Shown here: piece after piece, positions 1 to 64,000 of the stretch
Numbering within the stretch: the stretch's first letter is position 1
Layout of the letters: every line of letters begins with the position of its first letter
Assembly (NCBI GenBank): GCA_014729145.1
Contig: WJKL01000016.1
Coordinates: forward strand, 225-64,224
Length of the DNA: 64,000 nucleotides
Source of the DNA: Candidatus Woesearchaeota archaeon
GTDB taxonomy: Archaea; Nanobdellota; Nanobdellia; Woesearchaeales; WJKL01
Direction of reading: 5' to 3'
Translations under genes and position numbers: made by a program
Notes under the pieces: model-generated
What the model was told of the DNA's origin: nothing
Seen by the model: the letters and a program-made list of their open reading frames with translations, nothing else
Database searches by the model: none

Positions 1-538
1 GCTGTTTATCACTTCTTAATTCAAAGGGAGATTTAGCAAAAGATCCAATCAGAACTTTACAGTTGTATTTTTTGCAGAATCTTATATTCTGCATCATTCT
101 TCCCATAATGATTGGTTTTTTGGATGAATTTAATAATTCAGAGAAAGCAAAACCTATGACAACATTATTTTTAGCAGCAAGTTTGCATAAAACCTGATTT
201 AATCCTGAATATCTGTAATGAGGTCTGTCTTTTTTTGGTGATTTTTCTAAATTAAATATTAAAGAAGGTTTTAATTTTTCTAAAACATGCTGGTCTTTTG
301 AAGTAGATTCGGTTATTATAAAATCCGATAGTTTTTTTGCTTTGATTATATCTTTTGGAGAAGCAAGCAGTCCAAGTTTTAATATTGTGTTGGTTTTCTT
401 TTGGAGCTTATCTATGTTTGATCTTAATCTGGAGATGTTTTTTTGATAGGGATAAACAAGATAAAGCTCTTTTTTTTCCAGTTTTTTGGCTATGGAGATA
501 AACTTTTCTGGGTTTTTTTTGGGAAAGCAGATATCCAT
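1..538 (-). CDS. RNase P protein component 3 (Rpp30)-like, 5' partial. The ORF runs off the window start. It is not in the ORF track. Hand-translated from ATG at 538 (minus).
   Basis: Manual translation of the minus strand gives MDICFPKKNPEKF...VLIGSFAKSPFELRSDKQ with no stop before position 1. The 'GSFAKSPFELRS' stretch resembles the conserved SSGA...LRsP block of archaeal Rpp30 TIM-barrel proteins. The start lies 4 nt after the stop of the downstream gene. Confidence 0.4.
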   Translation of the reverse strand, partial: MDICFPKKNPEKFISIAKKLEKKELYLVYPYQKNISRLRSNIDKLQKKTNTILKLGLLASPKDIIKAKKLSDFIITESTSKDQHVLEKLKPSLIFNLEKSPKKDRPHYRYSGLNQVLCKLAAKNNVVIGFAFSELLNSSKKPIIMGRMMQNIRFCKKYNCKVLIGSFAKSPFELRSDKQ

Positions 539-541
539 TTT

Positions 542-1399
542 TTATCTTATTTTTGAAAGTATCTTGCATGCCATGCAAAGTTTTTGCTGGGATGGTTCTC
601 TGCAATTAGCACAAAGTTTTTGTTTTTTTGTTGTTGTGAATTTTTTCTTTAATATTGGAGAGATAGATAAGAGCCATTTAATAATGTTTTTATGTGTTCC
701 TGGATTTTTCTGTTCATGTTCAGTCAAAAGCTTGTTTATCAGGCATCTGTAAACTCCTTTTCTGCATGGGCAAGGAGCATAATTAACAGGAAAATTCATT
801 TTTTTGGAATAATCAGCGATATCTTTTTCAGATACAAAATAAAGCGGCTTAACACGCTGAACAAAATTTTTGTTTTTGGAGATTCCAGTAGAAGGGCCCT
901 GCCTTGCTAATAATTCTAGATTATTTTTTAGCAGATTCATTATTACGCCCTGGGCTTCATCATTAAGATTGTGGCCAGTGACAAGTTTTGCGGCGTTGAG
1001 TTTTTTGGAATATTTGTTTAAAAGATATCTTCTTAAAACTCCGCAGATTGTGCAGGATGTTAAGTTGATGTTTTTTTTCTTTAATATTGATCTTATATAA
1101 CAAAGGGAAAAACCAAACTCTTCTCTGAAAGAGATAATATGAAGTTTTATTTTGTGTTTTTTGCAGAATTCTTTTATATTTTCAAGATTTTCTTTGGTGT
1201 AATTCCCAATCACTGCATCTACTGTTATTGCTTCTACATTATATTTGAGTTTTTTTAATATATGGAGTATTGTTGTGGAGTCTTTTCCGCCTGAACATGC
1301 AACTAAAATCTTGTCTTTTTTGGATAAAAGATTATATTTTTTAATTGTATTTTCAGTTGTTTTTTCTGTTTTTTGGGCTAATTTTTGTTTTTTATGCAT
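542..1399 (-). CDS. PP-loop ATPase, TtuA/NcsA/TtcA-family tRNA thiolation enzyme
   Basis: SGGKDS PP-loop motif (ILVACSGGKDSTTILHIL) plus CxxC pairs in the middle and at the C-terminus (CANC...CMAC). Length 285 aa fits the family. Confidence 0.6.
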   Translation of the reverse strand: MHKKQKLAQKTEKTTENTIKKYNLLSKKDKILVACSGGKDSTTILHILKKLKYNVEAITVDAVIGNYTKENLENIKEFCKKHKIKLHIISFREEFGFSLCYIRSILKKKNINLTSCTICGVLRRYLLNKYSKKLNAAKLVTGHNLNDEAQGVIMNLLKNNLELLARQGPSTGISKNKNFVQRVKPLYFVSEKDIADYSKKMNFPVNYAPCPCRKGVYRCLINKLLTEHEQKNPGTHKNIIKWLLSISPILKKKFTTTKKQKLCANCREPSQQKLCMACKILSKIR

Positions 1400-1537
1400 A
1401 ATATTGTTAATTTTGTCATAGAATTTAAAGATTCTTATAAAATACTTATTAATATACTTATTTTTGTATTAATTTTAATACTTATTTTAAAGGTTTATTT
1501 CTTATGGAGCAATAGATTTATATATAAAGGGGAGCTA

Positions 1538-1558
1538 TTTCCATATGAAATGAAGGGG
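1538..1558 (+). promoter_or_regulatory. Isolated ORB-like (origin recognition box-like) element, TTTCCATATGAAATGAAGGGG, in the AT-rich spacer upstream of tbp
   Basis: Matches the consensus of the three ORB elements at 16.3-16.65 kb (TTCCA-N3-GAAATGAAGGrG), including the trailing G-run. Confidence 0.4.
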
Positions 1559-1665
1559 TTATATTTGCTGGAAAATCTATATTATTTTTAAATTATTTAT
1601 AAATACATATCTTTAAATATAACTTCTGATTATAATATGTTAAAGAGGTTTATGGAGGCACAAAA

Positions 1666-2241
1666 ATGGCTAAAAAGAAAAAATCTTCTAAAAAAGAAAT
1701 AAGGGTTGTAAATATTGTTGTAAGCACTTCTTTGGAGCATGATATTCCTTTAGAAAAGATGGCTGCAACCTTGAGCAATACTGAATATAATCCAGAGCAG
1801 TTTCCAGGATTGGTTATAAGAATCAAAGAACCAAAGACCAGCGCTTTGATCTTCAGCTCAGGAAAGGTAGTATGTACTGGAGCAAAGAGCATGGACAAGG
1901 TTGAAGAAAGCATCAAAAAGATAATCCAGAGCCTGAAAAAGATAGGGATTAAGATCACTATAAAACCTGAAATAAGCATACAGAATATTGTTGCGAGCGG
2001 AAAGGTTGGAATGGATCTTAACCTTAATACACTGGCGATGAAACTGCCTAATACTGAGTATGAACCAGAGCAGTTTCCTGGACTGGTGTATAAGTTAGAT
2101 GAAGCAAAAGCTACTTTTTTGCTTTTCAGCAATGGAAAGATAGTTTGTACAGGAACAAAAAGCGAGAAAGAAGTAAATGCTTCACTGGATATGTTGATTG
2201 AAAAACTGAAGAAAGTAGTTAAACCAAGCAGATATCAATAA
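1666..2241 (+). CDS. tbp: TATA-box binding protein (TBP)
   Basis: 191 aa with two internal direct repeats (EQFPGLV...FSSGKVVCTGAKS / EQFPGLVY...FSNGKIVCTGTKS), the typical TBP fold signature. Confidence 0.9.
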   Translation: MAKKKKSSKKEIRVVNIVVSTSLEHDIPLEKMAATLSNTEYNPEQFPGLVIRIKEPKTSALIFSSGKVVCTGAKSMDKVEESIKKIIQSLKKIGIKITIKPEISIQNIVASGKVGMDLNLNTLAMKLPNTEYEPEQFPGLVYKLDEAKATFLLFSNGKIVCTGTKSEKEVNASLDMLIEKLKKVVKPSRYQ

Positions 2242-2305
2242 AATTTTTATTTAAAATTAATTTTAATGTTTAGTGTCACTGGACATAATGTGAAGGAGTC
2301 CAGAT

Positions 2306-2330
2306 AACCACTGGTCACTGGACATTTACC
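2306..2330 (+). promoter_or_regulatory. 25-bp conserved element AACCACTGGTCACTGGACATTTACC, located -59..-35 relative to the mcm start and just upstream of a TATA-like box. An upstream half-copy GTCACTGGACAT lies at 2274-2286.
   Basis: Near-identical copy (24 of 25 nt) at 30909-30933 at the same position relative to another gene start. Contains internal CACTGG direct repeat and GTCCAG/CTGGAC inverted repeat. Confidence 0.45.
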
Positions 2331-2364
2331 TGCGTAAGGCATTTAAGGGGGGATTGTCTTATGT

Positions 2365-5300
2365 ATGAATATGGAAGCAGCTGAAACTATAAATAAATTC
2401 AAAGAATTTTTTGAAAAAGAATATGAAGCTAAATTAAAAGATAGTGTTAGAAAAGGAAAACATTATCTTGTTATTGATTTTTCTGAACTTCTTAATTTTG
2501 ACCATGAGCTTTCTGATGGTCTTTTGGACAACCCAGAAGATTCTGTTGCTGCTGCTGAAGAGGCTGTAAAGGATTGTATTGATGGTAATATTAAAAAATT
2601 CAACATAAGATTCTTAAATCTTCCTGAAAACCAAAAGGTATTGGTAAGGAACATAAGAAGCAAACATATCGGAAGGCTTTTGGTGATGGATGGTGTGGTC
2701 AGGCAGAAAAGTGATGTAAGGCCGCAAGTAACTTCTGCAAAGTTTGAATGCCCTTCCTGCGGAAATATAATCAATGTTCTTCAGCTGGACAAAACATTCA
2801 AGGAACCAAATAAATGCGGGTGCGGAAGGAAAGGAAAATTTAGATTATTGAAGAAAGAACTGGTGGATGCTCAGGGGCTGGTTTTAGAAGAAGATCCTGA
2901 AAATCTTGAAGGAGGAGAGCAGCCAAAAAGGATGAATGTGCTGCTGCAGGACGATCTTGTAAGTCCTTTAAGCGAAAGGAAGACAAACCCTGGAAGCAAG
3001 ATAAAAATAATTGGAACAATAAAGGAAGTGCCAATATTTTCAAGAACTGGGAGCCAAACAACGAGATTTGACCTTCTTATAGAAGCAAATAATTTTGAAA
3101 CAATAGAGGAGAATTTCTATGAAGTTGAAATTACTAAAGAAGAGCATGAAGAGATCAAAAAGCTTTCAAAAGATCCTAAGATATACAAGAAACTTGTACA
3201 GTCAATAGCTCCATCTATATACGGCTATAAAAAAGTAAAAGAAGCATTGATACTGCAGCTTATGGGCGGGGTGCATAAGCAAAGACATGATGGGGTTGTA
3301 ACAAGAGGAGATATGCATATTCTTTTGATTGGGGATCCGGGAAGCGGAAAATCTCAGCTATTGAAAAGGGTAAATCTTATTGCGCCAAAAGGAAGATATG
3401 TATCTGGAAAGGGTGTTTCGGGTGCAGGACTTACTGCATCTGTTGTCAAGGATGAATTTTTAAAGGGATGGAGTTTAGAAGCAGGGGCTTTGGTATTGGC
3501 GAATAATGGAATGTGCTGTTTACATCCTGATACATCTATTGTCATTAATAATAAAATACAAAAAATATCAAAAATATTTGACTGCCATAAAAAAGAATTA
3601 GGAAAATGCAAAAATGAGATTGTTGAATTTAATGATATTGAAAAAGATGTAGTAAGTTTTGATATAAAAAGAATGGATTGTGAAAAACAAGTTTCGACAG
3701 TTATTAGGAGAAAGAAATTTGATGGCCATTTATTAAATGTCAAATTCAAATCAGGATTCTCTATAAAACTTACTCCTGACCACAAGATAATCGATGGAAA
3801 TCATTTAGGGTGGAAGGAAGCTCAAGAATTCAAAAAAGGGGAAAAAACATTGGCGCCCTTAAATTTGCCAAGCATTAAAGAAGATACTTTTATATTTGAC
3901 ATCTTACCTAAAAATTGGAAAGTTTTTTTGAACAAAAAAGAAAAAAACCAATTGAAGCAAAATATAAGAAGAAAATTTAAAACATTGAGCGCTTTCAATA
4001 AAAAATTTAACTTGGATAAGAATTTTCTTTCTGGAAGAAAACAAATAACTATTAAGAAATTTGAAAAAATCTTAGAATTTTTAGGAGAAAAAAATAAATG
4101 GAGAAAAATCCCTTTAAAATTTGGAAGGAATAAAAATGGAGAAAAATTGAAAATAGCCAAAATCACTCCAGAATTAGGCTATATATTAGGATTCATATTG
4201 GGAGATGGATATATAAATATGAATAAAAGAAGAACGACAATAAATATAACTCAATCTATCAAGAACAAGGAGAATATTAAAAGAATAAAAGAATATTGGA
4301 ATAAAATTTCATTGAAAAAATTAAAAGAAACTGAAGATAATAGAACCTCTAAGATTAGGGACCAAAAGGTAATATCAAAATGTAAAGTTCTTTATTCTGG
4401 GAGCAACCTTCTTGGTGGTTTATATAAACATTATACTTCGAATGCACTTGCCGAAATATTATCCCTGCCTGATGATGTGTTAAAAGGATTTATTGGTGGG
4501 ATTATGGATTCTGATGGCTGCATAAGTACAAGAAAGTACATAAAGAATGGAAATAAATATTTTACGCAGATTATTGAATTTTTATTTAGTAATGAAAGAA
4601 AAGAAAATCTTAATTTTATGCTTGCGCTTAGGAGATTTGATTGTTATGGTAAAATAAACGAGAGAGAAAATATAAAATCAGTCACAATTAGTAGTAGAAA
4701 AGATATATCTAATTTGATTAAAGAATTAGACTCTTTTTCTATTAAAATTAGTAAATCTAGATTATTAGTTAAGAATAAGCAAATTTCAGGAGACAGTGAT
4801 AAAATACCCTCCATCATTGGAAAAAAGATATGTGATAGGATAATAAAATTAAACAAATCCTTTTTGCTTAAGAAAGGTATATGGAGTACAGTTTATGGTT
4901 TTAAACATGGTGGAAGGGAACCTTCAAGAAATCAGATAATTAAAATCATCAATAAAACACAAGATATGATAAATGATAAAAAGTTTGTTGAGGGATCATT
5001 AGGATTGATAAAAAGAGACTATTTTCTAGATGAGATTGTTGATATAAAAAAAGAAAAATATTCAGGATATGTCTATGACTTATTTGTTCCGAAAAACCAT
5101 AACTTTCTTGCAGATGGAATAATTGTACATAATTGTATTGATGAGATGGACAAGATGAGCCAGGAAGACAGGAGTGCAATGCACGAGGCGCTTGAGCAGC
5201 AAAGCTTCCATTATGATACTTGGATTAGTTTAGCAGATGGTTCTGAAAAAAAGATTGGAAACTTCGTAGAAAAATTAATGAAAAAAAACCATAAAAAAAT

Positions 5301-7413
5301 TATAAAAGGAAAAGATTGTTATATACTTCCTACAGAAGACAAAGATGTAGAAATCTTCACTACTGATTGGAATAATATTTACAAAACAAAAATCAACAGA
5401 GTGAGCAAACACATTGCTCCAGATTATTTTATTAAAATAAAATTAAAAAATGGGAGAGAGATTACAGTAACTCCAGAACATCCTGTTTTCTATATAGATG
5501 AGTGTAAGATCAAAACCGTTGATGCTGAAAATGTAAAAGAAGATATGTGGATGCCTGTGCCTTTAGAAACAAATATAGAAGGAGAAAGTCAAAAATTTGA
5601 GATAACAAAAGAAGAATGCTACATAAATAGGGCTTCTCGACATATTGCTGTTCCGATGGAGAATGGAGAAAATTTCTTCAAGATTATAGGTTATATGCTA
5701 GCAGAAGGTTCTAAAGAACTTAATAGAGGAAAATTAATTGGTATTAATTTTACTAATAAAGATGAAAGATTATTAGAAGATTTTGAAAATTCCATGGAAG
5801 AATTATTTGGGCTTAGACCCTATAAACAACCCAGAATTGATGGTTATGATTTAAGATACATGTATAGGTATATTTCGAGAGAATTAAGTGTCTTTATTGA
5901 GAGAACATGTCCTGAGATATTAAATAAATCTAGTGAAAAAGAAATTCCTAAAATTTGTTTAAAAGGGAAAAAAGAAGATGTTGCTTTAATGCTTTCATGC
6001 ATGTTTGAAGGAGATGGTCATGTATCAAAAAAACTTAGAACTATTAGGGTAGGATTTGGATCTAATAGTAAGAAAATGTGCGAACAGGTTCAAGATTTGT
6101 TATTAAGATTTGGAATAAGAAGTAATTTGACTGAACACAAAAAAAGCTATAAAGTTTCGATTACTAGAAGAGAAAACTTGCTAAAATTTTATGAAAAAAT
6201 TGGATTTATTACTAAAGAAAAAAACAATATTATAAAAAAATATTTAGACAATGTAAAATTAAAAAGAAGTATCAAGAATAATATTCCTAATGTTTCTAAA
6301 AAAGTTATAAAATTGATGAAAAAATATGGTGTTAAATGTGTAGGAAATAATTGTTTGGCTACAATGAAATATGACTATCTTAAAAGAAGAAGAAATATAT
6401 CTAAACAAGCACTACAAGAGATTGTAAAAAAGATTTCTCCAAAACCTGAAGATAAGAAAGCCCATAATTTTCTTAAAAAAATGGCTTTTGGAAATATTGG
6501 ATTTGAAAAAATAAAATCTATTGAAAGAATAGAAAATAAGGATCAAAAATGGACTTATGATGTTACCATAGAGCCAACCCATAATTTTATTTCTCAAAAT
6601 ATGGTTTTACATAACACAATCAGCATAAGCAAGGCAAATATCCAGGCCACTCTTGTAGCTAGGACAACTGTGCTGGCTGCAGCAAACCCAAAGTTTGGAA
6701 GATTTGACCCTTATGATATCTTAGCGAAACAGATAGATCTTCCACCTGCGCTGATCAACAGGTTTGACCTTATATTTCCTATAAAAGATATGCCTGATAA
6801 AGAAAAAGACAAAAAAATGGCGCATCATATATTAGACCTTCATCAAAATCCTGATGTAGATGATCCTGAAATTGAAACAGAGCTTCTTAAGAAATATTTT
6901 GCCTATGCAAGACAGAATGTAAATCCAAAGCTTACCAGCGGTGCATTGGAGGAGATCAAAAATTATTATGTTGAGATGAGAAACAAAGAAGTGGGGGAAG
7001 AAGGCTCTGCAAGAGCAATACCAATATCACCAAGACAGCTTGAGGCTTTGATAAGATTGTCTGAGGCGTCTGCGAGGACAAGATTAAGCCCAAAAGTTAC
7101 AAAGAAAGACGCAAAAAAGGCAATAAGTCTGCTCCACCACTGCTTAAGTGAGATAGGTGTTGATCCAGAGACAGGAAAGATTGATATTGACAGAATTACT
7201 ACAGGTATAACAGCATCACAAAGAAACAAGATAGTGGTAATCAAGGAGATCATAAATGAGCTTGAGAATAAGATCGGAAAAACTATCCCTCTTGATGATC
7301 TGATAAAAGAGGCTGAAGACAAAGGAATAGAAGATATAGATGATGCTATTGAAAAGCTGAAAAGAAGCGGAGATATTTTTGAGCCCAAGAGAGGATTTAT
7401 ACAAAAGATCTAA
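2365..7413 (+). CDS. mcm: MCM replicative helicase interrupted by two inteins (1682 aa precursor; about 672 aa mature)
   Basis: N-terminal MCM domain with zinc finger (CPSCGN...CGCG), Walker A GDPGSGKSQ, Walker B CIDEMDKM split by insert 1, EQQ/TISISKA split by insert 2, arginine finger region LAAANP, C-terminal winged helix. Confidence 0.9.
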   Translation: MNMEAAETINKFKEFFEKEYEAKLKDSVRKGKHYLVIDFSELLNFDHELSDGLLDNPEDSVAAAEEAVKDCIDGNIKKFNIRFLNLPENQKVLVRNIRSKHIGRLLVMDGVVRQKSDVRPQVTSAKFECPSCGNIINVLQLDKTFKEPNKCGCGRKGKFRLLKKELVDAQGLVLEEDPENLEGGEQPKRMNVLLQDDLVSPLSERKTNPGSKIKIIGTIKEVPIFSRTGSQTTRFDLLIEANNFETIEENFYEVEITKEEHEEIKKLSKDPKIYKKLVQSIAPSIYGYKKVKEALILQLMGGVHKQRHDGVVTRGDMHILLIGDPGSGKSQLLKRVNLIAPKGRYVSGKGVSGAGLTASVVKDEFLKGWSLEAGALVLANNGMCCLHPDTSIVINNKIQKISKIFDCHKKELGKCKNEIVEFNDIEKDVVSFDIKRMDCEKQVSTVIRRKKFDGHLLNVKFKSGFSIKLTPDHKIIDGNHLGWKEAQEFKKGEKTLAPLNLPSIKEDTFIFDILPKNWKVFLNKKEKNQLKQNIRRKFKTLSAFNKKFNLDKNFLSGRKQITIKKFEKILEFLGEKNKWRKIPLKFGRNKNGEKLKIAKITPELGYILGFILGDGYINMNKRRTTINITQSIKNKENIKRIKEYWNKISLKKLKETEDNRTSKIRDQKVISKCKVLYSGSNLLGGLYKHYTSNALAEILSLPDDVLKGFIGGIMDSDGCISTRKYIKNGNKYFTQIIEFLFSNERKENLNFMLALRRFDCYGKINERENIKSVTISSRKDISNLIKELDSFSIKISKSRLLVKNKQISGDSDKIPSIIGKKICDRIIKLNKSFLLKKGIWSTVYGFKHGGREPSRNQIIKIINKTQDMINDKKFVEGSLGLIKRDYFLDEIVDIKKEKYSGYVYDLFVPKNHNFLADGIIVHNCIDEMDKMSQEDRSAMHEALEQQSFHYDTWISLADGSEKKIGNFVEKLMKKNHKKIIKGKDCYILPTEDKDVEIFTTDWNNIYKTKINRVSKHIAPDYFIKIKLKNGREITVTPEHPVFYIDECKIKTVDAENVKEDMWMPVPLETNIEGESQKFEITKEECYINRASRHIAVPMENGENFFKIIGYMLAEGSKELNRGKLIGINFTNKDERLLEDFENSMEELFGLRPYKQPRIDGYDLRYMYRYISRELSVFIERTCPEILNKSSEKEIPKICLKGKKEDVALMLSCMFEGDGHVSKKLRTIRVGFGSNSKKMCEQVQDLLLRFGIRSNLTEHKKSYKVSITRRENLLKFYEKIGFITKEKNNIIKKYLDNVKLKRSIKNNIPNVSKKVIKLMKKYGVKCVGNNCLATMKYDYLKRRRNISKQALQEIVKKISPKPEDKKAHNFLKKMAFGNIGFEKIKSIERIENKDQKWTYDVTIEPTHNFISQNMVLHNTISISKANIQATLVARTTVLAAANPKFGRFDPYDILAKQIDLPPALINRFDLIFPIKDMPDKEKDKKMAHHILDLHQNPDVDDPEIETELLKKYFAYARQNVNPKLTSGALEEIKNYYVEMRNKEVGEEGSARAIPISPRQLEALIRLSEASARTRLSPKVTKKDAKKAISLLHHCLSEIGVDPETGKIDIDRITTGITASQRNKIVVIKEIINELENKIGKTIPLDDLIKEAEDKGIEDIDDAIEKLKRSGDIFEPKRGFIQKI
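3517..5133 (+). mobile_element. Intein 1 in MCM (539 aa) with LAGLIDADG homing endonuclease domain. Inserted between NNGMC and CIDEMDKM (Walker B).
   Basis: Starts with Cys (CLHPDT), ends with His-Asn (IVHN), followed by a Cys +1 extein residue. LAGLIDADG-type motifs LGYILGFILGDGYI and KGFIGGIMDSDGCIS. The host motif is restored when the insert is removed. Confidence 0.75.
5203..6615 (+). mobile_element. Intein 2 in MCM (471 aa) with LAGLIDADG homing endonuclease domain. Inserted between EQQ and TISISKA.
   Basis: Starts with Ser (SFHYDT), ends with His-Asn (VLHN), followed by a Thr +1 residue. LAGLIDADG-type blocks IIGYMLAEGS and LSCMFEGDGHVS. Removal restores the canonical MCM motif EQQTISI. 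Confidence 0.7.
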
Positions 7414-7415
7414 AG

Positions 7416-8096
7416 ATGGCAGAGGAAATACAGAAAAGGCAGGTAGCAAAGAAGATAAAGATAAATGATGTTCTTAGTGGAAGCTATATTAAAGAGGATG
7501 GATGGAACCCTAATTTCATAGAGGTAAATGGAGAGAAGGTATCAAGGGTAAATATTATCGGGGCTGTGCTTGAAAAAGAGGAAGGAGATGGGCTCAATTA
7601 TATATCCATAATGCTTGATGATGGAAGCGGAAAAATATCAGGCAGGGTTTTCAAAGATGATATGTATAAATTAAAAGATATAGATATCGGAGATATAGTC
7701 CTGGCAATAGCAAGGCCAAGAGAATATGGAAGTGAAAGATATCTGCTATTGGAGATTGTCAAGAAGATAAAAAACAAGAAATGGATCAAAGTGAGGAAAT
7801 TAGAGCTTGAGAAAAAAAATGATGATGTAAAGGAAGTGGTGCAGAAAACAGAAGATATTGAAGAAACACCAACAGAGAGCAAAGAAGAAGTAGTTGAAGA
7901 AGATATTGTTAAAGAAGAGAAAGAGATGAACAATGTAGATAAAATAATAGATTTTGTCAGGGAAAAAGATAAAGGAGATGGGATAGATATACAGGCAATA
8001 GTTGACAAATTTGATGATGAAAGGATAGTAAAAGATTTGTTAAGTGAAGGAGAGCTTTTTGAAATAAAACCTGGAAGAGTTAAGGTTCTGGAATAA
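7416..8096 (+). CDS. RPA32-like ssDNA-binding protein candidate (OB-fold plus acidic linker plus C-terminal winged helix)
   Basis: Central OB-fold-like segment (NIIGAVLEKEEG...ISIMLDDGSGKISGRVFKD...GDIVLAIARP). Acidic E/D-rich linker. C-terminal segment IIDFVREKDKGDGIDIQAIVDKF...GELFEIKPGRVKVLE resembles the RPA32 C-terminal wH. Immediately downstream of mcm. Confidence 0.4.
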   Translation: MAEEIQKRQVAKKIKINDVLSGSYIKEDGWNPNFIEVNGEKVSRVNIIGAVLEKEEGDGLNYISIMLDDGSGKISGRVFKDDMYKLKDIDIGDIVLAIARPREYGSERYLLLEIVKKIKNKKWIKVRKLELEKKNDDVKEVVQKTEDIEETPTESKEEVVEEDIVKEEKEMNNVDKIIDFVREKDKGDGIDIQAIVDKFDDERIVKDLLSEGELFEIKPGRVKVLE

Positions 8097-8118
8097 TCAT
8101 TTTTATGTTGGGTTTTCT

Positions 8119-8967
8119 TTAGAATAAAGCTGGAGTTACATAAACTTCTATCAAAGCTGCAAGGATAAGGAACAAAACTGCCAGCAGAATAAGATCTGAA
8201 GAGTCAAGTATTATCTTCTCGAATCTTTTTGTGCCGAATTTTTCTTTGATAACTGCAACAGAGATTATCCCTCCTGCAAGCCCACCAATGAAATAAGCCA
8301 AAATTTCAGGTATGCCATGTATCAAATATCTTAATAAAGCAAGAGAAACTATCTGGAAGTAGGAGGCTAATTTAGATATTCCTGTGCTGGAAGTAAGAGT
8401 TATAAGATTTGTTCTTATAAGATTTCCTGTTGCTGTTGCGATTACAGAAGCATTCCATGTAAGTATAAAAATTGCGCCTGCTCCATAAAGAAAAGAGAAC
8501 AAAATGCAGAATATCATAACCTTAATATTGTTAAGTAGGATGTTTGTAAGTGTTTTTACATTAAGCACATCTCCTGTTATCCTTGTGTTTATCGCCTGTA
8601 TAGTCAGTGTCTGGGAACGGAATGAGTTCTGGACAAAGTTTGTCGGAAGAAGCACATACCATAGAATAAGAGCAGACATGATTCCAAGAAAGAGGAACAT
8701 CAAGAAAAGAATTGTTTTGCTGTGCCTTTTTACCAGGTTTTCCTTGGTATTTTCAACAGTATCTTTTTTCTCCTCATCTTTCATTGTCTGGAAAAGCAAA
8801 GGGATACATGCCATAGTGGTAAGAAAAACCATGATGAGGCTTGCGTATTCCCTGAATATCCAATTTCCAAGAAATAAAGCTATGCTAGCATATAATGCTC
8901 CTATCAAAAACATGTTCCATGGAGCTTTTTCTGCTTTCAGAGGATTAATAATAGATTCCAGGACCAT
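8119..8967 (-). CDS. Polytopic membrane protein, DUF95/SpoIIM-like
   Basis: Multiple predicted TM helices. Composition and length resemble stage II sporulation protein M-like family members found in archaea. Weak call. Confidence 0.35.
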   Translation of the reverse strand: MVLESIINPLKAEKAPWNMFLIGALYASIALFLGNWIFREYASLIMVFLTTMACIPLLFQTMKDEEKKDTVENTKENLVKRHSKTILFLMFLFLGIMSALILWYVLLPTNFVQNSFRSQTLTIQAINTRITGDVLNVKTLTNILLNNIKVMIFCILFSFLYGAGAIFILTWNASVIATATGNLIRTNLITLTSSTGISKLASYFQIVSLALLRYLIHGIPEILAYFIGGLAGGIISVAVIKEKFGTKRFEKIILDSSDLILLAVLFLILAALIEVYVTPALF

Positions 8968-9111
8968 AATAAAAAATTGGGCTGTAGATATATAAATATT
9001 TGTATTTGAGGTTGTGGTTAAATCTATCTTGCTCTGCGATCTCAGGGTTATGCCACAGATGTATCTAAAATAATCATTAACTTTAAATAGGGTCTATAAT
9101 TTGTATAATGT

Positions 9112-9507
9112 ATGGATTATGAAAAATTACTTGACAAAGCAAGAAAAGAACTGCCTGAATCTCTGCTAAAGGTGCAGAGGTTTGAGATCCCTAAAGTAAG
9201 GGGGCATATACAGGGAAATAGAACTATAATAAATAATTTTCATCAGATTGCCGCTGTTTTGCACAGAAAGCCTGAACATGTTTTGAAATATGTTTTGAAA
9301 GAACTGGCTGCTCCGGGGGAGCTGAAAAAAAATGCTTTGATGATCGGAACAAAGGTTCCTGCTTCAAGAGTTAATGCTAAGATCAAAAAATATGCTGAAA
9401 AGTTTGTAATCTGTCCGGAATGCAAGAAGCCAGATACCAAACTGGTGAAAGAGGAAGGTACAACCTATATCAAATGTCTTGCCTGCGGAGCCAAGAGCAA
9501 GGCTTGA
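9112..9507 (+). CDS. Translation initiation factor aIF2 beta subunit
   Basis: 131 aa. C-terminal zinc ribbon CPECKKPDTKL...CLACGA. Conserved aIF2-beta core (LKYVLKELAAPGEL). Confidence 0.75.
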   Translation: MDYEKLLDKARKELPESLLKVQRFEIPKVRGHIQGNRTIINNFHQIAAVLHRKPEHVLKYVLKELAAPGELKKNALMIGTKVPASRVNAKIKKYAEKFVICPECKKPDTKLVKEEGTTYIKCLACGAKSKA

Positions 9508-9513
9508 TCTAAT

Positions 9514-9816
9514 ATGATTGTAAAAATACATAAGTCTAATGAAGGGAGAGTAATTCTGGCAGTCTGTGATTCTGAACTAATAGGGAAACGTTTTACAGAA
9601 GGAGAAAAACAGCTGGATATGAGTTCTGATTTTTACAAAGGAGAGGAAATGGAAGAGAAAAGGATATTAAATCTTTTGAAATCAGTACATATTGTTAATC
9701 TATGCGGCAAAGAATCTGTTGCGTTGGGGGTTAAAGCTGGTGTTGTTGATGAAGAAAATATCATAAAAGTTGACGGGATTCCTCATGCAGAAGGTGTTAT
9801 TTTGAGAGAGGAATAG
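9514..9816 (+). CDS. Small conserved hypothetical protein (DUF424-like), often found next to aIF2-beta in archaea
   Basis: 100 aa, compact. 6 nt downstream of the aIF2-beta gene. Family assignment is from memory of the conserved neighbourhood only. Confidence 0.35.
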   Translation: MIVKIHKSNEGRVILAVCDSELIGKRFTEGEKQLDMSSDFYKGEEMEEKRILNLLKSVHIVNLCGKESVALGVKAGVVDEENIIKVDGIPHAEGVILREE

Positions 9817-9971
9817 TAAAATAATTTAGCAGTTATCTAATTTTAATTGGCTTATGGTTCTTTTTTCTGATAAGATATGTTTCTTTGTTTTTTTTAGAAA
9901 TATGATCTGGATTTGGAATATTCCCATGAAAAACTAAGTGTCCTGATGGAAAGTCTAATTTAAAGACTGTC

Positions 9972-12900
9972 CTAACCAAACCACTTTCCAAGACCTTCCT
10001 GCCTTTCTTTTTCTTTTCCAAAAACACTTTCAATCCTTCTTTGGAGTATTGTAAGTGTCTGCTTCAGATAATCAGGGATATTATATTTGTTTGCAAGAGA
10101 TATGCTTGGCTGGAGGTATTTTACTACAGAGCCTTCTGAGATGGTGAAGATTATCCTGCCTCCGCATTCAGTGCATTTTCCTATCAAAGGGGGCCGCCTG
10201 TATTTTGTATTGCATTTTACACAACGAAACTGCTGCATTGAAAATTTCCTGAGATTTCCTTTGATGTCTCTTAGGAAATGTTTTTCTATGACCAATCTTG
10301 CGACATCAGAGGTATCTACAGCTCTTAGTTTTTCTGCTATGTTCATCTGCCCCTTTAACTTATCCTCCATAGAAGGCAAAGTCTTGTATGCAGAACATCT
10401 TACCCCTTTATTTATGTTTGAGGTGTCATGTGTAAAACCAAGACCTTCATATTGCTTTGGTGTGTTAAGGTGGTCTCCAAGTTTTGATATTTCAATGTCC
10501 CATGGATCCTTATATGCAATGCATGCATTATAGAACTCAAGAGTGTATCTCCAGGCGATATCCATGTCAAATATCATATCATCTATTTCAGAAGGGATGA
10601 GTCTTGAGGTCATTACAAGGGGTGCGTCTTGGGTTGCTCCTCTGTGTGCAGGAAGGTACTGCCTGGAAAAATTGATTACTGCATCCATCAGAAGGTTTAC
10701 TGATGCTTCATCTCCGTCGCAGTCTCTTCTTGTAGCAGCATGGAGCATGGGATGAGCAAAAAAACCTTGGGTATTTGAAAAACCGATGATTCTCCCCACT
10801 ATTGCTGCAGAAGTGTGTGGCGCTAAAGCAAGAACAAGATGGCCGATAAGGTCTTGTTCAGATTTTAAATTATAGTAAGCTGGTAAGCTGTAAAGATTTT
10901 TAAGAAGGTCATCGCAGAATTTTGAAACCCTGAACAATACTTCATCTGCTCCCTGATCTGGAGATTCCTGACATGCAGGAAGAACTATGTCCTGTGGCTT
11001 TAATTCTAGAATCTGGTCTTTTTCCCTAAGGGGTTTTCCATGAATGTCTTTTATATATCCAAGCTCGTTAAGCTTTTCTACAGAAGTTCCTATCTCTTTT
11101 GGCTTGAAATGGGTCAGAGGAAGCTGAGTCATATCATACCTTGTTGTTCCGTCTTTGTTTACGTGTATATCATTTTTTGCCCTTAATATCCCTTTTATCA
11201 GGTGTTCAGGCACATGGTCTTTGTTTGATGTCCCTCTTACTCCTTTGATCAAATCAGGGTATGCTTTAATCTTTAATTTTTTAAGCATCTGCTTGAAATA
11301 ATACTTTATGTCAATATCCTGCAGCCTGTGATGTGGTATTTCTCCATGTTTTTTGCATTTCTCTTTTTCTTTTGATCCACAGATCTTGCAGAAATATCTT
11401 TTTTCTGTTCTTTTACCACAGGTTTCGCATACACTAAAGATGGTTTCTTTACTGCATCTTTTGCAGAAGAATAGGGGGAAATTGGACCTTATCTTTCCCT
11501 CTTCAAGTGCAGCCTGGAAAGAACGCAGTCTTCCCCCTTCATTTCCAACAGGGAACAGAACATGAGGTGATCCGGTAAGTTTTCTCATCTTGGCCTTTTC
11601 AGGACGCCCCATCCTTGCGCCTATGAATACTCCTGACTTGTCCCTAATCTTAACTGAGGATATATCTTTGATAATATCTAGGGGGTTCTTGTCTATTGAA
11701 GTAATATTAGAAATATTTAACTGGGCGATAAAAGCCGGGGCGTGATCTTTTTTGATTACTATAAACTCTTTATTGACAACAATATGGGGCAGACCTATCA
11801 GTTCCAATGCCCTTTTAGTATGCTCTTCTATCGGGATTATTATTTTCTTGGTGGTATTATTTTCTTTTTTTATCTCTGATTTTTTAATTGATCTTACAAG
11901 TTCAGAAAACTGCTCCTTGTTTATAAGCTTCCAGTGGTATGTATATCTTGGATGAAGAGGGATGTTCAACTTTAGAGAAAGTTTAAGGGCGTGCTGTGGA
12001 GAAATTATGGTATTTAGTGGGTTCTTAGTCAGCTTATTGAGTATATCTTCAGGTATTTCAGTAAACTCTGAAAGCTTGTAGGTGTCAAGATTTCCAAAAT
12101 TATCAACCGTGGCTTTTTCCAGCTCCTGTATCCACCATTCCTCACAATAACCAGGAGGTATCAAAGAATGAGCACGATTGAGGAAATCCCCATAGTTTAT
12201 GAGCATATCTCCCATGAAAAGGATCTCTTCAATATTATCTGAATATTCTTTTAGTTCTGATTCATTCTCTATCTTCACAACTGAACCGTCTTTGAGTTTT
12301 ATTATAGGACCTTCAAGCGTGTCGCAGACTGTGACGGTACAGCCTTTTCCAGGCCTCTCTATCTTCAGCTGGGTTCCAGTGCCAATATAATCATTTAAGG
12401 CTGCCATGGTAGCTGGGTGGATAGATGTAGCAGAATACCCTGATGTCCTTGACCTTCCAAATCTTAACCTAAATCCGCCAGGAGCAAGCGGGTGCGTCAA
12501 AACAGGCCTTCCTGCAACAAGGTCTTTTATGAATGTATGGTCCGGCTTTACTTCATTGGTTTCTTTTTCCTCTTTTTTATCTGGTGTCTGTTTTGATTTT
12601 ATCTTTTTTTGTAGTCTTACGAATTCTTCAAGAAAATCCCACTGCTCCATACTGAATTCGTGACCCCATTTTGAAAGCTGTTTCCATAATTTAGGGGCTT
12701 TTTGGGCAATTCCCTCTCCCATAGTAAGGCAGACCCCATTTCTGATCCTGTTTGTCTCTACTCTTTCAAGGTCCTTATAATTGGAAACCTCTATCTTTTC
12801 GGAAGGGTCTCCAGCTATCTGAACAGGTATGTGTTTAGCTAAAAATTCTATCTCTTCTGGAGAGGGAAGATATTGAAGATTGGTAATCTTTTCATGATAA

Positions 12901-13496
12901 TCATAAAGTTCAGTGACATACCTTTTAGTCTCCTTTTCGTTTGGATCATAAGGGTGATATCCCATCTTTTTTCTTACATAATCTGCAATCAAAACAGAAA
13001 CTGAAGCTCCGGTGCCCCCTGCACTCCTGATTGGTCCAGAAAAATATAGTTTAAAGTATTCTTTTCCTTCTTTTGTCTTTTCTATAGATAACTTGCTGAA
13101 ACCTTCAAGAGGGGATGCGACCGAACCTAAAGTATGGTATGCGAATCCTACCCTTATTCCCACCTCCATTGCTTCTTTTTTGTCTTCGAACTTGCAGAAT
13201 TTCTGATTTGCGATCTCTTCAGCGATTATGAGTGATATTCTCCAGTCCAGAACACTGTATTTTTTTTCGAGGTCCTGTATCCTTTTTGATACTCCTGAAT
13301 CTATAATCTGAGGTGCAACTGCAGAGATAAGCCCGGTTACACGCTCAGCCATATTCCTGGCAACAGGTATATCTATCTTTTCTTCTGGATCATATCCCTT
13401 CTTTCTTGCTTTGGAAGCCAGAGAAAGCCCTTTTTTCAGTTTTTCATCTATCTTTTTGAAGTAATCTTCCATCTCTTTTGAAGTTTGTGGGCTCAT
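9972..13496 (-). CDS. dp2: DNA polymerase II (PolD) large subunit DP2
   Basis: 1174 aa. Conserved DP2 blocks including Cys clusters (CKRCSKETIFSVCETCGKRTE...CKICG) and C-terminal zinc finger (CVKCNTKYRRPPLIGKCTECGG). Start overlaps the DP1 stop (ATGA). No intein. Confidence 0.9.
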   Translation of the reverse strand: MSPQTSKEMEDYFKKIDEKLKKGLSLASKARKKGYDPEEKIDIPVARNMAERVTGLISAVAPQIIDSGVSKRIQDLEKKYSVLDWRISLIIAEEIANQKFCKFEDKKEAMEVGIRVGFAYHTLGSVASPLEGFSKLSIEKTKEGKEYFKLYFSGPIRSAGGTGASVSVLIADYVRKKMGYHPYDPNEKETKRYVTELYDYHEKITNLQYLPSPEEIEFLAKHIPVQIAGDPSEKIEVSNYKDLERVETNRIRNGVCLTMGEGIAQKAPKLWKQLSKWGHEFSMEQWDFLEEFVRLQKKIKSKQTPDKKEEKETNEVKPDHTFIKDLVAGRPVLTHPLAPGGFRLRFGRSRTSGYSATSIHPATMAALNDYIGTGTQLKIERPGKGCTVTVCDTLEGPIIKLKDGSVVKIENESELKEYSDNIEEILFMGDMLINYGDFLNRAHSLIPPGYCEEWWIQELEKATVDNFGNLDTYKLSEFTEIPEDILNKLTKNPLNTIISPQHALKLSLKLNIPLHPRYTYHWKLINKEQFSELVRSIKKSEIKKENNTTKKIIIPIEEHTKRALELIGLPHIVVNKEFIVIKKDHAPAFIAQLNISNITSIDKNPLDIIKDISSVKIRDKSGVFIGARMGRPEKAKMRKLTGSPHVLFPVGNEGGRLRSFQAALEEGKIRSNFPLFFCKRCSKETIFSVCETCGKRTEKRYFCKICGSKEKEKCKKHGEIPHHRLQDIDIKYYFKQMLKKLKIKAYPDLIKGVRGTSNKDHVPEHLIKGILRAKNDIHVNKDGTTRYDMTQLPLTHFKPKEIGTSVEKLNELGYIKDIHGKPLREKDQILELKPQDIVLPACQESPDQGADEVLFRVSKFCDDLLKNLYSLPAYYNLKSEQDLIGHLVLALAPHTSAAIVGRIIGFSNTQGFFAHPMLHAATRRDCDGDEASVNLLMDAVINFSRQYLPAHRGATQDAPLVMTSRLIPSEIDDMIFDMDIAWRYTLEFYNACIAYKDPWDIEISKLGDHLNTPKQYEGLGFTHDTSNINKGVRCSAYKTLPSMEDKLKGQMNIAEKLRAVDTSDVARLVIEKHFLRDIKGNLRKFSMQQFRCVKCNTKYRRPPLIGKCTECGGRIIFTISEGSVVKYLQPSISLANKYNIPDYLKQTLTILQRRIESVFGKEKERQEGLGKWFG

Positions 13497-15076
13497 TTTC
13501 CGAATTTAAGTAGTTTAAATTTTCTTGTCTGAAGATTTAATATTGGAACACGTGCGGGCTCAGGATTATGGCCAACTTTTTCCTGGAAAGGTGTCTTGGA
13601 CTGCCAGCATGAACCGCAGACAAGAGTTATATTTCTGTAATTTTTTATCGTAGATTTATGAATATGGCCTGTAATAAATATATCAGGAAGGGTTTCAATT
13701 ACCAAGGGGTCTTTTGATGTGTTTGGGATATAAAGGGTGGATGTATGGCTTGGAGCAAGGTGTCTTTTTTGGAGTAAAAACTGCATGATAAGGTCAGCAC
13801 GATTGTATCCTCCTTTGTTCCTGATTGAATCGATATTGGCTACAAAATAATCAAAGGAATATCCATGATATAACAATACATCAAAACCAGGAAAATCCCC
13901 TGAAGAGTGAATATTGACTGTTGATGGATTGCTGACCATAGTGACGTTAGGAAGCTCCCAGATTGAGCCTGCAAAATCTTTGTAAAGTGTGGGCTGAGGC
14001 TCTGCAATGCGCATAGCATCGTGATTTCCAGGAGATATTATTAGATTTATATGCTGAGGGATTTTTTTCAGAAGACTGGCACATTCTTCATATTGTTTTT
14101 TTATGTCTTTGATGACAAGTTCATCTTCCTGTCCAGGGTATATTCCATGGCCATCCACTAGATCTCCCACAATAAATACATATTTTGTCTTTTCCGCAAT
14201 ATTTTTCTGCTCTTGATTTCCAGTATTGCCATTGATCCAGTCTAAAAACTGGTTGAATTCCTTGCCTAAAAAATGGTCTGAACCTACATGGACGTCTGAC
14301 AAAAATACAGCATAGGCTTCTTCTGGTGCTTTTCTCAGCTCCTTGCTTAAAGGGACTTCCGGCCAGATGATATTGTTGGCAAAAACAATATTATCCCCAT
14401 TTACACCTACAACCCCAATGACCTCATCAAGAACGATGTCCTGTGCTGGATTAAAAAGCTCTGGCTTGTTGTTGTTTACATATACCTTGATGCATCCAGT
14501 AGGGTCCTCTAAAGTAAGCATAAGCCCTCCTTTGGATGTAGTTTTTTTGTCTTTCACTATCCCTATTATCGACACATTGTCTTTGTCTTGTTTGCTATTG
14601 AGTCTTGTTATTGAGGTTAAATTCCTTAAATCAGGCCTGCTTCTTAGTATTTTTTCAAGCGCCTTGTACCTCACATTAAAATAAGAAACAAAGTCCTGGA
14701 TGTCTCTTTTCTTGCTTTCTTCCTCATATGAATTTATTATCTTTATATTTTGGGACTCGGGTTTGTTATCTACATCTTCAGAGTGCAGAAAATCTACAAA
14801 CTTAAAATAAACCTCTTTATTTTTTCCTTTTTCAAAGGACACCCTTGCATTATCAAAATCAACCCAATTCATGTCAAGAGGTGCATCCTGGTCCACCATC
14901 TTTTTTACATCAGAAGTTAACATAAGAAAGTTTCTTGATTTGAGTTTCTTGAAAAGTAAAGAATAAAAATCTGAAGGCTCAAAATCATCTGTAAGCGAAT
15001 CTAGAAATCCCTGTGATAGGAATATTTCTTTCTTTAAAAAATAATTTACAATCTTCTTTTGTTTTTCAATTTCCAT
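13493..15076 (-). CDS. dp1: DNA polymerase II (PolD) small subunit DP1 (calcineurin-like phosphoesterase, 3'-5' exonuclease)
   Basis: 527 aa. Metallophosphoesterase motifs (VFLSDVHVGS, GDLVDG, GNHD, GHIH). N-terminal OB region. Confidence 0.85.
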   Translation of the reverse strand: MEIEKQKKIVNYFLKKEIFLSQGFLDSLTDDFEPSDFYSLLFKKLKSRNFLMLTSDVKKMVDQDAPLDMNWVDFDNARVSFEKGKNKEVYFKFVDFLHSEDVDNKPESQNIKIINSYEEESKKRDIQDFVSYFNVRYKALEKILRSRPDLRNLTSITRLNSKQDKDNVSIIGIVKDKKTTSKGGLMLTLEDPTGCIKVYVNNNKPELFNPAQDIVLDEVIGVVGVNGDNIVFANNIIWPEVPLSKELRKAPEEAYAVFLSDVHVGSDHFLGKEFNQFLDWINGNTGNQEQKNIAEKTKYVFIVGDLVDGHGIYPGQEDELVIKDIKKQYEECASLLKKIPQHINLIISPGNHDAMRIAEPQPTLYKDFAGSIWELPNVTMVSNPSTVNIHSSGDFPGFDVLLYHGYSFDYFVANIDSIRNKGGYNRADLIMQFLLQKRHLAPSHTSTLYIPNTSKDPLVIETLPDIFITGHIHKSTIKNYRNITLVCGSCWQSKTPFQEKVGHNPEPARVPILNLQTRKFKLLKFGK

Positions 15077-15109
15077 TTTAAGATCAAAAGGATTAAGCTT
15101 AAGGGTTGC

Positions 15110-16321
15110 TTAAGATATATCTAATCCTTCCTCTAAAATATTTTTTATGGTCTGTTCGGATGACTCTGATATAGATAAAGTTATATCTCTTGTTCTTCCA
15201 TATCTTCCCTTTGATATTACCTTTGCATTTATTATCCCTAACATATCCAACTCTGCGATAACATCTGAGACCCTTCTTTGGGTTAGGGGCCTTATGTTAG
15301 TTTTGGAGCATATCTTTTTGTAAACTTCATATACCTCTCCTGTGAATATCTGTTTTTCTTTTTTAGAGCAAATAGAAAGGATAGAGTAAAGGATAGCCTG
15401 GTGTTGTTTTGGTTGGGTTCTTATTATATCTAAAATTCTGTCTTTTTCTATCTTTTCTTCTGCAAAATCAATATCATCTAATTCTATCTTTTCTTTGTTT
15501 TTTCTTTCTGCCAGTTCGCCTGCGACCCGCAAGAGCTCCAGGGCCCTTCTTGCATCCCCATGTTCTCTGGCTGCATAAGCGGCACATTTTTCTATCACTC
15601 CTGATTTCATTGATTTTTTTTGGAATGCTTTTTTTGCCCTCTGTCTTAAGATATCCTGTATCTGGATTGCATTATATGGGGGGAAGATTATCTCTTCTTC
15701 TGATAATGAAGATTTTACCCTTGGATCTAAATTATCTCTGAACATTAGGTCATTGGATACCCCAATTATTGATATTTGAGATTTTTGAAGCTCTGAATTT
15801 ATTCTTGTTAGGTTATATAATACTTCATCCCCTGTTTTACTTACAAGCTGGTCGATCTCATCCAAAATCAATAAAATCAAAGAATTTTCTTTTTCTATCA
15901 AATTGAATACTATCTTATATACTTCTTCTGTTGGTAGGCCTGTTGATGGGATCTCCTGTCCAAGTTCTCTAGAAATCTGAGCAACTAATCTATATTCAGT
16001 GTCTGCGATTTTTTTTAACTTACAGTTTAGATATATTGTTTTGAGAGGTATTTTTCTTTTGGTTGCTACATTTATCAGTTTGTTGGATGTAAATTTTATC
16101 GAAAGGGTCTTTCCTGTTCCTGTTTTTCCATAAATGAAAAGATTAGAAGGTTTGTCTAACTTTAAGGCTGGTGCTAAGATATCTGCTATTTCTTGTATCT
16201 GCTTATCTCTATGGGGTGTTGTTTCTGGTGTAAAGTTTGATTGAAGTGCTTTTTTGTTTGTGAATATTGATTTTTTATCTAAGAATTCTTCGAAAAATAC
16301 ATCTATATTTTTTTGATCCAT
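15110..16321 (-). CDS. orc1: Orc1/Cdc6 replication initiator
   Basis: 403 aa AAA+ protein with Walker A GKTGTGKT and Walker B LILDEID. C-terminal winged-helix domain. Starts 15 bp from ORB1. Confidence 0.9.
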   Translation of the reverse strand: MDQKNIDVFFEEFLDKKSIFTNKKALQSNFTPETTPHRDKQIQEIADILAPALKLDKPSNLFIYGKTGTGKTLSIKFTSNKLINVATKRKIPLKTIYLNCKLKKIADTEYRLVAQISRELGQEIPSTGLPTEEVYKIVFNLIEKENSLILLILDEIDQLVSKTGDEVLYNLTRINSELQKSQISIIGVSNDLMFRDNLDPRVKSSLSEEEIIFPPYNAIQIQDILRQRAKKAFQKKSMKSGVIEKCAAYAAREHGDARRALELLRVAGELAERKNKEKIELDDIDFAEEKIEKDRILDIIRTQPKQHQAILYSILSICSKKEKQIFTGEVYEVYKKICSKTNIRPLTQRRVSDVIAELDMLGIINAKVISKGRYGRTRDITLSISESSEQTIKNILEEGLDIS

Positions 16322-16335
16322 CTAAACACCCTCTA

Positions 16336-16354
16336 TTTCCAAATGAAATGGAAG
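16336..16354 (+). promoter_or_regulatory. ORB1: TTTCCAAATGAAATGGAAG (dyad TTCCA...TGGAA)
   Basis: Matches the archaeal ORB/mini-ORB core. 15 bp upstream of the orc1 start codon. Confidence 0.5.
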
Positions 16355-16375
16355 TATAAATAATTTTTTGTTTGT

Positions 16376-16403
16376 GCCCCTGACTCCTTCATTTCATTTG
16401 GAG
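16376..16403 (-). promoter_or_regulatory. ORB2 (read on minus strand): CTCCAAATGAAATGAAGGAGTCAGGGGC with downstream G-string
   Basis: Full-length ORB architecture (dyad core plus GAAATGAAGG plus GGGG). Confidence 0.55.
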
Positions 16404-16626
16404 TTTTATATTGTTGTTTTGGATGGTTTAAATTTATTTCAGTAGTTTAATATATATAATATAATAATTATTTTTTAATTTATATTTTTTATTATAATAT
16501 TTAGAGGCTTTCTTTTTATTTTTTTCTATATTGAAAATAAATATAATATAATAAATAATAATATAATAATAAAAATAATAAATAAAAAATAAAAAAGAAA
16601 ACAACAAACAAAACAAAAAAACGACA

Positions 16627-16653
16627 TTTCCACACGAAATGAAGGAGTAGGAG
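16627..16653 (+). promoter_or_regulatory. ORB3: TTTCCACACGAAATGAAGGAGTAGGAG. Inverted relative to ORB2 across the AT-rich stretch.
   Basis: Same consensus. A degenerate fourth copy (CATTTCATTT core) lies at about 16672-16693. Confidence 0.55.
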
Positions 16654-16834
16654 AATGAAAAAATCAAGAGATTGGAATACATTTCATTTAAAGTTATCAC
16701 TATATAATAATAAAAACCATTACCTTTATAAACAATATTCTCTTAATTATCCATATATCCAAAAAGAAATTGATAGGTATAAGTATATTATAATATAAAA
16801 TTAACATTAAAATAAGGATAGTGAGGGAAAAACA

Positions 16835-17653
16835 ATGATAGTTAAGAAAGATTTTTTAAACAAACTAAAAGATTTCGGATTAAATACATACGAAAGCAAA
16901 TTATGGACTGCTTTGTTGTCAAGAGGTGTTTCAACTGCAGGTGAATTAAGTGATATTGCAGGAGTTCCAAGAAGCAGAAGTTATGATGTTCTCGAAAGTC
17001 TTGAGAAAAAAGGCTTTATTATTATGAAGGTAGGAAAACCAATAAAATATGTGGCTGTTCCTCCGACTGATGTTTTAGAAAGAGTAAAAAAACAGATAGA
17101 AAATGAAGCAAACAAACAGATAGGCGTTATCGATTCTATTGAAGAAAGTGACGTATTAAATAAGCTTCAGTCCTTACACCAAGAAGGCGTTGATATGATA
17201 GACCCTACTGATTTAAGTGGGTGTGTAAAAGGGAGGAATAACCTTTACAATCATCTTGGATCAATGATTAATGACGCAAAAGAATCTGTTTCTATAATGA
17301 CTACAATGGATGGCCTCAAAAGAAAATTAGATAATCTAAAAAACGTTCTTGAGAAAGCAAAGAAAAAAGGTGTTAATGTAAGGATCGCTGCCCCTTTGAA
17401 AAAAGCAGATAAAAAAATAATAGATGAACTATCTAAATATGCAGAAATAAAACACAGTGATGTCAATTCAAGATTTTGTGTTATAGATGGAAAACAAGTG
17501 GCATTTATGTTATTAGATGACAAAGACGTACACCCAACTTATGATGCAGCCATCTGGGCAAATACGAAGTTGTTTGCTTCAACCCTTGAAAATTTCTTTA
17601 ACCAATGCTGGGGCAATATGAAACCAGCTGACAAGTTTGTAAAGGCATCTTAA
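16835..17653 (+). CDS. TrmB-family transcriptional regulator (paralog 1)
   Basis: N-terminal wHTH (LWTALLSRGVSTAGELSDIAGVPRSRSYDVLESLEKKGF) plus C-terminal TrmB effector-type domain. More than 60% identical to the ORF at 45256 over the N-terminal 90 aa. Confidence 0.8.
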   Translation: MIVKKDFLNKLKDFGLNTYESKLWTALLSRGVSTAGELSDIAGVPRSRSYDVLESLEKKGFIIMKVGKPIKYVAVPPTDVLERVKKQIENEANKQIGVIDSIEESDVLNKLQSLHQEGVDMIDPTDLSGCVKGRNNLYNHLGSMINDAKESVSIMTTMDGLKRKLDNLKNVLEKAKKKGVNVRIAAPLKKADKKIIDELSKYAEIKHSDVNSRFCVIDGKQVAFMLLDDKDVHPTYDAAIWANTKLFASTLENFFNQCWGNMKPADKFVKAS

Positions 17654-17752
17654 ATAAATCATTTAGGATTATTTTAGACAAGACCATTTCCAAAACTTTT
17701 ATATACCTATAACCTATTTTTTATTATTATATTTTTAAAAGAGGTGAATTAA

Positions 17753-17959
17753 ATGGCATTGGGATTAGCTGAACTTACTTTAGCAGTTATTATCGGAACA
17801 CTTGCAGCTATTGTTTATTCTCTGAGAGTTCTTGTATTATTAGAAAGAAGAATAGCAAAATTGGATGAAAATATAGCAAAGTTAACCAAAAAGGTCCTCA
17901 AGGAAGAAGTAAAGATAGAAAAGATGACTAAGAAGTCTAAAAGGAAAAAAATAAAATAA
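17753..17959 (+). CDS. Small hypothetical protein, N-terminal TM helix plus Lys-rich coiled-coil tail
   Basis: 68 aa ORF. Hydrophobic N-terminus (LTLAVIIGTLAAIVYSL) then charged helix. No family recognised. Confidence 0.3.
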   Translation: MALGLAELTLAVIIGTLAAIVYSLRVLVLLERRIAKLDENIAKLTKKVLKEEVKIEKMTKKSKRKKIK

Positions 17960-17975
17960 GGCTTTTTAATTTATC

Positions 17976-18878
17976 ATGAAAAATTTTAAATCTATAGTCA
18001 GAGATATAAAAGAGATAAAGATTCAGGGGGCCCAAAGTGTTGCAAAAGCAGCTGCTCAAGGAATAATCAGTGTTGCAGAAGATTCCAAAAGATTTTCAAG
18101 GAAAATTTTATTGATGGAGCTTGAAAAATCGAGAAAAGTATTAATAGGATCAAGGCCAACAGAGCCTGCAATGAGAAATGTTCTGAGTTTTTTATTTTAT
18201 GAATTAGACAAGCATGAAGATATACTATCTGAATTAAATAAAAGATCCAAATATATCAAAAAACATTTTGAAGAAAGCGAAAAAAACATATCAAAGATAG
18301 GAGCAAAAAAAATATCAAAAGAAAGTGTTGTTTTCACACACTGCCACAGCTCTACGGTCGTGAATATCCTGAAAGAAGCAAAGAAAAAAGATAAAAAAAA
18401 ATTTGAAGTTTATAATACAGAAACAAGGCCTTTGTTTCAGGGAAGGCTGACTGCGAAAGCATTATCCAGAGTAGATATTCCAGTTGTTCATTTTGTTGAC
18501 AGTGGAGGAAGGATTGCACTAAAAGAAGCAGATATTATGCTCATTGGAGCAGATGCAATCTCTTCAGAAGGAAAAGTTATAAACAAGATAGGAAGCGAAA
18601 TGTTTGCTGAGATTGCAGATAAGTATGATGTTCCTGTATATGTATGCAGTGATTCCTGGAAATTTGATCCTAAATCTGTTTTTGGATATGAAGAAGAGAT
18701 AGAGAGGAGAAGCAGTAAAGAAATATGGGCAGCACCACCAGAAGGAGTAAATATAAGCAATCTTGCTTTTGAGAAGGTAAGTTCTGATCTGATAACTGGT
18801 GTTATATCTGAGTTGGGAGTATATAAGCCTGAAATATTTGTAGAAGAAGTAAAAAAAGCATATCCTTGGATGTTTTAG
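17976..18878 (+). CDS. eIF-2B alpha/beta/delta family protein (aIF2B-like / ribose-1,5-bisphosphate isomerase family)
   Basis: 300 aa. Conserved C-terminal block GADAISSEGKVINKIGSEMFAEIADKYDVPVYVCSDSWKFDP typical of the IF-2B family. Confidence 0.7.
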   Translation: MKNFKSIVRDIKEIKIQGAQSVAKAAAQGIISVAEDSKRFSRKILLMELEKSRKVLIGSRPTEPAMRNVLSFLFYELDKHEDILSELNKRSKYIKKHFEESEKNISKIGAKKISKESVVFTHCHSSTVVNILKEAKKKDKKKFEVYNTETRPLFQGRLTAKALSRVDIPVVHFVDSGGRIALKEADIMLIGADAISSEGKVINKIGSEMFAEIADKYDVPVYVCSDSWKFDPKSVFGYEEEIERRSSKEIWAAPPEGVNISNLAFEKVSSDLITGVISELGVYKPEIFVEEVKKAYPWMF

Positions 18879-18907
18879 ATTTTCAGAATCAGATTAGATT
18901 AAATAAG

Positions 18908-19420
18908 CTATCTTTTTGCTTTTTTCAGGTCATCTTTTATCTCTTTTATCTCAGTTTTGATCTTTTGGATCTCTTCAGAATTATCTTCTTGTTCAGCTAA
19001 TTCACCACATTCAGGACATTTGAACTCAAAATCCATAGCTTGATCAAAGTCGAGCCTTATACATTTTGATTTACATGTGTAGAATTTGTTTGATTTTTCT
19101 CTTTCTAGCCTGTCCTGGAGTTTTTCAAGTCTTTTTTTCTTAAGGTTCAGAATAAGGTGTTTAACATTTTTCCTGTCAAATGTCCAGTAATAGATATACC
19201 ATCCCTTTTTTTTGTCTTTTTTTCTGACAAAAGAAACAAGATTGACATCGTAAAGCCTGTAAAGCATGTTTCTTGTAGTATTGACTTCTTCATCAATGGT
19301 TTCAGCAAGCTTAAACTCAGAAACATTTTTCTTGTTTTTTAGAGCTTTGATCAAGGGAAGGACATCTTCTCCTGCTACTTTTGTCACTACATTTTCTATT
19401 AATTTATTTGTTAATCTCAT
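18908..19420 (-). CDS. tfe: Transcription factor E alpha (TFE, TFIIE-alpha homolog)
   Basis: 170 aa. N-terminal winged helix. Zinc ribbon CKSKCIRLDFDQAMDFEFKCPECG. Confidence 0.75.
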   Translation of the reverse strand: MRLTNKLIENVVTKVAGEDVLPLIKALKNKKNVSEFKLAETIDEEVNTTRNMLYRLYDVNLVSFVRKKDKKKGWYIYYWTFDRKNVKHLILNLKKKRLEKLQDRLEREKSNKFYTCKSKCIRLDFDQAMDFEFKCPECGELAEQEDNSEEIQKIKTEIKEIKDDLKKAKR

Positions 19421-19639
19421 ATTAATATTTAAAAGTGTATATACTTATCAGTGAATAAGGTTTAAAAAACTTTGTATTTTTAATAAAGGATATAATATTT
19501 TAAAGTGTGTTAAACCTTGTTTTTGACGCTTAACATGCTTCTTAAGGGCCGAATAGCATTTTATTTTTTATTTAAGTATTTAAAAAGGTTTATTTATTAT
19601 TAAAAAGATTAAAAAGAGTTTTATTTTTAATTTAAAGAA

Positions 19640-20032
19640 TTATCTGGTTTCTATAAGGTCAGAGAAAGCCAAACCCTTTCTTTCTGCAATATCTAATGAG
19701 ATTGAATAATTTGCCTCTGTTTCTTTTAAATCCTCTAGACTAAGAAAAAACCATCCTTTTCTGTTGAATTTTATAGCAATCCAAGATTCTGCACCAAATC
19801 TTTCTGAAAATTCCTTTAATTCTGATATTTCTTTTGAAGAGAAATGTCTATAGCTGCTTTTGGATATTTTTGTTTCGATTGCGAGTTTTCTTAAGTTGTT
19901 TGATGCAAGGATATCTGGAGAAGGATATTTTTGGGAACCAGAACCAGCCACTCTTACAGCTGTCCATTCATTTTTCCAAAAAAGGTGGATAAGCTCACGT
20001 TCTGCATTAATTCCTTTTGATTTATATGACAT
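19640..20032 (-). CDS. hjc: Holliday junction resolvase Hjc
   Basis: 130 aa. Hjc motifs GINAERELIHLFWKNEWTAVRVAGSG, PDILAS and IETK (PD-(D/E)xK). Confidence 0.8.
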   Translation of the reverse strand: MSYKSKGINAERELIHLFWKNEWTAVRVAGSGSQKYPSPDILASNNLRKLAIETKISKSSYRHFSSKEISELKEFSERFGAESWIAIKFNRKGWFFLSLEDLKETEANYSISLDIAERKGLAFSDLIETR

Positions 20033-20094
20033 ATACTAAACAAAGAAGAAATTGTTTATATAGTTTTGGGAAGCATAAATTATAGTTTAAATCC

Positions 20095-20982
20095 TCAAAT
20101 TTTAATCCTCATAAAGTCTTTTGCTGCAATTACATCATCAAAAACATTTCTTGCATCTTCTTCAAGCTCATGTGTGTCTTTATATCTTGTTGAAAAATGA
20201 GTCAAGACCAATTTTTTGGCGTTTGCCTGGTTTGCAATCATACCAGCATGTTTTGAAGTCATATGCCTGTATTCCTCAGCTTTGTCTTCCAGTTTGCTGG
20301 AGTATGTTGATTCACATATCAAGATATCAGCATCTTGGGCAAGTTTTAATGAATTTTTTGAAGGAACCGAATCAGCAAGATAGCAGATTATCTTCCCTTT
20401 AACCAAGTATGTGGCATCTTTTGGAAATATTTTTTTTCCTTGGTGGGTTACGGTTTTTCCATCCTGCAGTTTTCCAAGAATAGGACCTTCTGAAATTCCA
20501 AGTTTTTTTACTGCTTTTAGATCGATTTTTCTTTTGTCTTTTTCAACAAACCTATAGCCGTTTGTGGGAATGGCATGTGAAATCTTTTCAGCCTGCAACA
20601 AATATCTTTCATTTGAATAAAATATCCCTTTTACTTCATGATATTCAACCTTTGTCCTTTCTTCAAATACAGTTGATTTTATCATATGCTCAAAATATTT
20701 TTTTGTGTTTTTCGGTCCATATATCTTTAAGGTTTTGTCGTATTCTGACATTCCAAGGGTCTGGATTAATCCAGGAAGTCCGAGAACATGATCACCATGC
20801 CAATGAGATATTAAAATTTTTGATATTTTTGAAGGCTTTATACCTGCTATGGTAAGCTGTCTTTGGGTGCCTTCTCCACAGTCAAATAATATTCCTTCAG
20901 AGCCGTAGCTAAGAAAAAAAGAAGAATGGTTTCTTTCTTTTGTAGGTTTTGCACACGATGTCCCCAAAAATGTAATTTTCAT
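20095..20982 (-). CDS. rnz: Ribonuclease Z (tRNA 3' endonuclease)
   Basis: 295 aa metallo-beta-lactamase fold. HWHGDH motif. N-terminal ITFLGTS...FDCGEGTQRQ. Confidence 0.8.
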   Translation of the reverse strand: MKITFLGTSCAKPTKERNHSSFFLSYGSEGILFDCGEGTQRQLTIAGIKPSKISKILISHWHGDHVLGLPGLIQTLGMSEYDKTLKIYGPKNTKKYFEHMIKSTVFEERTKVEYHEVKGIFYSNERYLLQAEKISHAIPTNGYRFVEKDKRKIDLKAVKKLGISEGPILGKLQDGKTVTHQGKKIFPKDATYLVKGKIICYLADSVPSKNSLKLAQDADILICESTYSSKLEDKAEEYRHMTSKHAGMIANQANAKKLVLTHFSTRYKDTHELEEDARNVFDDVIAAKDFMRIKI

Positions 20983-21060
20983 TATATTTAAAATAGAATT
21001 AATATATATAAAGGTTAGTATTCATCAACTTTTTATAGTTAATTCACATTATATGTCAAT

Positions 21061-21336
21061 ATGGCACTATTAGAAGCTTTTTTGAAAAAAACAACAAAGT
21101 GCAAAAAACACAATATAAATCTCGAGTCAATTGCAGTGACAATCACAATTAAAGGAGATAAAAATAAAGTAAAGTATGGGACCAATATAGAATACTGCAG
21201 AAAATGCTATCCTGATAAAAACACAAAAACTTTTGATGAATATATGAAGCAAATAGCTGTTGGTTATATGGGTTTTTGGAATATAGAAGCTGACCCTATA
21301 GACCTTAATATAGAGATCTACGATGGAATTCTGTAA
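21061..21336 (+). CDS. Hypothetical small protein
   Basis: 91 aa ORF with promoter-like AT-rich upstream region. No recognisable motifs. Confidence 0.3.
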   Translation: MALLEAFLKKTTKCKKHNINLESIAVTITIKGDKNKVKYGTNIEYCRKCYPDKNTKTFDEYMKQIAVGYMGFWNIEADPIDLNIEIYDGIL

Positions 21337-21426
21337 GATTTTAAAGTTCAAGTAAATTAATTTTATGATATCTAAGAGTATGTCTTAATAGTAAGTTTTT
21401 TAAGGAGAATGGTCTTTTGATAGTTT

Positions 21427-22005
21427 ATGGCCAAGAAAACAAAGAAATCCAAGAAAAAAGAAAAGTCTACAAAGAGAAGAAAAAAGATCAAGGCTATTTT
21501 TTCCAGAGAAAGGATAGTAACAGAAGATAGTGGAGAGGCAAAAGAATTATACAACCAGAGCAGATATGGAAAACTGCTGGAAAGCGGAAAATTACAACTT
21601 TCTCTTTTAGAAGGACTTTATCTGCTTGAGAAGGGAAGACTGAAAATAGTTGATGGAAGAGGGAAGAAACTCGATTTTGACAGTTATTTGGGGAAAGCAA
21701 AAAGAAAAGAAAAGAATTTTTGGATAAGGTATGTTGTCTTTAAGGACATAAGAGAAAGAGGATATATAATCAAAACCGCTTTGAAGTTTGGTGCAGATTT
21801 CAGGGTCTATAACAGGGGTGTAAAACCTGGAGAAGATCATGCAAGATGGGTTGTTTATCCTGTTCATGAGACTACTTCTTTAACATGGCATGAGTTTTCA
21901 GCAAAGAATAGGGTTGCCCATTCTACAAGAAAGAAACTTATGATAGGTGTTGTTGATGATGAAGGCGACGTTACTTATTATGAGATAAAGTGGATAAGAC
22001 CCTAA
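21427..22005 (+). CDS. endA: tRNA-splicing endonuclease (EndA)
   Basis: 192 aa. Conserved C-terminal catalytic block (FGADFRVYNRG...HARWVVYPV...TWHEFSAKNRVAHSTRKKLMIGVVD). Confidence 0.8.
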   Translation: MAKKTKKSKKKEKSTKRRKKIKAIFSRERIVTEDSGEAKELYNQSRYGKLLESGKLQLSLLEGLYLLEKGRLKIVDGRGKKLDFDSYLGKAKRKEKNFWIRYVVFKDIRERGYIIKTALKFGADFRVYNRGVKPGEDHARWVVYPVHETTSLTWHEFSAKNRVAHSTRKKLMIGVVDDEGDVTYYEIKWIRP

Positions 22006-22041
22006 TATAAAAATATATAAATAACAGATTTCTTATTAGAA

Positions 22042-23193
22042 TTGATGGTTTCCCAAGACGAAATAGTAAATGTGATCAGACATAAAGGACCTTTGCTTCC
22101 ATCCACATTGGCCAAAGAGATCGGAACAAATATTTTGATAGCTTCTGCGCATTTATCTGACTTAGTGGACAAGAAAAAGGTTTTTGTCTCAAATACAAAA
22201 GTAGGGGGAAGCCCTGTTTATTATATTGAGGGCCAAAAATCAAAGCTGCAGGATTTTGCATCCAACTTGAATGAAAAAGATCAAGAAACATTAGAATTTC
22301 TAAAAAAAAATAAAGTTTTAAGGGATGATAAGCTAGACCAACTAAAAAGAGTTTCTTTGAGGAATATAAAAGATTTTGCAGTTCCTCTGCAGGTTACCAA
22401 AGGGAATGAGAAAATATTGTTTTGGAAATGGTTTTTGATATCAAATCAAGAGGCAGAATCTTTGATCAAACAAAAACTGGAATCATCTCCAGTAACAGCG
22501 AAAAAAACAGAGGAACCCAAACAACAAGATATTAGAAAAGAAAATCAAAAATCAACAGAAGAGAATAAAAAGAGTATAGAAGAAGAGAAAAAAAGAGCAG
22601 AAGAAGAGAGAAAAAAATCAGAAGAAAGAAAAGCACTCGAAGACCAGAAAAAGAAAGAAGAGGAAAAGAAAAAGGCAGAGCAGAAAAAAAAGATACAAGA
22701 AGAAAGAGAAAGAGAAAAGAAAAAATTAGAACAGGAAAAGAAGAAGATAGAGGAAGAAAGAAAAAAGATACAAGAAGAAAGAGAAAAATTACAGGAAGAG
22801 ATAAAAAAGGAAAGGCAAAGCTTATTAAAAGAGATCCAAAACAAAGATAAGGAAGGGAAAGACAAACAAAAAAAGATTGATGACCCTTTTTTAAAACAAA
22901 TAATTGAATATTTAGACAATAAAAAAATACATCTGAATGAGTATAATATAATAAGAAAGAAATCAGAGATTGATTTGGTGTTGAAGATACCTTCTGTGAT
23001 AGGGGACCTGGATTATTACTGTAAGGCAAAGAAAAAGATGAGGGTAAGCGATTCAGATCTAAGTTCAGCGATAGTAAAAGGACAGTCAAAGAAACTTCCA
23101 ATAATATTTTTAACTACAGGAAAGTTGAACAGAAAAGCAAAGAAACTGATGAATTCAGAATTCAAAGGAAGCATAGTCATCAAAAAGATATAG
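22042..23193 (+). CDS. Novel multidomain protein: two N-terminal winged-helix-like domains, a roughly 100-aa Lys/Glu-rich coiled coil, and a C-terminal Mrr-like PD-(D/E)xK nuclease domain
   Basis: N-terminal wH-like segments. Central EEKKRAEEERKK...repeats. C-terminal EIDLVLKIP...YYCKAKKK...IIFLTTGKLNRKAKKL matches the Mrr_cat pattern (D-x-D/E-L-V ... Q/YxK ... TTg.f...A). Confidence 0.45.
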   Translation: MMVSQDEIVNVIRHKGPLLPSTLAKEIGTNILIASAHLSDLVDKKKVFVSNTKVGGSPVYYIEGQKSKLQDFASNLNEKDQETLEFLKKNKVLRDDKLDQLKRVSLRNIKDFAVPLQVTKGNEKILFWKWFLISNQEAESLIKQKLESSPVTAKKTEEPKQQDIRKENQKSTEENKKSIEEEKKRAEEERKKSEERKALEDQKKKEEEKKKAEQKKKIQEEREREKKKLEQEKKKIEEERKKIQEEREKLQEEIKKERQSLLKEIQNKDKEGKDKQKKIDDPFLKQIIEYLDNKKIHLNEYNIIRKKSEIDLVLKIPSVIGDLDYYCKAKKKMRVSDSDLSSAIVKGQSKKLPIIFLTTGKLNRKAKKLMNSEFKGSIVIKKI

Positions 23194-23215
23194 GTGTTAT
23201 TTTACTTATATAAAA

Positions 23216-24241
23216 ATGGGAACAAATCTTAAAAATCTTTTAATCATGGATGAGATATCCAGGAAAGCTCTCCAGGATAAAAAATTAGCAGTGGACAGTT
23301 TTAATGTTCTTTACCAATTCTTGAGTACAATCAGACAGAGAGACGGCAGTTTATTGAAAGATTCAAACGGGAACGTAACATCCCACCTAATAGGGCTTTT
23401 CAGCAGAACAACAAGGTTCATGAGAGATGGGCTGCAGCTCGCTTTTGTTTTTGATGGAGAACCTCCAGAATTAAAACAGAAGGAAAGGCAAAGGAGGGGC
23501 GAGATAAAGAAAAGGGCAAAGGCAAGTTACGAAAAAGCAGCAGAGAAAAAAGATATTAAAGCGATGAAGAAATATGCTTCCAGGACTTCAAAATTAACAG
23601 GAGAGATGATTGAAGAAAGCAAAGAGCTGGTCAGTGCTTTAGGTCTGCCAGTAATACAGGCGCCAAGTGAAGGAGAGGCACAGATGGCGTATATTGTAAA
23701 CAAAGAAAACCTATATGCAGGAATAAGTGAAGATTATGACAGCCTGTTGTACGGCATTCCAAGGCTGGTGAAAAATCTTACTATAAGCAGGAGAAGAAAA
23801 GTGGGAGCCAGTTATACAACAGTAAAACCAAAGGTTGTGGGAATCTCAAAAAATCTGAATGAGCTGGGTATCGATCAAGAGCAGCTGATAGTACTCGCTA
23901 TATTGGTTGGGACCGATTATAATATAGGTGGTGTGAAGGGTATAGGACCTAAGACAGCATTAAAGCTAGTAAAAGAGAATGACCATGATTTTGATAGGAT
24001 ATTCAAAGAAGCAAAATGGAAGGAACACTTTGATATTGACTGGGAAGAGATATATTATCTCATCAAAAAGATGCCGGTGAATAAAGATTATAACTTAAAA
24101 TGGGAAAGGATAAACAAAGAGAAGATATATAAATTATTAATAGATAAACATGATTTTGCAGAAGAGAGAGTAGAGAAAACAATGAAGGCGCTTGATAAGA
24201 TAGACCAAAAAAAATCACAGAAATCTTTGGCAGATTTCTGA
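23216..24241 (+). CDS. fen: Flap endonuclease FEN-1
   Basis: 341 aa. XPG-N and XPG-I domains (LAVDSFNVLYQFLSTIR..., GIPRLVKNL) and H3TH (GIGPKTALKLV). Confidence 0.9.
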   Translation: MGTNLKNLLIMDEISRKALQDKKLAVDSFNVLYQFLSTIRQRDGSLLKDSNGNVTSHLIGLFSRTTRFMRDGLQLAFVFDGEPPELKQKERQRRGEIKKRAKASYEKAAEKKDIKAMKKYASRTSKLTGEMIEESKELVSALGLPVIQAPSEGEAQMAYIVNKENLYAGISEDYDSLLYGIPRLVKNLTISRRRKVGASYTTVKPKVVGISKNLNELGIDQEQLIVLAILVGTDYNIGGVKGIGPKTALKLVKENDHDFDRIFKEAKWKEHFDIDWEEIYYLIKKMPVNKDYNLKWERINKEKIYKLLIDKHDFAEERVEKTMKALDKIDQKKSQKSLADF

Positions 24242-24272
24242 TTATAGTATTTCAATTAAAATTTAAAAAGAG

Positions 24273-25151
24273 GTGGATGATTTGGTTCAATGGTGGGTTT
24301 ATGCAGTAGGATCAGCATTATTTTCTACAGCATTTTCTTTGAGCAGGAAAAGAGCTTTGTTGAAGATGCATTCCATGAACTTGGAAAGCACAAGAACATT
24401 GGCAATAGCTTTCTTTTGTATTTTTTTGATCCCTTTTATCAATCTTAACATAGAGCCTGGGGTCTTCTTTTTGATATATGGAACTTCAGTTTTGAGCACA
24501 ATAGGGATATTGTTTGCATCAAAAGCATTAAGACACGAGGCAGTCTCCTTGATAGCCCCTCTTAGTAATTTAAGGCCTGGAATAGTCGCTGTTTTGGCAT
24601 TTTTATTTTTAGGAGAGATATTGAATACAAGAAAGATAATCGGAATTGGTGTATTGGTGCTGGCAGCTTATCTGCTGGAGTCAGATCATCATTTTTCTGA
24701 TTTTATAGCTCCAATAAAACACTTGATGAGAGATAAGTACAGCAAATTCTTTCTTTTTGCGATTGGGCTGTTTGGGGCCTTGTCAGTGCTTAATAAATAT
24801 CTTGTTTCTAATTATGTAGATATATTTACTCTTTATTTTTTAACCTGGATATTTATCGCGATTAATTTTAATCTAGCTCATTCGTGGAGATATGGTTTTA
24901 AGGATACGATTAACTGTTTTAAAGAACTGAGTTATCTTCCGATATTGATAGGAGGGCTTTCAATGATCATGAATCTTTTATATCTTAAAGCCATATCCAT
25001 CACTTATGTTTCTTTAGTCTCCCCCATAGTTATGCTTTCTACCTTATTTATTGTTTTTATAGGGGGGAATTTTTTCCACGAAAAGTATATATATTTTAGA
25101 TTTTTTGTATCTATACTGATGATAGCAGGAGCTTATTTAATAATAATATGA
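24273..25151 (+). CDS. EamA/DMT-superfamily membrane transporter
   Basis: 292 aa, about 10 TM helices, two EamA-like repeats. Confidence 0.55.
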   Translation: MDDLVQWWVYAVGSALFSTAFSLSRKRALLKMHSMNLESTRTLAIAFFCIFLIPFINLNIEPGVFFLIYGTSVLSTIGILFASKALRHEAVSLIAPLSNLRPGIVAVLAFLFLGEILNTRKIIGIGVLVLAAYLLESDHHFSDFIAPIKHLMRDKYSKFFLFAIGLFGALSVLNKYLVSNYVDIFTLYFLTWIFIAINFNLAHSWRYGFKDTINCFKELSYLPILIGGLSMIMNLLYLKAISITYVSLVSPIVMLSTLFIVFIGGNFFHEKYIYFRFFVSILMIAGAYLIII

Positions 25152-25993
25152 AAAAGAAAAAGCCCACCAGTCTAAAGCAGGCACTCAAAAAGAAATTAAA
25201 CAAAAAAGAGCTTTCTTTAGTTGTTACAAGCTATGATATGGTAGGAGATATAGCTATAATTGAAATTCCTATAGAACTCGAAAAAAAAGAGAAAATCATT
25301 GCAAAGACATTATTAGATCTGCACAAGAATATAAATGTAGTCGTGAAAAAAGCAGGGGTACACAAAGGAGTATATAGAACCCAAAATATGTTTATTTTGG
25401 CTGGAGAGGACAGAAAAGAAACTGTGCACAGAGAAAACAATATCGAAATTAAGCTTGATATTGAAAAGGTTTATTTTTCAGTAAGGTTAAGCACAGAAAG
25501 AAAGAGAATAATGGAGCAGGTAAAAAAAGATGAGGAAGTGCTAGTTATGTTTTCAGGAGTTTCACCTTATTGCCTTGTCATTGCCAAAAATACAGACGCA
25601 AAAAGGGTTTATGGCGTAGAGATAAACCCTGCTGCACATAAATATGCAGAAGAAAACGTAAAATTGAATAAATTAGATGGAAAGATTAAACTGTACAATG
25701 GTGATGTAAGGATGGTTGTGCCAAGGTTGAGGAAGAAGTTTGATAGGGTTTTGATGCCTCTACCTAAGGAAGGAGAGGGTTTTTTAGATGTTGCATTGAA
25801 AGCAGTAAAAGAAGAAGGAAGAATCCATTTCTATGATTTTGAACACGAGAAAGATATAAATCTTGCAAAGGAGAAAGTAAAGGAATCCTGTAGGAAATTC
25901 AAGAAGAAATGCAGGATATTAAGGACGGTAAAATGCGGGCAGGTAGGGCCAAGAGAGTACAGATTATGTGTGGATTTTAAGGTTATTTCTTGA
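25148..25993 (+). CDS. tRNA (m1G37) methyltransferase Trm5/TYW2-like class I SAM methyltransferase
   Basis: 281 aa. SAM-binding motif region VLVMFSGVSPYCLVIA...VYGVEINPAAHKYAEENV...NGDVR. Start overlaps the upstream stop. Confidence 0.65.
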   Translation: MKKKKPTSLKQALKKKLNKKELSLVVTSYDMVGDIAIIEIPIELEKKEKIIAKTLLDLHKNINVVVKKAGVHKGVYRTQNMFILAGEDRKETVHRENNIEIKLDIEKVYFSVRLSTERKRIMEQVKKDEEVLVMFSGVSPYCLVIAKNTDAKRVYGVEINPAAHKYAEENVKLNKLDGKIKLYNGDVRMVVPRLRKKFDRVLMPLPKEGEGFLDVALKAVKEEGRIHFYDFEHEKDINLAKEKVKESCRKFKKKCRILRTVKCGQVGPREYRLCVDFKVIS

Positions 25994-26056
25994 TTACATA
26001 AGTTTTATAAGGATATATATTTTAATATCATCAAAGGAAAACCTTTGGAAGTGCAA

Positions 26057-26124
26057 CAGTGCAATGATCCATGTGAACACCGACTGACGAAAGGATGATG
26101 AACGGAAGTAACTGGGTAGCACTG
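26057..26124 (+). ncRNA. Candidate C/D box sRNA (68 nt) in a GC-rich island between trm5 and pan
   Basis: Terminal stem CAGTGC/GCACTG. Box-like elements in order: aaTGATcc (degenerate C), CTGA (D'), GATGATGA (perfect C'), CTGg (degenerate D). Spacers of 13 and 10 nt suit guide regions. Local GC is much higher than flanks. Confidence 0.3.
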
Positions 26125-26164
26125 CACAAATTCAATTTTTATATAGAAAACGATATGAATAAAT

Positions 26165-27298
26165 CTAACCAAACATTCTTTTATGCTCTTCTGACCCTTC
26201 TTCTTGTCTTACTTTTGCAATAGCTTTATAGAAATCTTGTTTGTTGATGGAGGTTCTGTTTTCTCTTATAGCAAAATAACCTGCTTCTGTACATACAGAT
26301 TTTATCTCAGCTCCTGAGAAATTTTCCATCCTTTTGATTATATCTTTGTAAGGAAGGCCTTTTTCTAAGGTCATATCTTTTGAATGTATCTTAAATATCT
26401 CTTTCCTGGATTTTTCATCAGGCAGACCGCAATGGATCAATCTATCCAGTCTTCCTGGTCTGGTCACTGCAGGATCAAGTATGTCTTTGCGGTTTGTCGC
26501 TCCTATTATCTTTACATTGTCAAGAGGTTTGAAGCCGTCGATCTCAGCCAATAACTGCATAAATGTCCTCTGCACCTCTCTTTCACCTGAAGTACCTACC
26601 TCTATCCGTTTAGACGCCAAAGCATCTATCTCATCGATGAAAACAACCGCAGGAGCTTTTTCTCTTGCCAGCTGGAAAACTTCTTTGACAAGTTTTGCTC
26701 CTTCTCCTATGAATTTCTGGACAAGTTCAGAAGCCACTATCTCGATGAATGTAGAATCTGTTGAAGCAGCCACAGCTTTTGCCAGTAAAGTTTTACCTGT
26801 TCCAGGCGGCCCATGAAGAAGTATGCCTTTTGGTGGTTTGATACCCACTTTCTTAAATAACTCTGGTTTTTGAAGAGGAAGCTCTACTACTTCCTTAATA
26901 TCTAATGTTTGGTCTTTCAACCCACCAATATCTTTCCAGTTTATTGTAGGCTTTTCAATTATAACAAATGATTCAACAGAGAATTTTTTCGATTTCGGTA
27001 TTTTTTTAATGATCGCCAGGCTTTTTTGGTCAACTAAGACAGAATCTCCTGGCTTTAATCTCTCTTTTGATGTATTTTCAACATAGAATTGGTTTCCATT
27101 TGGAATCTGAATAATGGCTTTTTTTTCAATTATGTCTTTAACTGTGCAGATCATCAAAGGTGTTTTTTTGAAGCTGTCCAGCTCTTCCTTCAGTTTTTTT
27201 ATTGTTTCTTTTAATATCTTATTTTCTTCTTCTAATTCATTAGAACTTGTAGTATAAGAGTAGATAACTTTTTCCATCTCTTTGTCTTTTGCAGTCAT
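26165..27298 (-). CDS. pan: Proteasome-activating nucleotidase PAN (AAA+ ATPase)
   Basis: 377 aa. N-terminal coiled coil. Walker A GPPGTGKT, Walker B VVFIDEID, second region of homology. Confidence 0.85.
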   Translation of the reverse strand: MTAKDKEMEKVIYSYTTSSNELEEENKILKETIKKLKEELDSFKKTPLMICTVKDIIEKKAIIQIPNGNQFYVENTSKERLKPGDSVLVDQKSLAIIKKIPKSKKFSVESFVIIEKPTINWKDIGGLKDQTLDIKEVVELPLQKPELFKKVGIKPPKGILLHGPPGTGKTLLAKAVAASTDSTFIEIVASELVQKFIGEGAKLVKEVFQLAREKAPAVVFIDEIDALASKRIEVGTSGEREVQRTFMQLLAEIDGFKPLDNVKIIGATNRKDILDPAVTRPGRLDRLIHCGLPDEKSRKEIFKIHSKDMTLEKGLPYKDIIKRMENFSGAEIKSVCTEAGYFAIRENRTSINKQDFYKAIAKVRQEEGSEEHKRMFG

Positions 27299-27353
27299 AC
27301 TTTGATTCAGGTTCGGATGGTATATAAAGGTTATTGTTCTTTATGATCTTTAT

Positions 27354-27381
27354 ATCTGTGCTCAAACATCTGTGCTCAAAA
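27354..27381. repeat. Tandem direct repeat, 2 x 14 nt (ATCTGTGCTCAAAC / ATCTGTGCTCAAAA), in the divergent pan / aminopeptidase promoter region
   Basis: Read directly from the sequence. Candidate transcription-factor site. Confidence 0.5.
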
Positions 27382-27431
27382 GAAATTTTTTAAATAAAAA
27401 AGTTTAAATAGGTAAAGGTTTAGTTAAATTT

Positions 27432-28505
27432 ATGGCAGATCCAAGAGCAAAAAAACTAGCGAAGATTATTGTTGACTATTCTGTTAAGATCAAGAAAGGG
27501 GATCTGATAGAACTAAACTTTGGGGTTGGAGCAAAGGAGCTGGCTTTGGAAGTATATAAAGAGATATTAAGAAAAGGAGCTTATCCTATAGTTCATGCAG
27601 GGGTTCCCGGCTTTAGCTATGCTTATTATAAAAATGCTTCTGATGCACAATTAAAACATTTTCCACAGCTAGCTATGTATGAAGCAAAGAAAGCAGCAGG
27701 CTCGATAAATATTGGAGGAGATTATAATACAAAAGAGCTGACAAGAATAAACCCGAAGAAAATTGCTCTTAGGAACAAGGTCACAAAAAAAGTCAGTGAT
27801 GTATATATCAAGAAAAATAACTGGATAATTTGCAAGTTTCCAACACACAGTCTTGCCCAGGATGCTGAGATGAGTTTAGAGGAGATGGAGGATTTTGTTT
27901 ATGATGCATGTTTAGTTGACTGGAAAAAGCAAAGCAAGAAACAGGATAAGCTTAAGAAAAAATTAGATAAGGCAAATGAAGTAAGGATAACAGGAGAAAA
28001 AACAGACATAAGCTTCAGCATAAAAGGGCGGCAGGGAATAAAATGCGATGGACACAGAAACATGCCTGATGGTGAAGTATTTATTGCTCCGGTTGAGAAC
28101 TCCACTGAAGGATATATAAAATATACTTATCCTGCAATATACAGGGGAAGAGAGGTAAGCGGAGTTTTCTTAAGATTCCACAAAGGAAAAGTTGTAGAAG
28201 CAAAAGCAGAGAAAGGGGAGAAATTCCTTAAAGAGATGATAAAAACAGACAAAGGAAGCAGCAAACTGGGAGAATTCGGAATCGGACTTAATTATAATAT
28301 CAAAGAATTCATAAAACAGATCCTTTTTGATGAAAAAATAGGCGGGACAATACATCTTGCTTTAGGGATGGCTTATCCTGAAGGTGGAGGAAAAAACAAG
28401 TCTGCAGTGCATTGGGATATGATAAAGGACCTGAGAAGAGGAGGAAAAATGTTTCTTGATGGAAAATTGATACAGAAGGAAGGAAAATTCAATTTTAAAC
28501 TTTAA
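27432..28505 (+). CDS. M29-family aminopeptidase (AmpS/PepS-like thermophilic aminopeptidase)
   Basis: 357 aa. N-terminal MADPRAKKLAKIIVDYSV... and overall similarity to the aminopeptidase T/S family. Confidence 0.55.
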   Translation: MADPRAKKLAKIIVDYSVKIKKGDLIELNFGVGAKELALEVYKEILRKGAYPIVHAGVPGFSYAYYKNASDAQLKHFPQLAMYEAKKAAGSINIGGDYNTKELTRINPKKIALRNKVTKKVSDVYIKKNNWIICKFPTHSLAQDAEMSLEEMEDFVYDACLVDWKKQSKKQDKLKKKLDKANEVRITGEKTDISFSIKGRQGIKCDGHRNMPDGEVFIAPVENSTEGYIKYTYPAIYRGREVSGVFLRFHKGKVVEAKAEKGEKFLKEMIKTDKGSSKLGEFGIGLNYNIKEFIKQILFDEKIGGTIHLALGMAYPEGGGKNKSAVHWDMIKDLRRGGKMFLDGKLIQKEGKFNFKL

Positions 28506-29139
28506 TTCCTATATTTTTTAATTCTTTTTTAAGCTGGTTGAAATCAGTATAAAGAATACTATACATGCCCATCTTTGAAGAAGGGTGCATATTTTTTTCC
28601 TGGTCATCGATATAGATGCATTCTTCAGGCTTTAATTTCATCTTTTTTACAATCAATTCAAATATTTTGATATCTGGTTTTGCAAGTTTTGCATCGTAAG
28701 AAGTGACAATAACATCAAATATATCTTTAAGATTTTTTTCCTTAATGTCTTTACCAAGCCAGCTTCTTATATGATTAGATAACAATCCTATCCTATATCT
28801 ATTTTTCAGATTATTTATCAATTCAAAAAATCTTTCATCAAACTGAGGATATTTCAAAAAATCTTTTTTGAAACTGTCTTTATCTGTCCCTAAGAAATAA
28901 GCCAAATTTTTCCAGAATTCTTCATCACTTATTTTAGCAATTCTAGCTTTATGCCAGTTTTTAACTAAAATCTTATGCATTTTTTCTATATCTACACCAT
29001 ATTCTGGAGCAAATTTTTCACAAATTGGGCGCAACGATCCCGGAGGGGAAAGAACGCCACCATAATCAAATATTATTCCTTTTATTTTAATTGATTTTTT
29101 ATCTTTTGGCGGTTTTTGATATTTTATTGAAGAAATCAT
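28495..29139 (-). CDS. HAD-superfamily hydrolase
   Basis: 214 aa. Motif I (IIFDYGGVL) and motif IV-like IDDQ. Confidence 0.6.
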   Translation of the reverse strand: MISSIKYQKPPKDKKSIKIKGIIFDYGGVLSPPGSLRPICEKFAPEYGVDIEKMHKILVKNWHKARIAKISDEEFWKNLAYFLGTDKDSFKKDFLKYPQFDERFFELINNLKNRYRIGLLSNHIRSWLGKDIKEKNLKDIFDVIVTSYDAKLAKPDIKIFELIVKKMKLKPEECIYIDDQEKNMHPSSKMGMYSILYTDFNQLKKELKNIGIKV

Positions 29140-29810
29140 CTGATAGTAATCAATTTTTTTGTTGATTTTGTCAATTGTTCTGGATTATTTTGGACCAATA
29201 CAGTATCCTCGATCCTCAGTCCATATTTATCTTTGATATATATTCCTGGTTCTATTGTTATTATATCTCCTTTTTTTAATATTTCAGATGTTTTGGGGCT
29301 TAGATTTGGAGCTTGGTGTATTTTTTTGCCTACGCCGTGGCCAAGGGAGTGAAGGAAACATTCTCTAAATTTTTTTAATCTTTTTCTCACAAAATAATCA
29401 ATCTCAAAACATTCAATACCTGGCTTTGCTTTTTTTAATGCTGATTTTTGTATAGAGAGAAGTTTTTTGTATATATCTTGTTCTTTTTTAGAAGGTTTCC
29501 CCTTATATATTGTTCTGGTCATATCTGAACAATATCCTTTGAATCTTACTCCAAAATCAAGAACCAAAAAACCTTTTTTAATATTATATTTTGTAGGTTT
29601 AGGGTGGATTTCTGAAGATCTTTTTCCAGAAGCTACAATTGGAGGAAAAGCAATCTTCAGTTTCCTTTTTCTTATCTGGTTTCTGATAAATCCATCTATC
29701 TGTTTTTCTGTCTTAAGACTGTTATTTTTCAAGCTTTTTATCACTAAAGAAAATATTTTATCAGTTATTGAACAGGCTTTTCTAATGTTTTTTATTCTTG
29801 CAGAATTCAT
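29136..29810 (-). CDS. M24-family metallopeptidase (Xaa-Pro aminopeptidase/prolidase-like), catalytic domain only
   Basis: 224 aa. Metal-ligand motifs HSLGHGVG, ITIEPGIY, RIEDTVLV. Confidence 0.6.
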   Translation of the reverse strand: MNSARIKNIRKACSITDKIFSLVIKSLKNNSLKTEKQIDGFIRNQIRKRKLKIAFPPIVASGKRSSEIHPKPTKYNIKKGFLVLDFGVRFKGYCSDMTRTIYKGKPSKKEQDIYKKLLSIQKSALKKAKPGIECFEIDYFVRKRLKKFRECFLHSLGHGVGKKIHQAPNLSPKTSEILKKGDIITIEPGIYIKDKYGLRIEDTVLVQNNPEQLTKSTKKLITIR

Positions 29811-30832
29811 TCTGGATATGCTTTTTTTATCAGAGACTCTTTATTTTTCATGGTTTTTCTTACAGAATTTACCAATTCATTTATCTCTTTTGCTAATGCC
29901 TGCTTAAGGTCCATAGGATGCAACTTTTTTTCTTTGTAGTCTTTTTCAAGATCTTTGTAGTTTTTATAAGAAAGATCTCCTCCCCATTTTTCCGGACGAT
30001 TTATAATGAATTTTTCTTTTTTATCTTCTTTAATCATGAAAATCACATGTTTTACAAAAGCCAAAACCCCATTTTCTTGTGTTTCTCCTTCAGGGCAGTA
30101 TGCCGAATTTATCTTTTGCTTGATATCTTTTTCTGAATCAAGCAAATCTATTTTTGAAGATTCTTCTGATGCAGACATCTTTCCTGAAGCAGTCAGTCCC
30201 GGAATCAAAGGAGTCATCACCTCAATCCTGGGCCTGTAGCCTATTTTTGGAAGGTATTCTCTTGCAAACATCAATATCTTTCTTTGGTCTATTCCGCCAT
30301 ATTGGATATCTACTTTGAGATATTCCTCATCCAGGGCCTGCATTATAGGATACATCAGACCAGAAAGCTTTGGAGATTCTGCCTGTTTGACTACGTCTGA
30401 AGAAGCTTTTTTACAGTCGTGGACAGAAGCGTAAGTGGCGATCTTTAATACATCCATTGTATATTTCTTTCCCAGCTGAAAATCCGAGCCCTTTACAATC
30501 TCAAAATTCTTTATGTCGGCCCCTATTGACTTGAACATAGCAGGGATTACAATCGAATAATATTTGAATCTGTTTTCAAGCAGATCCCAAGGTGTATTAT
30601 CTAGTGCTCCATGAATATCTGCAAGCAAAAGCTTTACTTTGAATCCAGCCTTAAGAAAATCAGCAAGCTTCAAAACCCACATAAAATAGCCGATGTGTGG
30701 TTTTCCAGTTATAGAAACTCCCAGATACATCGAAGGATGTTTTTTTGTTTTAAGAAGTTTTTTTAGCTCCTCTTCTTTAACTATCTCTTGTGTATTTCTC
30801 TTTATCAGGTTTAGCTTTTCCTTAATATCCAT
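29807..30832 (-). CDS. tyrS: Tyrosyl-tRNA synthetase (class I aaRS; TrpRS not excluded)
   Basis: 341 aa. HIGH-type motif (GKPHIGY) and KMSKS-type motif (GKMSASE). Confidence 0.6.
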   Translation of the reverse strand: MDIKEKLNLIKRNTQEIVKEEELKKLLKTKKHPSMYLGVSITGKPHIGYFMWVLKLADFLKAGFKVKLLLADIHGALDNTPWDLLENRFKYYSIVIPAMFKSIGADIKNFEIVKGSDFQLGKKYTMDVLKIATYASVHDCKKASSDVVKQAESPKLSGLMYPIMQALDEEYLKVDIQYGGIDQRKILMFAREYLPKIGYRPRIEVMTPLIPGLTASGKMSASEESSKIDLLDSEKDIKQKINSAYCPEGETQENGVLAFVKHVIFMIKEDKKEKFIINRPEKWGGDLSYKNYKDLEKDYKEKKLHPMDLKQALAKEINELVNSVRKTMKNKESLIKKAYPE

Positions 30833-30908
30833 TAAAGTATTTATTTAGGTAAATAGTATAAAAAGGTTTCTTTAAGATTGACGATTGATCCATTGTAAGT
30901 ATTATCTG

Positions 30909-30933
30909 AACCACTGGTCACTGGACATTCACC
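30909..30933 (+). promoter_or_regulatory. Second copy of the 25-bp element AACCACTGGTCACTGGACATTCACC, at -62..-38 relative to the Cas4-like gene start and upstream of a TATATAAA box
   Basis: 24 of 25 nt identical to 2306-2330. Same orientation and distance to the downstream + strand start codon. Lies in the divergent spacer with tyrS. Confidence 0.45.
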
Positions 30934-30970
30934 CATAAGCTATATAAATGAAATCTTTTAGTTATTTAAT

Positions 30971-31846
30971 ATGGCTAGAAAGAGACGAATATCTGTGACA
31001 ATGCTGAGTTCTTATCTTTATTGTGCAAGAAAGCTGTTTTTAGAGAGGGTTTTAGGGCTTTTTGAGCCTGAGAAGGCAGCTTTGGTAAAGGGCAGCATAA
31101 GACACGAGACATATGACGGGGCAAATCAAGTTGAAGAAAAGATTGTTACCAGCATCAAAGAAGGGGAAGGATTTGAGGATATCTATAACAAATATGCAAA
31201 AATATATTCAACTTTGCTTAGACAATCAATAACTAAGAATAAATATAGATTAAGAAAGATAAAACTTCCATTGATAGATGCATATCATGAGATATGGCCT
31301 TTTTTTAAAAGAGAAAGTGAGATAAGAGCTTTAAACATATACAAATTTATTGTAAAATCTAATTTATACGGGCTTGAATTATGGGATAAGTTGATTCCGA
31401 AGGTAGAGTCTGAAAAGAAGATAGCATCTGATGAGCTGGAATTGAAAGGCATTGTAGACAAGATAGAGATTTATCCTGAAGGCTATGTACCTGTAGAATT
31501 AAAGACAGGGAGTATGCCTAAAGAAGGTGTTTGGCCAGGACATAGGGTGCAGATAGGGGCTTATGCTTTGATGATGGAGGAAAAATACGGGAAAGAGATA
31601 AAAGAGGCATTTGTTCATTATCTTGATTCTGATGAGAGAAGGCAGGTAGTGGTCAATCCTTTTTTAAAAGAAGAGGTAAAAGAACTAAAGGACAAGGTCA
31701 GGAAGTTATTAGAAGGAAGCAAGATCCCAGAAAGAGCAGACAACCAAAATAAATGCCGTAAATGCGGACTGAAAAATAAGTGCTTTGATGAGAATTTTCT
31801 CAAAGGATTATTAGATAGAAGAGCAAAAGAAAAACAAAAAAATTAG
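30971..31846 (+). CDS. Cas4-like (DUF83) PD-(D/E)xK exonuclease with 4Fe-4S cluster; no CRISPR array in the window
   Basis: 291 aa. N-terminal Cys (SSYLYCARK), RecB-type motifs (IVDKIEIY...VELKTG, QIGAYAL), C-terminal CRKCGLKNKC completing a C...CxxCx5C cluster. Confidence 0.6.
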   Translation: MARKRRISVTMLSSYLYCARKLFLERVLGLFEPEKAALVKGSIRHETYDGANQVEEKIVTSIKEGEGFEDIYNKYAKIYSTLLRQSITKNKYRLRKIKLPLIDAYHEIWPFFKRESEIRALNIYKFIVKSNLYGLELWDKLIPKVESEKKIASDELELKGIVDKIEIYPEGYVPVELKTGSMPKEGVWPGHRVQIGAYALMMEEKYGKEIKEAFVHYLDSDERRQVVVNPFLKEEVKELKDKVRKLLEGSKIPERADNQNKCRKCGLKNKCFDENFLKGLLDRRAKEKQKN

Positions 31847-32796
31847 AACCATTTTCTTTCTTTGAAGAATATTATCATAGCTATACCAATAAAACCCATC
31901 ATAAGCATCATAATCCAGAACCCGTTTTGGGATTCAGATCCTGGAAGATTGATAAAGTTTGTCCCATATATTCCAGATACAACAGTCAAGGGAAGAGCAA
32001 TGGTGGCAATTATAGATAAAACTTTCATGACTTCATTCATATTATTAGAAACAGCAGTCATATATGTGTCAAATGTATCCCCAATAGCTTCCCTGTGGTT
32101 TTCTACAACATCTGACACCCAGATTGCGTGGTCATATATATCCCTAAAATAAGGCTGAGATTTTTCAGGAAGGAACTTATATTTTCTTCTTATGAGAAAG
32201 GATATCTTTTCCCTTTGGGGGAATGTGATCTTTTTAATCTCAACTATCTTTTTCTTTAGTTTGACTATCTTTGACAATAATTTAGATTCAACTCTTTCAG
32301 TGATTTTTTCATCAAGTTTTTCAATTTGATCATCCAGTTCCTCCAATACTGGGAAAAAATTATCAATCTCTTCATCCAAGAGCCTGTGGAAAACAATATC
32401 AACCCCCCTTTTCAGTAAATATTCAATCAGGCTTTCTCTTTGTTTTATCTTTTCATAGCTTTCTATCTTATATTTGTGGGTACTGACGATAAAATTTTTT
32501 CCAAGGATAAATTCCAAAGGAAGAAGCTCTATCTTATGTTTGCTTGATTTTCTTATTCCATAAAAAGTGCAGAAAAGATAATGGGGAAATTGCTCAACTT
32601 TTATCCTGCCATGGGACTGAAACATATCTTCTTCAGTTACTGGATGAAAATCATATAATTTTCCAAGCAAATCTGCTTCTTTTTTTGTTATTTTTGTAAC
32701 ATCAATCCATATCCTTTTATTCTTTAATTTAGCTAAGTCTTCAACTTTGCCTTTTTTTAATTTTCTTCTATTATCCAGATAAAAAATATCTAACAT
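31843..32796 (-). CDS. corA: CorA-family Mg2+/Co2+ transporter
   Basis: 317 aa. Two C-terminal TM helices with the YGTNF (GMN-type) signature. Confidence 0.7.
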   Translation of the reverse strand: MLDIFYLDNRRKLKKGKVEDLAKLKNKRIWIDVTKITKKEADLLGKLYDFHPVTEEDMFQSHGRIKVEQFPHYLFCTFYGIRKSSKHKIELLPLEFILGKNFIVSTHKYKIESYEKIKQRESLIEYLLKRGVDIVFHRLLDEEIDNFFPVLEELDDQIEKLDEKITERVESKLLSKIVKLKKKIVEIKKITFPQREKISFLIRRKYKFLPEKSQPYFRDIYDHAIWVSDVVENHREAIGDTFDTYMTAVSNNMNEVMKVLSIIATIALPLTVVSGIYGTNFINLPGSESQNGFWIMMLMMGFIGIAMIIFFKERKWF

Positions 32797-32797
32797 C

Positions 32798-34243
32798 TTA
32801 ATTAGGTTTTATCCTTTTGAAAAGCCAATGGTTCAGCAGCATAAAGAAACCGATAACTGTTGGAGCAATCCAGACAAAAATCCACCAGCTTGCGAGGGGT
32901 TTTCCAAGCAGAATGGTCAGGATAAAAAAGATGAGTATCCCTATAAATATGAACGATAGTCCGGATACAGTAGGATGGTCGAGAATCTTTCTTTTTACTT
33001 TTAATCTGGAACCCATATAATAATTGGCATTTAGTCCTCTGTCAAGAAGCAATCCCAGGAAGGCGATTACTAATATACCCTCCCATATTAACTGCATTAT
33101 GTACTGCTGTTTAAAGAAAACAACAGATACAAAGAATGCGGTTGCAGCAATATATAAGAAATAAGCCCATCTTCTGAATGCCATCATCAATGGATCTGAA
33201 GGAGGATTTCCTGCCATTCTTTTTATATTCCAATAGATAGTTCCCATAACACTTAACAATAATCCGGTAGTTACAGCAAAGACAACAGAAACAAATATTG
33301 AAGGATCTACAAGCAGAATCCTGATAAATTGAGTGGCAGCTACAAGTAAGGCTAAAATTATGAAATTCATTGCAGTAAACTGGTGCCCTTTAGGCTGGGC
33401 CAATTCAAATAATCTGTAATGGATATACCAAACTACAGATATAAAGAAAAGAAGTTTTCCAAACATCAATATAGGGATTAGGATGCCTTCTGATGAAGAT
33501 AAGTCTATCTCCATAAGGGGTGTGGCAGCCAGCACCATAAGAAGACCATAAACTAACAAAGAAAAAAGCCCTATTCTTTCAGATTTATGAGGAATATTTT
33601 CTTGGGGTACGTTTTGCAGTTCAGGAGGGATATTAGGTTTTGCTTTAGGGTTTATCCATGTAATGAAAGGGTACCTGTTAAAATATATAAACACGATAAT
33701 AAACCAAAAAGGTCTTATTGCCGGAGTAGCGATCAATGCGCTAAAATAACCTATTGACTCCCAAAGCATATTTTTAGCAGAAGCTCTGGCCCATTTTTTT
33801 TCGTTTTCTCCTCCGCCTGTAATTCTAAAAGAGAAAAAGAAATAAAGAAATGCTGTTGACAATGCTATAAGAAAAATTGTTATTGTGGCAAGGTAGCTTC
33901 CCACTACAGGGTTAACCTTCCATATCCTTATAAACTGAGTAAATACGATAACTAAAAATCCTATAAATAATGTGATAATCTCAGATAAAAATGAAGATCT
34001 TTTGAATCTGTTAACAAGAGCCATATGTCTATACCAAAAAATAATAAGAAATACAAAGATTAGTATGAATTGTGTAAAAGCCATCCAGGGGCTCATTTCA
34101 CTGTTGTGAACATGTTCCAACCCTTTTGCAGACATTGCTAAAGCAAGCGCAAAAAGCAGATCAAAGAAAAGCTCAAGCCAGCTTACTTTTTTAACATCTA
34201 AACCAGGCCTTGAAGCTATTTTAGACATATCACGGGATGGCAT
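32798..34243 (-). CDS. LtrA-like (low temperature requirement A family) polytopic membrane protein
   Basis: 481 aa. N-terminal VSWLELFFDLLFALAL motif typical of the LtrA family. At least 10 TM helices. Confidence 0.45.
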   Translation of the reverse strand: MPSRDMSKIASRPGLDVKKVSWLELFFDLLFALALAMSAKGLEHVHNSEMSPWMAFTQFILIFVFLIIFWYRHMALVNRFKRSSFLSEIITLFIGFLVIVFTQFIRIWKVNPVVGSYLATITIFLIALSTAFLYFFFSFRITGGGENEKKWARASAKNMLWESIGYFSALIATPAIRPFWFIIVFIYFNRYPFITWINPKAKPNIPPELQNVPQENIPHKSERIGLFSLLVYGLLMVLAATPLMEIDLSSSEGILIPILMFGKLLFFISVVWYIHYRLFELAQPKGHQFTAMNFIILALLVAATQFIRILLVDPSIFVSVVFAVTTGLLLSVMGTIYWNIKRMAGNPPSDPLMMAFRRWAYFLYIAATAFFVSVVFFKQQYIMQLIWEGILVIAFLGLLLDRGLNANYYMGSRLKVKRKILDHPTVSGLSFIFIGILIFFILTILLGKPLASWWIFVWIAPTVIGFFMLLNHWLFKRIKPN

Positions 34244-34396
34244 GTTATAATTAGCACCTCTTTTTATCTAAATTTCTTTTTTAAGCTATTTAAATCTTTC
34301 TAAAATCTTCTTCAAAATAAAAAACTTTAAATATCAATTGCACTACTCCATAAAATATCATCTTTTAATGATAAAAATAACAAGGGGTTTTGTAAA

Positions 34397-34660
34397 ATGA
34401 CTAAAGACGAAAAAAAATATTCAAAAGATTTGATGGGAAAAACCGTTGTAAGCAAAACAGGGAAGAGATTTGGAGAAGTTGGAGATGTAATATTTGAAAC
34501 TAGAAGCGGCGAATTAATACATCTGGTCTTATCTAGTCCGACCCCATATACTGAGAAATTGGAGCTGGAAAAGGATAAAGAAGGAAATATATTGATCCCC
34601 TTCTCTGCAGTAATCGCTACAGGAGATTTTATGGTTGTTTCTGAAGAAGATATAATCTAA
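34397..34660 (+). CDS. PRC-barrel domain protein
   Basis: 87 aa. LMGKTVVSKTGKRFGEVGDVIFETRSGELIHLVL fits the PRC-barrel pattern. Confidence 0.55.
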   Translation: MTKDEKKYSKDLMGKTVVSKTGKRFGEVGDVIFETRSGELIHLVLSSPTPYTEKLELEKDKEGNILIPFSAVIATGDFMVVSEEDII

Positions 34661-34751
34661 AAACAAAACTTTTTTAATTACAAATCTTTTTCTAGTTATT
34701 AATTAGCATCAATATAGTTTTTCATTATAGTTTTTTTATATTGGGGGCAAG

Positions 34752-35726
34752 ATGGAAAAAGTTATGAATAATACAGCAATATGGACTGAAAAGTACAGGC
34801 CTGAGACTTTTAAAGAGGTTAAGGGCCAGGATGAGATAGTCAATAGAGTCAGTTCTTTTGTTGAGAAGAAGAATATGCCTCATCTTATGTTTGCAGGGCC
34901 TGCAGGGATCGGAAAAACAACTTTGGCATTGGTGATCGCAAAACAGCTTTTTGGAGAAAGCTGGAGACAGAATTTTTTAGAGTTAAACGCTTCTGACGAA
35001 AGAGGGATAGATATCATCAGACACAAGGTCAAGGATTTTGCAAGGACAAGAGCAATCGGAGATGTTCCGTTTAAGATAATTTATCTAGATGAATGTGATG
35101 CTTTGACCAAAGAGGCTCAGCAGGCATTAAGAAGGACTATGGAGAATTTTACAAGAACAACAAGGTTTATCTTAAGCTGCAACTATTCTTCTAAGATTAT
35201 CGATCCGATACAATCAAGATGTGCAGTTTTCAGGTTTAAGCTTTTGCCCAAAAAAGATGTTTTTGAGATAATAGAAAAGATTGCTGCAGAGGAAAACCTA
35301 AAGATCAGTGACAAAGCAAAGGAAGCTTTGTATGTTATCAGCGATGGGGACTGCAGGAGAGTAGAGAATATACTACAGAGCTGCGCCTCTATCTCCGACA
35401 ATATAACTGAAGAGGTAGTTTTTTCTTTGGCTTCAGTGGCAAAGCCCAAGGAAGTCAAGGAGTTTTTGGAAATGGCTTTGGAGAACAAGTTTATTGAAGC
35501 AAGGAAAAAGATGCTTGATGTGATGCTTAATTATGGATTAAGCGGATTAGATGTTGTAAAGCAGATACAGAAAGAAATATGGAAGTTAGAGATAGACGGG
35601 AGAAAAAAGATGGATCTGGTAGATAAATGCGGAGAGATAGAATTTAGGATGACAGAGGGAAGCGATGAATATATCCAATTAGAGGCTTTGTTAAGCCAGG
35701 TTGGATTGGCTGGTCTGAAAAGATAA
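34752..35726 (+). CDS. rfcS: Replication factor C small subunit
   Basis: 324 aa. Walker A GPAGIGKTT, DEAD-like YLDECD, SRC motif (QSRCAVFRF). No intein. Confidence 0.85.
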   Translation: MEKVMNNTAIWTEKYRPETFKEVKGQDEIVNRVSSFVEKKNMPHLMFAGPAGIGKTTLALVIAKQLFGESWRQNFLELNASDERGIDIIRHKVKDFARTRAIGDVPFKIIYLDECDALTKEAQQALRRTMENFTRTTRFILSCNYSSKIIDPIQSRCAVFRFKLLPKKDVFEIIEKIAAEENLKISDKAKEALYVISDGDCRRVENILQSCASISDNITEEVVFSLASVAKPKEVKEFLEMALENKFIEARKKMLDVMLNYGLSGLDVVKQIQKEIWKLEIDGRKKMDLVDKCGEIEFRMTEGSDEYIQLEALLSQVGLAGLKR

Positions 35727-35768
35727 AAATAAATAAAAAACAAAAGAAAAAAAACATAAAAAAAGAAA

Positions 35769-36686
35769 TTAAATTTCTTTTTCTATCCTAATTTTTTGCT
35801 GGATTATATCTCTATAGTCATAGCTTAGAGTAAGTCCAATTGCTTTTGTATATAATGCTCCTTCTTCCAGTGGCTCCCTTAGCTTGCACCTTATAGTAGA
35901 TTTATCATCTATCAATCTTGCTTCATTTTCTCTTGCGCCTGCCCGGCATAGCCACTTATTCCTTTCGGTTTCTGGTTCAATAGTGAATGCTACTTGGTCA
36001 TATTGGGGTGAGAATTCTTGTCCAGGTATTGTAGATCTTCCTCCACCCAAATTCTCAATCTTAAAGTCAAGCTCTATTATTCCAGACCCTGCAGGTTTTT
36101 CTTCTGCTGAGCTTACCTGGATCGGGGCTCCGGAGCAGAAAATTTCTTTTGATTCCTCTACAGTGCATACTCTTTCATCTCTCAAGTTTTCCTTAAAACA
36201 TACATTGGGAACTGATGCATATGTCTTATAGCTGTAAGTATAGCTTGCAAATACATTCAAATCATAAAATGTTCCAGGAATTTCCTGTGTATATTTTACA
36301 TTCTGGCCAAAATCAATAATTTCTTCCCCTCCTTCTTCATTGAATTCTGAAATTTTTTCTATTTCCTGGCTGTTTGTCTTAGTTCCAGATTCTATTCCAG
36401 AGAAATCTTCTAAAAGAATACCATATATCTTTACTGTAGCATCCCCTGCTTCAATGTCATGTTCCCCTTTATTTTTAAGGAGCACTTGGATAGGAAACTC
36501 TTCATCTTCATAAAGGGAATAAAGGCCACTATCTTCTATACCCATCGGTTCAAATTCTGCTGTAACTCCTTTAGTTCCACCCATATAAGGGGAAGGTCCG
36601 GCAGTATCTTCTTCTCCATCTTCACAGCCAGTTATGGATAATGCTGTAAAGATGATAATAAACATAGCTAATATTTTTTTACTCAT
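35769..36686 (-). CDS. Putative secreted lipoprotein, paralog 3 of a tandem triplet
   Basis: 305 aa. Signal peptide ending in a lipobox-like ITGC. Shares motifs with 36712 and 37693 (GGTKGV, LLKNKGEHDI, EEGG, SGAPIQVSS, ENLGGG). Confidence 0.5.
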   Translation of the reverse strand: MSKKILAMFIIIFTALSITGCEDGEEDTAGPSPYMGGTKGVTAEFEPMGIEDSGLYSLYEDEEFPIQVLLKNKGEHDIEAGDATVKIYGILLEDFSGIESGTKTNSQEIEKISEFNEEGGEEIIDFGQNVKYTQEIPGTFYDLNVFASYTYSYKTYASVPNVCFKENLRDERVCTVEESKEIFCSGAPIQVSSAEEKPAGSGIIELDFKIENLGGGRSTIPGQEFSPQYDQVAFTIEPETERNKWLCRAGARENEARLIDDKSTIRCKLREPLEEGALYTKAIGLTLSYDYRDIIQQKIRIEKEI

Positions 36687-36711
36687 TTTTAAACCTCCTT
36701 TTTAATTTTAA

Positions 36712-37647
36712 TCATCCTGGTGTTTTTATTATTTCAATATCTTTTGAAATTGAATCCATATAATTATAATAAAGGGTTATTCTTAAAGGGGTTGTGTAGG
36801 CTGAGTCCCCTGATATATCAAAAGTACAATATATTGTTCCTTTGTTGTTCACAAATCTAGTTTTTTCACTTCCTTCAATTTCAGGAGTGCATCTTATTTT
36901 TGTTCCTCCTGACATGTCAACTCCATATCTAACTATATTATAGTCTTTTGGATCTACTTGGTAAGGGCAGTCAGTGAATACACTCGCTCCTGGACCTATA
37001 ACTGTTCCTCCTCCCACATTAGATATCTTGATATCAAAGGCCACCTTATCTTTCCCTACCATCTCAACATTAACTCCTGATACAGCAACAGGTGCTCCCT
37101 GGCCTCCTGCCGTAGATACATCCTTTACTGTACATCCTCTTTCGATAGGACCTATTTCATAAAGGTTAGGATCAATACATACAACAGGGGACGCCTTTGT
37201 TTGGTATTCATAACATGCAGTTAACAAAAGTCTTTGATTTAGTGAATCAAGATAGTCTGGAAGATCTATTATGTCTGTAGAAAACTGCTGAGTGGAATAT
37301 CCTCCTTCAGGATTTAAGGGACTTTTGCCTTCTAGAAAGGAAGAACATATCTTAGTCTTGTCCAGTCCTCTTATTATCTTATCATCAAATCCTGAAAGAT
37401 ATAACCTACAGTTAGTTCCAGAAAGATCATAAGTTCCTTTATTTTCCAGTTCCAGAAGAACAGTCAGATCAGAAGTATCATAAATTTTGCTCATTGGCAT
37501 ATCCTTGATAAATCTCATCTCAAGACCCTTTGTCCCTTTATAGATATCTTTCGAGAATTCTTGTTCAGCATCAGTACCTGTCTGTCTTCTACACCCACAA
37601 ATAACCAAAAGAGCTAATACAAACAAAATTAAATGTATTTTTTTCAT
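36712..37647 (-). CDS. Putative secreted lipoprotein, paralog 2
   Basis: 311 aa. Signal peptide plus VICGC. Motifs YKGTKGLEMRF, LELENKGTYDL, PEGGY, GGQGAPVAVSGV, NVGGG. Confidence 0.5.
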   Translation of the reverse strand: MKKIHLILFVLALLVICGCRRQTGTDAEQEFSKDIYKGTKGLEMRFIKDMPMSKIYDTSDLTVLLELENKGTYDLSGTNCRLYLSGFDDKIIRGLDKTKICSSFLEGKSPLNPEGGYSTQQFSTDIIDLPDYLDSLNQRLLLTACYEYQTKASPVVCIDPNLYEIGPIERGCTVKDVSTAGGQGAPVAVSGVNVEMVGKDKVAFDIKISNVGGGTVIGPGASVFTDCPYQVDPKDYNIVRYGVDMSGGTKIRCTPEIEGSEKTRFVNNKGTIYCTFDISGDSAYTTPLRITLYYNYMDSISKDIEIIKTPG

Positions 37648-37692
37648 CTTGTTTAACTGCGTTTATTATTTATTTAAGTTTTTCGGAAAATT

Positions 37693-38544
37693 TTATTGTT
37701 TTCTTATCTGAACTATCTTTCCAATCCTTGATATGTATCCATAATCTAATTTAATCGAAAGAGAAGTCAAATATGCTCCAGCTCCTGCCAGTATTTCTGT
37801 ATAGCATTCTATCTTTTCATCTTCTTCTAATTCAATATTGTTTTTTGTGCATGTTATCGGTACATTAGCAAGTCTTACCTCATCTAGTGTGATGTTGTCT
37901 TTAATATCACCCTCTCCTTTATTTTCCATATAGATATTGAATTTTATCCTTATCCTGTTTTCAAAAGGAACAGCCTCCTGTTGTATCTTTGTTACTGCAA
38001 CAGGAGCTCCCTGACCATCAGATAAAATAATCTCTTTTGGTTCACAAATCTTTTCTTTAGTTTTTACATGGCTGTATATATCTGGATTTATGCATACTTC
38101 TGCTCCTGCTTCTGTCTGATAATCATATCTTGTTATTATCTTGAACCTAGCTGGATCTGTTTCTTTTATCTTGGGAAAATCTATATTTTTCCCTCGGAAA
38201 TTTATTATTTCATATCCTCCTTCAGGAAATCCGGGCTTTTTGCCTTCTATATTAAAATATTTTCCATGCTCATTTATCTGAATCTTGCTTTGATCATACC
38301 CAGAGACTGAAATTTCTCCATTTTCAATATCATAAGCTCCTTTATTTCTTAATTCCAAACCTATTATAAATTCACTTCCCTCTGAAATCTCATCAGGAGG
38401 GAGATTTCTAACAAAATTCATCTCAAGACCCTGGGTTCCTTTGTGATATTCAATCAATTCCGGCTCTAAGTTAGGTGTAGTTCTTCCGCATCCAGTAACC
38501 AAGATGAGGAATCCAATAACTAATAAAATCAATATTTTTTTCAT
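37693..38544 (-). CDS. Putative secreted lipoprotein, paralog 1
   Basis: 283 aa. Signal peptide plus LVTGCGR. Motifs HKGTQGLEMNF, LELRNKGAYDI, PEGGY, DGQGAPVAVTKI. Confidence 0.5.
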   Translation of the reverse strand: MKKILILLVIGFLILVTGCGRTTPNLEPELIEYHKGTQGLEMNFVRNLPPDEISEGSEFIIGLELRNKGAYDIENGEISVSGYDQSKIQINEHGKYFNIEGKKPGFPEGGYEIINFRGKNIDFPKIKETDPARFKIITRYDYQTEAGAEVCINPDIYSHVKTKEKICEPKEIILSDGQGAPVAVTKIQQEAVPFENRIRIKFNIYMENKGEGDIKDNITLDEVRLANVPITCTKNNIELEEDEKIECYTEILAGAGAYLTSLSIKLDYGYISRIGKIVQIRKQ

Positions 38545-38548
38545 TGTT

Positions 38549-40561
38549 TTAGGCTATGCCTGGACTTACCAGGTCTATCTTTTTTTGCTTGGTGTATTTA
38601 TAGGTATAAGTCATTTCTGACTTAAACTCTATTGGATAATCTTCAAAATCCTTAATATTCTTCAATTCTTCAGGAACAATCAAATCACAAGTTAAGCGAG
38701 GAGGTTTGTCTGTTCCCTCCCATATTATATTATTATCTTGGGTTATTATGTATCCTTCTTTTTCACAGTTGCCTGAAGGAATTATTCCATATTCTCTTAA
38801 GTCTATAAGAACTTTTTTTATAGATAAAAGCTCGCCTCCTTTCTCCTTTTTGAGGTCTTCATATTTTCCAGTAAAAGTCAATGTAGCTTTATCATAGATA
38901 AGCTTATCTGCCCCTATCCTGAAAGTATAAACTGCAAATTCATCCCCAGTTATAGATGCTTTGCTTTCCCTTGGTGAAGAATCAGTTGCCTGCTGAACTT
39001 CTTGTTTTTCTCTGCTGTCCATCCATATATTTTCTCCTACAAATATTCTCTCCAATACTGCTGTGGTTGTGATGTCTTCAGCTGTTACCTCAAATACAGC
39101 AGTAACACTTCTCTGTTCAGGATAAGGAAGGTCAGGAGCACAATATACCAGATCCTTGTCCTTTCCTTTTACTGTGATCTCTCTAGCTCTGGAAGGATTT
39201 ATTATTCCAGGAATTTTATTCTCATCAGAGGTTTTAAACAAACAAGATAGTTTAATATTTACTGGATTATTTATGGGGGATTCTAAGATAACATTCATAG
39301 GTATCCCTTCTCTACTGTTTGATGGAATATCACTATACCATGCAGCATCTGTAAGTTCTTCAAATCTAATATTGGTGGCAGTATATTCTTCTTTTATCTC
39401 CACTTCCACCCCTTTTCCAAGCGCTTTATTTATACACTCTTCGCGTTCTTCTGTTTCTGCTTCATATTCCGAGCATACTCTTTCTGCATTTCTTTGATTT
39501 AGACATTCATCGTAATTTTCCTGGCGGGAACAATAAACAGGATCCATCAAAGACCCCCAGGTATCACCAATATTTTTTAAGGATCCGGCAATAAATCCTT
39601 TGGCTTCTTCTACCTGTTCAGGTTCAAGGCCTGCTTCAATCCTTCCAAGCTGCACTGCTCCGTTCCAGAATGCAAAGACATTTATTATAATAATAAAAAA
39701 AGTCATCACATTCATCCATGTGGGCTTTTCTTTTGTGGTTATTATTATCGCATATATCCAGATGGGAATTATCAGCCTGTTGGAGATGATGGGATTATTT
39801 ACATAATTTGCCAGAATTCCAAATCCAAAAAAATCTATAAACAAAAGAATGGAAGCTATAAAATTTGCAGTTGTCTTGTCTCCTGAAACAGGGTACAAAT
39901 AAAAAACATAAAAAGATATGGCAAATAGGAGGTGAATTATACTTCCTGAATCAACTCCACCTAATGTTATTATCAGACTTCCTACTTCAAGCAAAAGGAA
40001 GAAAGACAAGAATTCTTTTTTGTTGGGTTTTTTCAATACAAGATATGCTATCGCCAATACCAGTACAACCCCATTTAAAAAAAGTCTTGCCATGTTTTCA
40101 GGGCTGAGCTGCACGAATCTTGACAAAAATAATCCAACATCTATCCCATTAAATCTTGTTAAAAATAAATCTAACAAGTATAAAACAATAGCCAGAATAA
40201 ACCACATTCCTGCTCCGCCAGTTGGTTTACTGCTTGTTTTTCGTTTTCCCTTTTTTAATGTGCCAAAGGCAGCACCTCCTGCAGATAATGCTCCTGTGCC
40301 AGCCAATTTTAAACCTTTTCCAGCAAGTTTTGCGCCTTTTTTTAATCCTGGTTTAACATCATAAGTGGCCGCACGCCCTGTAGCAGACAATCCTTTTTTT
40401 CCTGTTTCTACTGGGTGTCTTACTGCTTTAGTTCCTTTTTTTATTCCTTTCCAAGCACCTTTTCCCCCTTTTGTAAAAGTAGGGAATACTTTAGCTAATT
40501 TTTCTTTTAATCCTTTTTCAGTAAGTTCTTCTTCTACCTCTTTTTTATCATCTTCAGCCAT
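38549..40561 (-). CDS. Large polytopic membrane protein. Lys/Gly-rich cytoplasmic N-terminus, about 7 TM helices, roughly 330-aa C-terminal extracytoplasmic domain.
   Basis: 670 aa. N-terminal low-complexity KGxK/AGxG repeats. Hydrophobic core from about 120-300 aa. Cys-containing C-terminal domain. 4 bp upstream of paralog 1. Confidence 0.45.
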   Translation of the reverse strand: MAEDDKKEVEEELTEKGLKEKLAKVFPTFTKGGKGAWKGIKKGTKAVRHPVETGKKGLSATGRAATYDVKPGLKKGAKLAGKGLKLAGTGALSAGGAAFGTLKKGKRKTSSKPTGGAGMWFILAIVLYLLDLFLTRFNGIDVGLFLSRFVQLSPENMARLFLNGVVLVLAIAYLVLKKPNKKEFLSFFLLLEVGSLIITLGGVDSGSIIHLLFAISFYVFYLYPVSGDKTTANFIASILLFIDFFGFGILANYVNNPIISNRLIIPIWIYAIIITTKEKPTWMNVMTFFIIIINVFAFWNGAVQLGRIEAGLEPEQVEEAKGFIAGSLKNIGDTWGSLMDPVYCSRQENYDECLNQRNAERVCSEYEAETEEREECINKALGKGVEVEIKEEYTATNIRFEELTDAAWYSDIPSNSREGIPMNVILESPINNPVNIKLSCLFKTSDENKIPGIINPSRAREITVKGKDKDLVYCAPDLPYPEQRSVTAVFEVTAEDITTTAVLERIFVGENIWMDSREKQEVQQATDSSPRESKASITGDEFAVYTFRIGADKLIYDKATLTFTGKYEDLKKEKGGELLSIKKVLIDLREYGIIPSGNCEKEGYIITQDNNIIWEGTDKPPRLTCDLIVPEELKNIKDFEDYPIEFKSEMTYTYKYTKQKKIDLVSPGIA

Positions 40562-40617
40562 TTTAATTTAATTAAAAGAACTCTTTTGTTCACCTCTTTT
40601 TTTTATTTAAATTTAAT

Positions 40618-41811
40618 TTAAGTTTCCAATGAAACCTTTAATTCAACTATGTCAAGCACTTCTTCGGGTTCTATCTTAAATGCATTGTTGCCCAGGTCAA
40701 CCCATTTACTTATAGTCTGGTTGAATTCTACTTCGGTCTGGTCAAGCCTTATCAGGCGGTTATTAATAGTGATATCTGCAACTTTTTCACTAACATCATC
40801 AACAAACTCGATATACAATACCGCTTCTGTTCCATTTTCTTCAATCTCTTCAAAATCGTCTCTTTCTATTTCAAAATAATAGACAGGAGCAACTGCCTCT
40901 TTTAATTCTGAGTTTAACATTATATTATCAATAAGATATCTTCCTTTGTTTGTAAAGAATTTTAATATGTTTTCTCCTGCAACCAACCTTTCAGGAATGA
41001 ACTCTAGCGGCCTTATAGGTACATTACAATCAGCAACTGCAGAGTAAAGTTCATAATTGTTTACTTGGACTGTGAGTGTTCCTGCTTCACCCTGGGTGCA
41101 GTCAGGAGTAAACCTTAATTTTACTTTTTCCATATTGTTTATCTCTTCTTCACTAGCTACAAAAGCCAAAGCACTTTCCTGGGTCTCTTTTCTGAGGATA
41201 TCTGCAGTAACAAGTATGTCTTCCAAAGAATATTCATTTGTTCTCCAAAATGCAGCACCAGGAGAGGAAACCTCAAATTCAACTAAATTATCTCCCTGGA
41301 TAAGGTGCTCATTAAGGTTAATGGGATTTATATTACCTGTTTCTTGTTCTTTGTCAAATATTTCATTTCCATTTAATCTTATCATAAGCCTTCCTTGGCC
41401 TTCTTCTATATAAAAATTCAACAACGCATCTTTTATACTATCCATGTCTGTTATCTCAAATGTTATATTATTTTGGTTGTTTCTGAACAATGATCTGCTG
41501 GTGTATAAAGAATTCAGTTTTTTGAGTTCCATACCTTCTTCTCCAACATATATACTTACAGCTGGAAATGATTTTTCAAATTCTCTTTTTTCTGCAGGAA
41601 AGAGTCTTCCAGGAGATTCAGAAAGCAGTATATCAATCTCTTTTCCTTTTTCTTTAGCTTCTTCTAATTCATCCTCTCCCAATATCTTTTCTCTTTCTTC
41701 AGGAGGAATCAATAATATATATAATATAATAAACAGACCAATCAGCGCTATCAAGACAGCAGCTGCTGAAGCATTATTTCCCTGCGCTTTTTTCTTCAAT
41801 TTTGAAAACAT
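40618..41811 (-). CDS. N-terminally membrane-anchored extracytoplasmic protein (first gene of the surface-protein operon)
   Basis: 397 aa. Single N-terminal TM or signal-anchor (AAAVLIALIGLFIILYILLI). Acidic, beta-rich remainder. Confidence 0.4.
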   Translation of the reverse strand: MFSKLKKKAQGNNASAAAVLIALIGLFIILYILLIPPEEREKILGEDELEEAKEKGKEIDILLSESPGRLFPAEKREFEKSFPAVSIYVGEEGMELKKLNSLYTSRSLFRNNQNNITFEITDMDSIKDALLNFYIEEGQGRLMIRLNGNEIFDKEQETGNINPINLNEHLIQGDNLVEFEVSSPGAAFWRTNEYSLEDILVTADILRKETQESALAFVASEEEINNMEKVKLRFTPDCTQGEAGTLTVQVNNYELYSAVADCNVPIRPLEFIPERLVAGENILKFFTNKGRYLIDNIMLNSELKEAVAPVYYFEIERDDFEEIEENGTEAVLYIEFVDDVSEKVADITINNRLIRLDQTEVEFNQTISKWVDLGNNAFKIEPEEVLDIVELKVSLET

Positions 41812-41905
41812 AGTTTACACCTCTTAGATGAACACTTTTTAAATATCAGTTGTTTATACTAAAATGATAAAGTATATATAAATGTTTTTCTAAATTTCGT
41901 ATATA

Positions 41906-42964
41906 ATGAAGATAATAAGAAAAAACCTGAAAAAAAGCGAAATAAAGGTTAAAATTGACAATCTTGATGATCTGTGGTATTTAAGCCATATAATCGAAGA
42001 AGGTGATGTTATCAGCGGAAAGACTGTAAGAAAGATCAAGATAGGTGAGAAAGAACAGAGAAGAACAGAAACTACGAAAAAGAATATTTTTATCTCTATT
42101 GAGGTGGAAAAAGTTGAGTTTAAAGAAGATATATTGAGAGTCTCAGGCGTTGTTAGGGAAGGGCTGGAAGAAGTTCCAAAAGGAAGCCACCACACATTTA
42201 ATTTTAAAGAGAATACAATAGCAGAAATAAAAAAAGAGAAATGGCTTAAATTTCAGCTGGACAAACTGGATGAAGCTGCTTCATTTAAACAGCCAGCAAT
42301 CTTAATATGCATACTGAATAGAGAAGAAGCGATATTTGCATTGTCGAAAAGAAAAGGATATAATATATTAACATCTTTGGAAGGAGAGGTTCAGAAAAAG
42401 GAAGAAAAAGCTGTAGCAAAAGGAAGCTTTTATGAAGATATCATCAAAATGTTGAAGGAATATTCAGCAAGGTACAAGACAGAACATATTATCCTTGCAA
42501 GCCCTGCTTTTTGGAAAGAGGAGCTGATGAATAGAATTGAAGATGAAAAATTAAAAAAAAATATTATAACAGCTACATGCAGCAGTGTGGGAGAAAATGC
42601 AGTCAATGAAGTTTTGAAAAGGCCCGAGACAAGAGAAGTACTGAAAAAAGACAGGGTTTCAAGGGAATTGAAGCTGGTCGAAGAGCTGCTGACCGAGATA
42701 TCCAAACAGGAATTAGGTTCTTACGGGTTAAAAGAGGTGGAAAAAGCAGCAGCTGCCGGAGCAGTCAAGGTTTTATTGATAACAGATAATTTTATAGACA
42801 AAAAAAGAGATGAGGGAAAATACAAGAAAGTTGATGAAGTGATGAAGATGACAGATAAGACAAAAGGAGGAGTCCATATCATAAGCAGTGAGTTTGAAGG
42901 TGGAAAGAGATTAGACGGTTTGGGAGGAATAGGGGCTATATTAAGGTACAAATTGAATTACTGA
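41906..42964 (+). CDS. pelA: Pelota/Dom34 mRNA surveillance factor
   Basis: 352 aa. eRF1-like three-domain layout without a GGQ motif. C-terminal GGKRLDGLGGIGAILRY. Confidence 0.75.
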   Translation: MKIIRKNLKKSEIKVKIDNLDDLWYLSHIIEEGDVISGKTVRKIKIGEKEQRRTETTKKNIFISIEVEKVEFKEDILRVSGVVREGLEEVPKGSHHTFNFKENTIAEIKKEKWLKFQLDKLDEAASFKQPAILICILNREEAIFALSKRKGYNILTSLEGEVQKKEEKAVAKGSFYEDIIKMLKEYSARYKTEHIILASPAFWKEELMNRIEDEKLKKNIITATCSSVGENAVNEVLKRPETREVLKKDRVSRELKLVEELLTEISKQELGSYGLKEVEKAAAAGAVKVLLITDNFIDKKRDEGKYKKVDEVMKMTDKTKGGVHIISSEFEGGKRLDGLGGIGAILRYKLNY

Positions 42965-43005
42965 TCTTTTAGAATTAAAAATAAATTTTTTAAAAATCAA
43001 TTTTT

Positions 43006-44406
43006 TTATTTTTTGTGCTGACCTCTTTTTATCAATGCATCCATAGCTAGTGCAGCTTTTTTAATATCATGATAATTTGGTATTTGGTTTGCTTCCAGTA
43101 TATTTCTGGACCGTTTGCTGAATCTTCCTCCCATATAAACACAGATAATGGGTTTTTGAGGGTATTTTTTTGAAAGTTCTATAATAATATTTGCATCTTC
43201 TTCTGGATCTGTCATAGTCTGAAGTGTCTGTATCACTATCAAACCAAAGATATATTTTTCTTTCAGAAGGGTTTCCATAGCGGCCCTGTACCTTTCTGGA
43301 AGAGCATCACCTACTATGTCAAGAGGATTTGCTTTTGAATATGCAGGATGCATTTTTCCTGTCTTATCCAATTTTTCAACTGTGGATTTTTTTAACTTAA
43401 CTATATTTACCCCTAATTCAGTGCAGTGGTCTGCAGCAAGAACGCCACATCCTCCTCCATTTGTGACAATCGCCACTGCATTTTCTTTGCATGGAGGCTG
43501 GTTGGCAAGAGCTTTGGCAAGATCAAAAAGCTCTTCTATGGTATCTGCAATTATCACATTGCTCTGCCTGAATGCAGCCTTGTATATTTCATAAGATCCA
43601 GCAAGCGACCCTGTGTGGGAAGCTATAGCTTTTGTCCCTTCTTCTGTTCTTCCTGCTTTTAAGATTATTATGGGTTTTTTCTTTGATGCTTTAGATGCAA
43701 CTTCCATGAATCTTTTCCCGTCTTTTAGCCCCTCCAAATAAACGGCAATAGCATCTGTTTTTTCATCTTTAGAAAGATATTCAATAAAATCATGAATATC
43801 AATGTCTGCTCTATTTCCATAAGATATTATATTAGAAAATTTATAATGATTTTCAATTGCCCAATCAATTATACTGTCAGCAATAGCTCCTGACTGGGAG
43901 ACAAAAGCAATGTTTCCTTCAGGAGGCATTGCAGGGGCAAAGCTGGCATTAAGATTCGAGGAAGGACGGATTATTCCAAGACAATTAGGGCCAATAAGAG
44001 GGATGTCTGCTTTTTGTGCAATATTTTTTATTTTTTCCTGAAGCTTTTCTCCCTGTTCTCCAAGCTCTGCAAAACCTGCTGATATTACAATCATAGCCTT
44101 TACTTTTTTCTTAACACAATCCATCATCACTGAAGGAACGATCTTAGCGGGAACAGCGATCACTGCCAGATCAACATCTTCTTTTATTTCTGTTATCTTT
44201 GGAAAAGACCTGATATTTAGAATCTTGTCTGCGTTAGGATTTACTGCATATATTCTTCCCTTAAATGGCTTGCAATATTCATTCTCAAATACACATCCCT
44301 TTACTATGTTTTTTAATATTCCATAACCTACCGAATCAGGATCTCTGGAAGCTCCGATTACAGCGACACTTTTTGGTTTGAATAATTTTTCAAGTTTATT
44401 TTTCAT
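43006..44406 (-). CDS. Acetyl-CoA synthetase (ADP-forming) alpha subunit
   Basis: 466 aa. CoA-binding N-terminal domain (KSVAVIGASRDPDSVGYG). Succinyl-CoA synthetase-like ligase-CoA domain with phospho-His loop region (IASHTGSLAGS). Confidence 0.75.
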   Translation of the reverse strand: MKNKLEKLFKPKSVAVIGASRDPDSVGYGILKNIVKGCVFENEYCKPFKGRIYAVNPNADKILNIRSFPKITEIKEDVDLAVIAVPAKIVPSVMMDCVKKKVKAMIVISAGFAELGEQGEKLQEKIKNIAQKADIPLIGPNCLGIIRPSSNLNASFAPAMPPEGNIAFVSQSGAIADSIIDWAIENHYKFSNIISYGNRADIDIHDFIEYLSKDEKTDAIAVYLEGLKDGKRFMEVASKASKKKPIIILKAGRTEEGTKAIASHTGSLAGSYEIYKAAFRQSNVIIADTIEELFDLAKALANQPPCKENAVAIVTNGGGCGVLAADHCTELGVNIVKLKKSTVEKLDKTGKMHPAYSKANPLDIVGDALPERYRAAMETLLKEKYIFGLIVIQTLQTMTDPEEDANIIIELSKKYPQKPIICVYMGGRFSKRSRNILEANQIPNYHDIKKAALAMDALIKRGQHKK

Positions 44407-45043
44407 GTTCTAATATTCTCATGTCAACAACTAGTGCAGATTTTTCATCTGCAATGACTGGATTAAAATCAATCTCCTGTATATTTTTGTTTTCCAAGGC
44501 AAGCTTAGATATCTTGGTCAGCAGATTTACAAGCGCAGAAATTTTCACAGGTTTTTTGCCTCTGACACCTTTTAATATCTTATATCCTTTTATCTCCTGG
44601 ACCATCTCTTTTGCTTGTTTATTATCTATGGGAGCAATCCTAAACGAAATATCTTCCAATACCTCAACAAAAACGCCCCCTAACCCAAACAATAAGACGA
44701 CATCAAACTGCGGATCCCTTTTCATACCTATGATTATCTCTGTCCCTGAGACCATCTTTTGCATCAGGATGTCGGCATCCTTGATCTTTTTTTTGCTGAT
44801 GATCTTTGATAATTTTTCATATGCCGCTACAACCTGTTTCTGATCCTGTAGATTATTTTCAACCCCTTTGATCTCAGTCTTATGGATTACAGATGAAGAA
44901 GAAATCTTCAATACAACAGGAAAACCTATTTTTTTTGAGAGTTCAGCTGCATTTTTTTCAGAACCGACGATTTGGGATATAGGATAAGCGATATTATATT
45001 TATCCAAAAGTTTTTTTGTCTTTTTGAAATCCAGTTTTTTCAT
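44396..45043 (-). CDS. Acetyl-CoA synthetase (ADP-forming) beta subunit (ATP-grasp)
   Basis: 215 aa ATP-grasp fold (GFPVVLKISSSSVIHKTEIKGV). Overlaps the alpha-subunit start. Confidence 0.7.
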   Translation of the reverse strand: MKKLDFKKTKKLLDKYNIAYPISQIVGSEKNAAELSKKIGFPVVLKISSSSVIHKTEIKGVENNLQDQKQVVAAYEKLSKIISKKKIKDADILMQKMVSGTEIIIGMKRDPQFDVVLLFGLGGVFVEVLEDISFRIAPIDNKQAKEMVQEIKGYKILKGVRGKKPVKISALVNLLTKISKLALENKNIQEIDFNPVIADEKSALVVDMRILEHEK

Positions 45044-45255
45044 CCTACTGCTTCAAGATTTTTAAATTATTTAAACTTTGTTATAATTTTTAGCCAAACA
45101 AAACAACCTAAATATTTATATATGAGTTCTATTTTTATGACTCTTGAGAGATTAATCACATCTGCAGCGAAGTGAAAAAAGATAACATATTTATAGTGGT
45201 AATCGTTTGTTGTATACAAGCAATAGTAAAATGCCAAAAAAGAGGGGGGTTATAA

Positions 45256-46065
45256 ATGATTGTTAAAGACGAATTTTTAAGCAAACTAAGAAGGTTTTTT
45301 GCTTTAAACTTATATGAGGTTAAGATATGGACTGCACTGCTTTCTCGAGGAGTTTCCACAGCAGGAGAGTTATCAGACATCGCAAATGTTCCGCGGAGCA
45401 GAAGCTACGATGTTCTTGAAAGCCTTGAGAAAAAAGGTTTTGTTGTAATGAAATTGGGAAAGCCAATAAAATATATCGCAGTACCTCCTTCAGAAGTTAT
45501 CGAAAGAGTCAAGAAAAATATGAAAGAAGAAGCTGACAAAAAAGTAAAGAAGCTTGAAGATTTAAAAGATACAGAGTTGCTTAATGAATTAAACACCTTA
45601 CATACACAAGGTATAGAATTGATAGAACCTACTGATCTAAGCGGCAGCCTTAAGGGCAGACATAATCTTTACAATCATCTGGAGTTAACCATCAGGAATG
45701 CAGAAGATGCAGTAACAATAATGACTACAGACAAAGGACTGATGAGAAAGATCGAGGGTCTTAAGCCTGTCTTTGAAAAACTGAACAAGAAAGGCGTCAA
45801 TATCAAGATAGCTGCACCAATCACAAAAGAAAACAAAAATTCTTTAAAGGATGTTGCGAGTTTGGTAGAGGTAAGGCACCTAAAGGATAAAGATCCTAAT
45901 GCCAGGTTCTGTGTGGTTGATAATAAAGATGTTATCTTTATGCTGATGGATGACAAAGAAGTCCATCCTACAAATGATACAGGAATTTGGGTTAAATCTC
46001 CTTTTTTTGCAAGTGCATTAACAGGCTTGTTTGACAACGCCTGGAAAGGTATGAAAAAACCATAA
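45256..46065 (+). CDS. TrmB-family transcriptional regulator (paralog 2)
   Basis: 269 aa. wHTH nearly identical to the ORF at 16835 (IWTALLSRGVSTAGELSDIANVPRSRSYDVLESLEKKGF) and the same C-terminal domain. Confidence 0.8.
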   Translation: MIVKDEFLSKLRRFFALNLYEVKIWTALLSRGVSTAGELSDIANVPRSRSYDVLESLEKKGFVVMKLGKPIKYIAVPPSEVIERVKKNMKEEADKKVKKLEDLKDTELLNELNTLHTQGIELIEPTDLSGSLKGRHNLYNHLELTIRNAEDAVTIMTTDKGLMRKIEGLKPVFEKLNKKGVNIKIAAPITKENKNSLKDVASLVEVRHLKDKDPNARFCVVDNKDVIFMLMDDKEVHPTNDTGIWVKSPFFASALTGLFDNAWKGMKKP

Positions 46066-46115
46066 GTTATTTTTTCTTTTCTTTAACATAAGATTTTTAA
46101 ACTAATCATATCTTT

Positions 46116-47642
46116 TTGGATATAATGGATATCAATAAACTTATCAACAAACTTCATCCATTGGAAAGAAAGGTTTTGCCTGTTTTAGACAAATCAGAGG
46201 AACTTAAAGATATTTCTAAAAAAGCAGGATTAAAAGAAGTTGAAGCTATGCGGGCACTGCAGTGGCTGAGCAATAAAGAAATTCTTAAAATCAAAGAAGA
46301 TATTAAAGAAGTTGCTGAACTAGGAAAGAATGGAAAAGAATATCTGGAAAAAGGAATGCCTGAAAAAAGATTTTTAGATGTCATCAAAGATAAGGCAAAA
46401 GATGAAGATAAGATAAAGGAGAAGCTGAATAAACAAGAATATGGAGCATGCATAGGAATACTAAAAAAGAATTCAACGATCGCAATAAGCAAGGAAAAAG
46501 GAAAATTAAAATTTAAGGCTACGCCTGCAGTGAAATTCTTTTTGGAGAACCTAAAGAAAACAGAAGAATTTTTGAAAAAAGATTTTCCGGTAGAGTTAAA
46601 CAAACTTTCTACTGAAGAAAGAAAGATTCTAGAGGAGCTGAAAAAAAGAAAAGATATAATTGAAGTTGATATAAAGAAATCAAAAAGAATCGAACTGACA
46701 GATATCGGAAAACGAATCCTAAAAAAAGGCATCAAAGGAAAAGTAGAGGATAAATTGACATCAGAGATGCTAAAAAAAGGAAGCTGGAAAAACAAAAAAT
46801 TTAGGGGATATGATGTAAGCATCAATGTTCCTGTCAAGTTCGGCGGAAAGAAACAGCATTACAGAAGATTCCTGGATGAAGTAAGAAATAAGTTTATTTC
46901 TTTGGGTTTTATAGAGATGGACGGGCCAATAGTTGAAAGTGATTTTTGGGATATGGATGTATTGTATATGCCTCAGTTTCATTCTGCAAGAGATATACAT
47001 GAGGCTTATTATGTCAAAGATCCAGAATTTTCTGATATCAGCAAGAAAATTTTAGATAATGTCAAAAAAGCTCACGAAAATGGTTTTGATACAGGGAGTA
47101 AAGGCTGGGGTTATAAGTTTGACCCTCTAAGGACCAAAAGGAACTTATTGAGGACACAGGGAACAGCATGTTCTGCAAGGATGCTCGCTTCTGACGAGCT
47201 GAAAATTCCAGCAAAATACTTTGCTATTACAAGGTGCTTTAGATATGATGTTATCGACGCAACACATCTTCCTGATTTTAACCAAGTTGAAGGGATAGTT
47301 GTAGAGGAAGGCCTGAATATCAAACATCTTTTTGGGCTGCTTCAGATGTTTGCAAGAAAATTTGCAGACACCGAAGAGATTAAATTAGTGCCTGGGTATT
47401 TTCCTTTTACTGAACCTTCAGTAGAATTATTTGCAAAACACCCTGAATTAGGGTGGATAGAGCTCGGAGGGGCAGGTATTTTCAGACCTGAAGTAACAAA
47501 GCCATTAGGAATAAACGTTCCAGTGATTGCCTGGGGTTTAGGGATAGACAGGATTGCGATGTTTAAATTAGGGTTAAAAGATATAAGGGACCTGTTCAGC
47601 CATAATCTTGATGTGTTGAGAAAGACAAAGGTGAATATTTAA
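46116..47642 (+). CDS. pheS: Phenylalanyl-tRNA synthetase alpha subunit
   Basis: 508 aa. Class II aaRS motifs (motif 2 FRPEVT..., motif 3 GLGIDRIAM). N-terminal wH repeats. Confidence 0.85.
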   Translation: MDIMDINKLINKLHPLERKVLPVLDKSEELKDISKKAGLKEVEAMRALQWLSNKEILKIKEDIKEVAELGKNGKEYLEKGMPEKRFLDVIKDKAKDEDKIKEKLNKQEYGACIGILKKNSTIAISKEKGKLKFKATPAVKFFLENLKKTEEFLKKDFPVELNKLSTEERKILEELKKRKDIIEVDIKKSKRIELTDIGKRILKKGIKGKVEDKLTSEMLKKGSWKNKKFRGYDVSINVPVKFGGKKQHYRRFLDEVRNKFISLGFIEMDGPIVESDFWDMDVLYMPQFHSARDIHEAYYVKDPEFSDISKKILDNVKKAHENGFDTGSKGWGYKFDPLRTKRNLLRTQGTACSARMLASDELKIPAKYFAITRCFRYDVIDATHLPDFNQVEGIVVEEGLNIKHLFGLLQMFARKFADTEEIKLVPGYFPFTEPSVELFAKHPELGWIELGGAGIFRPEVTKPLGINVPVIAWGLGIDRIAMFKLGLKDIRDLFSHNLDVLRKTKVNI

Positions 47643-47643
47643 T

Positions 47644-49308
47644 ATGCCAACAATTTCATTCCAAAACAAAGATTTATGTGATTTAGTAGGAAAAAATATA
47701 CCAATAAAAGAATTAGCTGAACTTCTTGAATATGGAAAAGGGGAACTGGAAAGCTATGATGAGGAGAATGATGAAGTTACAGTGAGTTTTGGAGATACCA
47801 ACCTACCTTATCTGTGGAGTGTTGAAGGGGTAGCAAGGCTGATTAAAGGATTGATCGGAAAACAGAAAGGCATACCTAAATTAGATATCTTCAAAAAATC
47901 AGAGCATAGATTGATAGTAGACAAGTCTGTCAAGAATGTAAGGCCTTATATTGCTGCGTTTGCAGCAAAAGGAAAGAAAGTAGATGATAAGTTTATCAAG
48001 CAAATTATAGATTTACAGGAGAAATTTTGTGACAGCTATGGAAGAAGAAGAAAGAAGACAGCAATTGGAGTCTATAATTACAAAAAGATAAAATTTCCAA
48101 TACACTATAAAGCAACAAAGCCTGAGTCAATAAAGTTTGTTCCTTTAGAATACAAGAAAGAGATGACCCAGCAGGAGATATTAGAAGACCATCCAACTGG
48201 AAAGGAATATGCCTGGATTCTAGAAGGAATGCCTAAATATCCTATTCTTGTTGACGCTAATGATGAGGTTTTAAGTTTTCCTCCAATAATCAATTCAAAT
48301 TATTCAGGTAAGATAGATATAGGAGATGAAGATCTGTTTTTTGAAGCAACTGGAGAAGATCTGGATTCAGTATTATTGGCTGCAAATATATTTGCGCAGG
48401 CTTTCTATGAAAGAGGATTCAAGATAGAGTCTGTTACAGTTGAATACCCTGACAAGAAGAATGATAAGATTACAACGCCTTTTCTTTTTGACGAAACAGT
48501 GAAGGTTTCTTTGAGCCAGATAAGAGATCTTTTGGGCTTAAAACTAGATGAAAAAAAGATAAAGAAACTTTTAGAAAAGATGCAGTTTGATTATAATAAA
48601 GGTACAGTGAAGATTCCAAATTACAGGAGAGATATAATGCACCCTGTTGATGTTATCGAAGATATAGCAATCGCGTATGGTTATTCTAATATTGATATGG
48701 AATATATGAAAAGTTATACAGTCGGAAAGACATTTCCGATTGTTAATTTTGTGGATAAGGTCAGAGAATTGATGACAGGGCTGTGTTACCAAGAGGTTAT
48801 GTCAGCAATACTTTCAAACAAAGAAGTTTTATTTAAGAAAATGAATGTCAAGGAATTTTCTTTGATAGAACTAAAGGAATACATGTCTAAAAGATATGCT
48901 GTAGTTAGGAACTGGCTGATGCCTGGGCTTATGGATGTCCTGAGCAAGAACAAAAGCGTAGAATATCCTCAGAAAATATTCGAAGAGGGTTTGATTACAG
49001 CAAAAAAAGATAAAGAAGCTAAAGATTATCACAGGATAGCAGCTGTTTCTGCACATGAAGGGGCTGATTATACTGAGGCAAGACAAGCAATTGATTTTAT
49101 CTTAAGAGGTTTTGATATTGATTATAAAGTTATGGATGTTGAGCATGACAGTTTTATCAAAGGAAGGGTAGGAAGAGTTATTGTAGATGGAAAGAAAGTA
49201 GCTTATGTGGGAGAGATAAATCCAAAAGTGTTAAGTAATTTTGATTTGACTGTCCCTGTATGTGGATTTGAATTAAATCTGACAGAATTGTTTAGTGCAA
49301 TTCAATAA
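47644..49308 (+). CDS. pheT: Phenylalanyl-tRNA synthetase beta subunit
   Basis: 554 aa. B3/B4 and B5 domains, archaeal-type beta subunit. Start 1 nt after the pheS stop. Confidence 0.85.
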   Translation: MPTISFQNKDLCDLVGKNIPIKELAELLEYGKGELESYDEENDEVTVSFGDTNLPYLWSVEGVARLIKGLIGKQKGIPKLDIFKKSEHRLIVDKSVKNVRPYIAAFAAKGKKVDDKFIKQIIDLQEKFCDSYGRRRKKTAIGVYNYKKIKFPIHYKATKPESIKFVPLEYKKEMTQQEILEDHPTGKEYAWILEGMPKYPILVDANDEVLSFPPIINSNYSGKIDIGDEDLFFEATGEDLDSVLLAANIFAQAFYERGFKIESVTVEYPDKKNDKITTPFLFDETVKVSLSQIRDLLGLKLDEKKIKKLLEKMQFDYNKGTVKIPNYRRDIMHPVDVIEDIAIAYGYSNIDMEYMKSYTVGKTFPIVNFVDKVRELMTGLCYQEVMSAILSNKEVLFKKMNVKEFSLIELKEYMSKRYAVVRNWLMPGLMDVLSKNKSVEYPQKIFEEGLITAKKDKEAKDYHRIAAVSAHEGADYTEARQAIDFILRGFDIDYKVMDVEHDSFIKGRVGRVIVDGKKVAYVGEINPKVLSNFDLTVPVCGFELNLTELFSAIQ

Positions 49309-49339
49309 ATTTTTATAATATATTTTATTCTATCATATT

Positions 49340-49576
49340 ATGGGAAACATTGCTACAACCGTAAATAAATTAGTTAACAAAGATTTTAGACCTCTTGGTG
49401 AAATAACTAAGAAGGATCGTGTTCAGATTAGAGATTATGGATTTATGGGTTATATAAGAAATAATATTCGTTTGGCATTTGGATTGTTTTATACTTCTGA
49501 TGAGAAAGCTTATATGGCTAAACAATATAAAAAAGCAATTGCCAGATTAAAAAAAGAATATGATAAAATAAAATGA
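49340..49576 (+). CDS. Hypothetical small protein (78 aa)
   Basis: ORF with 4-nt ATGA overlap to the next small ORF. No recognised motifs. Confidence 0.3.
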   Translation: MGNIATTVNKLVNKDFRPLGEITKKDRVQIRDYGFMGYIRNNIRLAFGLFYTSDEKAYMAKQYKKAIARLKKEYDKIK

Positions 49577-49779
49577 CTCAAGAAGATATTTCCGATATAA
49601 TAAACAAAATTAATAATGGAGAACAGATAACTGGAGAAGAATTTAAATTATTGACCAAAGAAACAGATTGGAATGAGTTTTACACTAAAACATTAACTCA
49701 AATTGGAGAAGCTGCAGATAGACACCATTTAGCACAATGCAGATCATATGCTAAAGGAATTTCTAGATATATTAGATAA
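49573..49779 (+). CDS. Hypothetical small protein (68 aa)
   Basis: Translationally coupled to the ORF at 49340. Acidic N-terminus, basic C-terminus. Confidence 0.3.
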   Translation: MTQEDISDIINKINNGEQITGEEFKLLTKETDWNEFYTKTLTQIGEAADRHHLAQCRSYAKGISRYIR

Positions 49780-49802
49780 AAGCAATAAAGAAAAAAGAAT
49801 AA

Positions 49803-50192
49803 TTACTTTTTAACTTGTTTTTTTGTTGGTTTAGCTGTTTTTTTTGAAGTCTTTTTCCTGGAAGATTTTTTTGGTTTTTCTTCAGATCCCTGTTTTTCCT
49901 TTTTCTTTCTCTGTTTTTTTGGGCGCTCTGCAGCTTTTTTTGGTTTTGTAGATCTTACTTCTATATCCAGTTTTTTCAAAGCTTTAGCTATATCTTCATG
50001 AGATGCCTTTTTCTTTATCTTGACTGTTTCTTTTAATGGTTCAAGATGCTTGATGCTGCAGTTTCTTCTTCTGGTTTCTCCATCTATCAAAACTGCATTG
50101 TCATCAATTATATCAACAACAACGCATTTTTTCCCAGCATCTCTTCCAGCAATTTTAACACATAATCTTCCAACTTTCAGCATTTTTATCAC
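49803..50192 (-). CDS. rpl14e: Ribosomal protein eL14 (L14e) with Lys-rich C-terminal tail
   Basis: KOW-like VGRLCVKIAGRDAGKKCVVVDIIDDNAVLIDGE...RRNCSIKHLEP. About 40-aa K-rich extension. Confidence 0.75.
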   Translation of the reverse strand: MIKMLKVGRLCVKIAGRDAGKKCVVVDIIDDNAVLIDGETRRRNCSIKHLEPLKETVKIKKKASHEDIAKALKKLDIEVRSTKPKKAAERPKKQRKKKEKQGSEEKPKKSSRKKTSKKTAKPTKKQVKK

Positions 50193-50244
50193 TTTATTAT
50201 TATCTTAACCAGTTCTATTATTGGTTTTAATATTGAAACTATGA

Positions 50245-50559
50245 TCATTTGGTCCTAGCACCCTTTACAATCTTTTTTCTCATGCAACCTGAACAAAGAT
50301 AACCACCATATGGCCTTTCAGGTCTTTTTGAGTTTTTGGGAGTGTTTTTCATCTTTGAAGGATGTTTTCTCAATGTTCCTGCCAGCTGTTTTCCACATTC
50401 AGCACATTTTGCTTTTGAAGGTTTTTTCTTCTTATAATGGATCTTGGTTCTTCCTCCAGGTGTTTTAATGTATTTTAGCTTTTTACTTCTGGATTTAAAC
50501 CTAGCATAACGTCCTTCTTTTTGAATTTTTTCCTTTGTTTTTCTTTTTGTTCCCGGCAT
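50245..50559 (-). CDS. rpl34e: Ribosomal protein eL34 (L34e)
   Basis: TPGGR motif and zinc-binding CAECG...CSGC. Confidence 0.75.
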   Translation of the reverse strand: MPGTKRKTKEKIQKEGRYARFKSRSKKLKYIKTPGGRTKIHYKKKKPSKAKCAECGKQLAGTLRKHPSKMKNTPKNSKRPERPYGGYLCSGCMRKKIVKGARTK

Positions 50560-50573
50560 TTTTATCAGTTATT

Positions 50574-51332
50574 TTAATGTATTTTTAATATTTTTCTTAA
50601 ACTCATACTAAATATAATCGAAAATATAATATATGTTCCTAACCATCCCCAGTTTTTAACCCAGGGGATTCCTGTGAATGAAAGAGGAGTGACTTTTTTA
50701 TTGTTAACAATTAATTGATTTAATTTGCCTTTATTTATAACTTTAACGGGTTCTTCATAGTCTTTTTGTTCAGTTATCAATATTTCCTTTTGGTAACTCT
50801 GGTTATGGTATTGATATTCTAGGATATAATTTCCTGTGGTTCCCTTCAATGTCCAGTTAACCTGGTTATCTGTTATCGGTTTTGTTGAGTTTCCAATTAT
50901 TTCAATCCCTTCAGGGGCAACCAAGCTTATATCTCCAGCAGCCCCTATATCAAAAAAAGCAGAGGTTGTAAATTCCTGGCCAGGATTGATAGGTTCATAT
51001 GCAAGATTTGCATTTAGCCAGCTGAATATGATTATGATAGGGATAAATGTTATCAGTGTGGGTTTTAGGGAATGCATCATATATTTCATATTTGTCTGCA
51101 TGGCTCTTTTTTGGACTTTCATGACTTCTTGAGGTTTGTCTTTAAGCTCTTTCATCTGTTTTTGAAAGTTCTTTATATCTTCTTTCAATTTTCTCATCAG
51201 ATGCTGGTCAGTCATCCATTTGTATATCAAAGTGATCAAAAGAGCAACAAGTAGTGAAATGAGCATTATTGCCCATAAAGAAGGCAATTTTAGCAGCGGT
51301 GAAAACACCGGATTAAGTATTGTTTCAAACAT
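50574..51332 (-). CDS. DUF106 membrane protein (archaeal Oxa1/YidC-superfamily, EMC3-like)
   Basis: 252 aa. Position between secY and rpl34e matches the conserved archaeal neighbourhood. TM1 then a coiled-coil segment (KLKEDIKNFQKQMKELK), then further TM helices. Confidence 0.5.
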   Translation of the reverse strand: MFETILNPVFSPLLKLPSLWAIMLISLLVALLITLIYKWMTDQHLMRKLKEDIKNFQKQMKELKDKPQEVMKVQKRAMQTNMKYMMHSLKPTLITFIPIIIIFSWLNANLAYEPINPGQEFTTSAFFDIGAAGDISLVAPEGIEIIGNSTKPITDNQVNWTLKGTTGNYILEYQYHNQSYQKEILITEQKDYEEPVKVINKGKLNQLIVNNKKVTPLSFTGIPWVKNWGWLGTYIIFSIIFSMSLRKILKIH

Positions 51333-51444
51333 TTTATCTGTTGTTTTTAATTTTTAAGCCTTTAATAAGCTTATGTTTCTTGAGTTGTTATGATTGTTAT
51401 GTTTTAAATTTATCTGTTTTTCTTATGAAAATTATCTACAAAAA

Positions 51445-52833
51445 TTATTCCATAAATTTCCTCATCATTGGGTGCATATCATACATGTGCTGTTTAGCGA
51501 TCTCTTCATACAATCTGTAAATGATCATGACCGCAAGCAATATTCCTGTTCCTCTGCTTAGTGCTCCTGAAAGATCTGCTATCGCAGCTATAAATCCCAC
51601 GGTGATAGCACCCATAACAGTCAAAGGCCAGATATATCTATTTAATAATCTTTCTAAAACTCTCTGATCACGCCTAAATCCAGGTATTTGTAAACCAGAC
51701 GACATAATTTTTTCTGCCTGGGATTTTGCATCCATCCCTGAAGTCTGCATCCAAAATATAGAAAACATGACTGCACCGCCTACCATAATAAGCATATAAA
51801 CTAAACCATGGGAAACATCGGCGAATGTAAGGCTGCCTTTTATCAATTTTCCAACTATATCTGGAGAAGCTAACCAAGCTACCAACCCTGTAGCAGGACT
51901 ATTTCCTACAAATGTTCCTAATATAGGGTGACCCCAATTTTGGAGCAGTCTTGCCCATAACTGTATATTGGCCATCAATGCAGCAATCAATATAACAGGA
52001 ATATTAGACGTGTATATAAAACTTAAAGGCCATCTTATTCCATGGCCACGAACCCTTCCAAAAGATAATGGAATCTCAACCTTCATGGCCTGTCCGTAAA
52101 CAGCAATACAAAAAACAAGTATGGTAGATATGACTGCTGCGATCATCAATGCTGCAGTTACAGGATCCCCTGCAGACAAAGACTGGAAAAGTGCAGGAAT
52201 CGCACCTGTAGCAATGTTTGGATTAGTAGGGGAGGCGAGCGGTGAAAGGGCTCTGATGAATATCTGTTCAGATACACCTGCTGCGATAAACAAGCTTATT
52301 CCAGAGCCAAATCCCCATTTTGAGATAATCTCATCCATAAATAATATAAGCATACCTCCAAGGAACAACTGAAATACCAACAAGGACTGAAGCTGGAAAT
52401 AAAGACCAGTTCCGACAAATTCCTGAGGAGGAGCAAGACCGCCCATAAAAACATAGATAGCTGCTTCAAATATGATAAAAAATATTGCCAGCAGTTTTTG
52501 GGTTCCCTGAAACCTCTTTTTTCCTTCTGGAGAGTTTAAGTCAAACTTAATCAGTCCTGAACCATTCAAAAGCTGCAACACAATAGATGCAGTAACAATT
52601 GGACCTATACCAAGCGAGATTATGGACCCGAATTTAGCTCCTAATATCAATGATAAGTATTCAAACTGCTGTAATGCATTAGCTCCAAGTCCAAATAAGG
52701 GGATTAATCCCAGGATAAAGAATATAATTAATGTAATCAAGGTCCATTTTAATTTTTCCTTAAAAGAAAGCCTTTTTTGTTCAGGACCCTTAACTTCAGG
52801 CAGATTAGCTAAGATAGAATCCCATAAACTCAT
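51445..52833 (-). CDS. secY: Preprotein translocase SecY
   Basis: 462 aa, 10 TM helices, conserved SecY blocks. Confidence 0.9.
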   Translation of the reverse strand: MSLWDSILANLPEVKGPEQKRLSFKEKLKWTLITLIIFFILGLIPLFGLGANALQQFEYLSLILGAKFGSIISLGIGPIVTASIVLQLLNGSGLIKFDLNSPEGKKRFQGTQKLLAIFFIIFEAAIYVFMGGLAPPQEFVGTGLYFQLQSLLVFQLFLGGMLILFMDEIISKWGFGSGISLFIAAGVSEQIFIRALSPLASPTNPNIATGAIPALFQSLSAGDPVTAALMIAAVISTILVFCIAVYGQAMKVEIPLSFGRVRGHGIRWPLSFIYTSNIPVILIAALMANIQLWARLLQNWGHPILGTFVGNSPATGLVAWLASPDIVGKLIKGSLTFADVSHGLVYMLIMVGGAVMFSIFWMQTSGMDAKSQAEKIMSSGLQIPGFRRDQRVLERLLNRYIWPLTVMGAITVGFIAAIADLSGALSRGTGILLAVMIIYRLYEEIAKQHMYDMHPMMRKFME

Positions 52834-53348
52834 TTTTCATTTTCCTCTTCCTGAGGTGTTTTTTCAGCAGTCTGTTTTTCTTCTTTTTTCTTAGGTTCAG
52901 ATTTTTCTGTTTCTATTGCTTCTCCTCCGGCGGCTTTTATCTTTTCAGCAGCTTTTTTGGAGAAAGACGGTGAAGTAATCCTGTATTTTTTAGTTAACCT
53001 TCCACTCCCTAAAACTTTGTTGAATCCAAGATCTTTAATATCAATCACATAAAAACCATCTTCTTTTTTTATCAGTTTTTTTGCCAACAATTTTTCAAGT
53101 TTCTCTTCAAAATAATTAAGATTTACAGCTTTTGTAGGTTTAGAAACTCCTTTTTTCTTAAAACCATGTTTCCCGAAATATTTTTGATTTTTCCATATAG
53201 ATGGTTTTTTAGCATCTCCTTTTTTTCCTGTACCAGCCATGCCTCTGCCTCCACGGTTGCCAGCTCCTCTTCTTTTTTTCATAGAGCCGCAGCCATGAGT
53301 TGTGCTTCCACGTCTTCTTGATTTTCTTTTTCTTTTATTAACTACCAT
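52830..53348 (-). CDS. rpl15: Ribosomal protein uL15 with C-terminal Lys/Glu-rich tail
   Basis: N-terminal RKSRRRGSTTHGCGSMKKRRGAGNRGGRG. Confidence 0.85.
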   Translation of the reverse strand: MVVNKRKRKSRRRGSTTHGCGSMKKRRGAGNRGGRGMAGTGKKGDAKKPSIWKNQKYFGKHGFKKKGVSKPTKAVNLNYFEEKLEKLLAKKLIKKEDGFYVIDIKDLGFNKVLGSGRLTKKYRITSPSFSKKAAEKIKAAGGEAIETEKSEPKKKEEKQTAEKTPQEEENEK

Positions 53349-53768
53349 TTAAATCATCTTCTTGATCAATTCATTGATCTTTTCTCCCCTATAACCTAGT
53401 GCTCCCCCTACTTTGAATGGAAGTTTTATCCCTTTTCTTTCAAATCCTTTTCTGGGAGGATGTAATCTAAATATCTTGGAATCCTTTTTTTCTCTTTTTT
53501 CTTTCAGCAATTTGAGGGTCTGTTCGTCAATCTCTCCCCAAGTGACAAAACCCTGCACTTTTTTGAGCATTCCAATGTTGCTTGGGCTAGCATATAATAC
53601 AACACAATTATTTTGTTTGTAAAGATTCATCATATGCAATGTATCTTTTGTTTCTTTTTTTACCTTAACAGAACCTCTGATCCTGACTACAGCTATCTTT
53701 TTGTATTCTTTTTTCTTTTCTGCAGTCTTTTTATCTGCTGTTTTTTGCCCTTGTTTTTCTTTTTCCAT
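53349..53768 (-). CDS. rpl30: Ribosomal protein uL30
   Basis: 139 aa. Ferredoxin-like uL30 core (IAVVRIRGSVKVKKE). Confidence 0.8.
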   Translation of the reverse strand: MEKEKQGQKTADKKTAEKKKEYKKIAVVRIRGSVKVKKETKDTLHMMNLYKQNNCVVLYASPSNIGMLKKVQGFVTWGEIDEQTLKLLKEKREKKDSKIFRLHPPRKGFERKGIKLPFKVGGALGYRGEKINELIKKMI

Positions 53769-53786
53769 TTTATTTATTTTTGTTGT

Positions 53787-54752
53787 TTATTCTTTTTTAT
53801 CTTTATTTTCTTCTTTTTCTTTTGTTTTCTGCTTTTCTTCTGATTTTTCTTCTTCAGTATGTTTTTCTGTTTCTTCCTTTTTAGATTTTTCTTCCTCTGG
53901 GATTATTTCTTTAAAATCTTCTGCAGAAGGCTCTTTTTCAGCTTTTATTTTTCCCTCTACAATTCCAAGGATAGAAGCATCATCAGCTTTTGTTCTTACA
54001 GTCATCAACCTTTTAAGGGCTTTGATGCATGCATAGATAAGGTTATATTTAGTCCCTGCCTTACCAAGTGTTTTTGACCATACATCTTTTATTCCAGCAA
54101 GTTCAAGGATTTTTCCACATTCATCTTCAATCTTTAATCCTGTTCCTTTTGGAGCAGGGAACAATTTCAGTATAACTGAACCGCATTTTCCTTCTACTTT
54201 ATAAGGTATAGTGTGGGGTTCTTTACACCCACACTGCCAGCTTCCACAGCCTCTTCTGATCTTAAATAAATTTAATTTTGCATTTCGGATGGATTTTTCC
54301 CTTGCAGGAACTGTTTCTTTGCTTTTTCCATAACCCAACCCAATATATCCGTTTTTGTTCCCAACAGCAGCAATAGTAGCAAACTTAGGTTTATTGCCTT
54401 CTCTGGTTTTCTTTTGAGTCTGCCTGAATATTCTTCTGCTTCCGCCTCCAAATTTACCTTTCGACTGGCCTACAAGCAAAAGCTCAACATCCAGATTAGG
54501 AACAAGGGTATCTATTATCTCTGCCTCAAGTATATTTGATGCATTGTCTAATATGCATTCAACATCATCTATCTCTCCTGATTTAACCTTTTTGCCTAAA
54601 TCAGTTTTAGGTTTCCAAGCATCTTTGTCAAATTCTTTGTTAAATCCTTTTCTGGACCTAGTCTGTCTTTTCTTCCTTTTTTTCTGTTTTCCAGGAACTG
54701 TCTCCTGTCCTTCTTTTTCTTTTTCTGGAAATTTCTTTTTTACTTTTGGCAT
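53787..54752 (-). CDS. rps5: Ribosomal protein uS5 with long Lys/Glu-rich N- and C-terminal extensions (321 aa)
   Basis: dsRBD plus S5 C-terminal domain (GYIGLGYGKSKETVPA...IPYKVEGKCGSV). Confidence 0.85.
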   Translation of the reverse strand: MPKVKKKFPEKEKEGQETVPGKQKKRKKRQTRSRKGFNKEFDKDAWKPKTDLGKKVKSGEIDDVECILDNASNILEAEIIDTLVPNLDVELLLVGQSKGKFGGGSRRIFRQTQKKTREGNKPKFATIAAVGNKNGYIGLGYGKSKETVPAREKSIRNAKLNLFKIRRGCGSWQCGCKEPHTIPYKVEGKCGSVILKLFPAPKGTGLKIEDECGKILELAGIKDVWSKTLGKAGTKYNLIYACIKALKRLMTVRTKADDASILGIVEGKIKAEKEPSAEDFKEIIPEEEKSKKEETEKHTEEEKSEEKQKTKEKEENKDKKE

Positions 54753-55273
54753 TATTCTTTCACCTTGATGTTGTTTTTGACTTCTTCAAATGTTTTAGTG
54801 ATTTCTGAAGATTTTTTATTGAACTTAGCTATATGTTCCCCTTTTATTCGTTCTTCTGAAGGAAATATATCTTTTTTATGGGGCACTTCAAGTCCAGCAT
54901 CTACAGCGCCTTTTAAGCAGGCAAATATTCTTGAGCCCCTAGTTGGATGGTTCAATCCTGTATCAAGGATAGCTTCTTTTACTCCAACCTCTACTGCTTT
55001 TTTACCAGCTAAAAGACCAGTCAGATAGGCTGCAGGTATGTTACTTTTATTATGCTTCCATCCTTTCTTTTCAAGTTCACGAGATGATGCATATGCAACG
55101 ATCTTGTCTCCTTTAGTCCGGTATTCAATTATCTGAGCAGTAATCCTGTTCAAAGAGGTTCTAATCACCAATCTTGGCTTTTCTGATTTTAGCATTTTAA
55201 GCCTTTTCTTATAATTGGTTTTTCCTTCTCTTTTTCTTCTCAGCGGAACATTGTATCTTTTTGAATTTGTCAT
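54752..55273 (-). CDS. rpl18: Ribosomal protein uL18
   Basis: 173 aa. Conserved uL18 blocks. Confidence 0.85.
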
Positions 55274-55288
55274 CTTGCATTAACCTTT

Positions 55289-55750
55289 TTATTTTTCTTT
55301 TGGTTTCTTTGCGAGCTTGTGCTCTTCTAGATATAATTTAATATGACGCTTGCTTCTGAAAAAGCCTCCTTTAGCTTTTTGATAAAGAGTATGATAGTTT
55401 TCTTTAGTTATGATCTCCTTATCTCTTAAATTTTTTAGGAAAGCCCTTTGCTTTCTTATCTTATTCATCCAGGACTTTTTTTTGGAAAGCCTTGATGTTT
55501 TTTTACCTTTTTTAGATCCAGGACCTTTTCTCTTTCCCTTTCTTTTCTGAATCTTTATCTTCCTTGCTCTGAATCTTGAATTTCCTTTTTTTGGTTTTTC
55601 TTTTATAGCTTTATCATTGATTAAGGATTTTATATCTAATTTAGTGATGGCTTCTTTGATGTCTTCAAGCCTATCTTGATTAAATATAATTCTGCTTTCT
55701 GAACATTTTAATATGTCTGCAGCAAGCCTTTTTTGTAGATTGAATTTCAT
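55289..55750 (-). CDS. rpl19e: Ribosomal protein eL19 (L19e)
   Basis: 153 aa. N-terminal MKFNLQKRLAADILKC. Confidence 0.8.
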   Translation of the reverse strand: MKFNLQKRLAADILKCSESRIIFNQDRLEDIKEAITKLDIKSLINDKAIKEKPKKGNSRFRARKIKIQKRKGKRKGPGSKKGKKTSRLSKKKSWMNKIRKQRAFLKNLRDKEIITKENYHTLYQKAKGGFFRSKRHIKLYLEEHKLAKKPKEK

Positions 55751-55751
55751 T

Positions 55752-56357
55752 TTATTTTTCCTTTTTTGTCAACACTTTATCCTTCTCTTTTTTCTTCATT
55801 TTTTGTTTTTCTTCTTCTGAGAGTTTTTCCAGCTTTGATTCCTCTTGTTTTTTCTTCTGTTTTCCCTTCTTTTTTTCTTTCTCTTTTTTCTTTTCTTTTT
55901 CTCTTAATTTTTGCTCTTTCTCTTGTTTTTTCTTCTTTCTCTCTTCATCTATTCTTTTAAGAAAATCTTCTGGATTTTTTATATTTATGATTTGAATACC
56001 TGCCTGCTGAGCTTTTTTTATTATATTGACCCTTTTTTTATCGCCTATCGAACTAGCAATTATAATTCCCTGCTCTTTTTTGTCTATTTGCTCTTTTAAT
56101 CTCTCCAGTCCAATTTCAGACGAGATTCTTATGGGTTTTAATCCTTTTTTAAGACCATATACTTCTTTTGGAGAGCCATACCCTGGAGTTACCATTTTTC
56201 TGTATCCCCTTTTTCCAAGCCTTATCTTTGACTGCCACCCTCTTGGTCTGTTCCACCTTTTTCTTATCCTTTTTCTTTTATGGGTGTCCTGACTAACAAA
56301 ACCAGGCTTTTTCGATTTTATCTTCTTTCTTAATTTTAACAGTTTATCTTTATCCAT
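55752..56357 (-). CDS. rpl32e: Ribosomal protein eL32 (L32e) with Lys/Glu-rich C-terminal tail
   Basis: RKRWNRPRGWQSKIRL...GYGSPKEVYGL core. About 70-aa tail. Confidence 0.8.
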   Translation of the reverse strand: MDKDKLLKLRKKIKSKKPGFVSQDTHKRKRIRKRWNRPRGWQSKIRLGKRGYRKMVTPGYGSPKEVYGLKKGLKPIRISSEIGLERLKEQIDKKEQGIIIASSIGDKKRVNIIKKAQQAGIQIINIKNPEDFLKRIDEERKKKKQEKEQKLREKEKKKEKEKKKGKQKKKQEESKLEKLSEEEKQKMKKKEKDKVLTKKEK

Positions 56358-56901
56358 TTTCTATATTCTTTTCTGATTTTGAAATGATATATATTCCATC
56401 CTGGAAAACTCTCCTATCTCTTCCGCTTATCTTACAGAGCCCTTCTATCGAAGCCGCAGTCTGTCCTGCAAGCTCTTTATCCGGACTTTTAACAGTGATT
56501 TCTTCTCCTTCGATCTTGACCTCAGCATTTTCTTTTATCTTTAATTTTCTGGGAACTTTTTCCCCCAAAAAATTCTGCAGGACAAATTCATTGTCCTTGA
56601 TCGAAGCAGTCATAGGAAAGTGAGTAGAGCATATCTTTAATTTATATATGTGATTTTCAGATGCTCCCTGTATAAGATTCCTCACATGGGATTTGAATGT
56701 TTCAATAATCTTTTTCTCTCTTTTTGTGCCTTTTTTTGCTGAAAATATGATATTTTTATCTTTGACCTCAATCTTGACTTTTGGATTGATCAGTTTTTTT
56801 GAAACCTCACCTTTGGGGCCTTTGACTTTTATCATGCCTTTATCTGTCTGAACTTCTATCTTTTCAGGAATTTCTATCTTTTCTTCGATATTTTGTTTCA
56901 T
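56350..56901 (-). CDS. rpl6: Ribosomal protein uL6
   Basis: 183 aa. Two-domain uL6. Confidence 0.85.
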   Translation of the reverse strand: MKQNIEEKIEIPEKIEVQTDKGMIKVKGPKGEVSKKLINPKVKIEVKDKNIIFSAKKGTKREKKIIETFKSHVRNLIQGASENHIYKLKICSTHFPMTASIKDNEFVLQNFLGEKVPRKLKIKENAEVKIEGEEITVKSPDKELAGQTAASIEGLCKISGRDRRVFQDGIYIISKSEKNIENG

Positions 56902-56941
56902 TTTGTTCTGATTTTAATCTGAATAATCATATTCTTTTTGT

Positions 56942-57331
56942 TTAATAACAATATGCCAGTAAAACTCCTCCACTTTCTTTTTTCAATGCATTTTCCTGGG
57001 TCATAATCCCATATGGTGTAGATACTATAAGGATACCAAAGCCTTTTGCAGGCAAATATTTCTGCTCAAATCTTTCAAAGCCATCTTTTTTAGACGAATA
57101 AGGTGGTCTTATCACTCCGCATTTGTTTATCTTTCCCAGCAGTTCTATTCTTACAGCTCCGCCTTTTCTTTTTTCAGTTTCCTTAATTTCTCCAATAAAT
57201 TTATTATCCTGCATGATTTTTAAGGTTTGCATTATAACCTTGGATACAGGTTTAACTGTACAGGAACTTCTACCTAATCTCTCAGCATTCATTATTTTTG
57301 ATAAAGCATTTGCAAGCGGGTTGTTTAACAT
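56942..57331 (-). CDS. rps8: Ribosomal protein uS8
   Basis: 129 aa. Conserved N-terminal LANALSKIMNAERLGR. Confidence 0.85.
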   Translation of the reverse strand: MLNNPLANALSKIMNAERLGRSSCTVKPVSKVIMQTLKIMQDNKFIGEIKETEKRKGGAVRIELLGKINKCGVIRPPYSSKKDGFERFEQKYLPAKGFGILIVSTPYGIMTQENALKKESGGVLLAYCY

Positions 57332-57340
57332 TTTCTCACC

Positions 57341-57571
57341 TTAGCTGTATTTTTTAAATCCTATTTTTGTTGCTATTTCCTTAAAGCATTGTCTGCAAAG
57401 ATCCAAGCCATATTTATTTATGTGGCCCCCTTTTCTTCCACATTTGCTGCATGTCTTTAGTGCTTTGCCACAGCTTCTTTTTTTAGGGGCATTATGCTTG
57501 ATAAATTTCTTTAATTTTGCAGGTTTTGATTTCAACTGTTTGAATACTTTTTTATGGCTGCTTGAACTCAT
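57341..57571 (-). CDS. rps14: Ribosomal protein uS14 (zinc-binding type) with N-terminal extension
   Basis: [30 protein letters not shown] zinc ribbon. Confidence 0.75.
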
Positions 57572-58083
57572 TCTTTTTCACCTATCTTTATATTGAATTT
57601 TTTGGACATAAAATCAATAGCTTCGTCTTTGGTTATATTGTGTTTTTTTGGTATTTTTTTCGTCTTGACTTTTCTTCTTTTAATCCTGAATCCTGGTCTT
57701 TCTAAAGTGACACATACTTCTAATCCAATTATTCCAATATCCGGGTCATATTTTATTCCAGGGATGTTAATATATTCAGGAACACCAAAAGCAAGATTTC
57801 CAGCTGCATTAAACTGTTTTGGAGACAAGACATTATCTCTTGCTTCAAGCAGTTTAGGAAGGATTTCCTCTGCTTTTTTCTTTCTGAGAGTCAGTTTACA
57901 TCCGATAGGAAGCCCAGGCCGTATGCCCCATCCAGGTATCCTTTTTTTTGCAGTGGTCTGGACAGGTTTTATACCTGTGATTATCTTAAGAAGTTTCATA
58001 CCTTTCTTTAGCTTATTTTGATCTTTTCCAGTACCTATATTTAAGGTAATTTTCTCTATCCTTATTTTTCTCATCGGATTCAT
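57568..58083 (-). CDS. rpl5: Ribosomal protein uL5
   Basis: 171 aa. Conserved uL5 core. Confidence 0.85.
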
Positions 58084-58085
58084 CT

Positions 58086-58790
58086 TTATTCAGGTAATTT
58101 AATTGATGGTTTTTCTTTTCCTATGACAAAGGCATATTTTTTTAAGGTCTCAAACTTCTTTTTTCCTCTTTTGTATATAATCAAGTTATCTTTTATATCT
58201 TCAACAGTTCCTGTCTCACCGATATGCTTTCCACCCGTAAGGTAGATGAATGCTTTTTTATCAAGCTTAAAAGAATCTTTTATCTTTTGAGAAGGAAGCT
58301 CAATCAAGACTGTGTCTCCCACACTGATGCTTTTTTCCTTGGATAAAATAATATTTTTTCCATCAAAAAGATTAAGCTGTATCTTACCTTTCTTTAATAC
58401 TTTTTTTCCTTTAACTTTACATGGTTTAATCTTGGATTCCTTGTTATCTATAGGGAAAGCGATTATCTTGCCTTTTTTATCAAACAAAATCCTAAAGTTT
58501 TCTTTTATCTTAGGCATGGATATCACATCCATAAGCCCCACAATAAAACGGTGATTCTTTCTTCTTACATGGTCCACAAATATTTCCTGATTATTAAGGA
58601 TATATCTTGTTTCTTTTGCTGTTCTAGTGTATTTTAATATGTTTCTGATTAGAAGGTTGATAGGCAGGCCTAGCTTAAATGGGTGAGGTCCAGGTAAAGG
58701 TCTGGTGACCCATTTTTTATCTTTTCTTTTTATCTTCCATGTTCTTGGCATTGCAAGCCTTGACAAATGTTTTTCTATTCTACTTCCCAT
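58086..58790 (-). CDS. rps4e: Ribosomal protein eS4 (S4e)
   Basis: 234 aa. N-terminal HLSRLAMPRTWKIKRK plus KOW. Confidence 0.85.
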   Translation of the reverse strand: MGSRIEKHLSRLAMPRTWKIKRKDKKWVTRPLPGPHPFKLGLPINLLIRNILKYTRTAKETRYILNNQEIFVDHVRRKNHRFIVGLMDVISMPKIKENFRILFDKKGKIIAFPIDNKESKIKPCKVKGKKVLKKGKIQLNLFDGKNIILSKEKSISVGDTVLIELPSQKIKDSFKLDKKAFIYLTGGKHIGETGTVEDIKDNLIIYKRGKKKFETLKKYAFVIGKEKPSIKLPE

Positions 58791-58795
58791 TCATA

Positions 58796-59182
58796 TCACT
58801 TCCGTTCTAATAATTTAGCTCTTTTTTTATCATTAAGATTTAATTCTGTAAGCATAAGATTTGAAGGTTCAAGGGGAGGAAATGCTTTAGTCCCATCTTT
58901 TTTTGACAGTTCAATCCCATCAATATAGATTTTTGATCTTTTCAGGTCAATCTTGTTTATCTTTCCTGTCTTTCCTTTAAAACTTCCTCTTAAAACCTTA
59001 ATTGAATCTCCTTTTTTAGCAGAACAGTTTCTTTTGCTGTATTTTTTCTTAAGCTCCTTTGATAATGTTACTGAAACAAAGTCATTTCTTATGTGCAATG
59101 GAGCATTGTACCTATATTTGTGCTGTTTTCTGGGGCTTTTGCTTTTTTTCCATGTTTTTGAAAATCTTTTTGTTTTTTTCAT
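58796..59182 (-). CDS. rpl24: Ribosomal protein uL24
   Basis: KOW motif (GDSIKVLRGSFKGKTGKI). Confidence 0.8.
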   Translation of the reverse strand: MKKTKRFSKTWKKSKSPRKQHKYRYNAPLHIRNDFVSVTLSKELKKKYSKRNCSAKKGDSIKVLRGSFKGKTGKINKIDLKRSKIYIDGIELSKKDGTKAFPPLEPSNLMLTELNLNDKKRAKLLERK

Positions 59183-59197
59183 CTTATTATTTTGATT

Positions 59198-59599
59198 TTA
59201 GACTATAATCTTTGCGAGTTTTGCTATTCCCGGCCATCTTTCACAGGCTTCCTTCGCAATCGGGCCTTTAAATATAGTTCCTTTAGGATTTCCCTGATCA
59301 TCCTTTAATACAACGGCAGCATTGTCTTCGAATTTTACTCTTGTGCCGTCAGGCCTTCTAAACTCTTTTTTTTGTCTTACAACAACAGCAGGAACTACCT
59401 GTTTTCTGATATCAGGACGGCCGCTTTTTACAGAAGCCATAATTAAATCTCCTACTCCCGCTCCCTGAACCCTGCCTTTTACAGTCTTGTGGCCCTTTAC
59501 ACTGAATATCTTGAGTATCTTAGCTCCTGAATTATCACATGTATCGATCTTTGAGCCTGCCTGCAGTGCTTTGGTAACTTTAGCTTTAACCGGCTGCAT
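59198..59599 (-). CDS. rpl14: Ribosomal protein uL14
   Basis: 133 aa. Highly conserved core (ADNSGAK...GDLIMASVK). Confidence 0.9.
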   Translation of the reverse strand: MQPVKAKVTKALQAGSKIDTCDNSGAKILKIFSVKGHKTVKGRVQGAGVGDLIMASVKSGRPDIRKQVVPAVVVRQKKEFRRPDGTRVKFEDNAAVVLKDDQGNPKGTIFKGPIAKEACERWPGIAKLAKIIV

Positions 59600-60126
59600 T
59601 ATTTTTCAGCCTCCTTTGAATCTTTAGCATCTTCTTTTGTTCCTTTCTCCTTCTTTTCTTTTGTTTTATTTGCTTCTTTTTCTTTAGGTTCGGTTTCTTT
59701 ATCTTCTTCTGTTTTATCTTTCTTTTTTGTCTCTTCAGGCGTTTCCTGCGGTTTTTTAATTTCGGGTTCTTCTGCTCCTTCTACTGTCGCTTCTTCTCTG
59801 GCAGCGAGCTCCTCTATAAAGCCTTTTTTCTTTCCCATATTTTCAACTATTACGAATTTTTTTGTTTTTGACAAAGGCCTTGTTTCCTGGACCTTCACAA
59901 TGTCACCAATATCTGCATCTAAGCATGAAGGATTATGGACATGTATCTTGGTTCTTCTTGTTTCACTTCTTTCATATTTTGGTATGACTACAGGATAAGA
60001 CCACTCAACTGTTGCTGTGTTATGGGTATCTTTAGCTAAAACTACCCCAGTAAAGCTCTTTCCTCTTAGTTTTATGTTCCCATGGAAAGGGCATTTTTTA
60101 TCTGTACATTGTTTTTCTTTTGCCAT
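59599..60126 (-). CDS. rps17: Ribosomal protein uS17 with about 65-aa Lys/Glu/Thr-rich C-terminal tail
   Basis: OB-fold core (FHGNIKLRGKSFTGVVLAKDTHNTATVEW). Tail shares 47 identical nt with the rps3 tail. Confidence 0.8.
   Translation of the reverse strand: MAKEKQCTDKKCPFHGNIKLRGKSFTGVVLAKDTHNTATVEWSYPVVIPKYERSETRRTKIHVHNPSCLDADIGDIVKVQETRPLSKTKKFVIVENMGKKKGFIEELAAREEATVEGAEEPEIKKPQETPEETKKKDKTEEDKETEPKEKEANKTKEKKEKGTKEDAKDSKEAEK
59689..59735. repeat. 47-nt stretch identical to 61045-61091 (the rps17 and rps3 3' coding tails)
   Basis: TTCGGTTTCTTTATCTTCTTCTGTTTTATCTTTCTTTTTTGTCTCTT appears in both places on the plus strand. It encodes the shared peptide KKKDKTEEDKETE in both proteins. Confidence 0.8.
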
Positions 60127-60145
60127 GTTTGTTCTTCCTCTTTAC

Positions 60146-60412
60146 CTAATTTTTTATCCTGTTTTTTGATTTTCCAAACAGCAGTTTTCCTTTTACGACT
60201 GCAGCCTGTTTTTTTGTCTTGATCTTTATGGTTATGTTATTTTTTAACAGTATTTTTCCTGAACCTTTTTTGTCTTGGATAACGATTGTATTTTTTGTAT
60301 CATCGATGATCTTTCCTTTGATGCCTATGTTATCCTTATTTTTCGAGTCTATTACTTCAACTTCTAGACCTATGATCTCAGACTTAATGAGATCCTTTAA
60401 ATCTGATTTCAT
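60146..60412 (-). CDS. RNase P protein component 1 (Rpp29, Sm-like)
   Basis: 88 aa. Position between SUI1/L29 and S17 is conserved in archaea. Sm-like pattern LIGLEVEVIDS...GIKGKIIDDTKNTIVI. Confidence 0.6.
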   Translation of the reverse strand: MKSDLKDLIKSEIIGLEVEVIDSKNKDNIGIKGKIIDDTKNTIVIQDKKGSGKILLKNNITIKIKTKKQAAVVKGKLLFGKSKNRIKN

Positions 60413-60438
60413 CCTGTTCTTTTTTGTTTTATCAAAGT

Positions 60439-60747
60439 TTATTTAACTTCAATTGCCTCTGGAGCAAAGCCGTATTGAACCAATCTTTCCTTTATATCTT
60501 TTCTGTGATCACCCTGGAGCTCAATCTTGCCGTCTTTTGCGGTTCCTCCGCAGGCAAACTTGGTCTTGAGGGTCTTTGCGAGATCTTTAAGGTCGATCTC
60601 TTTTTCGTCTATACCTCTAATCACTGTATTTATCTTGCCAAACGCTTTTTTAACCGTTTTCACAGTTATCTTTTGGCTCTCTTTTGCGATTGATTCACAA
60701 ACACATAGTTCTTTTGGCAGCCCACAGTCTGGACAAACTTCAGCCAT
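60439..60747 (-). CDS. Translation initiation factor SUI1 (aIF1)
   Basis: 102 aa. N-terminal Cys cluster (CPDCGLPKELCVC) plus SUI1 core (ITVKTVKKAFGKINTVIRGI...FACGGT). Confidence 0.75.
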   Translation of the reverse strand: MAEVCPDCGLPKELCVCESIAKESQKITVKTVKKAFGKINTVIRGIDEKEIDLKDLAKTLKTKFACGGTAKDGKIELQGDHRKDIKERLVQYGFAPEAIEVK

Positions 60748-61012
60748 TTATCTTTTCCTCTGTTTGTTTTTTTGTCTTTTTCATAGACTTTTTTGGTGTA
60801 TGCACAGAAGCCTCTTTTTTCTTAGCTTCTGTATTCACTATTGTTAAAATTCTAGCAATAGTTTTTTTTATTTCTCTGATTTGCCCTGGATTTTTTGGTG
60901 TAGTTCCAGTAGCAATTTGAGCATTATTTTTTATCATTTCTTTTCTGAGTTCATCTAGCTTTGAATTAAGTTCTTCCCTTCCCATTGAACGCAGATCTTT
61001 TATCTTAGTCAT
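60740..61012 (-). CDS. rpl29: Ribosomal protein uL29
   Basis: Helical uL29 core (LRSMGREELNSKLDELRKEM) with a C-terminal basic tail. Confidence 0.7.
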   Translation of the reverse strand: MTKIKDLRSMGREELNSKLDELRKEMIKNNAQIATGTTPKNPGQIREIKKTIARILTIVNTEAKKKEASVHTPKKSMKKTKKQTEEKING

Positions 61013-61014
61013 TT

Positions 61015-61809
61015 TTATTCGGTTTTTTCCTCCTCTTCTTCAGATTCGGTTTCTTTATCTTCTTCTGTTTTATCTTTCTTTTTTGTCTCTTTTTTGGTAT
61101 CTGTCTCTTTTTCTTTCTTTATTTTTTCTTCTGAGCTTTCTTTTTTAGTTTGTTTTTCAGTTTTCTTGTTTTCCTTGTCTTTTTTTTCAACTTCTTCAAT
61201 AACTTCTTCTTTTTCTTCATTTAATTCAATATGGTCTGGCAGTTTTGTGTCTGGAGGCATTATCCTGACCTGTATGCCTACAACACCTGATTTTAATTTA
61301 GCCTTAGCGTATGCTGCATCTACTCCTGATAAAGCAATATCTCCGCATTTTTTCAGATATCCCTGGTAGAATCTCCAGGATTTTGCCCTACTGCTTGGGA
61401 CCTTTCCTGAAATTATAATCTCAATACCTAATGCTCCTGCACCCATAACATCAGACATAACCTTGTGGCCTACTCCTTTAAACTTGCTTGAGCCAAATCT
61501 TTCCAAGGACGATGATATCCTTTCTGCAACTATGTTTGCGTCGAGATTTGGGTTTTCAACTTCTGCAATCTCTATCTGGGGATTTTCTAATTTGAATCTT
61601 TTTTTTAAATCTGATGTTAATTTTTGAATATTTTTACCTTCTCTTCCAACAACAAGCCCTGGCCGTGAAGCATAGACTATGATCTTTTCTCCAAGAGGGG
61701 TTCTCTGCATCTTTGTTTTTGAATGCCCTGCATTATTAAGATGATTGATTACAAAATTCTGAATCTCGAATTCTTTCTTTTTTTGTTTAACAAAATCTCT
61801 TTCTATCAT
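61015..61809 (-). CDS. rps3: Ribosomal protein uS3 with Lys/Glu-rich C-terminal tail
   Basis: KH domain (VGREGKNIQKLTSDLKKRF) and S3-C domain. About 60-aa tail. Confidence 0.85.
   Translation of the reverse strand: MIERDFVKQKKKEFEIQNFVINHLNNAGHSKTKMQRTPLGEKIIVYASRPGLVVGREGKNIQKLTSDLKKRFKLENPQIEIAEVENPNLDANIVAERISSSLERFGSSKFKGVGHKVMSDVMGAGALGIEIIISGKVPSSRAKSWRFYQGYLKKCGDIALSGVDAAYAKAKLKSGVVGIQVRIMPPDTKLPDHIELNEEKEEVIEEVEKKDKENKKTEKQTKKESSEEKIKKEKETDTKKETKKKDKTEEDKETESEEEEEKTE
61045..61091. repeat. Second copy of the 47-nt identical stretch (rps3 tail)
   Basis: See 59689-59735. Confidence 0.8.
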
Positions 61810-61819
61810 ATGGCTTCAC

Positions 61820-62497
61820 CTAGGATTTTTTATTGCCCTCTTGTTTTTTTGGTTCTTTCTTTTTTTTATCTTGATTATCTGTTTTTTCTTTTGACTGTTC
61901 TTTGTTCTGCTTTTTTTCTTCTGTTTTCTTCTTTAGTTCTTTTTGGGGTTCTTTTTTATCTCCTTCTTTTTCTTGGGTTTTGCTCTTTTGCTCTTTTTTA
62001 GGTTTTGTCTTTTCTTTTTTTGGCTGATTTTGATATCTTTTTTTAGTTTTTTTGCCTGCTTTTTCTTCAAGTATAATCTCTATGTGGGTTCTTTTCATGG
62101 TTCTTCCACGCATCCTTCCATAATGCGGCTGTTTTCTTGCTTTATGAGCACAGATGTGTTTGATTATTGTGCTGGAAGTATCAATGCCTTTAAATTGCGC
62201 ATTGGATTCTGCAGATTTTAAGACTCCAAGAATCTCTTTGCTTGCTTTTATCGGATAACTTCCTCCAGCAATGTTCCCTTTTTTGTGGGCAACTCCTCTG
62301 TTAAATTTCTTGAGAGGAACAGGCATCTTTTTCAGCATTATCTGGCTTAAGATGTCTTTTGCTTTCTGAAGATTCTTGAACCTAATCAAATTACAGATTT
62401 CAACTGATTTCTTTACTGAAATAGGAAGGGACATACCTTTTGCCCTAGCCATATGTTCAGCATCGAAATCCTTTGCTGCATATTTTTGATTTGCCAT
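61820..62497 (-). CDS. rpl22: Ribosomal protein uL22 with about 75-aa Lys/Glu-rich C-terminal tail
   Basis: Conserved uL22 core (AKGMSLPISVKKSVEICNLIRFKNLQKAKDIL...HKKG). Confidence 0.8.
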   Translation of the reverse strand: MANQKYAAKDFDAEHMARAKGMSLPISVKKSVEICNLIRFKNLQKAKDILSQIMLKKMPVPLKKFNRGVAHKKGNIAGGSYPIKASKEILGVLKSAESNAQFKGIDTSSTIIKHICAHKARKQPHYGRMRGRTMKRTHIEIILEEKAGKKTKKRYQNQPKKEKTKPKKEQKSKTQEKEGDKKEPQKELKKKTEEKKQNKEQSKEKTDNQDKKKKEPKKQEGNKKS

Positions 62498-62517
62498 TTT
62501 TTATCTTTATCTAGTTT

Positions 62518-62901
62518 TTATTTAACTGAAAGCGCTGCAGATGATCTTGTCGCACCTATTCCTGGGGCAGAGTGTGATACTCCTTTTCTTGTAGAGATAA
62601 ACTCCCCCAGATAATGTCCGACCATCTCAGGCTGTATTACAACTTTTATGAATGATTTGCCATCGTGAACATTAACAGCAGAATCCACCATCTCAGGCAG
62701 GATGATGATACCTCTGCAGTGGGTTTTTATATTGCTTTCTTTGTTTTTGATCTTCTTTAACAGCTTTTTCTGAGGGTCTGTAAATCCTCTTTTAAGCGAT
62801 CTTCTGATTCTTGCTGGAGCTATTTCAGCGAACTCATTTAAGCTAAGTTTTTTTAGTTCTTCAATCGTTTTTCCGTAATAAGTGAATTCTTTTTTTGCCA
62901 T
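62518..62901 (-). CDS. rps19: Ribosomal protein uS19
   Basis: 127 aa. GHYLGEFISTRK signature. Confidence 0.85.
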   Translation of the reverse strand: MAKKEFTYYGKTIEELKKLSLNEFAEIAPARIRRSLKRGFTDPQKKLLKKIKNKESNIKTHCRGIIILPEMVDSAVNVHDGKSFIKVVIQPEMVGHYLGEFISTRKGVSHSAPGIGATRSSAALSVK

Positions 62902-62907
62902 CTTTAA

Positions 62908-63621
62908 TTACCTCTTGTGACCTGTTCTTTTTGGAGCAATGCTTCCAACCTTTCTTCCAGGAGGAGCATTTCTTGAAGCTTGTGTAGGTCTCCCTTTCTG
63001 GTGAGAGCTCTTACTTCCAAATGGATGAGCAACAGCATTCATGGAAGTTCCGGATACCTTCGGATAAAGCTTATTCTTTGCTTTTTTAGCATAAAAATTA
63101 TTTCCTGCTTTTAACATCGGTTTTTCAAGTCTACCGCTTCCTGCAATAATCCCTATACATGCTCTGCAATTTGGATCAAATGTTTTTCTTTTATTTGAAG
63201 GCAGCAGAACAACTATTCCTTTTTTTGTCTTTTCTATTATCTTTGCTGAAGCCCCTGATGATTTTACAAACTTTCCTCCATCTCCAGGATTTAATTCAAG
63301 ATTATTTATGGATGTTCCAGAAGGTATGTCTTTTAGCTGAAGCGTATTTCCTGGTTTAGGTTTTGCTTCAGAACCAGAGGTAATTGTATCTCCTACCCTA
63401 ATACCTTCAGGAGCAACAATATAACATATCTCTTTGTTTTCATATTCAATCTTAGCAAGAGGAGCTGAATGTCCAGGACATTTTATGAGATCAAGTATCT
63501 TTCCTTTTATTGTTTCTTCACCGAATCTATTGTGCCCTGCTTTAGCCCTATATCTAAAACTAGGCGCTCTGTATGCTGCGCTTCCTTTTCCTCTTCTCTG
63601 TTGAATCAATCTTTTTCCCAT
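62908..63621 (-). CDS. rpl2: Ribosomal protein uL2
   Basis: 237 aa. Conserved C-terminal HPFGS...G and the GDGGKFVKSSGAS region. Confidence 0.9.
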   Translation of the reverse strand: MGKRLIQQRRGKGSAAYRAPSFRYRAKAGHNRFGEETIKGKILDLIKCPGHSAPLAKIEYENKEICYIVAPEGIRVGDTITSGSEAKPKPGNTLQLKDIPSGTSINNLELNPGDGGKFVKSSGASAKIIEKTKKGIVVLLPSNKRKTFDPNCRACIGIIAGSGRLEKPMLKAGNNFYAKKAKNKLYPKVSGTSMNAVAHPFGSKSSHQKGRPTQASRNAPPGRKVGSIAPKRTGHKR

Positions 63622-63631
63622 TTTGATTACC

Positions 63632-63904
63632 TTATATCAATCCAAGCTGTGTAGCTATGTCAATTGCAGGAGTGTCTGCTGCAAATCTGACATATGCTCT
63701 TTTTTCTCCAGCTTGTGTTATAAATGTGTTAACTTTTTTGACTTTTGCTTTGAATAGCTTTTCAACTGATCTTTTGATATCCTGTTTTGTAGCTTTCTTA
63801 TCTACAGCAAATATAAGCTTGTTTTCTGATTCCATCAATCTGATAGACTTTTCAGTTGAAAGCGGGTTTTTGATTATCGAGTATGGGTCTTTCATCTTTA
63901 TCAC
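63632..63904 (-). CDS. rpl23: Ribosomal protein uL23 (GTG start)
   Basis: 90 aa. The sequence shows GTG at the annotated start. Conserved uL23 fold pattern. Confidence 0.75.
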   Translation of the reverse strand: MIKMKDPYSIIKNPLSTEKSIRLMESENKLIFAVDKKATKQDIKRSVEKLFKAKVKKVNTFITQAGEKRAYVRFAADTPAIDIATQLGLI

Positions 63905-64000
63905 ATAAACATTTTTTCTTTCTCTAATTTATTGATTGCAGATTCAGTGAACAGAGTCAATCTTCCAGGTACTGCTCCAGGAGCCAATAGTTCAGCATTT
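63902..64000 (-). CDS. rpl4: Ribosomal protein uL4, 3' end only (the gene continues past the window end)
   Basis: Hand translation gives ...NAELLAPGAVPGRLTLFTESAINKLEKEKMFM*. Its stop TGA overlaps the uL23 GTG start. Gene order L4-L23-L2 is canonical. Confidence 0.5.

Follow-up and report, generated by a model that had tools for sequence, protein, structure and literature searches.

In the 64,000-nt stretch of DNA analysed here (the window), an open reading frame on the forward strand at 22042–23193 specifies 383 aa and is referred to below as gene X, encoding protein X. Pfam matches identified the flanking genes, both on the forward strand, as those for the tRNA-splicing endonuclease EndA upstream (21427–22005; tRNA_int_endo_N and tRNA_int_endo) and for FEN1 downstream (23216–24241; XPG_N and XPG_I). 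This agrees with the neighbours named in an earlier note on this DNA, and the peptides quoted there are all present in the 383-aa frame. As listed, the frame opens at TTG 22042, one codon ahead of an ATG at 22045; residue numbers given here count the TTG codon as 1, so that the Met encoded by the ATG is residue 2. Alignments with homologues begin at the Met equivalent to residue 2. The coding sequence more probably starts at ATG 22045 than at TTG 22042, since the ATG lies 31 nt 3′ of a TATATAAA box, an arrangement found in 59 of 83 homologous loci; it would then extend from 22045 to 23193 (forward strand, 382 aa), ending with a TAG stop codon at 23191–23193. Two antisense open reading frames within gene X (22532–23101 and 22545–22919) were set aside as by-products of its purine-rich repeat.

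The promoter of gene X (22007–22021, forward strand) is composed of an A-rich BRE-like element (22007–22013) and the TATA box TATATAAA (22014–22021), which begins 31 nt upstream of ATG 22045. A TATA-like octamer with ≤2 mismatches was present upstream of X in 75 of the 83 homologous loci, with 59 of these octamers beginning at −31 or −30 from the ATG, and positions −36 to −33 were A-rich across the same loci. The conserved TATA box at this distance shows that X has its own promoter, and its mRNA is probably leaderless or near-leaderless. As the promoter follows immediately after the EndA stop codon, EndA and X would belong to separate transcription units. The gap between the stop codon of X and the ATG of FEN1 is 22 nt in the window; over 66 loci its median is 1 nt, with TAAaATG as the typical form, and this tight spacing indicates that X and FEN1 are co-transcribed and translationally coupled.

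An exhaustive HMMER search of 1.84 billion representatives with a full-length profile built from six sequences returned 1717 members of the protein X family (representatives of 50% identity clusters) at E ≤ 1e-3, including 1191 at E < 1e-30, and these matches establish the frame as a real gene, not a chance open reading frame. The best 150 of the 1717 matches (284–582 aa) all had the full-length architecture of an N-terminal and a C-terminal domain, and all named members of the family were from Woesearchaeota/Nanoarchaeia. The exhaustive search was used to estimate family size because a word-index protein search badly under-reported relatives: it gave 42 with the N-terminal 155 aa of X, from Woesearchaeota/Nanoarchaeota assemblies and all unnamed or annotated as “hypothetical protein”, one with the C-terminal domain alone and only proteins of ≤265 aa with a profile of the N-terminal domain. 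Exact look-ups of family members yielded “hypothetical protein” entries only, from Candidatus Nanoarchaeia or Woesearchaeota. With a strict 10-residue pattern, relatives were found in 175 species-level genomes named as Woesearchaeota, Nanoarchaeota, Nanoarchaeia or Nanobdellati, along with some third-party bins labeled “uncultured Methanosarcinales”, which we take to be placeholder names. Gene X was single-copy in each of 80 loci, all from different species-level genomes among the 175 that encode a relative.

Searches of Pfam, NCBIfam and the PDB with the single X sequence produced only low-complexity noise from its Lys/Glu stretch. Informative domain fusions were looked for across the family and none was found; the 582-aa member P0173 carries an N-terminal extension lacking a Pfam domain that is probably due to a mis-called start, and none of the 150 full-length members contains an NTPase domain. 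A literature search on the family retrieved nothing, and an archaeal “dark matter” survey makes no mention of it. The architecture had not been recognized in the earlier note as that of a described family; this holds in so far as no database source names the family, but the arrangement follows the general Mrr plan of an N-terminal DNA-recognition domain joined to a C-terminal Mrr catalytic domain (PMC2938202).

The structure of X was approached through an AlphaFold model of the short-linker homologue P0038 (mean pLDDT 81.8), in which the N-terminus forms two helix-helix-helix-strand-strand winged helices followed by a capping helix. In X, these correspond to a first winged helix at 22051–22224 (forward strand; residues ~4–61) and to a second winged helix with the capping helix at 22273–22479 (forward strand; residues ~78–131 and 135–146, respectively). 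The first is marked by a near-invariant GPxLP motif, A36 and L38 in helix 3, and a K53-x-G-G-S-P-x-Y60-Y61 wing; the conserved residues of the second are R103, R107, K110 and D111-F-A in the recognition helix and F127-W-K-W-Y in the wing strand. The model, together with structure matches, thus bears out the tandem winged helices that had been read from the sequence alone. The nearest tandem arrangement was that of the Pyrobaculum virus protein PyrSV_gp04 (PDB 2vxz; Foldseek E 4e-4 over 149 columns, 14% identity), a protein of unknown function that shares the tandem winged helix with X but lacks the nuclease-fold domain. The best winged-helix matches of X also include MarR/ArsR/Lrs14-type regulators and TrmBL2. 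At the sequence level, none of the family N-domains convincingly matched any Pfam family, the N-domain profile gave only weak matches to Zα, eS25 and MarR-type winged helices in the PDB and Pfam, none of 28 N-domains matched Mrr_N at E ≤ 1, and an hhalign comparison of the profile with Escherichia coli Mrr aligned nothing in the N-terminal part of Mrr. A Zα (Z-DNA/Z-RNA-binding) identity was rejected since the helix-3 Asn and Tyr, which in Zα domains touch Z-form nucleic acid together with the Pro-x-Trp of the wing, are absent. The tandem winged-helix domain has a net charge of about +4, compared with about +6 for the C-terminal domain.

The two domains are separated by a variable charged linker (22480–22881, forward strand; residues 147–280), whose core (22567–22851, forward strand; residues 176–270) is a predicted Lys/Glu helix of the ER/K type; at the DNA level, it consists of purine-rich repeats that recur every 21 nt. 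The linker contains only 14 hydrophobic residues in 130, and 81% of its core is E, K, R, D or Q. Opposite-charge pairs are concentrated at i+3 (41) and i+4 (39), with 20–25 at i+1, i+2 and i+5 and 7 at i+7, and the mean best occupancy of a/d positions by hydrophobic residues is 0.28, with only residues ~229–265 showing about one hydrophobic residue per heptad. The segment thus bears the signature of an ER/K single α-helix, a class marked by an E/K/R content above ~75%, i→i+4 pairing of opposite charges and a scarcity of hydrophobic residues. Among 152 homologues, the linker ranges from 26 to 188 aa (median 92), contains ≥5% Pro in 109 and has a net charge between −18 and +17, and in the P0038 model it is disordered (pLDDT 28–54). 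The charged helix reported earlier is thus present, but the proposal that it forms a dimerizing coiled coil finds no support in the heptad pattern of the sequence, as there are few hydrophobic a/d positions, the charges have ER/K spacing and neither the length nor the composition of the linker is conserved. The ER/K character belongs to this protein X only, whereas most homologues have shorter or Pro-rich linkers. Given this variation in length, Pro content and charge, the linker is a variable spacer, in which the long Lys/Glu helix is a local repeat expansion.

The C-terminal domain (22882–23190, forward strand; residues 281–383) shows an α-β-β-β-α-β-α-β order in the P0038 model, that is, the PD-(D/E)xK core fold. 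At E ≤ 1, Pfam Mrr_cat (PF04471) was matched by 11 of 35 C-domains from the family, the best E value being 1.5e-6; X itself gave no match to Mrr_cat at E ≤ 10. An hhalign comparison of the family with E. coli Mrr reached an E value of only 0.085, yet was in the expected register, aligning D311 with D203, K328 with Q217 and K330 with K219. The TTG.LT.KA motif after strand 4 of X also aligns with TTSGFTSQA of Mrr. A second Pfam family, NA-iREase1 (PF22722), matched 8 of the 35 C-domains with a best E value of 1.4e-4; these matches fall short of any curated threshold. The C-domain profile found nothing meaningful among PDB sequences. By both sequence and structure, the domain is nearer to Mrr-type nucleases than to EndA-type domains.

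The Mrr_cat-like fold anticipated for this region was thus recovered, but the PD-(D/E)xK pattern ascribed to it is altered at the first residue of (D/E/Q)xK, which is Lys in X (YYC-K328-A-K330). The motif of Mrr homologues is (D/E)...(D/E/Q)xK, in which (Q/E)AK is conserved, and in MspJI the D334A and Q355A substitutions each abolish activity (PMC2938202). In X, the equivalents are D311 (22972–22974, forward strand; Mrr D203), K328 (23023–23025, forward strand; Mrr Q217 and MspJI Q355) and K330 (23029–23031, forward strand; Mrr K219), so that the D...(Q/E)xK motif of Mrr becomes D...KxK. Across 152 members, position 328 is K in 120 and R in 18, giving a basic residue in 138; position 311 is D in 98, E in 42 and non-acidic in 12; and position 330 is K in 129 and R in 21 (basic in 150). 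The D/E/K triad on which the nuclease assignment of the earlier note depended is therefore only partly in place. In addition, position 284 is hydrophobic (L/F/Y), as aligned by eye, where Mrr has the helix-1 Glu of its “FE” motif.

The Asp and the first Lys also co-vary. The residue at 328 is non-basic in 7 of the 12 members with a non-acidic residue at 311 and in 7 of the remaining 140 (Fisher p = 6.8e-6, 152 members). In a set of 18 distinct C-domains, made up of that of X and others from two word-index protein searches, 11 are without the Asp. Residue pairs at 311 and 328 in Asp-less domains include N-Y, S-V, G-I and V-Y. From the hairpin register and the DSSP strand limits of the model, we infer that 311/328 and 309/330 would be cross-strand neighbors. 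As judged from these alignments, the canonical Mrr site is not intact in the protein X family and is partly dispensable; the change to KxK and the joint loss of the Asp and first Lys in divergent members make canonical nuclease chemistry unlikely for this domain, which may have lost catalysis. Against such a loss, four other residues are nearly invariant and could form a rebuilt site: E309 (22966–22968, forward strand), K330, D337 (23050–23052, forward strand) and D339 (23056–23058, forward strand). The 309, 337 and 339 positions are acidic in 151, 150 and 152 of the 152 members, respectively. One member, P0252, lacks E309 and K330 as well as the second winged helix. The role of a structure-specific or modification-dependent nuclease, as suggested in the earlier note, now seems less likely in its canonical form than a non-catalytic one.

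The surroundings of gene X were compared by tblastn of the window's neighbor genes against 84 homologous loci. In most of these, X lies within a conserved block in which TFE, Hjc and RNase Z on the reverse strand are followed by EndA, X, FEN1, (EamA) and Trm5 on the forward strand and then by PAN on the reverse strand. EndA was found ≤300 nt upstream of X in 50 of 71 loci with enough flanking sequence and somewhere upstream in 61 of them; among 70 loci, FEN1 followed X at some distance in 67, and at ≤400 nt in 59. Cdc6 and two PolD subunits are encoded a few kilobases from the block both in the window and in one other locus (L086), and an intein-containing MCM gene is also near the block in the window. 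PADLOC gave no defense-family match for X and, given this and the fixed place of X in a block of core genes in most of the 84 loci, its genomic context is housekeeping rather than defense. The conserved order extends over an entire block whose genes differ in function, so part of the adjacency may be synteny inherited within a single class. The divergent subclades with short linkers retain EndA near X but do not have FEN1 next to it, the arrangements being EndA-X-S17e-Alba and EndA-[DUF2238]-X-PLD; on this evidence, a link to RNA processing is as well indicated as one to DNA. The EndA of the window aligns over its full length with the α4 enzyme of Methanocaldococcus jannaschii and retains the catalytic Y/H/K residues and the acidic L10 loop, so that it should not need a structural partner; X as a structural subunit of a heteromeric splicing endonuclease, in the manner of the crenarchaeal β subunit, NEQ261 or Sen15-like proteins, was set aside, as the neighboring EndA appears able to work on its own. 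Neither a PIP box nor any other known docking motif was found to be conserved in the X family.

Besides the sequence similarity seen in some members of its family, X shares its two-module plan with modification-dependent restriction endonucleases of the Mrr, MspJI and AspBHI type, from which it differs in having (K/R)AK in place of (Q/E)AK with an Asp that is not universally kept, a tandem winged-helix N-domain without similarity to Mrr_N or SRA-like domains, a long and variable charged linker, and a core-gene context in an operon with FEN1 rather than a place in defense islands. NA-iREase1 domains, which are predicted to be inactive and are attached to NACHT NTPases, share with X a restriction-endonuclease fold with eroded catalytic residues; unlike these proteins, X carries neither a NACHT nor any other NTPase module and does not lie in a conflict-system setting. 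In NucS/EndoMS, the archaeal endonuclease for mismatched and branched DNA, the N-terminal domain is of another kind, the D-ExK site is intact and a PCNA-binding motif is present; X instead has a tandem winged helix and KxK and lacks a PIP box.

The interpretation that we favor, tentatively and at a little short of an even chance, is that X is a domesticated nucleic-acid-binding factor of Mrr architecture that is co-expressed with FEN1. It would represent a lineage-specific housekeeping family of Nanoarchaeia combining an N-terminal tandem winged-helix binding module and a C-terminal Mrr_cat-fold domain across a charged spacer of variable length. During its evolution, D...(Q/E)xK would have become D...(K/R)xK, with the Asp and the new Lys acting as a cross-strand ion pair and hence being lost together, and the C-domain would no longer cut in the canonical way, having become instead a basic module that binds nucleic acid and probably self-associates. 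X could then act as a two-headed binder of DNA (or structured RNA), and the spacer would determine how far apart the heads can reach. X is the leading gene of a unit with FEN1, is driven by a strong promoter of its own and has a stop codon that abuts the FEN1 start, and it would most likely be an accessory or adaptor factor for the processing of flap or branched DNA in replication and repair. Nucleic-acid binding and self-association of X, and its functional partnership with FEN1, are each suggested by these features.

The near-invariance of E309, K330, D337 and D339, even where D311 or K328 is lost, could alternatively mean that X is an active, non-canonical structure-specific nuclease that cuts flaps, forks or junctions alongside FEN1, and the translational coupling to FEN1 and the presence of Hjc nearby would suit such an activity. 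The PD-(D/E)xK site rebuilt in this way would draw on E309 from strand 2, K330 from strand 3 and D337/D339 from the beginning of the helix that comes next, and these last two would resemble the acid recruited from the post-strand-3 helix in Cfr10I/NgoMIV-type enzymes and in the ERKx3D motif of XPF/Mus81. An active enzyme of this kind is nevertheless rather unlikely, given that some family members do without the Asp equivalent to that of Mrr, that this Asp faces a cationic Lys/Arg at the Q/E position, that the helix-1 Glu is replaced by a hydrophobic residue at 284, that P0252 lacks E309 and K330 as well, and that 8 of 35 members match a Pfam family described as “inactive REase”. We regard it as highly improbable that X is a genuine Type IV enzyme, a modification-dependent restriction endonuclease from the Mrr family, with a role in defense: in addition to the replacement of the catalytic (Q/E)xK by KxK and the loss of the Asp in many members, X has no similarity to Mrr_N and no PADLOC match, and is a single-copy gene with a fixed place among core replication and tRNA genes, unlike mobile and patchily distributed defense genes.

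Two other readings dispense with cutting by X. EndA is the sole neighbor kept in all three local contexts, and further tRNA enzymes (RNase Z and Trm5) are encoded in the block, so X might be an RNA-processing accessory tied to EndA, with the winged helices binding pre-tRNA or structured RNA and the inactive C-domain docking on EndA or acting beside it. This is improbable in view of the promoter placed directly after the EndA stop codon, and hence of separate transcription units, of an EndA that is full-length and α4-like and should need no structural partner, and of a C-domain that is nearer to Mrr-type nucleases than to EndA-type domains. The MarR/ArsR/Lrs14-type and TrmBL2 matches, the basic nature of both domains and the strong consensus promoter would also fit a winged-helix transcription regulator or chromatin-type protein in which the endonuclease-fold domain serves only for oligomerization; we consider this a slim prospect, as no conserved operator-like palindrome besides the BRE/TATA elements stood out by eye near the promoter and as tight translational coupling to FEN1 would be unusual for a regulator.

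Returning to the domesticated Mrr-architecture factor, a more specific and more speculative version, which we hold to be possible but on the whole unlikely, is that an early domestication in Nanoarchaeia turned an Mrr-type restriction enzyme into a core replication/repair factor expressed from one mRNA with FEN1, either as a clamp or adaptor or as a rebuilt-site nuclease. As a clamp or adaptor, the two-headed X would hold flap or branched DNA for FEN1; with a rebuilt E309/K330/D337/D339 site, X could supply a step akin to that of Dna2 or NucS, for which these reduced genomes may have no other enzyme. With EndA staying close by, a further possibility is that X serves both structure-specific nucleases.

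The genomes of DPANN archaea are very small, and a large part of the information-processing machinery they encode has been assigned by homology only. Being widespread, strongly conserved, equipped with a consensus promoter and translationally coupled to FEN1, X is a good candidate for a lineage-specific replication/repair (or RNA-processing) factor of Woesearchaeota/Nanoarchaeia. The folds and the two-module plan are already known, and it is the housekeeping context that is unusual. What is new is the X family itself with its N-terminal tandem winged-helix domain, for which there is no existing profile, the KxK variant of the Mrr motif with its co-varying loss, and the core-gene operon with FEN1. 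In practical terms, this unannotated family (~1700 clusters at 50% identity) and its new tandem winged-helix domain deserve a family model.

If domesticated as proposed, X would exemplify a defense-type nuclease scaffold recruited to housekeeping, with an active-site erosion that can be traced across the family. A conflict-system module that is unusually conserved in a housekeeping context has been described in DPANN archaea in the form of the MNT-HEPN fusion (cls.004259; Makarova et al. 2019, PMC6393860). The folds of this fusion and of X are unrelated, and presumably their functions too, so that the analogy is one of evolutionary pattern only.

Upstream of the gene under study (X, encoding a protein with tandem winged helices, a charged linker and an Mrr_cat-like C-domain), the large and small subunits of PolD, DP2 (9972-13496, minus strand) and DP1 (13493-15076, minus strand), together with Cdc6/Orc1 (15110-16321, minus strand), form a tight co-directional cluster at 9972-16321, and the same DP2-DP1-Cdc6/Orc1 cluster lies upstream of the conserved X gene block in the homologous locus L086. 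The region adjoining cdc6/orc1 (16322-16834) is likely, judging from its sequence, to be a replication origin. It carries four ORB-like elements, TCCAAATGAAATGGAAG (16338-16354), CATTTCATTTGGAG (16390-16403), CATTTCCACACGAAATGAAGGAG (16626-16648) and CATTTCATTTAAAG (16680-16693), which are found in inverted orientation on both sides of a stretch of about 160 nt of almost pure A+T (16440-16600), a possible unwinding element for this candidate origin.

The recovered extent of the X family depended on the search used. With the word index, the protein search yielded no member longer than 269 aa and very few relatives of the C-domain; the exhaustive search gave more than 1700 clusters, mainly of 290-400 aa, so that full-length members appear to have been missed by the word index, perhaps as a result of the low-complexity linker. 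Within the X gene itself, two long antisense (minus-strand) ORFs rich in Phe, Leu and Ser, of 189 aa (22532-23101) and 124 aa (22545-22919), are not genes but by-products of the purine-rich repeat encoding the Lys/Glu linker.

Among the other ORFs, one of 91 aa (21061-21336, plus strand) between RNase Z and the tRNA-splicing endonuclease EndA had no match in the Pfam search, and one of 670 aa (38549-40561, minus strand) had none at E≤1e-5. Locus L004 has an unannotated 91-aa gene in the same place, upstream of EndA. No tRNA gene was found by ARAGORN and no Rfam family reached its gathering score across the whole 64 kb window (1-64000), yet several tRNA-processing genes (RNase Z, EndA and Trm5) are located there.

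The MCM helicase gene (2365-7413, plus strand) encodes an intein-interrupted product of 1682 aa. Intein_splicing matches two stretches of the inserted sequence and the homing-endonuclease family LAGLIDADG_3 one; the insertions lie within or beside the P-loop domain, and the whole arrangement suggests that this MCM holds two inteins. An intein is also present in a TFIIB/TFB gene of a related contig (L088, 94-2562), whose single 822-aa product combines Zn_Ribbon_TF, Intein_splicing and TFIIB.

What the first reader, a model, noticed from the sequence alone, without database searches (positions are those of the whole stretch)
49803..62497. Ribosomal proteins with long Lys/Glu/Thr-rich terminal extensions; the rps17 and rps3 tails share a 47-nt identical segment
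uS17, uS3, uL22, uS5, eL32, uL15, uL29 and eL14 are 20-75 aa longer than typical archaeal orthologues. The extra length is low-complexity K/E/T-rich tails (for example ETPEETKKKDKTEEDKETEPKEKEANKTKEKKEK). The tails of rps17 (59689-59735) and rps3 (61045-61091) contain an identical 47-nt stretch encoding the shared peptide KKKDKTEEDKETE. This implies recent gene conversion or duplication between tails of two different ribosomal protein genes. Such polycationic tails may compensate for rRNA reductions, as occurs in some small-genome lineages.
Basis: seen in the sequence. Interest (0 to 1): 0.5.

Follow-up and report, generated by a model that had tools for sequence, protein, structure and literature searches.

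The report
Charged tails on Woesearchaeota ribosomal proteins
Eight ribosomal proteins of this small-celled archaeon carry real, lineage-wide charged tails, and short pieces of these tails are occasionally copied from one ribosomal protein gene to another, an interesting but not revolutionary example of how ribosome surfaces evolve.

Summary
The window is a Candidatus Woesearchaeota contig. Its ribosomal operon encodes uS17, uS3, uL22, uS5, eL32, uL15, uL29 and eL14 with extensions of 25-77 aa relative to solved archaeal ribosomes.

The 47-nt identity (59689-59735 = 61045-61091) is exact. It lies far beyond chance: the shuffle null is 17±1.5 nt and the next-best real pair is 17 nt.

The tails are not artefacts:
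- Only the annotated frame is open.
- An independently assembled relative (L001) keeps all the tails.
- Tail dN/dS is 0.25, against 0.06 for the cores.

The tails are lineage-wide in Woesearchaeota/Nanoarchaeota. They occur at 29-58% GC, always on the same proteins. Large-subunit tails are always net basic.

The eL32 tail is not mere low complexity. It is a predicted 50-residue helix ending in a conserved motif, EKKEKDKvLTKK.

Tail-to-tail copying recurs. Two other Woesearchaeota genomes show private, in-phase identical segments of 33-64 nt between different protein pairs. Such matches occur in 4 of 1,263 within-genome pairs and 0 of 75,589 between-genome pairs.

The "polycationic tails compensate rRNA reduction" idea is not supported. 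The uS17 and uS3 tails are net acidic, and no rRNA could be examined.

C-terminal low-complexity regions in prokaryotic ribosomal proteins are already described in general, so this is a new member of a known kind.

The parts
59602..59829 (-). uS17 C-terminal extension (residues 100-175 of gene 59599-60126). It has a proximal conserved helix at about 103-117, then a disordered K/E/T/P-rich stretch. Net charge is -5.
   Evidence: Pfam S17 domain ends at residue 95. PDB uS17 chains end 8 residues after query residue 96. AF2 predicts helix 103-117 and pLDDT below 60 from residue 121 on. Charge.
59689..59735 (-). Copy 1 of the 47-nt identical segment, inside the uS17 tail (codons 131-146, ETKKKDKTEEDKETE).
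   Evidence: It coincides with a 33-42 nt insertion relative to L001 uS17.
61045..61091 (-). Copy 2 of the 47-nt identical segment, inside the uS3 tail, in the same codon phase.
   Evidence: It is absent from L001 uS3 and from 35 other uS3 relatives.
61018..61224 (-). uS3 C-terminal extension (residues 196-264 of gene 61015-61809). Net charge is -8.
   Evidence: All 120 listed relatives are 203-321 aa long.
61823..62062 (-). uL22 C-terminal extension (residues 146-225 of gene 61820-62497). Net charge is +19.
60743..60832 (-). uL29 C-terminal extension (residues 61-90 of gene 60740-61012). Net charge is +6.
55755..55982 (-). eL32 C-terminal extension (residues 126-201 of gene 55752-56357). It is predicted as a long helix (129-178) plus a second helix (181-198) carrying the conserved motif EKKEKDKVLTKKE. 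Net charge is +15.
   Evidence: core ends about residue 126; all 95 homologues are 180-258 aa. K189, E191 and L196 are nearly invariant; pLDDT is 92-97 over residues 121-170.
53790..53981 (-). uS5 C-terminal extension (residues 258-321 of gene 53787-54752). Net charge is -7.
54627..54752 (-). uS5 N-terminal basic extension (about residues 1-42). Net charge is about +11.
   Evidence: Query residue 43 aligns with residue 13 of the Pyrococcus chain.
52833..52916 (-). uL15 C-terminal extension (residues 145-172 of gene 52830-53348). Net charge is -3.
49806..49961 (-). eL14 C-terminal extension (residues 75-126 of gene 49803-50183). Net charge is +20.
   Evidence: Eukaryotic eL14 chains align into the tail, up to query residue about 118.
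53697..53768 (-). uL30 N-terminal K/E-rich 24 residues (gene 53349-53768). Net charge is +5. The whole protein is not longer than typical archaeal uL30.

Best explanation
SHOWN. These are genuine, translated terminal extensions of ribosomal proteins. They are a heritable trait of Woesearchaeota/Nanoarchaeota ribosomes. They sit on a fixed subset of proteins: eL32, uS3 and eL14 almost always, and uL22, uS17, uL29, uS5 and uL15 variably. They never occur on uL2, uS19, uL14, uL5, uS8, uL6 or uL30. Presence, approximate length and charge sign are kept, while the sequence turns over quickly through in-frame indels. Amino-acid composition drifts with genomic GC.

INFERRED (function). Selection acts mostly on bulk physical properties. 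Net-basic tails on large-subunit proteins lie along or neutralise the rRNA surface. Charge-balanced or acidic disordered tails on small-subunit proteins act as solvating, spacing bristles. eL32 is the exception: its tail is a rigid charged helical arm with a conserved terminal docking motif.

SHOWN (the 47-nt identity). It is a recent intragenomic copy between the uS3 and uS17 tails. It is one instance of a recurrent process in this lineage, in which 30-65 nt modules are copied in phase from one tail to another.

INFERRED (copy mechanism). The copy arises by short-patch ectopic gene conversion or by replication template switching, primed by microhomology in purine-rich tracts. Out-of-phase products are removed because the other frames contain stop codons. 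The copy is younger than roughly one fifth of the divergence from the nearest known relative.
For: Tails are coding:
- Each ORF is continuous and ends at or against the next gene's start.
- The two alternative frames of every tail contain 1-8 stops.
- L001, an independent Logan/NCBI assembly with dS about 0.7, keeps every tail in frame. Tail dN/dS is 0.25 against a core value of 0.06.

Lineage-wide:
- uS17 relatives are mostly 140-208 aa.
- uS3 relatives are 203-321 aa.
- eL32 relatives are 180-258 aa.
- In about 50 Woese/Nano genome loci, tails of at least 20 aa occur in eL32 97%, uS3 100%, eL14 100%, uL22 53%, uS17 53%, uL29 33%, uS5 31% and uL15 22%. They occur in 0% of eight other proteins. 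Methanogens have a baseline near 0, except for an acidic uS3 tail.

Not AT-bias driven:
- Total tail length is uncorrelated with GC (rho 0.19, p 0.29). A+P rises with GC (rho 0.80) and K+E falls (rho -0.51).

Charge sign:
- Net basic in uL22 25/25, uL29 16/16, eL14 10/10, eL32 38/38 and uL24 6/6.
- Balanced in uS17 (11 basic, 11 acidic); mostly acidic in uS5 (3 basic, 8 acidic).

eL32 arm.

Copying:
- The 47 nt is exact, against a null of 17±1.5.
- It is absent from both genes of L001 and from all other relatives.
- L065 uL22 and uL15 tails share 61 nt. L030 eL32 tail and uS5 N-extension share 64 nt. L030 uL22 and uL15 tails share 33 nt. All have sharp boundaries and the same codon phase.
- Exact matches of at least 27 nt occur in 4 of 1,263 within-genome non-orthologous tail pairs and in 0 of 75,589 between-genome pairs.
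- The sister genome L034 lacks the 17-aa insert in eL32, so eL32 is the recipient in L030.
Against: - No direct evidence (proteomics, cryo-EM) shows that the tails are retained in mature ribosomes.
- The functional reading rests on composition and sign conservation. These were not corrected for phylogenetic non-independence.
- Group assignment of some loci is approximate. L077 was probably mis-assigned.
- The direction of the uS3/uS17 transfer is unresolved. Relative to L001, each gene seems to hold part of the shared tract as ancestral, and alignments in low-complexity DNA at dS about 0.7 are unreliable.
- Only one assembly of this exact strain exists, so the 47-nt repeat lacks read-level confirmation.
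- AF2 helices in K/E-rich sequence can be over-confident.
Confidence: 0.65

Rival explanations
1. Neutral by-product. The tails are functionless low-complexity sequence. They are generated by A-rich mutational bias and replication slippage at solvent-exposed C-termini, and are merely tolerated. The 47-nt copy is one more neutral accident.
For: - Tail sequences are hypervariable, with many indels even between close relatives.
- dN/dS is four times higher than in the cores.
- Composition tracks GC.
- Weak short-period tandem arrays exist in the tails.
- Lengths of uL22, uS17, uL29, uS5 and uL15 tails range from 0 to over 100 aa among relatives.
Against: - Tail dN/dS is 0.25, well below 1.
- Total length is independent of GC, and tails persist at 50-58% GC.
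- In the window, enrichment is specific to ribosomal proteins.
- The charge sign of large-subunit tails is invariant.
- eL32 tail length and terminal motif, and the proximal helix of uS17, are conserved.
Confidence: 0.2
2. The tails are polycationic substitutes for rRNA segments lost in a reduced-genome lineage.
For: - Large-subunit tails are net basic in every relative.
- An Ala/Lys-rich C-terminal region of uS19 accompanies smaller rRNAs in CPR bacteria (PMC9297842).
- The Woese eL14 and uL22 tails align with the eukaryotic extensions of these proteins, which in eukaryotes contact rRNA (the rRNA contact is from general knowledge).
Against: - The uS17, uS3, uS5 C-terminal and uL15 tails are net acidic, so they cannot replace rRNA-neutralising or rRNA-mimicking functions in a simple way.
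- No rRNA was available.
- No report of reduced rRNA in Woesearchaeota was found.
Confidence: 0.12
3. Artefact. Either the stop or start calls are wrong, or the 47-nt identity comes from an assembly error such as a collapsed or chimeric repeat.
For: - Only one assembly of this strain is on record.
- The sequence is low-complexity, which can confuse assemblers.
Against: - There are no earlier in-frame stops, and the other frames are closed.
- Gene order and flanks on both sides of both copies are collinear with L001, so there is no chimeric join.
- 47 nt is shorter than typical reads.
- Analogous segments occur in two other MAGs from other studies, and one of them (L030, 64 nt) is not low-complexity.
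Confidence: 0.03

Closest known systems
C-terminal low-complexity regions of prokaryotic ribosomal proteins (Ntountoumi et al. 2019, PMC6821194)
   Same: These are A/E/K-rich low-complexity regions, mostly at the C-terminus of ribosomal proteins. Archaeal uS3 is one of the recurrent carriers. Acidic uS3 tails are also seen here in methanogen loci.
   Different: Here eight proteins of one operon carry tails at once, totalling 423 aa on seven proteins. That is the second highest of 34 compared genomes. The set includes eL32, eL14, uL22 and uS17, which that survey does not list as recurrent carriers. The lineage (DPANN) was not in that data set of 102 archaeal genera, as far as the text read shows.
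Eukaryote-specific extensions of ribosomal proteins (eL14, uL22, uS5 and others)
   Same: The extensions sit on the same proteins and at the same termini. Eukaryotic eL14 and uL22 chains align into the Woese tails. Eukaryotic uS5 aligns further into the N-extension than archaeal chains do.
   Different: The alignments are weak and driven by composition, so homology is not shown. eL32 and uS17 C-tails have no eukaryotic counterpart in the PDB hits. Eukaryotic extensions are sequence-conserved and contact expansion segments, whereas these tails are mostly hypervariable.
Ala/Lys-rich C-terminal region of uS19 in Parcubacteria (CPR bacteria; Tsurumaki et al. 2022, PMC9297842)
   Same: It is a lineage-specific charged C-terminal addition to a ribosomal protein in an ultra-small, reduced-genome lineage.
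   Different: It concerns a different domain of life and a different protein. uS19 has no tail in any locus here. It is a single protein rather than a set, and no tail-to-tail copying was reported.
Charged single alpha-helices (ER/K or SAH domains, as in myosin VI/X and caldesmon; from general knowledge)
   Same: The eL32 tail is E/K/R-rich with few hydrophobic residues. It is predicted as one uninterrupted 50-residue helix with high confidence.
   Different: This is a prediction only, with no biophysical data. The helix is attached to a ribosomal protein and followed by a conserved terminal motif.
Ectopic (non-allelic) gene conversion or duplicative insertion between repetitive coding tracts (from general knowledge)
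   Same: The tracts are short and identical with sharp boundaries. They lie between non-homologous genes on the same strand, are private to single genomes, and are absent from sister genomes.
   Different: Donor and recipient are tails of different essential ribosomal protein genes within one operon. The phase is preserved in 4 of 4 events. I found no description of this for ribosomal proteins in the papers searched.

Membership tests
Universal and archaeal ribosomal protein families uS17, uS3, uL22, uS5, eL32, uL15, uL29, eL14 | A significant match to the family domain model, and position in the conserved S10-spc-type operon. | tested here: met
   Pfam hits lie above the curated cut-offs (eL14 through KOW, plus PDB eL14 chains). 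Operon order is identical to L001.
C-terminal low-complexity regions of prokaryotic ribosomal proteins | A compositionally biased (A/E/K-type) segment at the terminus, outside the folded domain. | tested here: met
   Tails are 41-60% charged residues and lie beyond the domain ends. The uS17 tail is predicted disordered.
Eukaryote-type ribosomal protein extensions | Sequence homology of the extension to the eukaryotic segment. | tested here: inconclusive
   phmmer alignments of eukaryotic eL14 and uL22 run into the tails, but overall E-values are only 1e-6 to 1e-18 and are dominated by the core. The tails are compositionally biased.
Eukaryote-type ribosomal protein extensions | The extension contacts rRNA expansion segments. 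| not testable with these tools
   No rRNA from this genome or its relatives was available.
Single alpha-helix (ER/K) domain, for the eL32 tail | A long uninterrupted helix rich in E, K and R without a hydrophobic seam. | tested here: met
   AF2 helix 129-178, pLDDT 92-97 over residues 121-170. The sequence has very few hydrophobic residues. This is a prediction only.
Single alpha-helix (ER/K) domain, for the eL32 tail | Monomeric helicity in solution. | not testable with these tools
   This needs circular dichroism, NMR or SAXS on the peptide.
Ectopic gene conversion or duplicative copy | An identical tract well beyond chance between non-orthologous sites in one genome. | tested here: met
   47 nt against a null of 17±1.5. 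Within-genome matches are in excess: 4 of 1,263 against 0 of 75,589.
Ectopic gene conversion or duplicative copy | The tract is absent from the orthologous sites of sister genomes, meaning it is derived and recent. | tested here: met
   It is absent from L001 uS17 and uS3 and from other relatives. L034 lacks the L030 eL32 insert.
Ectopic gene conversion or duplicative copy | An identifiable donor and recipient. | tested here: inconclusive
   For the window pair the direction is unresolved. For L030, eL32 is the recipient.
Assembly artefact (collapsed or chimeric repeat) | A break in synteny or a switch of flanks at the repeat. | tested here: not met
   Both copies are flanked on both sides by the expected gene sequence, collinear with L001.
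Tandem-repeat (slippage) expansion as the source of the tails | Head-to-tail arrays of a unit within the tail. | tested here: inconclusive
   Only weak arrays of low copy number, with scores of 30-78 and 62-100% matches. A clear 49-nt tandem copy was seen only in L019 uS3.

The most novel reading that the evidence does not exclude
Woesearchaeota and Nanoarchaeota ribosomes carry a lineage-specific, selected protein 'coat'. It consists of basic arms on the large subunit, ampholytic bristles on the small subunit, and a conserved rigid eL32 helical arm of about 75 Å with a docking motif. This coat would be functionally analogous to eukaryotic extensions and expansion segments, for example a new bridge, factor or partner-binding site, or a compensation for lost assembly factors. 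The tails would diversify by a previously undescribed mode: in-phase shuffling of modules between tails of different ribosomal protein genes.
Probability: 0.2. Interest if true: 0.6.

Novelty: new member of a known kind. Interest (0 to 1): 0.4.

Why it matters
Ribosomal protein extensions are one of the main ways ribosomes differ between lineages. In eukaryotes they co-evolved with rRNA expansion segments. DPANN archaea have no solved ribosome structure.

If the tails are retained, Woesearchaeota ribosomes carry more than 400 extra, mostly charged residues on their surface. These include a conserved eL32 helical arm that would be a concrete target for cryo-EM or cryo-ET.

The recurrent in-phase copying between tails of different essential genes gives a simple, checkable example of how disordered regions can spread and homogenise within one molecular machine.

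There is also a practical consequence. The hypervariable tails should be trimmed from ribosomal protein alignments used for DPANN phylogeny.

Tried and rejected
- An exact look-up of the window uS17 in the contig index returned nothing, so no second assembly of the strain could be examined.
- A scan of JGI metagenomes for a 30-nt core of the repeat found nothing. Whether the segment occurs elsewhere in the genome or in related populations therefore remains unknown.
The source genome was not among the 80 loci returned (best 63% identity).
- Rfam and tRNA scans of the window were empty. There is no rRNA to test the rRNA-reduction idea, and no RNA element explains the repeat.
- Literature searches for Woesearchaeota or DPANN ribosomal protein tails, or for reduced rRNA, found nothing specific.
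- Tandem-repeat analysis gave only weak arrays. I therefore rejected simple slippage as the sole origin of the 47-nt identity.
- A first version of the within- versus between-genome comparison was contaminated. Stop-to-stop 'N-extensions' physically overlapped the upstream gene's tail. It was redone with start-codon trimming and an overlap filter.
- Polarising the uS3/uS17 transfer with L001 was inconclusive.
- I considered that open reading frames in purine-rich DNA might be open in all frames. This was rejected because the other frames carry 1-8 stops.

Full report
**What the region is.** The window comes from a Candidatus Woesearchaeota contig. Its uS17 and uS3 are 100% identical to NCBI proteins on a 64,625-bp contig. 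Positions 49.8-64 kb on the minus strand hold the archaeal S10-spc-type operon. The gene order is uL23, uL2, uS19, uL22, uS3, uL29, SUI1, Rpp29, uS17, uL14, uL24, eS4, uL5, uS14, uS8, uL6, eL32, eL19, uL18, uS5, uL30, uL15, SecY, an EMC3/DUF106-like protein, eL34 and eL14. GC is about 34% and the coding strand is strongly A-rich. The window has no rRNA, no tRNA and no Rfam family.

**Checking the observation.** I measured the extensions against chains of solved archaeal ribosomes.
- uS17: about 71 aa.
- uS3: about 55 aa.
- eL32: about 72 aa.
- uL22: about 77 aa.
- eL14: about 50 aa.
- uS5: about 44 aa at the C-terminus and about 30 aa at the N-terminus.
- uL15: about 25 aa.
- uL29: about 20-25 aa relative to methanogen loci.

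The 47-nt identity is exact at the stated coordinates. It is the longest exact repeat in the window. It lies in the same codon phase in both genes and encodes ETKKKDKTEEDKETE. In 300 codon shuffles of all tails, the longest shared substring was 17.0±1.5 nt (maximum 21). The next-best real pair shares 17 nt.

**Are the tails real coding sequence?**
- Each ORF runs without an earlier stop to within a few bases of the next gene's start.
- The other two frames of every tail contain 1-8 stop codons.
- The closest relative found is L001, a Logan/NCBI assembly from another sample. Its cores are 92-98% identical in protein, and dS is about 0.7. It keeps all the tails in frame, although their lengths differ through many codon-multiple indels.
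- Over aligned codons, dN/dS is 0.06 for cores and 0.25 for tails. This is relaxed but still purifying selection.

In the window, K/E-rich segments are concentrated in ribosomal proteins: 8 of 22, against 1 of about 48 other ORFs (p=2e-4).

**Lineage distribution.** Protein searches show the extra length is the rule among relatives. uS17 is mostly 140-208 aa. uS3 is 203-321 aa. eL32 is 180-258 aa in all 95 hits.

I fetched 80 genome loci around uS17. For every operon protein I measured how far the ORF runs beyond the window-defined core. Loci were grouped by record label or nearest labelled neighbour.

In about 50 Woesearchaeota/Nanoarchaeota loci, tails of at least 20 aa occur as follows:

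| Protein | Loci with tail ≥20 aa | Median length |
|---|---|---|
| eL32 | 97% | 73 aa |
| uS3 | 100% | 57 aa |
| eL14 | 100% | not recorded here |
| uL22 | 53% | not recorded here |
| uS17 | 53% | not recorded here |
| uL29 | 33% | not recorded here |
| uS5 | 31% | not recorded here |
| uL15 | 22% | not recorded here |

Tails were never seen on uL2, uS19, uL14, uL5, uS8, uL6, uL30 or SecY. Methanogens sit near zero, except for a strongly acidic uS3 tail. The window is therefore a high-end example of a lineage-wide trait. Its seven tails total 423 aa, second among 34 genomes.

**Mutational bias or selection?** Total tail length does not correlate with GC (rho 0.19, p 0.29). Tails persist in relatives with 50-58% GC. 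There they become A/P/Q-rich instead of K/E/T-rich (A+P against GC, rho 0.80; K+E, rho -0.51).

Charge sign is protein-specific and stable. Large-subunit tails are net basic in every relative: uL22 25/25, uL29 16/16, eL14 10/10, eL32 38/38 and uL24 6/6. Small-subunit tails are balanced or acidic: uS17 has 11 basic and 11 acidic, uS5 has 3 basic and 8 acidic, and uS3 is mixed. These counts are not corrected for shared ancestry.

In the window, uS17 (-5), uS3 (-8), the uS5 C-tail (-7) and uL15 (-3) are net acidic. "Polycationic" is therefore wrong for half the set, including both partners of the 47-nt repeat.

**Not all tails are featureless.** The eL32 extension has a conserved length and a conserved terminal motif, SEEEKK...EKKEKDK[VIL]LTKK. 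K189, E191 and L196 are nearly invariant across 64 sequences. AlphaFold2, run with that alignment, predicts a 50-residue helix (129-178, pLDDT 92-97 over residues 121-170) followed by a second helix carrying the motif. This looks like a charged single-helix arm.

uS17 has a conserved proximal helix (residues 103-117, the GF-x-E-x-L/M-x-A-R-E motif). After it comes a predicted disordered stretch that contains the shared segment.

**The 47-nt identity in context.** The shared peptide is absent from uS17 and uS3 of L001 and from all other relatives examined. In uS17 it coincides with a 33-42 nt insertion relative to L001.

From the tail divergence between the window and L001, about 14 differences would be expected over 47 nt if the copies were as old as that split. 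None is seen. By inference, the copy is younger than roughly one fifth of that divergence.

The direction of transfer could not be resolved. Relative to L001, each gene appears to hold part of the tract as ancestral, and low-complexity alignments at this distance are unreliable.

**The phenomenon recurs.** I scanned all fetched loci for exact repeats. Two other Woesearchaeota MAGs from other studies have the same kind of feature between other protein pairs.
- L065: the uL22 and uL15 tails share 61 nt (peptide KPEVKKQDIKTEQSQEIKK).
- L030: the eL32 tail and the uS5 N-extension share 64 nt of non-low-complexity sequence (peptide DEMSETKVSEHIQKSSIPNKT).
- L030: the uL22 and uL15 tails also share 33 nt.

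All have sharp boundaries and the same codon phase. After removing physically overlapping segments, exact matches of at least 27 nt occur in 4 of 1,263 within-genome non-orthologous tail pairs. They occur in 0 of 75,589 between-genome pairs. L034, the sister of L030, lacks the 17-aa insert in eL32, so eL32 was the recipient there.

This supports a recurrent intragenomic copy process. It argues against convergence and against assembly error. In addition, both window copies have the expected flanks, collinear with L001.

**Mechanism.** The following points are shown:
- The tails are coding and lineage-wide.
- They are restricted to particular proteins.
- Their charge sign is conserved.
- The copies are recent, in phase and within one genome.

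The following points are inferred. The tailed termini are solvent-exposed, and selection keeps bulk properties rather than sequence. Basic large-subunit tails probably lie on rRNA. Ampholytic small-subunit tails probably act as solvated bristles. The eL32 arm probably docks through its terminal motif. Copies probably arise by short-patch ectopic conversion or template switching at microhomologies in purine-rich tracts. Out-of-phase products are eliminated because the other frames contain stops.

I put 0.65 on this package. The descriptive part is near-certain and the functional part is much less so. Rivals are a purely neutral by-product (0.2), compensation for rRNA reduction (0.12, untestable here) and artefact (0.03).

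**Comparison with what is known.** C-terminal A/E/K-rich low-complexity regions in prokaryotic ribosomal proteins have been described in general. Archaeal uS3 is among the recurrent carriers (PMC6821194). CPR bacteria have an Ala/Lys-rich uS19 tail (PMC9297842). Eukaryotic eL14, uL22 and uS5 carry extensions at the same termini, and their chains align weakly into the Woese tails.

I found no description of the Woesearchaeota set, of the conserved eL32 arm, or of tail-to-tail copying. The library searched is incomplete, so this is not proof of absence.

**Verdict.** This is a new member of a known kind. It has two modestly novel details: the conserved eL32 helical extension and the recurrent in-phase module copying between tails. 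Interest is 0.4.

Noticed in passing
window 2365-7413 (+): An MCM helicase gene of 1,682 aa is interrupted by intein splicing and LAGLIDADG endonuclease domains. There are two Intein_splicing and two LAGLIDADG_3 stretches.
   Followed up: no
window 22045-23193 (+): A 382-aa ORF with no Pfam match. It is the only non-ribosomal ORF in the window with a strongly K/E-rich segment (19 of 25 residues, around residue 202). It contains an internal 26-nt exact repeat at 22686/22761.
   Followed up: partly
window 16835-17653 (+) and 45256-46065 (+): Two TrmB-family regulator paralogues share a 244-nt stretch at 73% identity.
   Followed up: no
window 21427-22005 (+): A tRNA-splicing endonuclease with a lysine-rich N-terminal extension of about 21 aa (MAKKTKKSKKKEKSTKRRKK). 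Charged termini are therefore not strictly confined to ribosomal proteins.
   Followed up: no
loci L004, L007, L009, L011, L012, L014, L025, L027, L046 and others (uS3 C-termini): Many Woesearchaeota, Nanoarchaeota and Aenigmatarchaeota uS3 tails end in a conserved motif. Examples are ...ESEGTKADE...ESQGTKSDE...NGDNKKE and ...ENVDNKEE. The window and L001 lack it.
   Followed up: no
L013:15911 and 16023; L030:7978 and 8080: Short exact duplications at gene boundaries. One is 33 nt, shared by the SecY 3' end and the start of the EMC3-like gene. The other is 34 nt, containing a ribosome-binding site and start codon, duplicated about 100 nt upstream of uS19.
   Followed up: no
L019:8973-9130 (uS3 tail): In-tail tandem copies of a 49-nt exact unit, spaced 108 nt apart, encoding AGDKELTEDAPSKEDV. 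The record is labelled as a 'Methanobacteriota' MAG. This is a clear case of tail growth by tandem duplication.
   Followed up: no
loci L005, L008-L010, L012, L013, L020, L034, L043, L048, L056, L059, L062, L072, L077: These records are titled 'uncultured Methanosarcinales archaeon' (binchicken and SRP co-assemblies). By ribosomal protein identity they cluster with Woesearchaeota/Nanoarchaeota, and they carry the same tails. The record labels look wrong.
   Followed up: partly
L055, L060, L064, L071, L078, L081 (Methanobrevibacter) and L052, L069, L076: uS3 of Methanobacteriales and Methanosarcinaceae carries a 48-168 aa, extremely acidic C-terminal tail. Net charge is about -30 in Methanobrevibacter.
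   Followed up: no
window 9972-15076 (-): The PolD large (DP2) and small (DP1) subunit genes are adjacent to each other.
   Followed up: no
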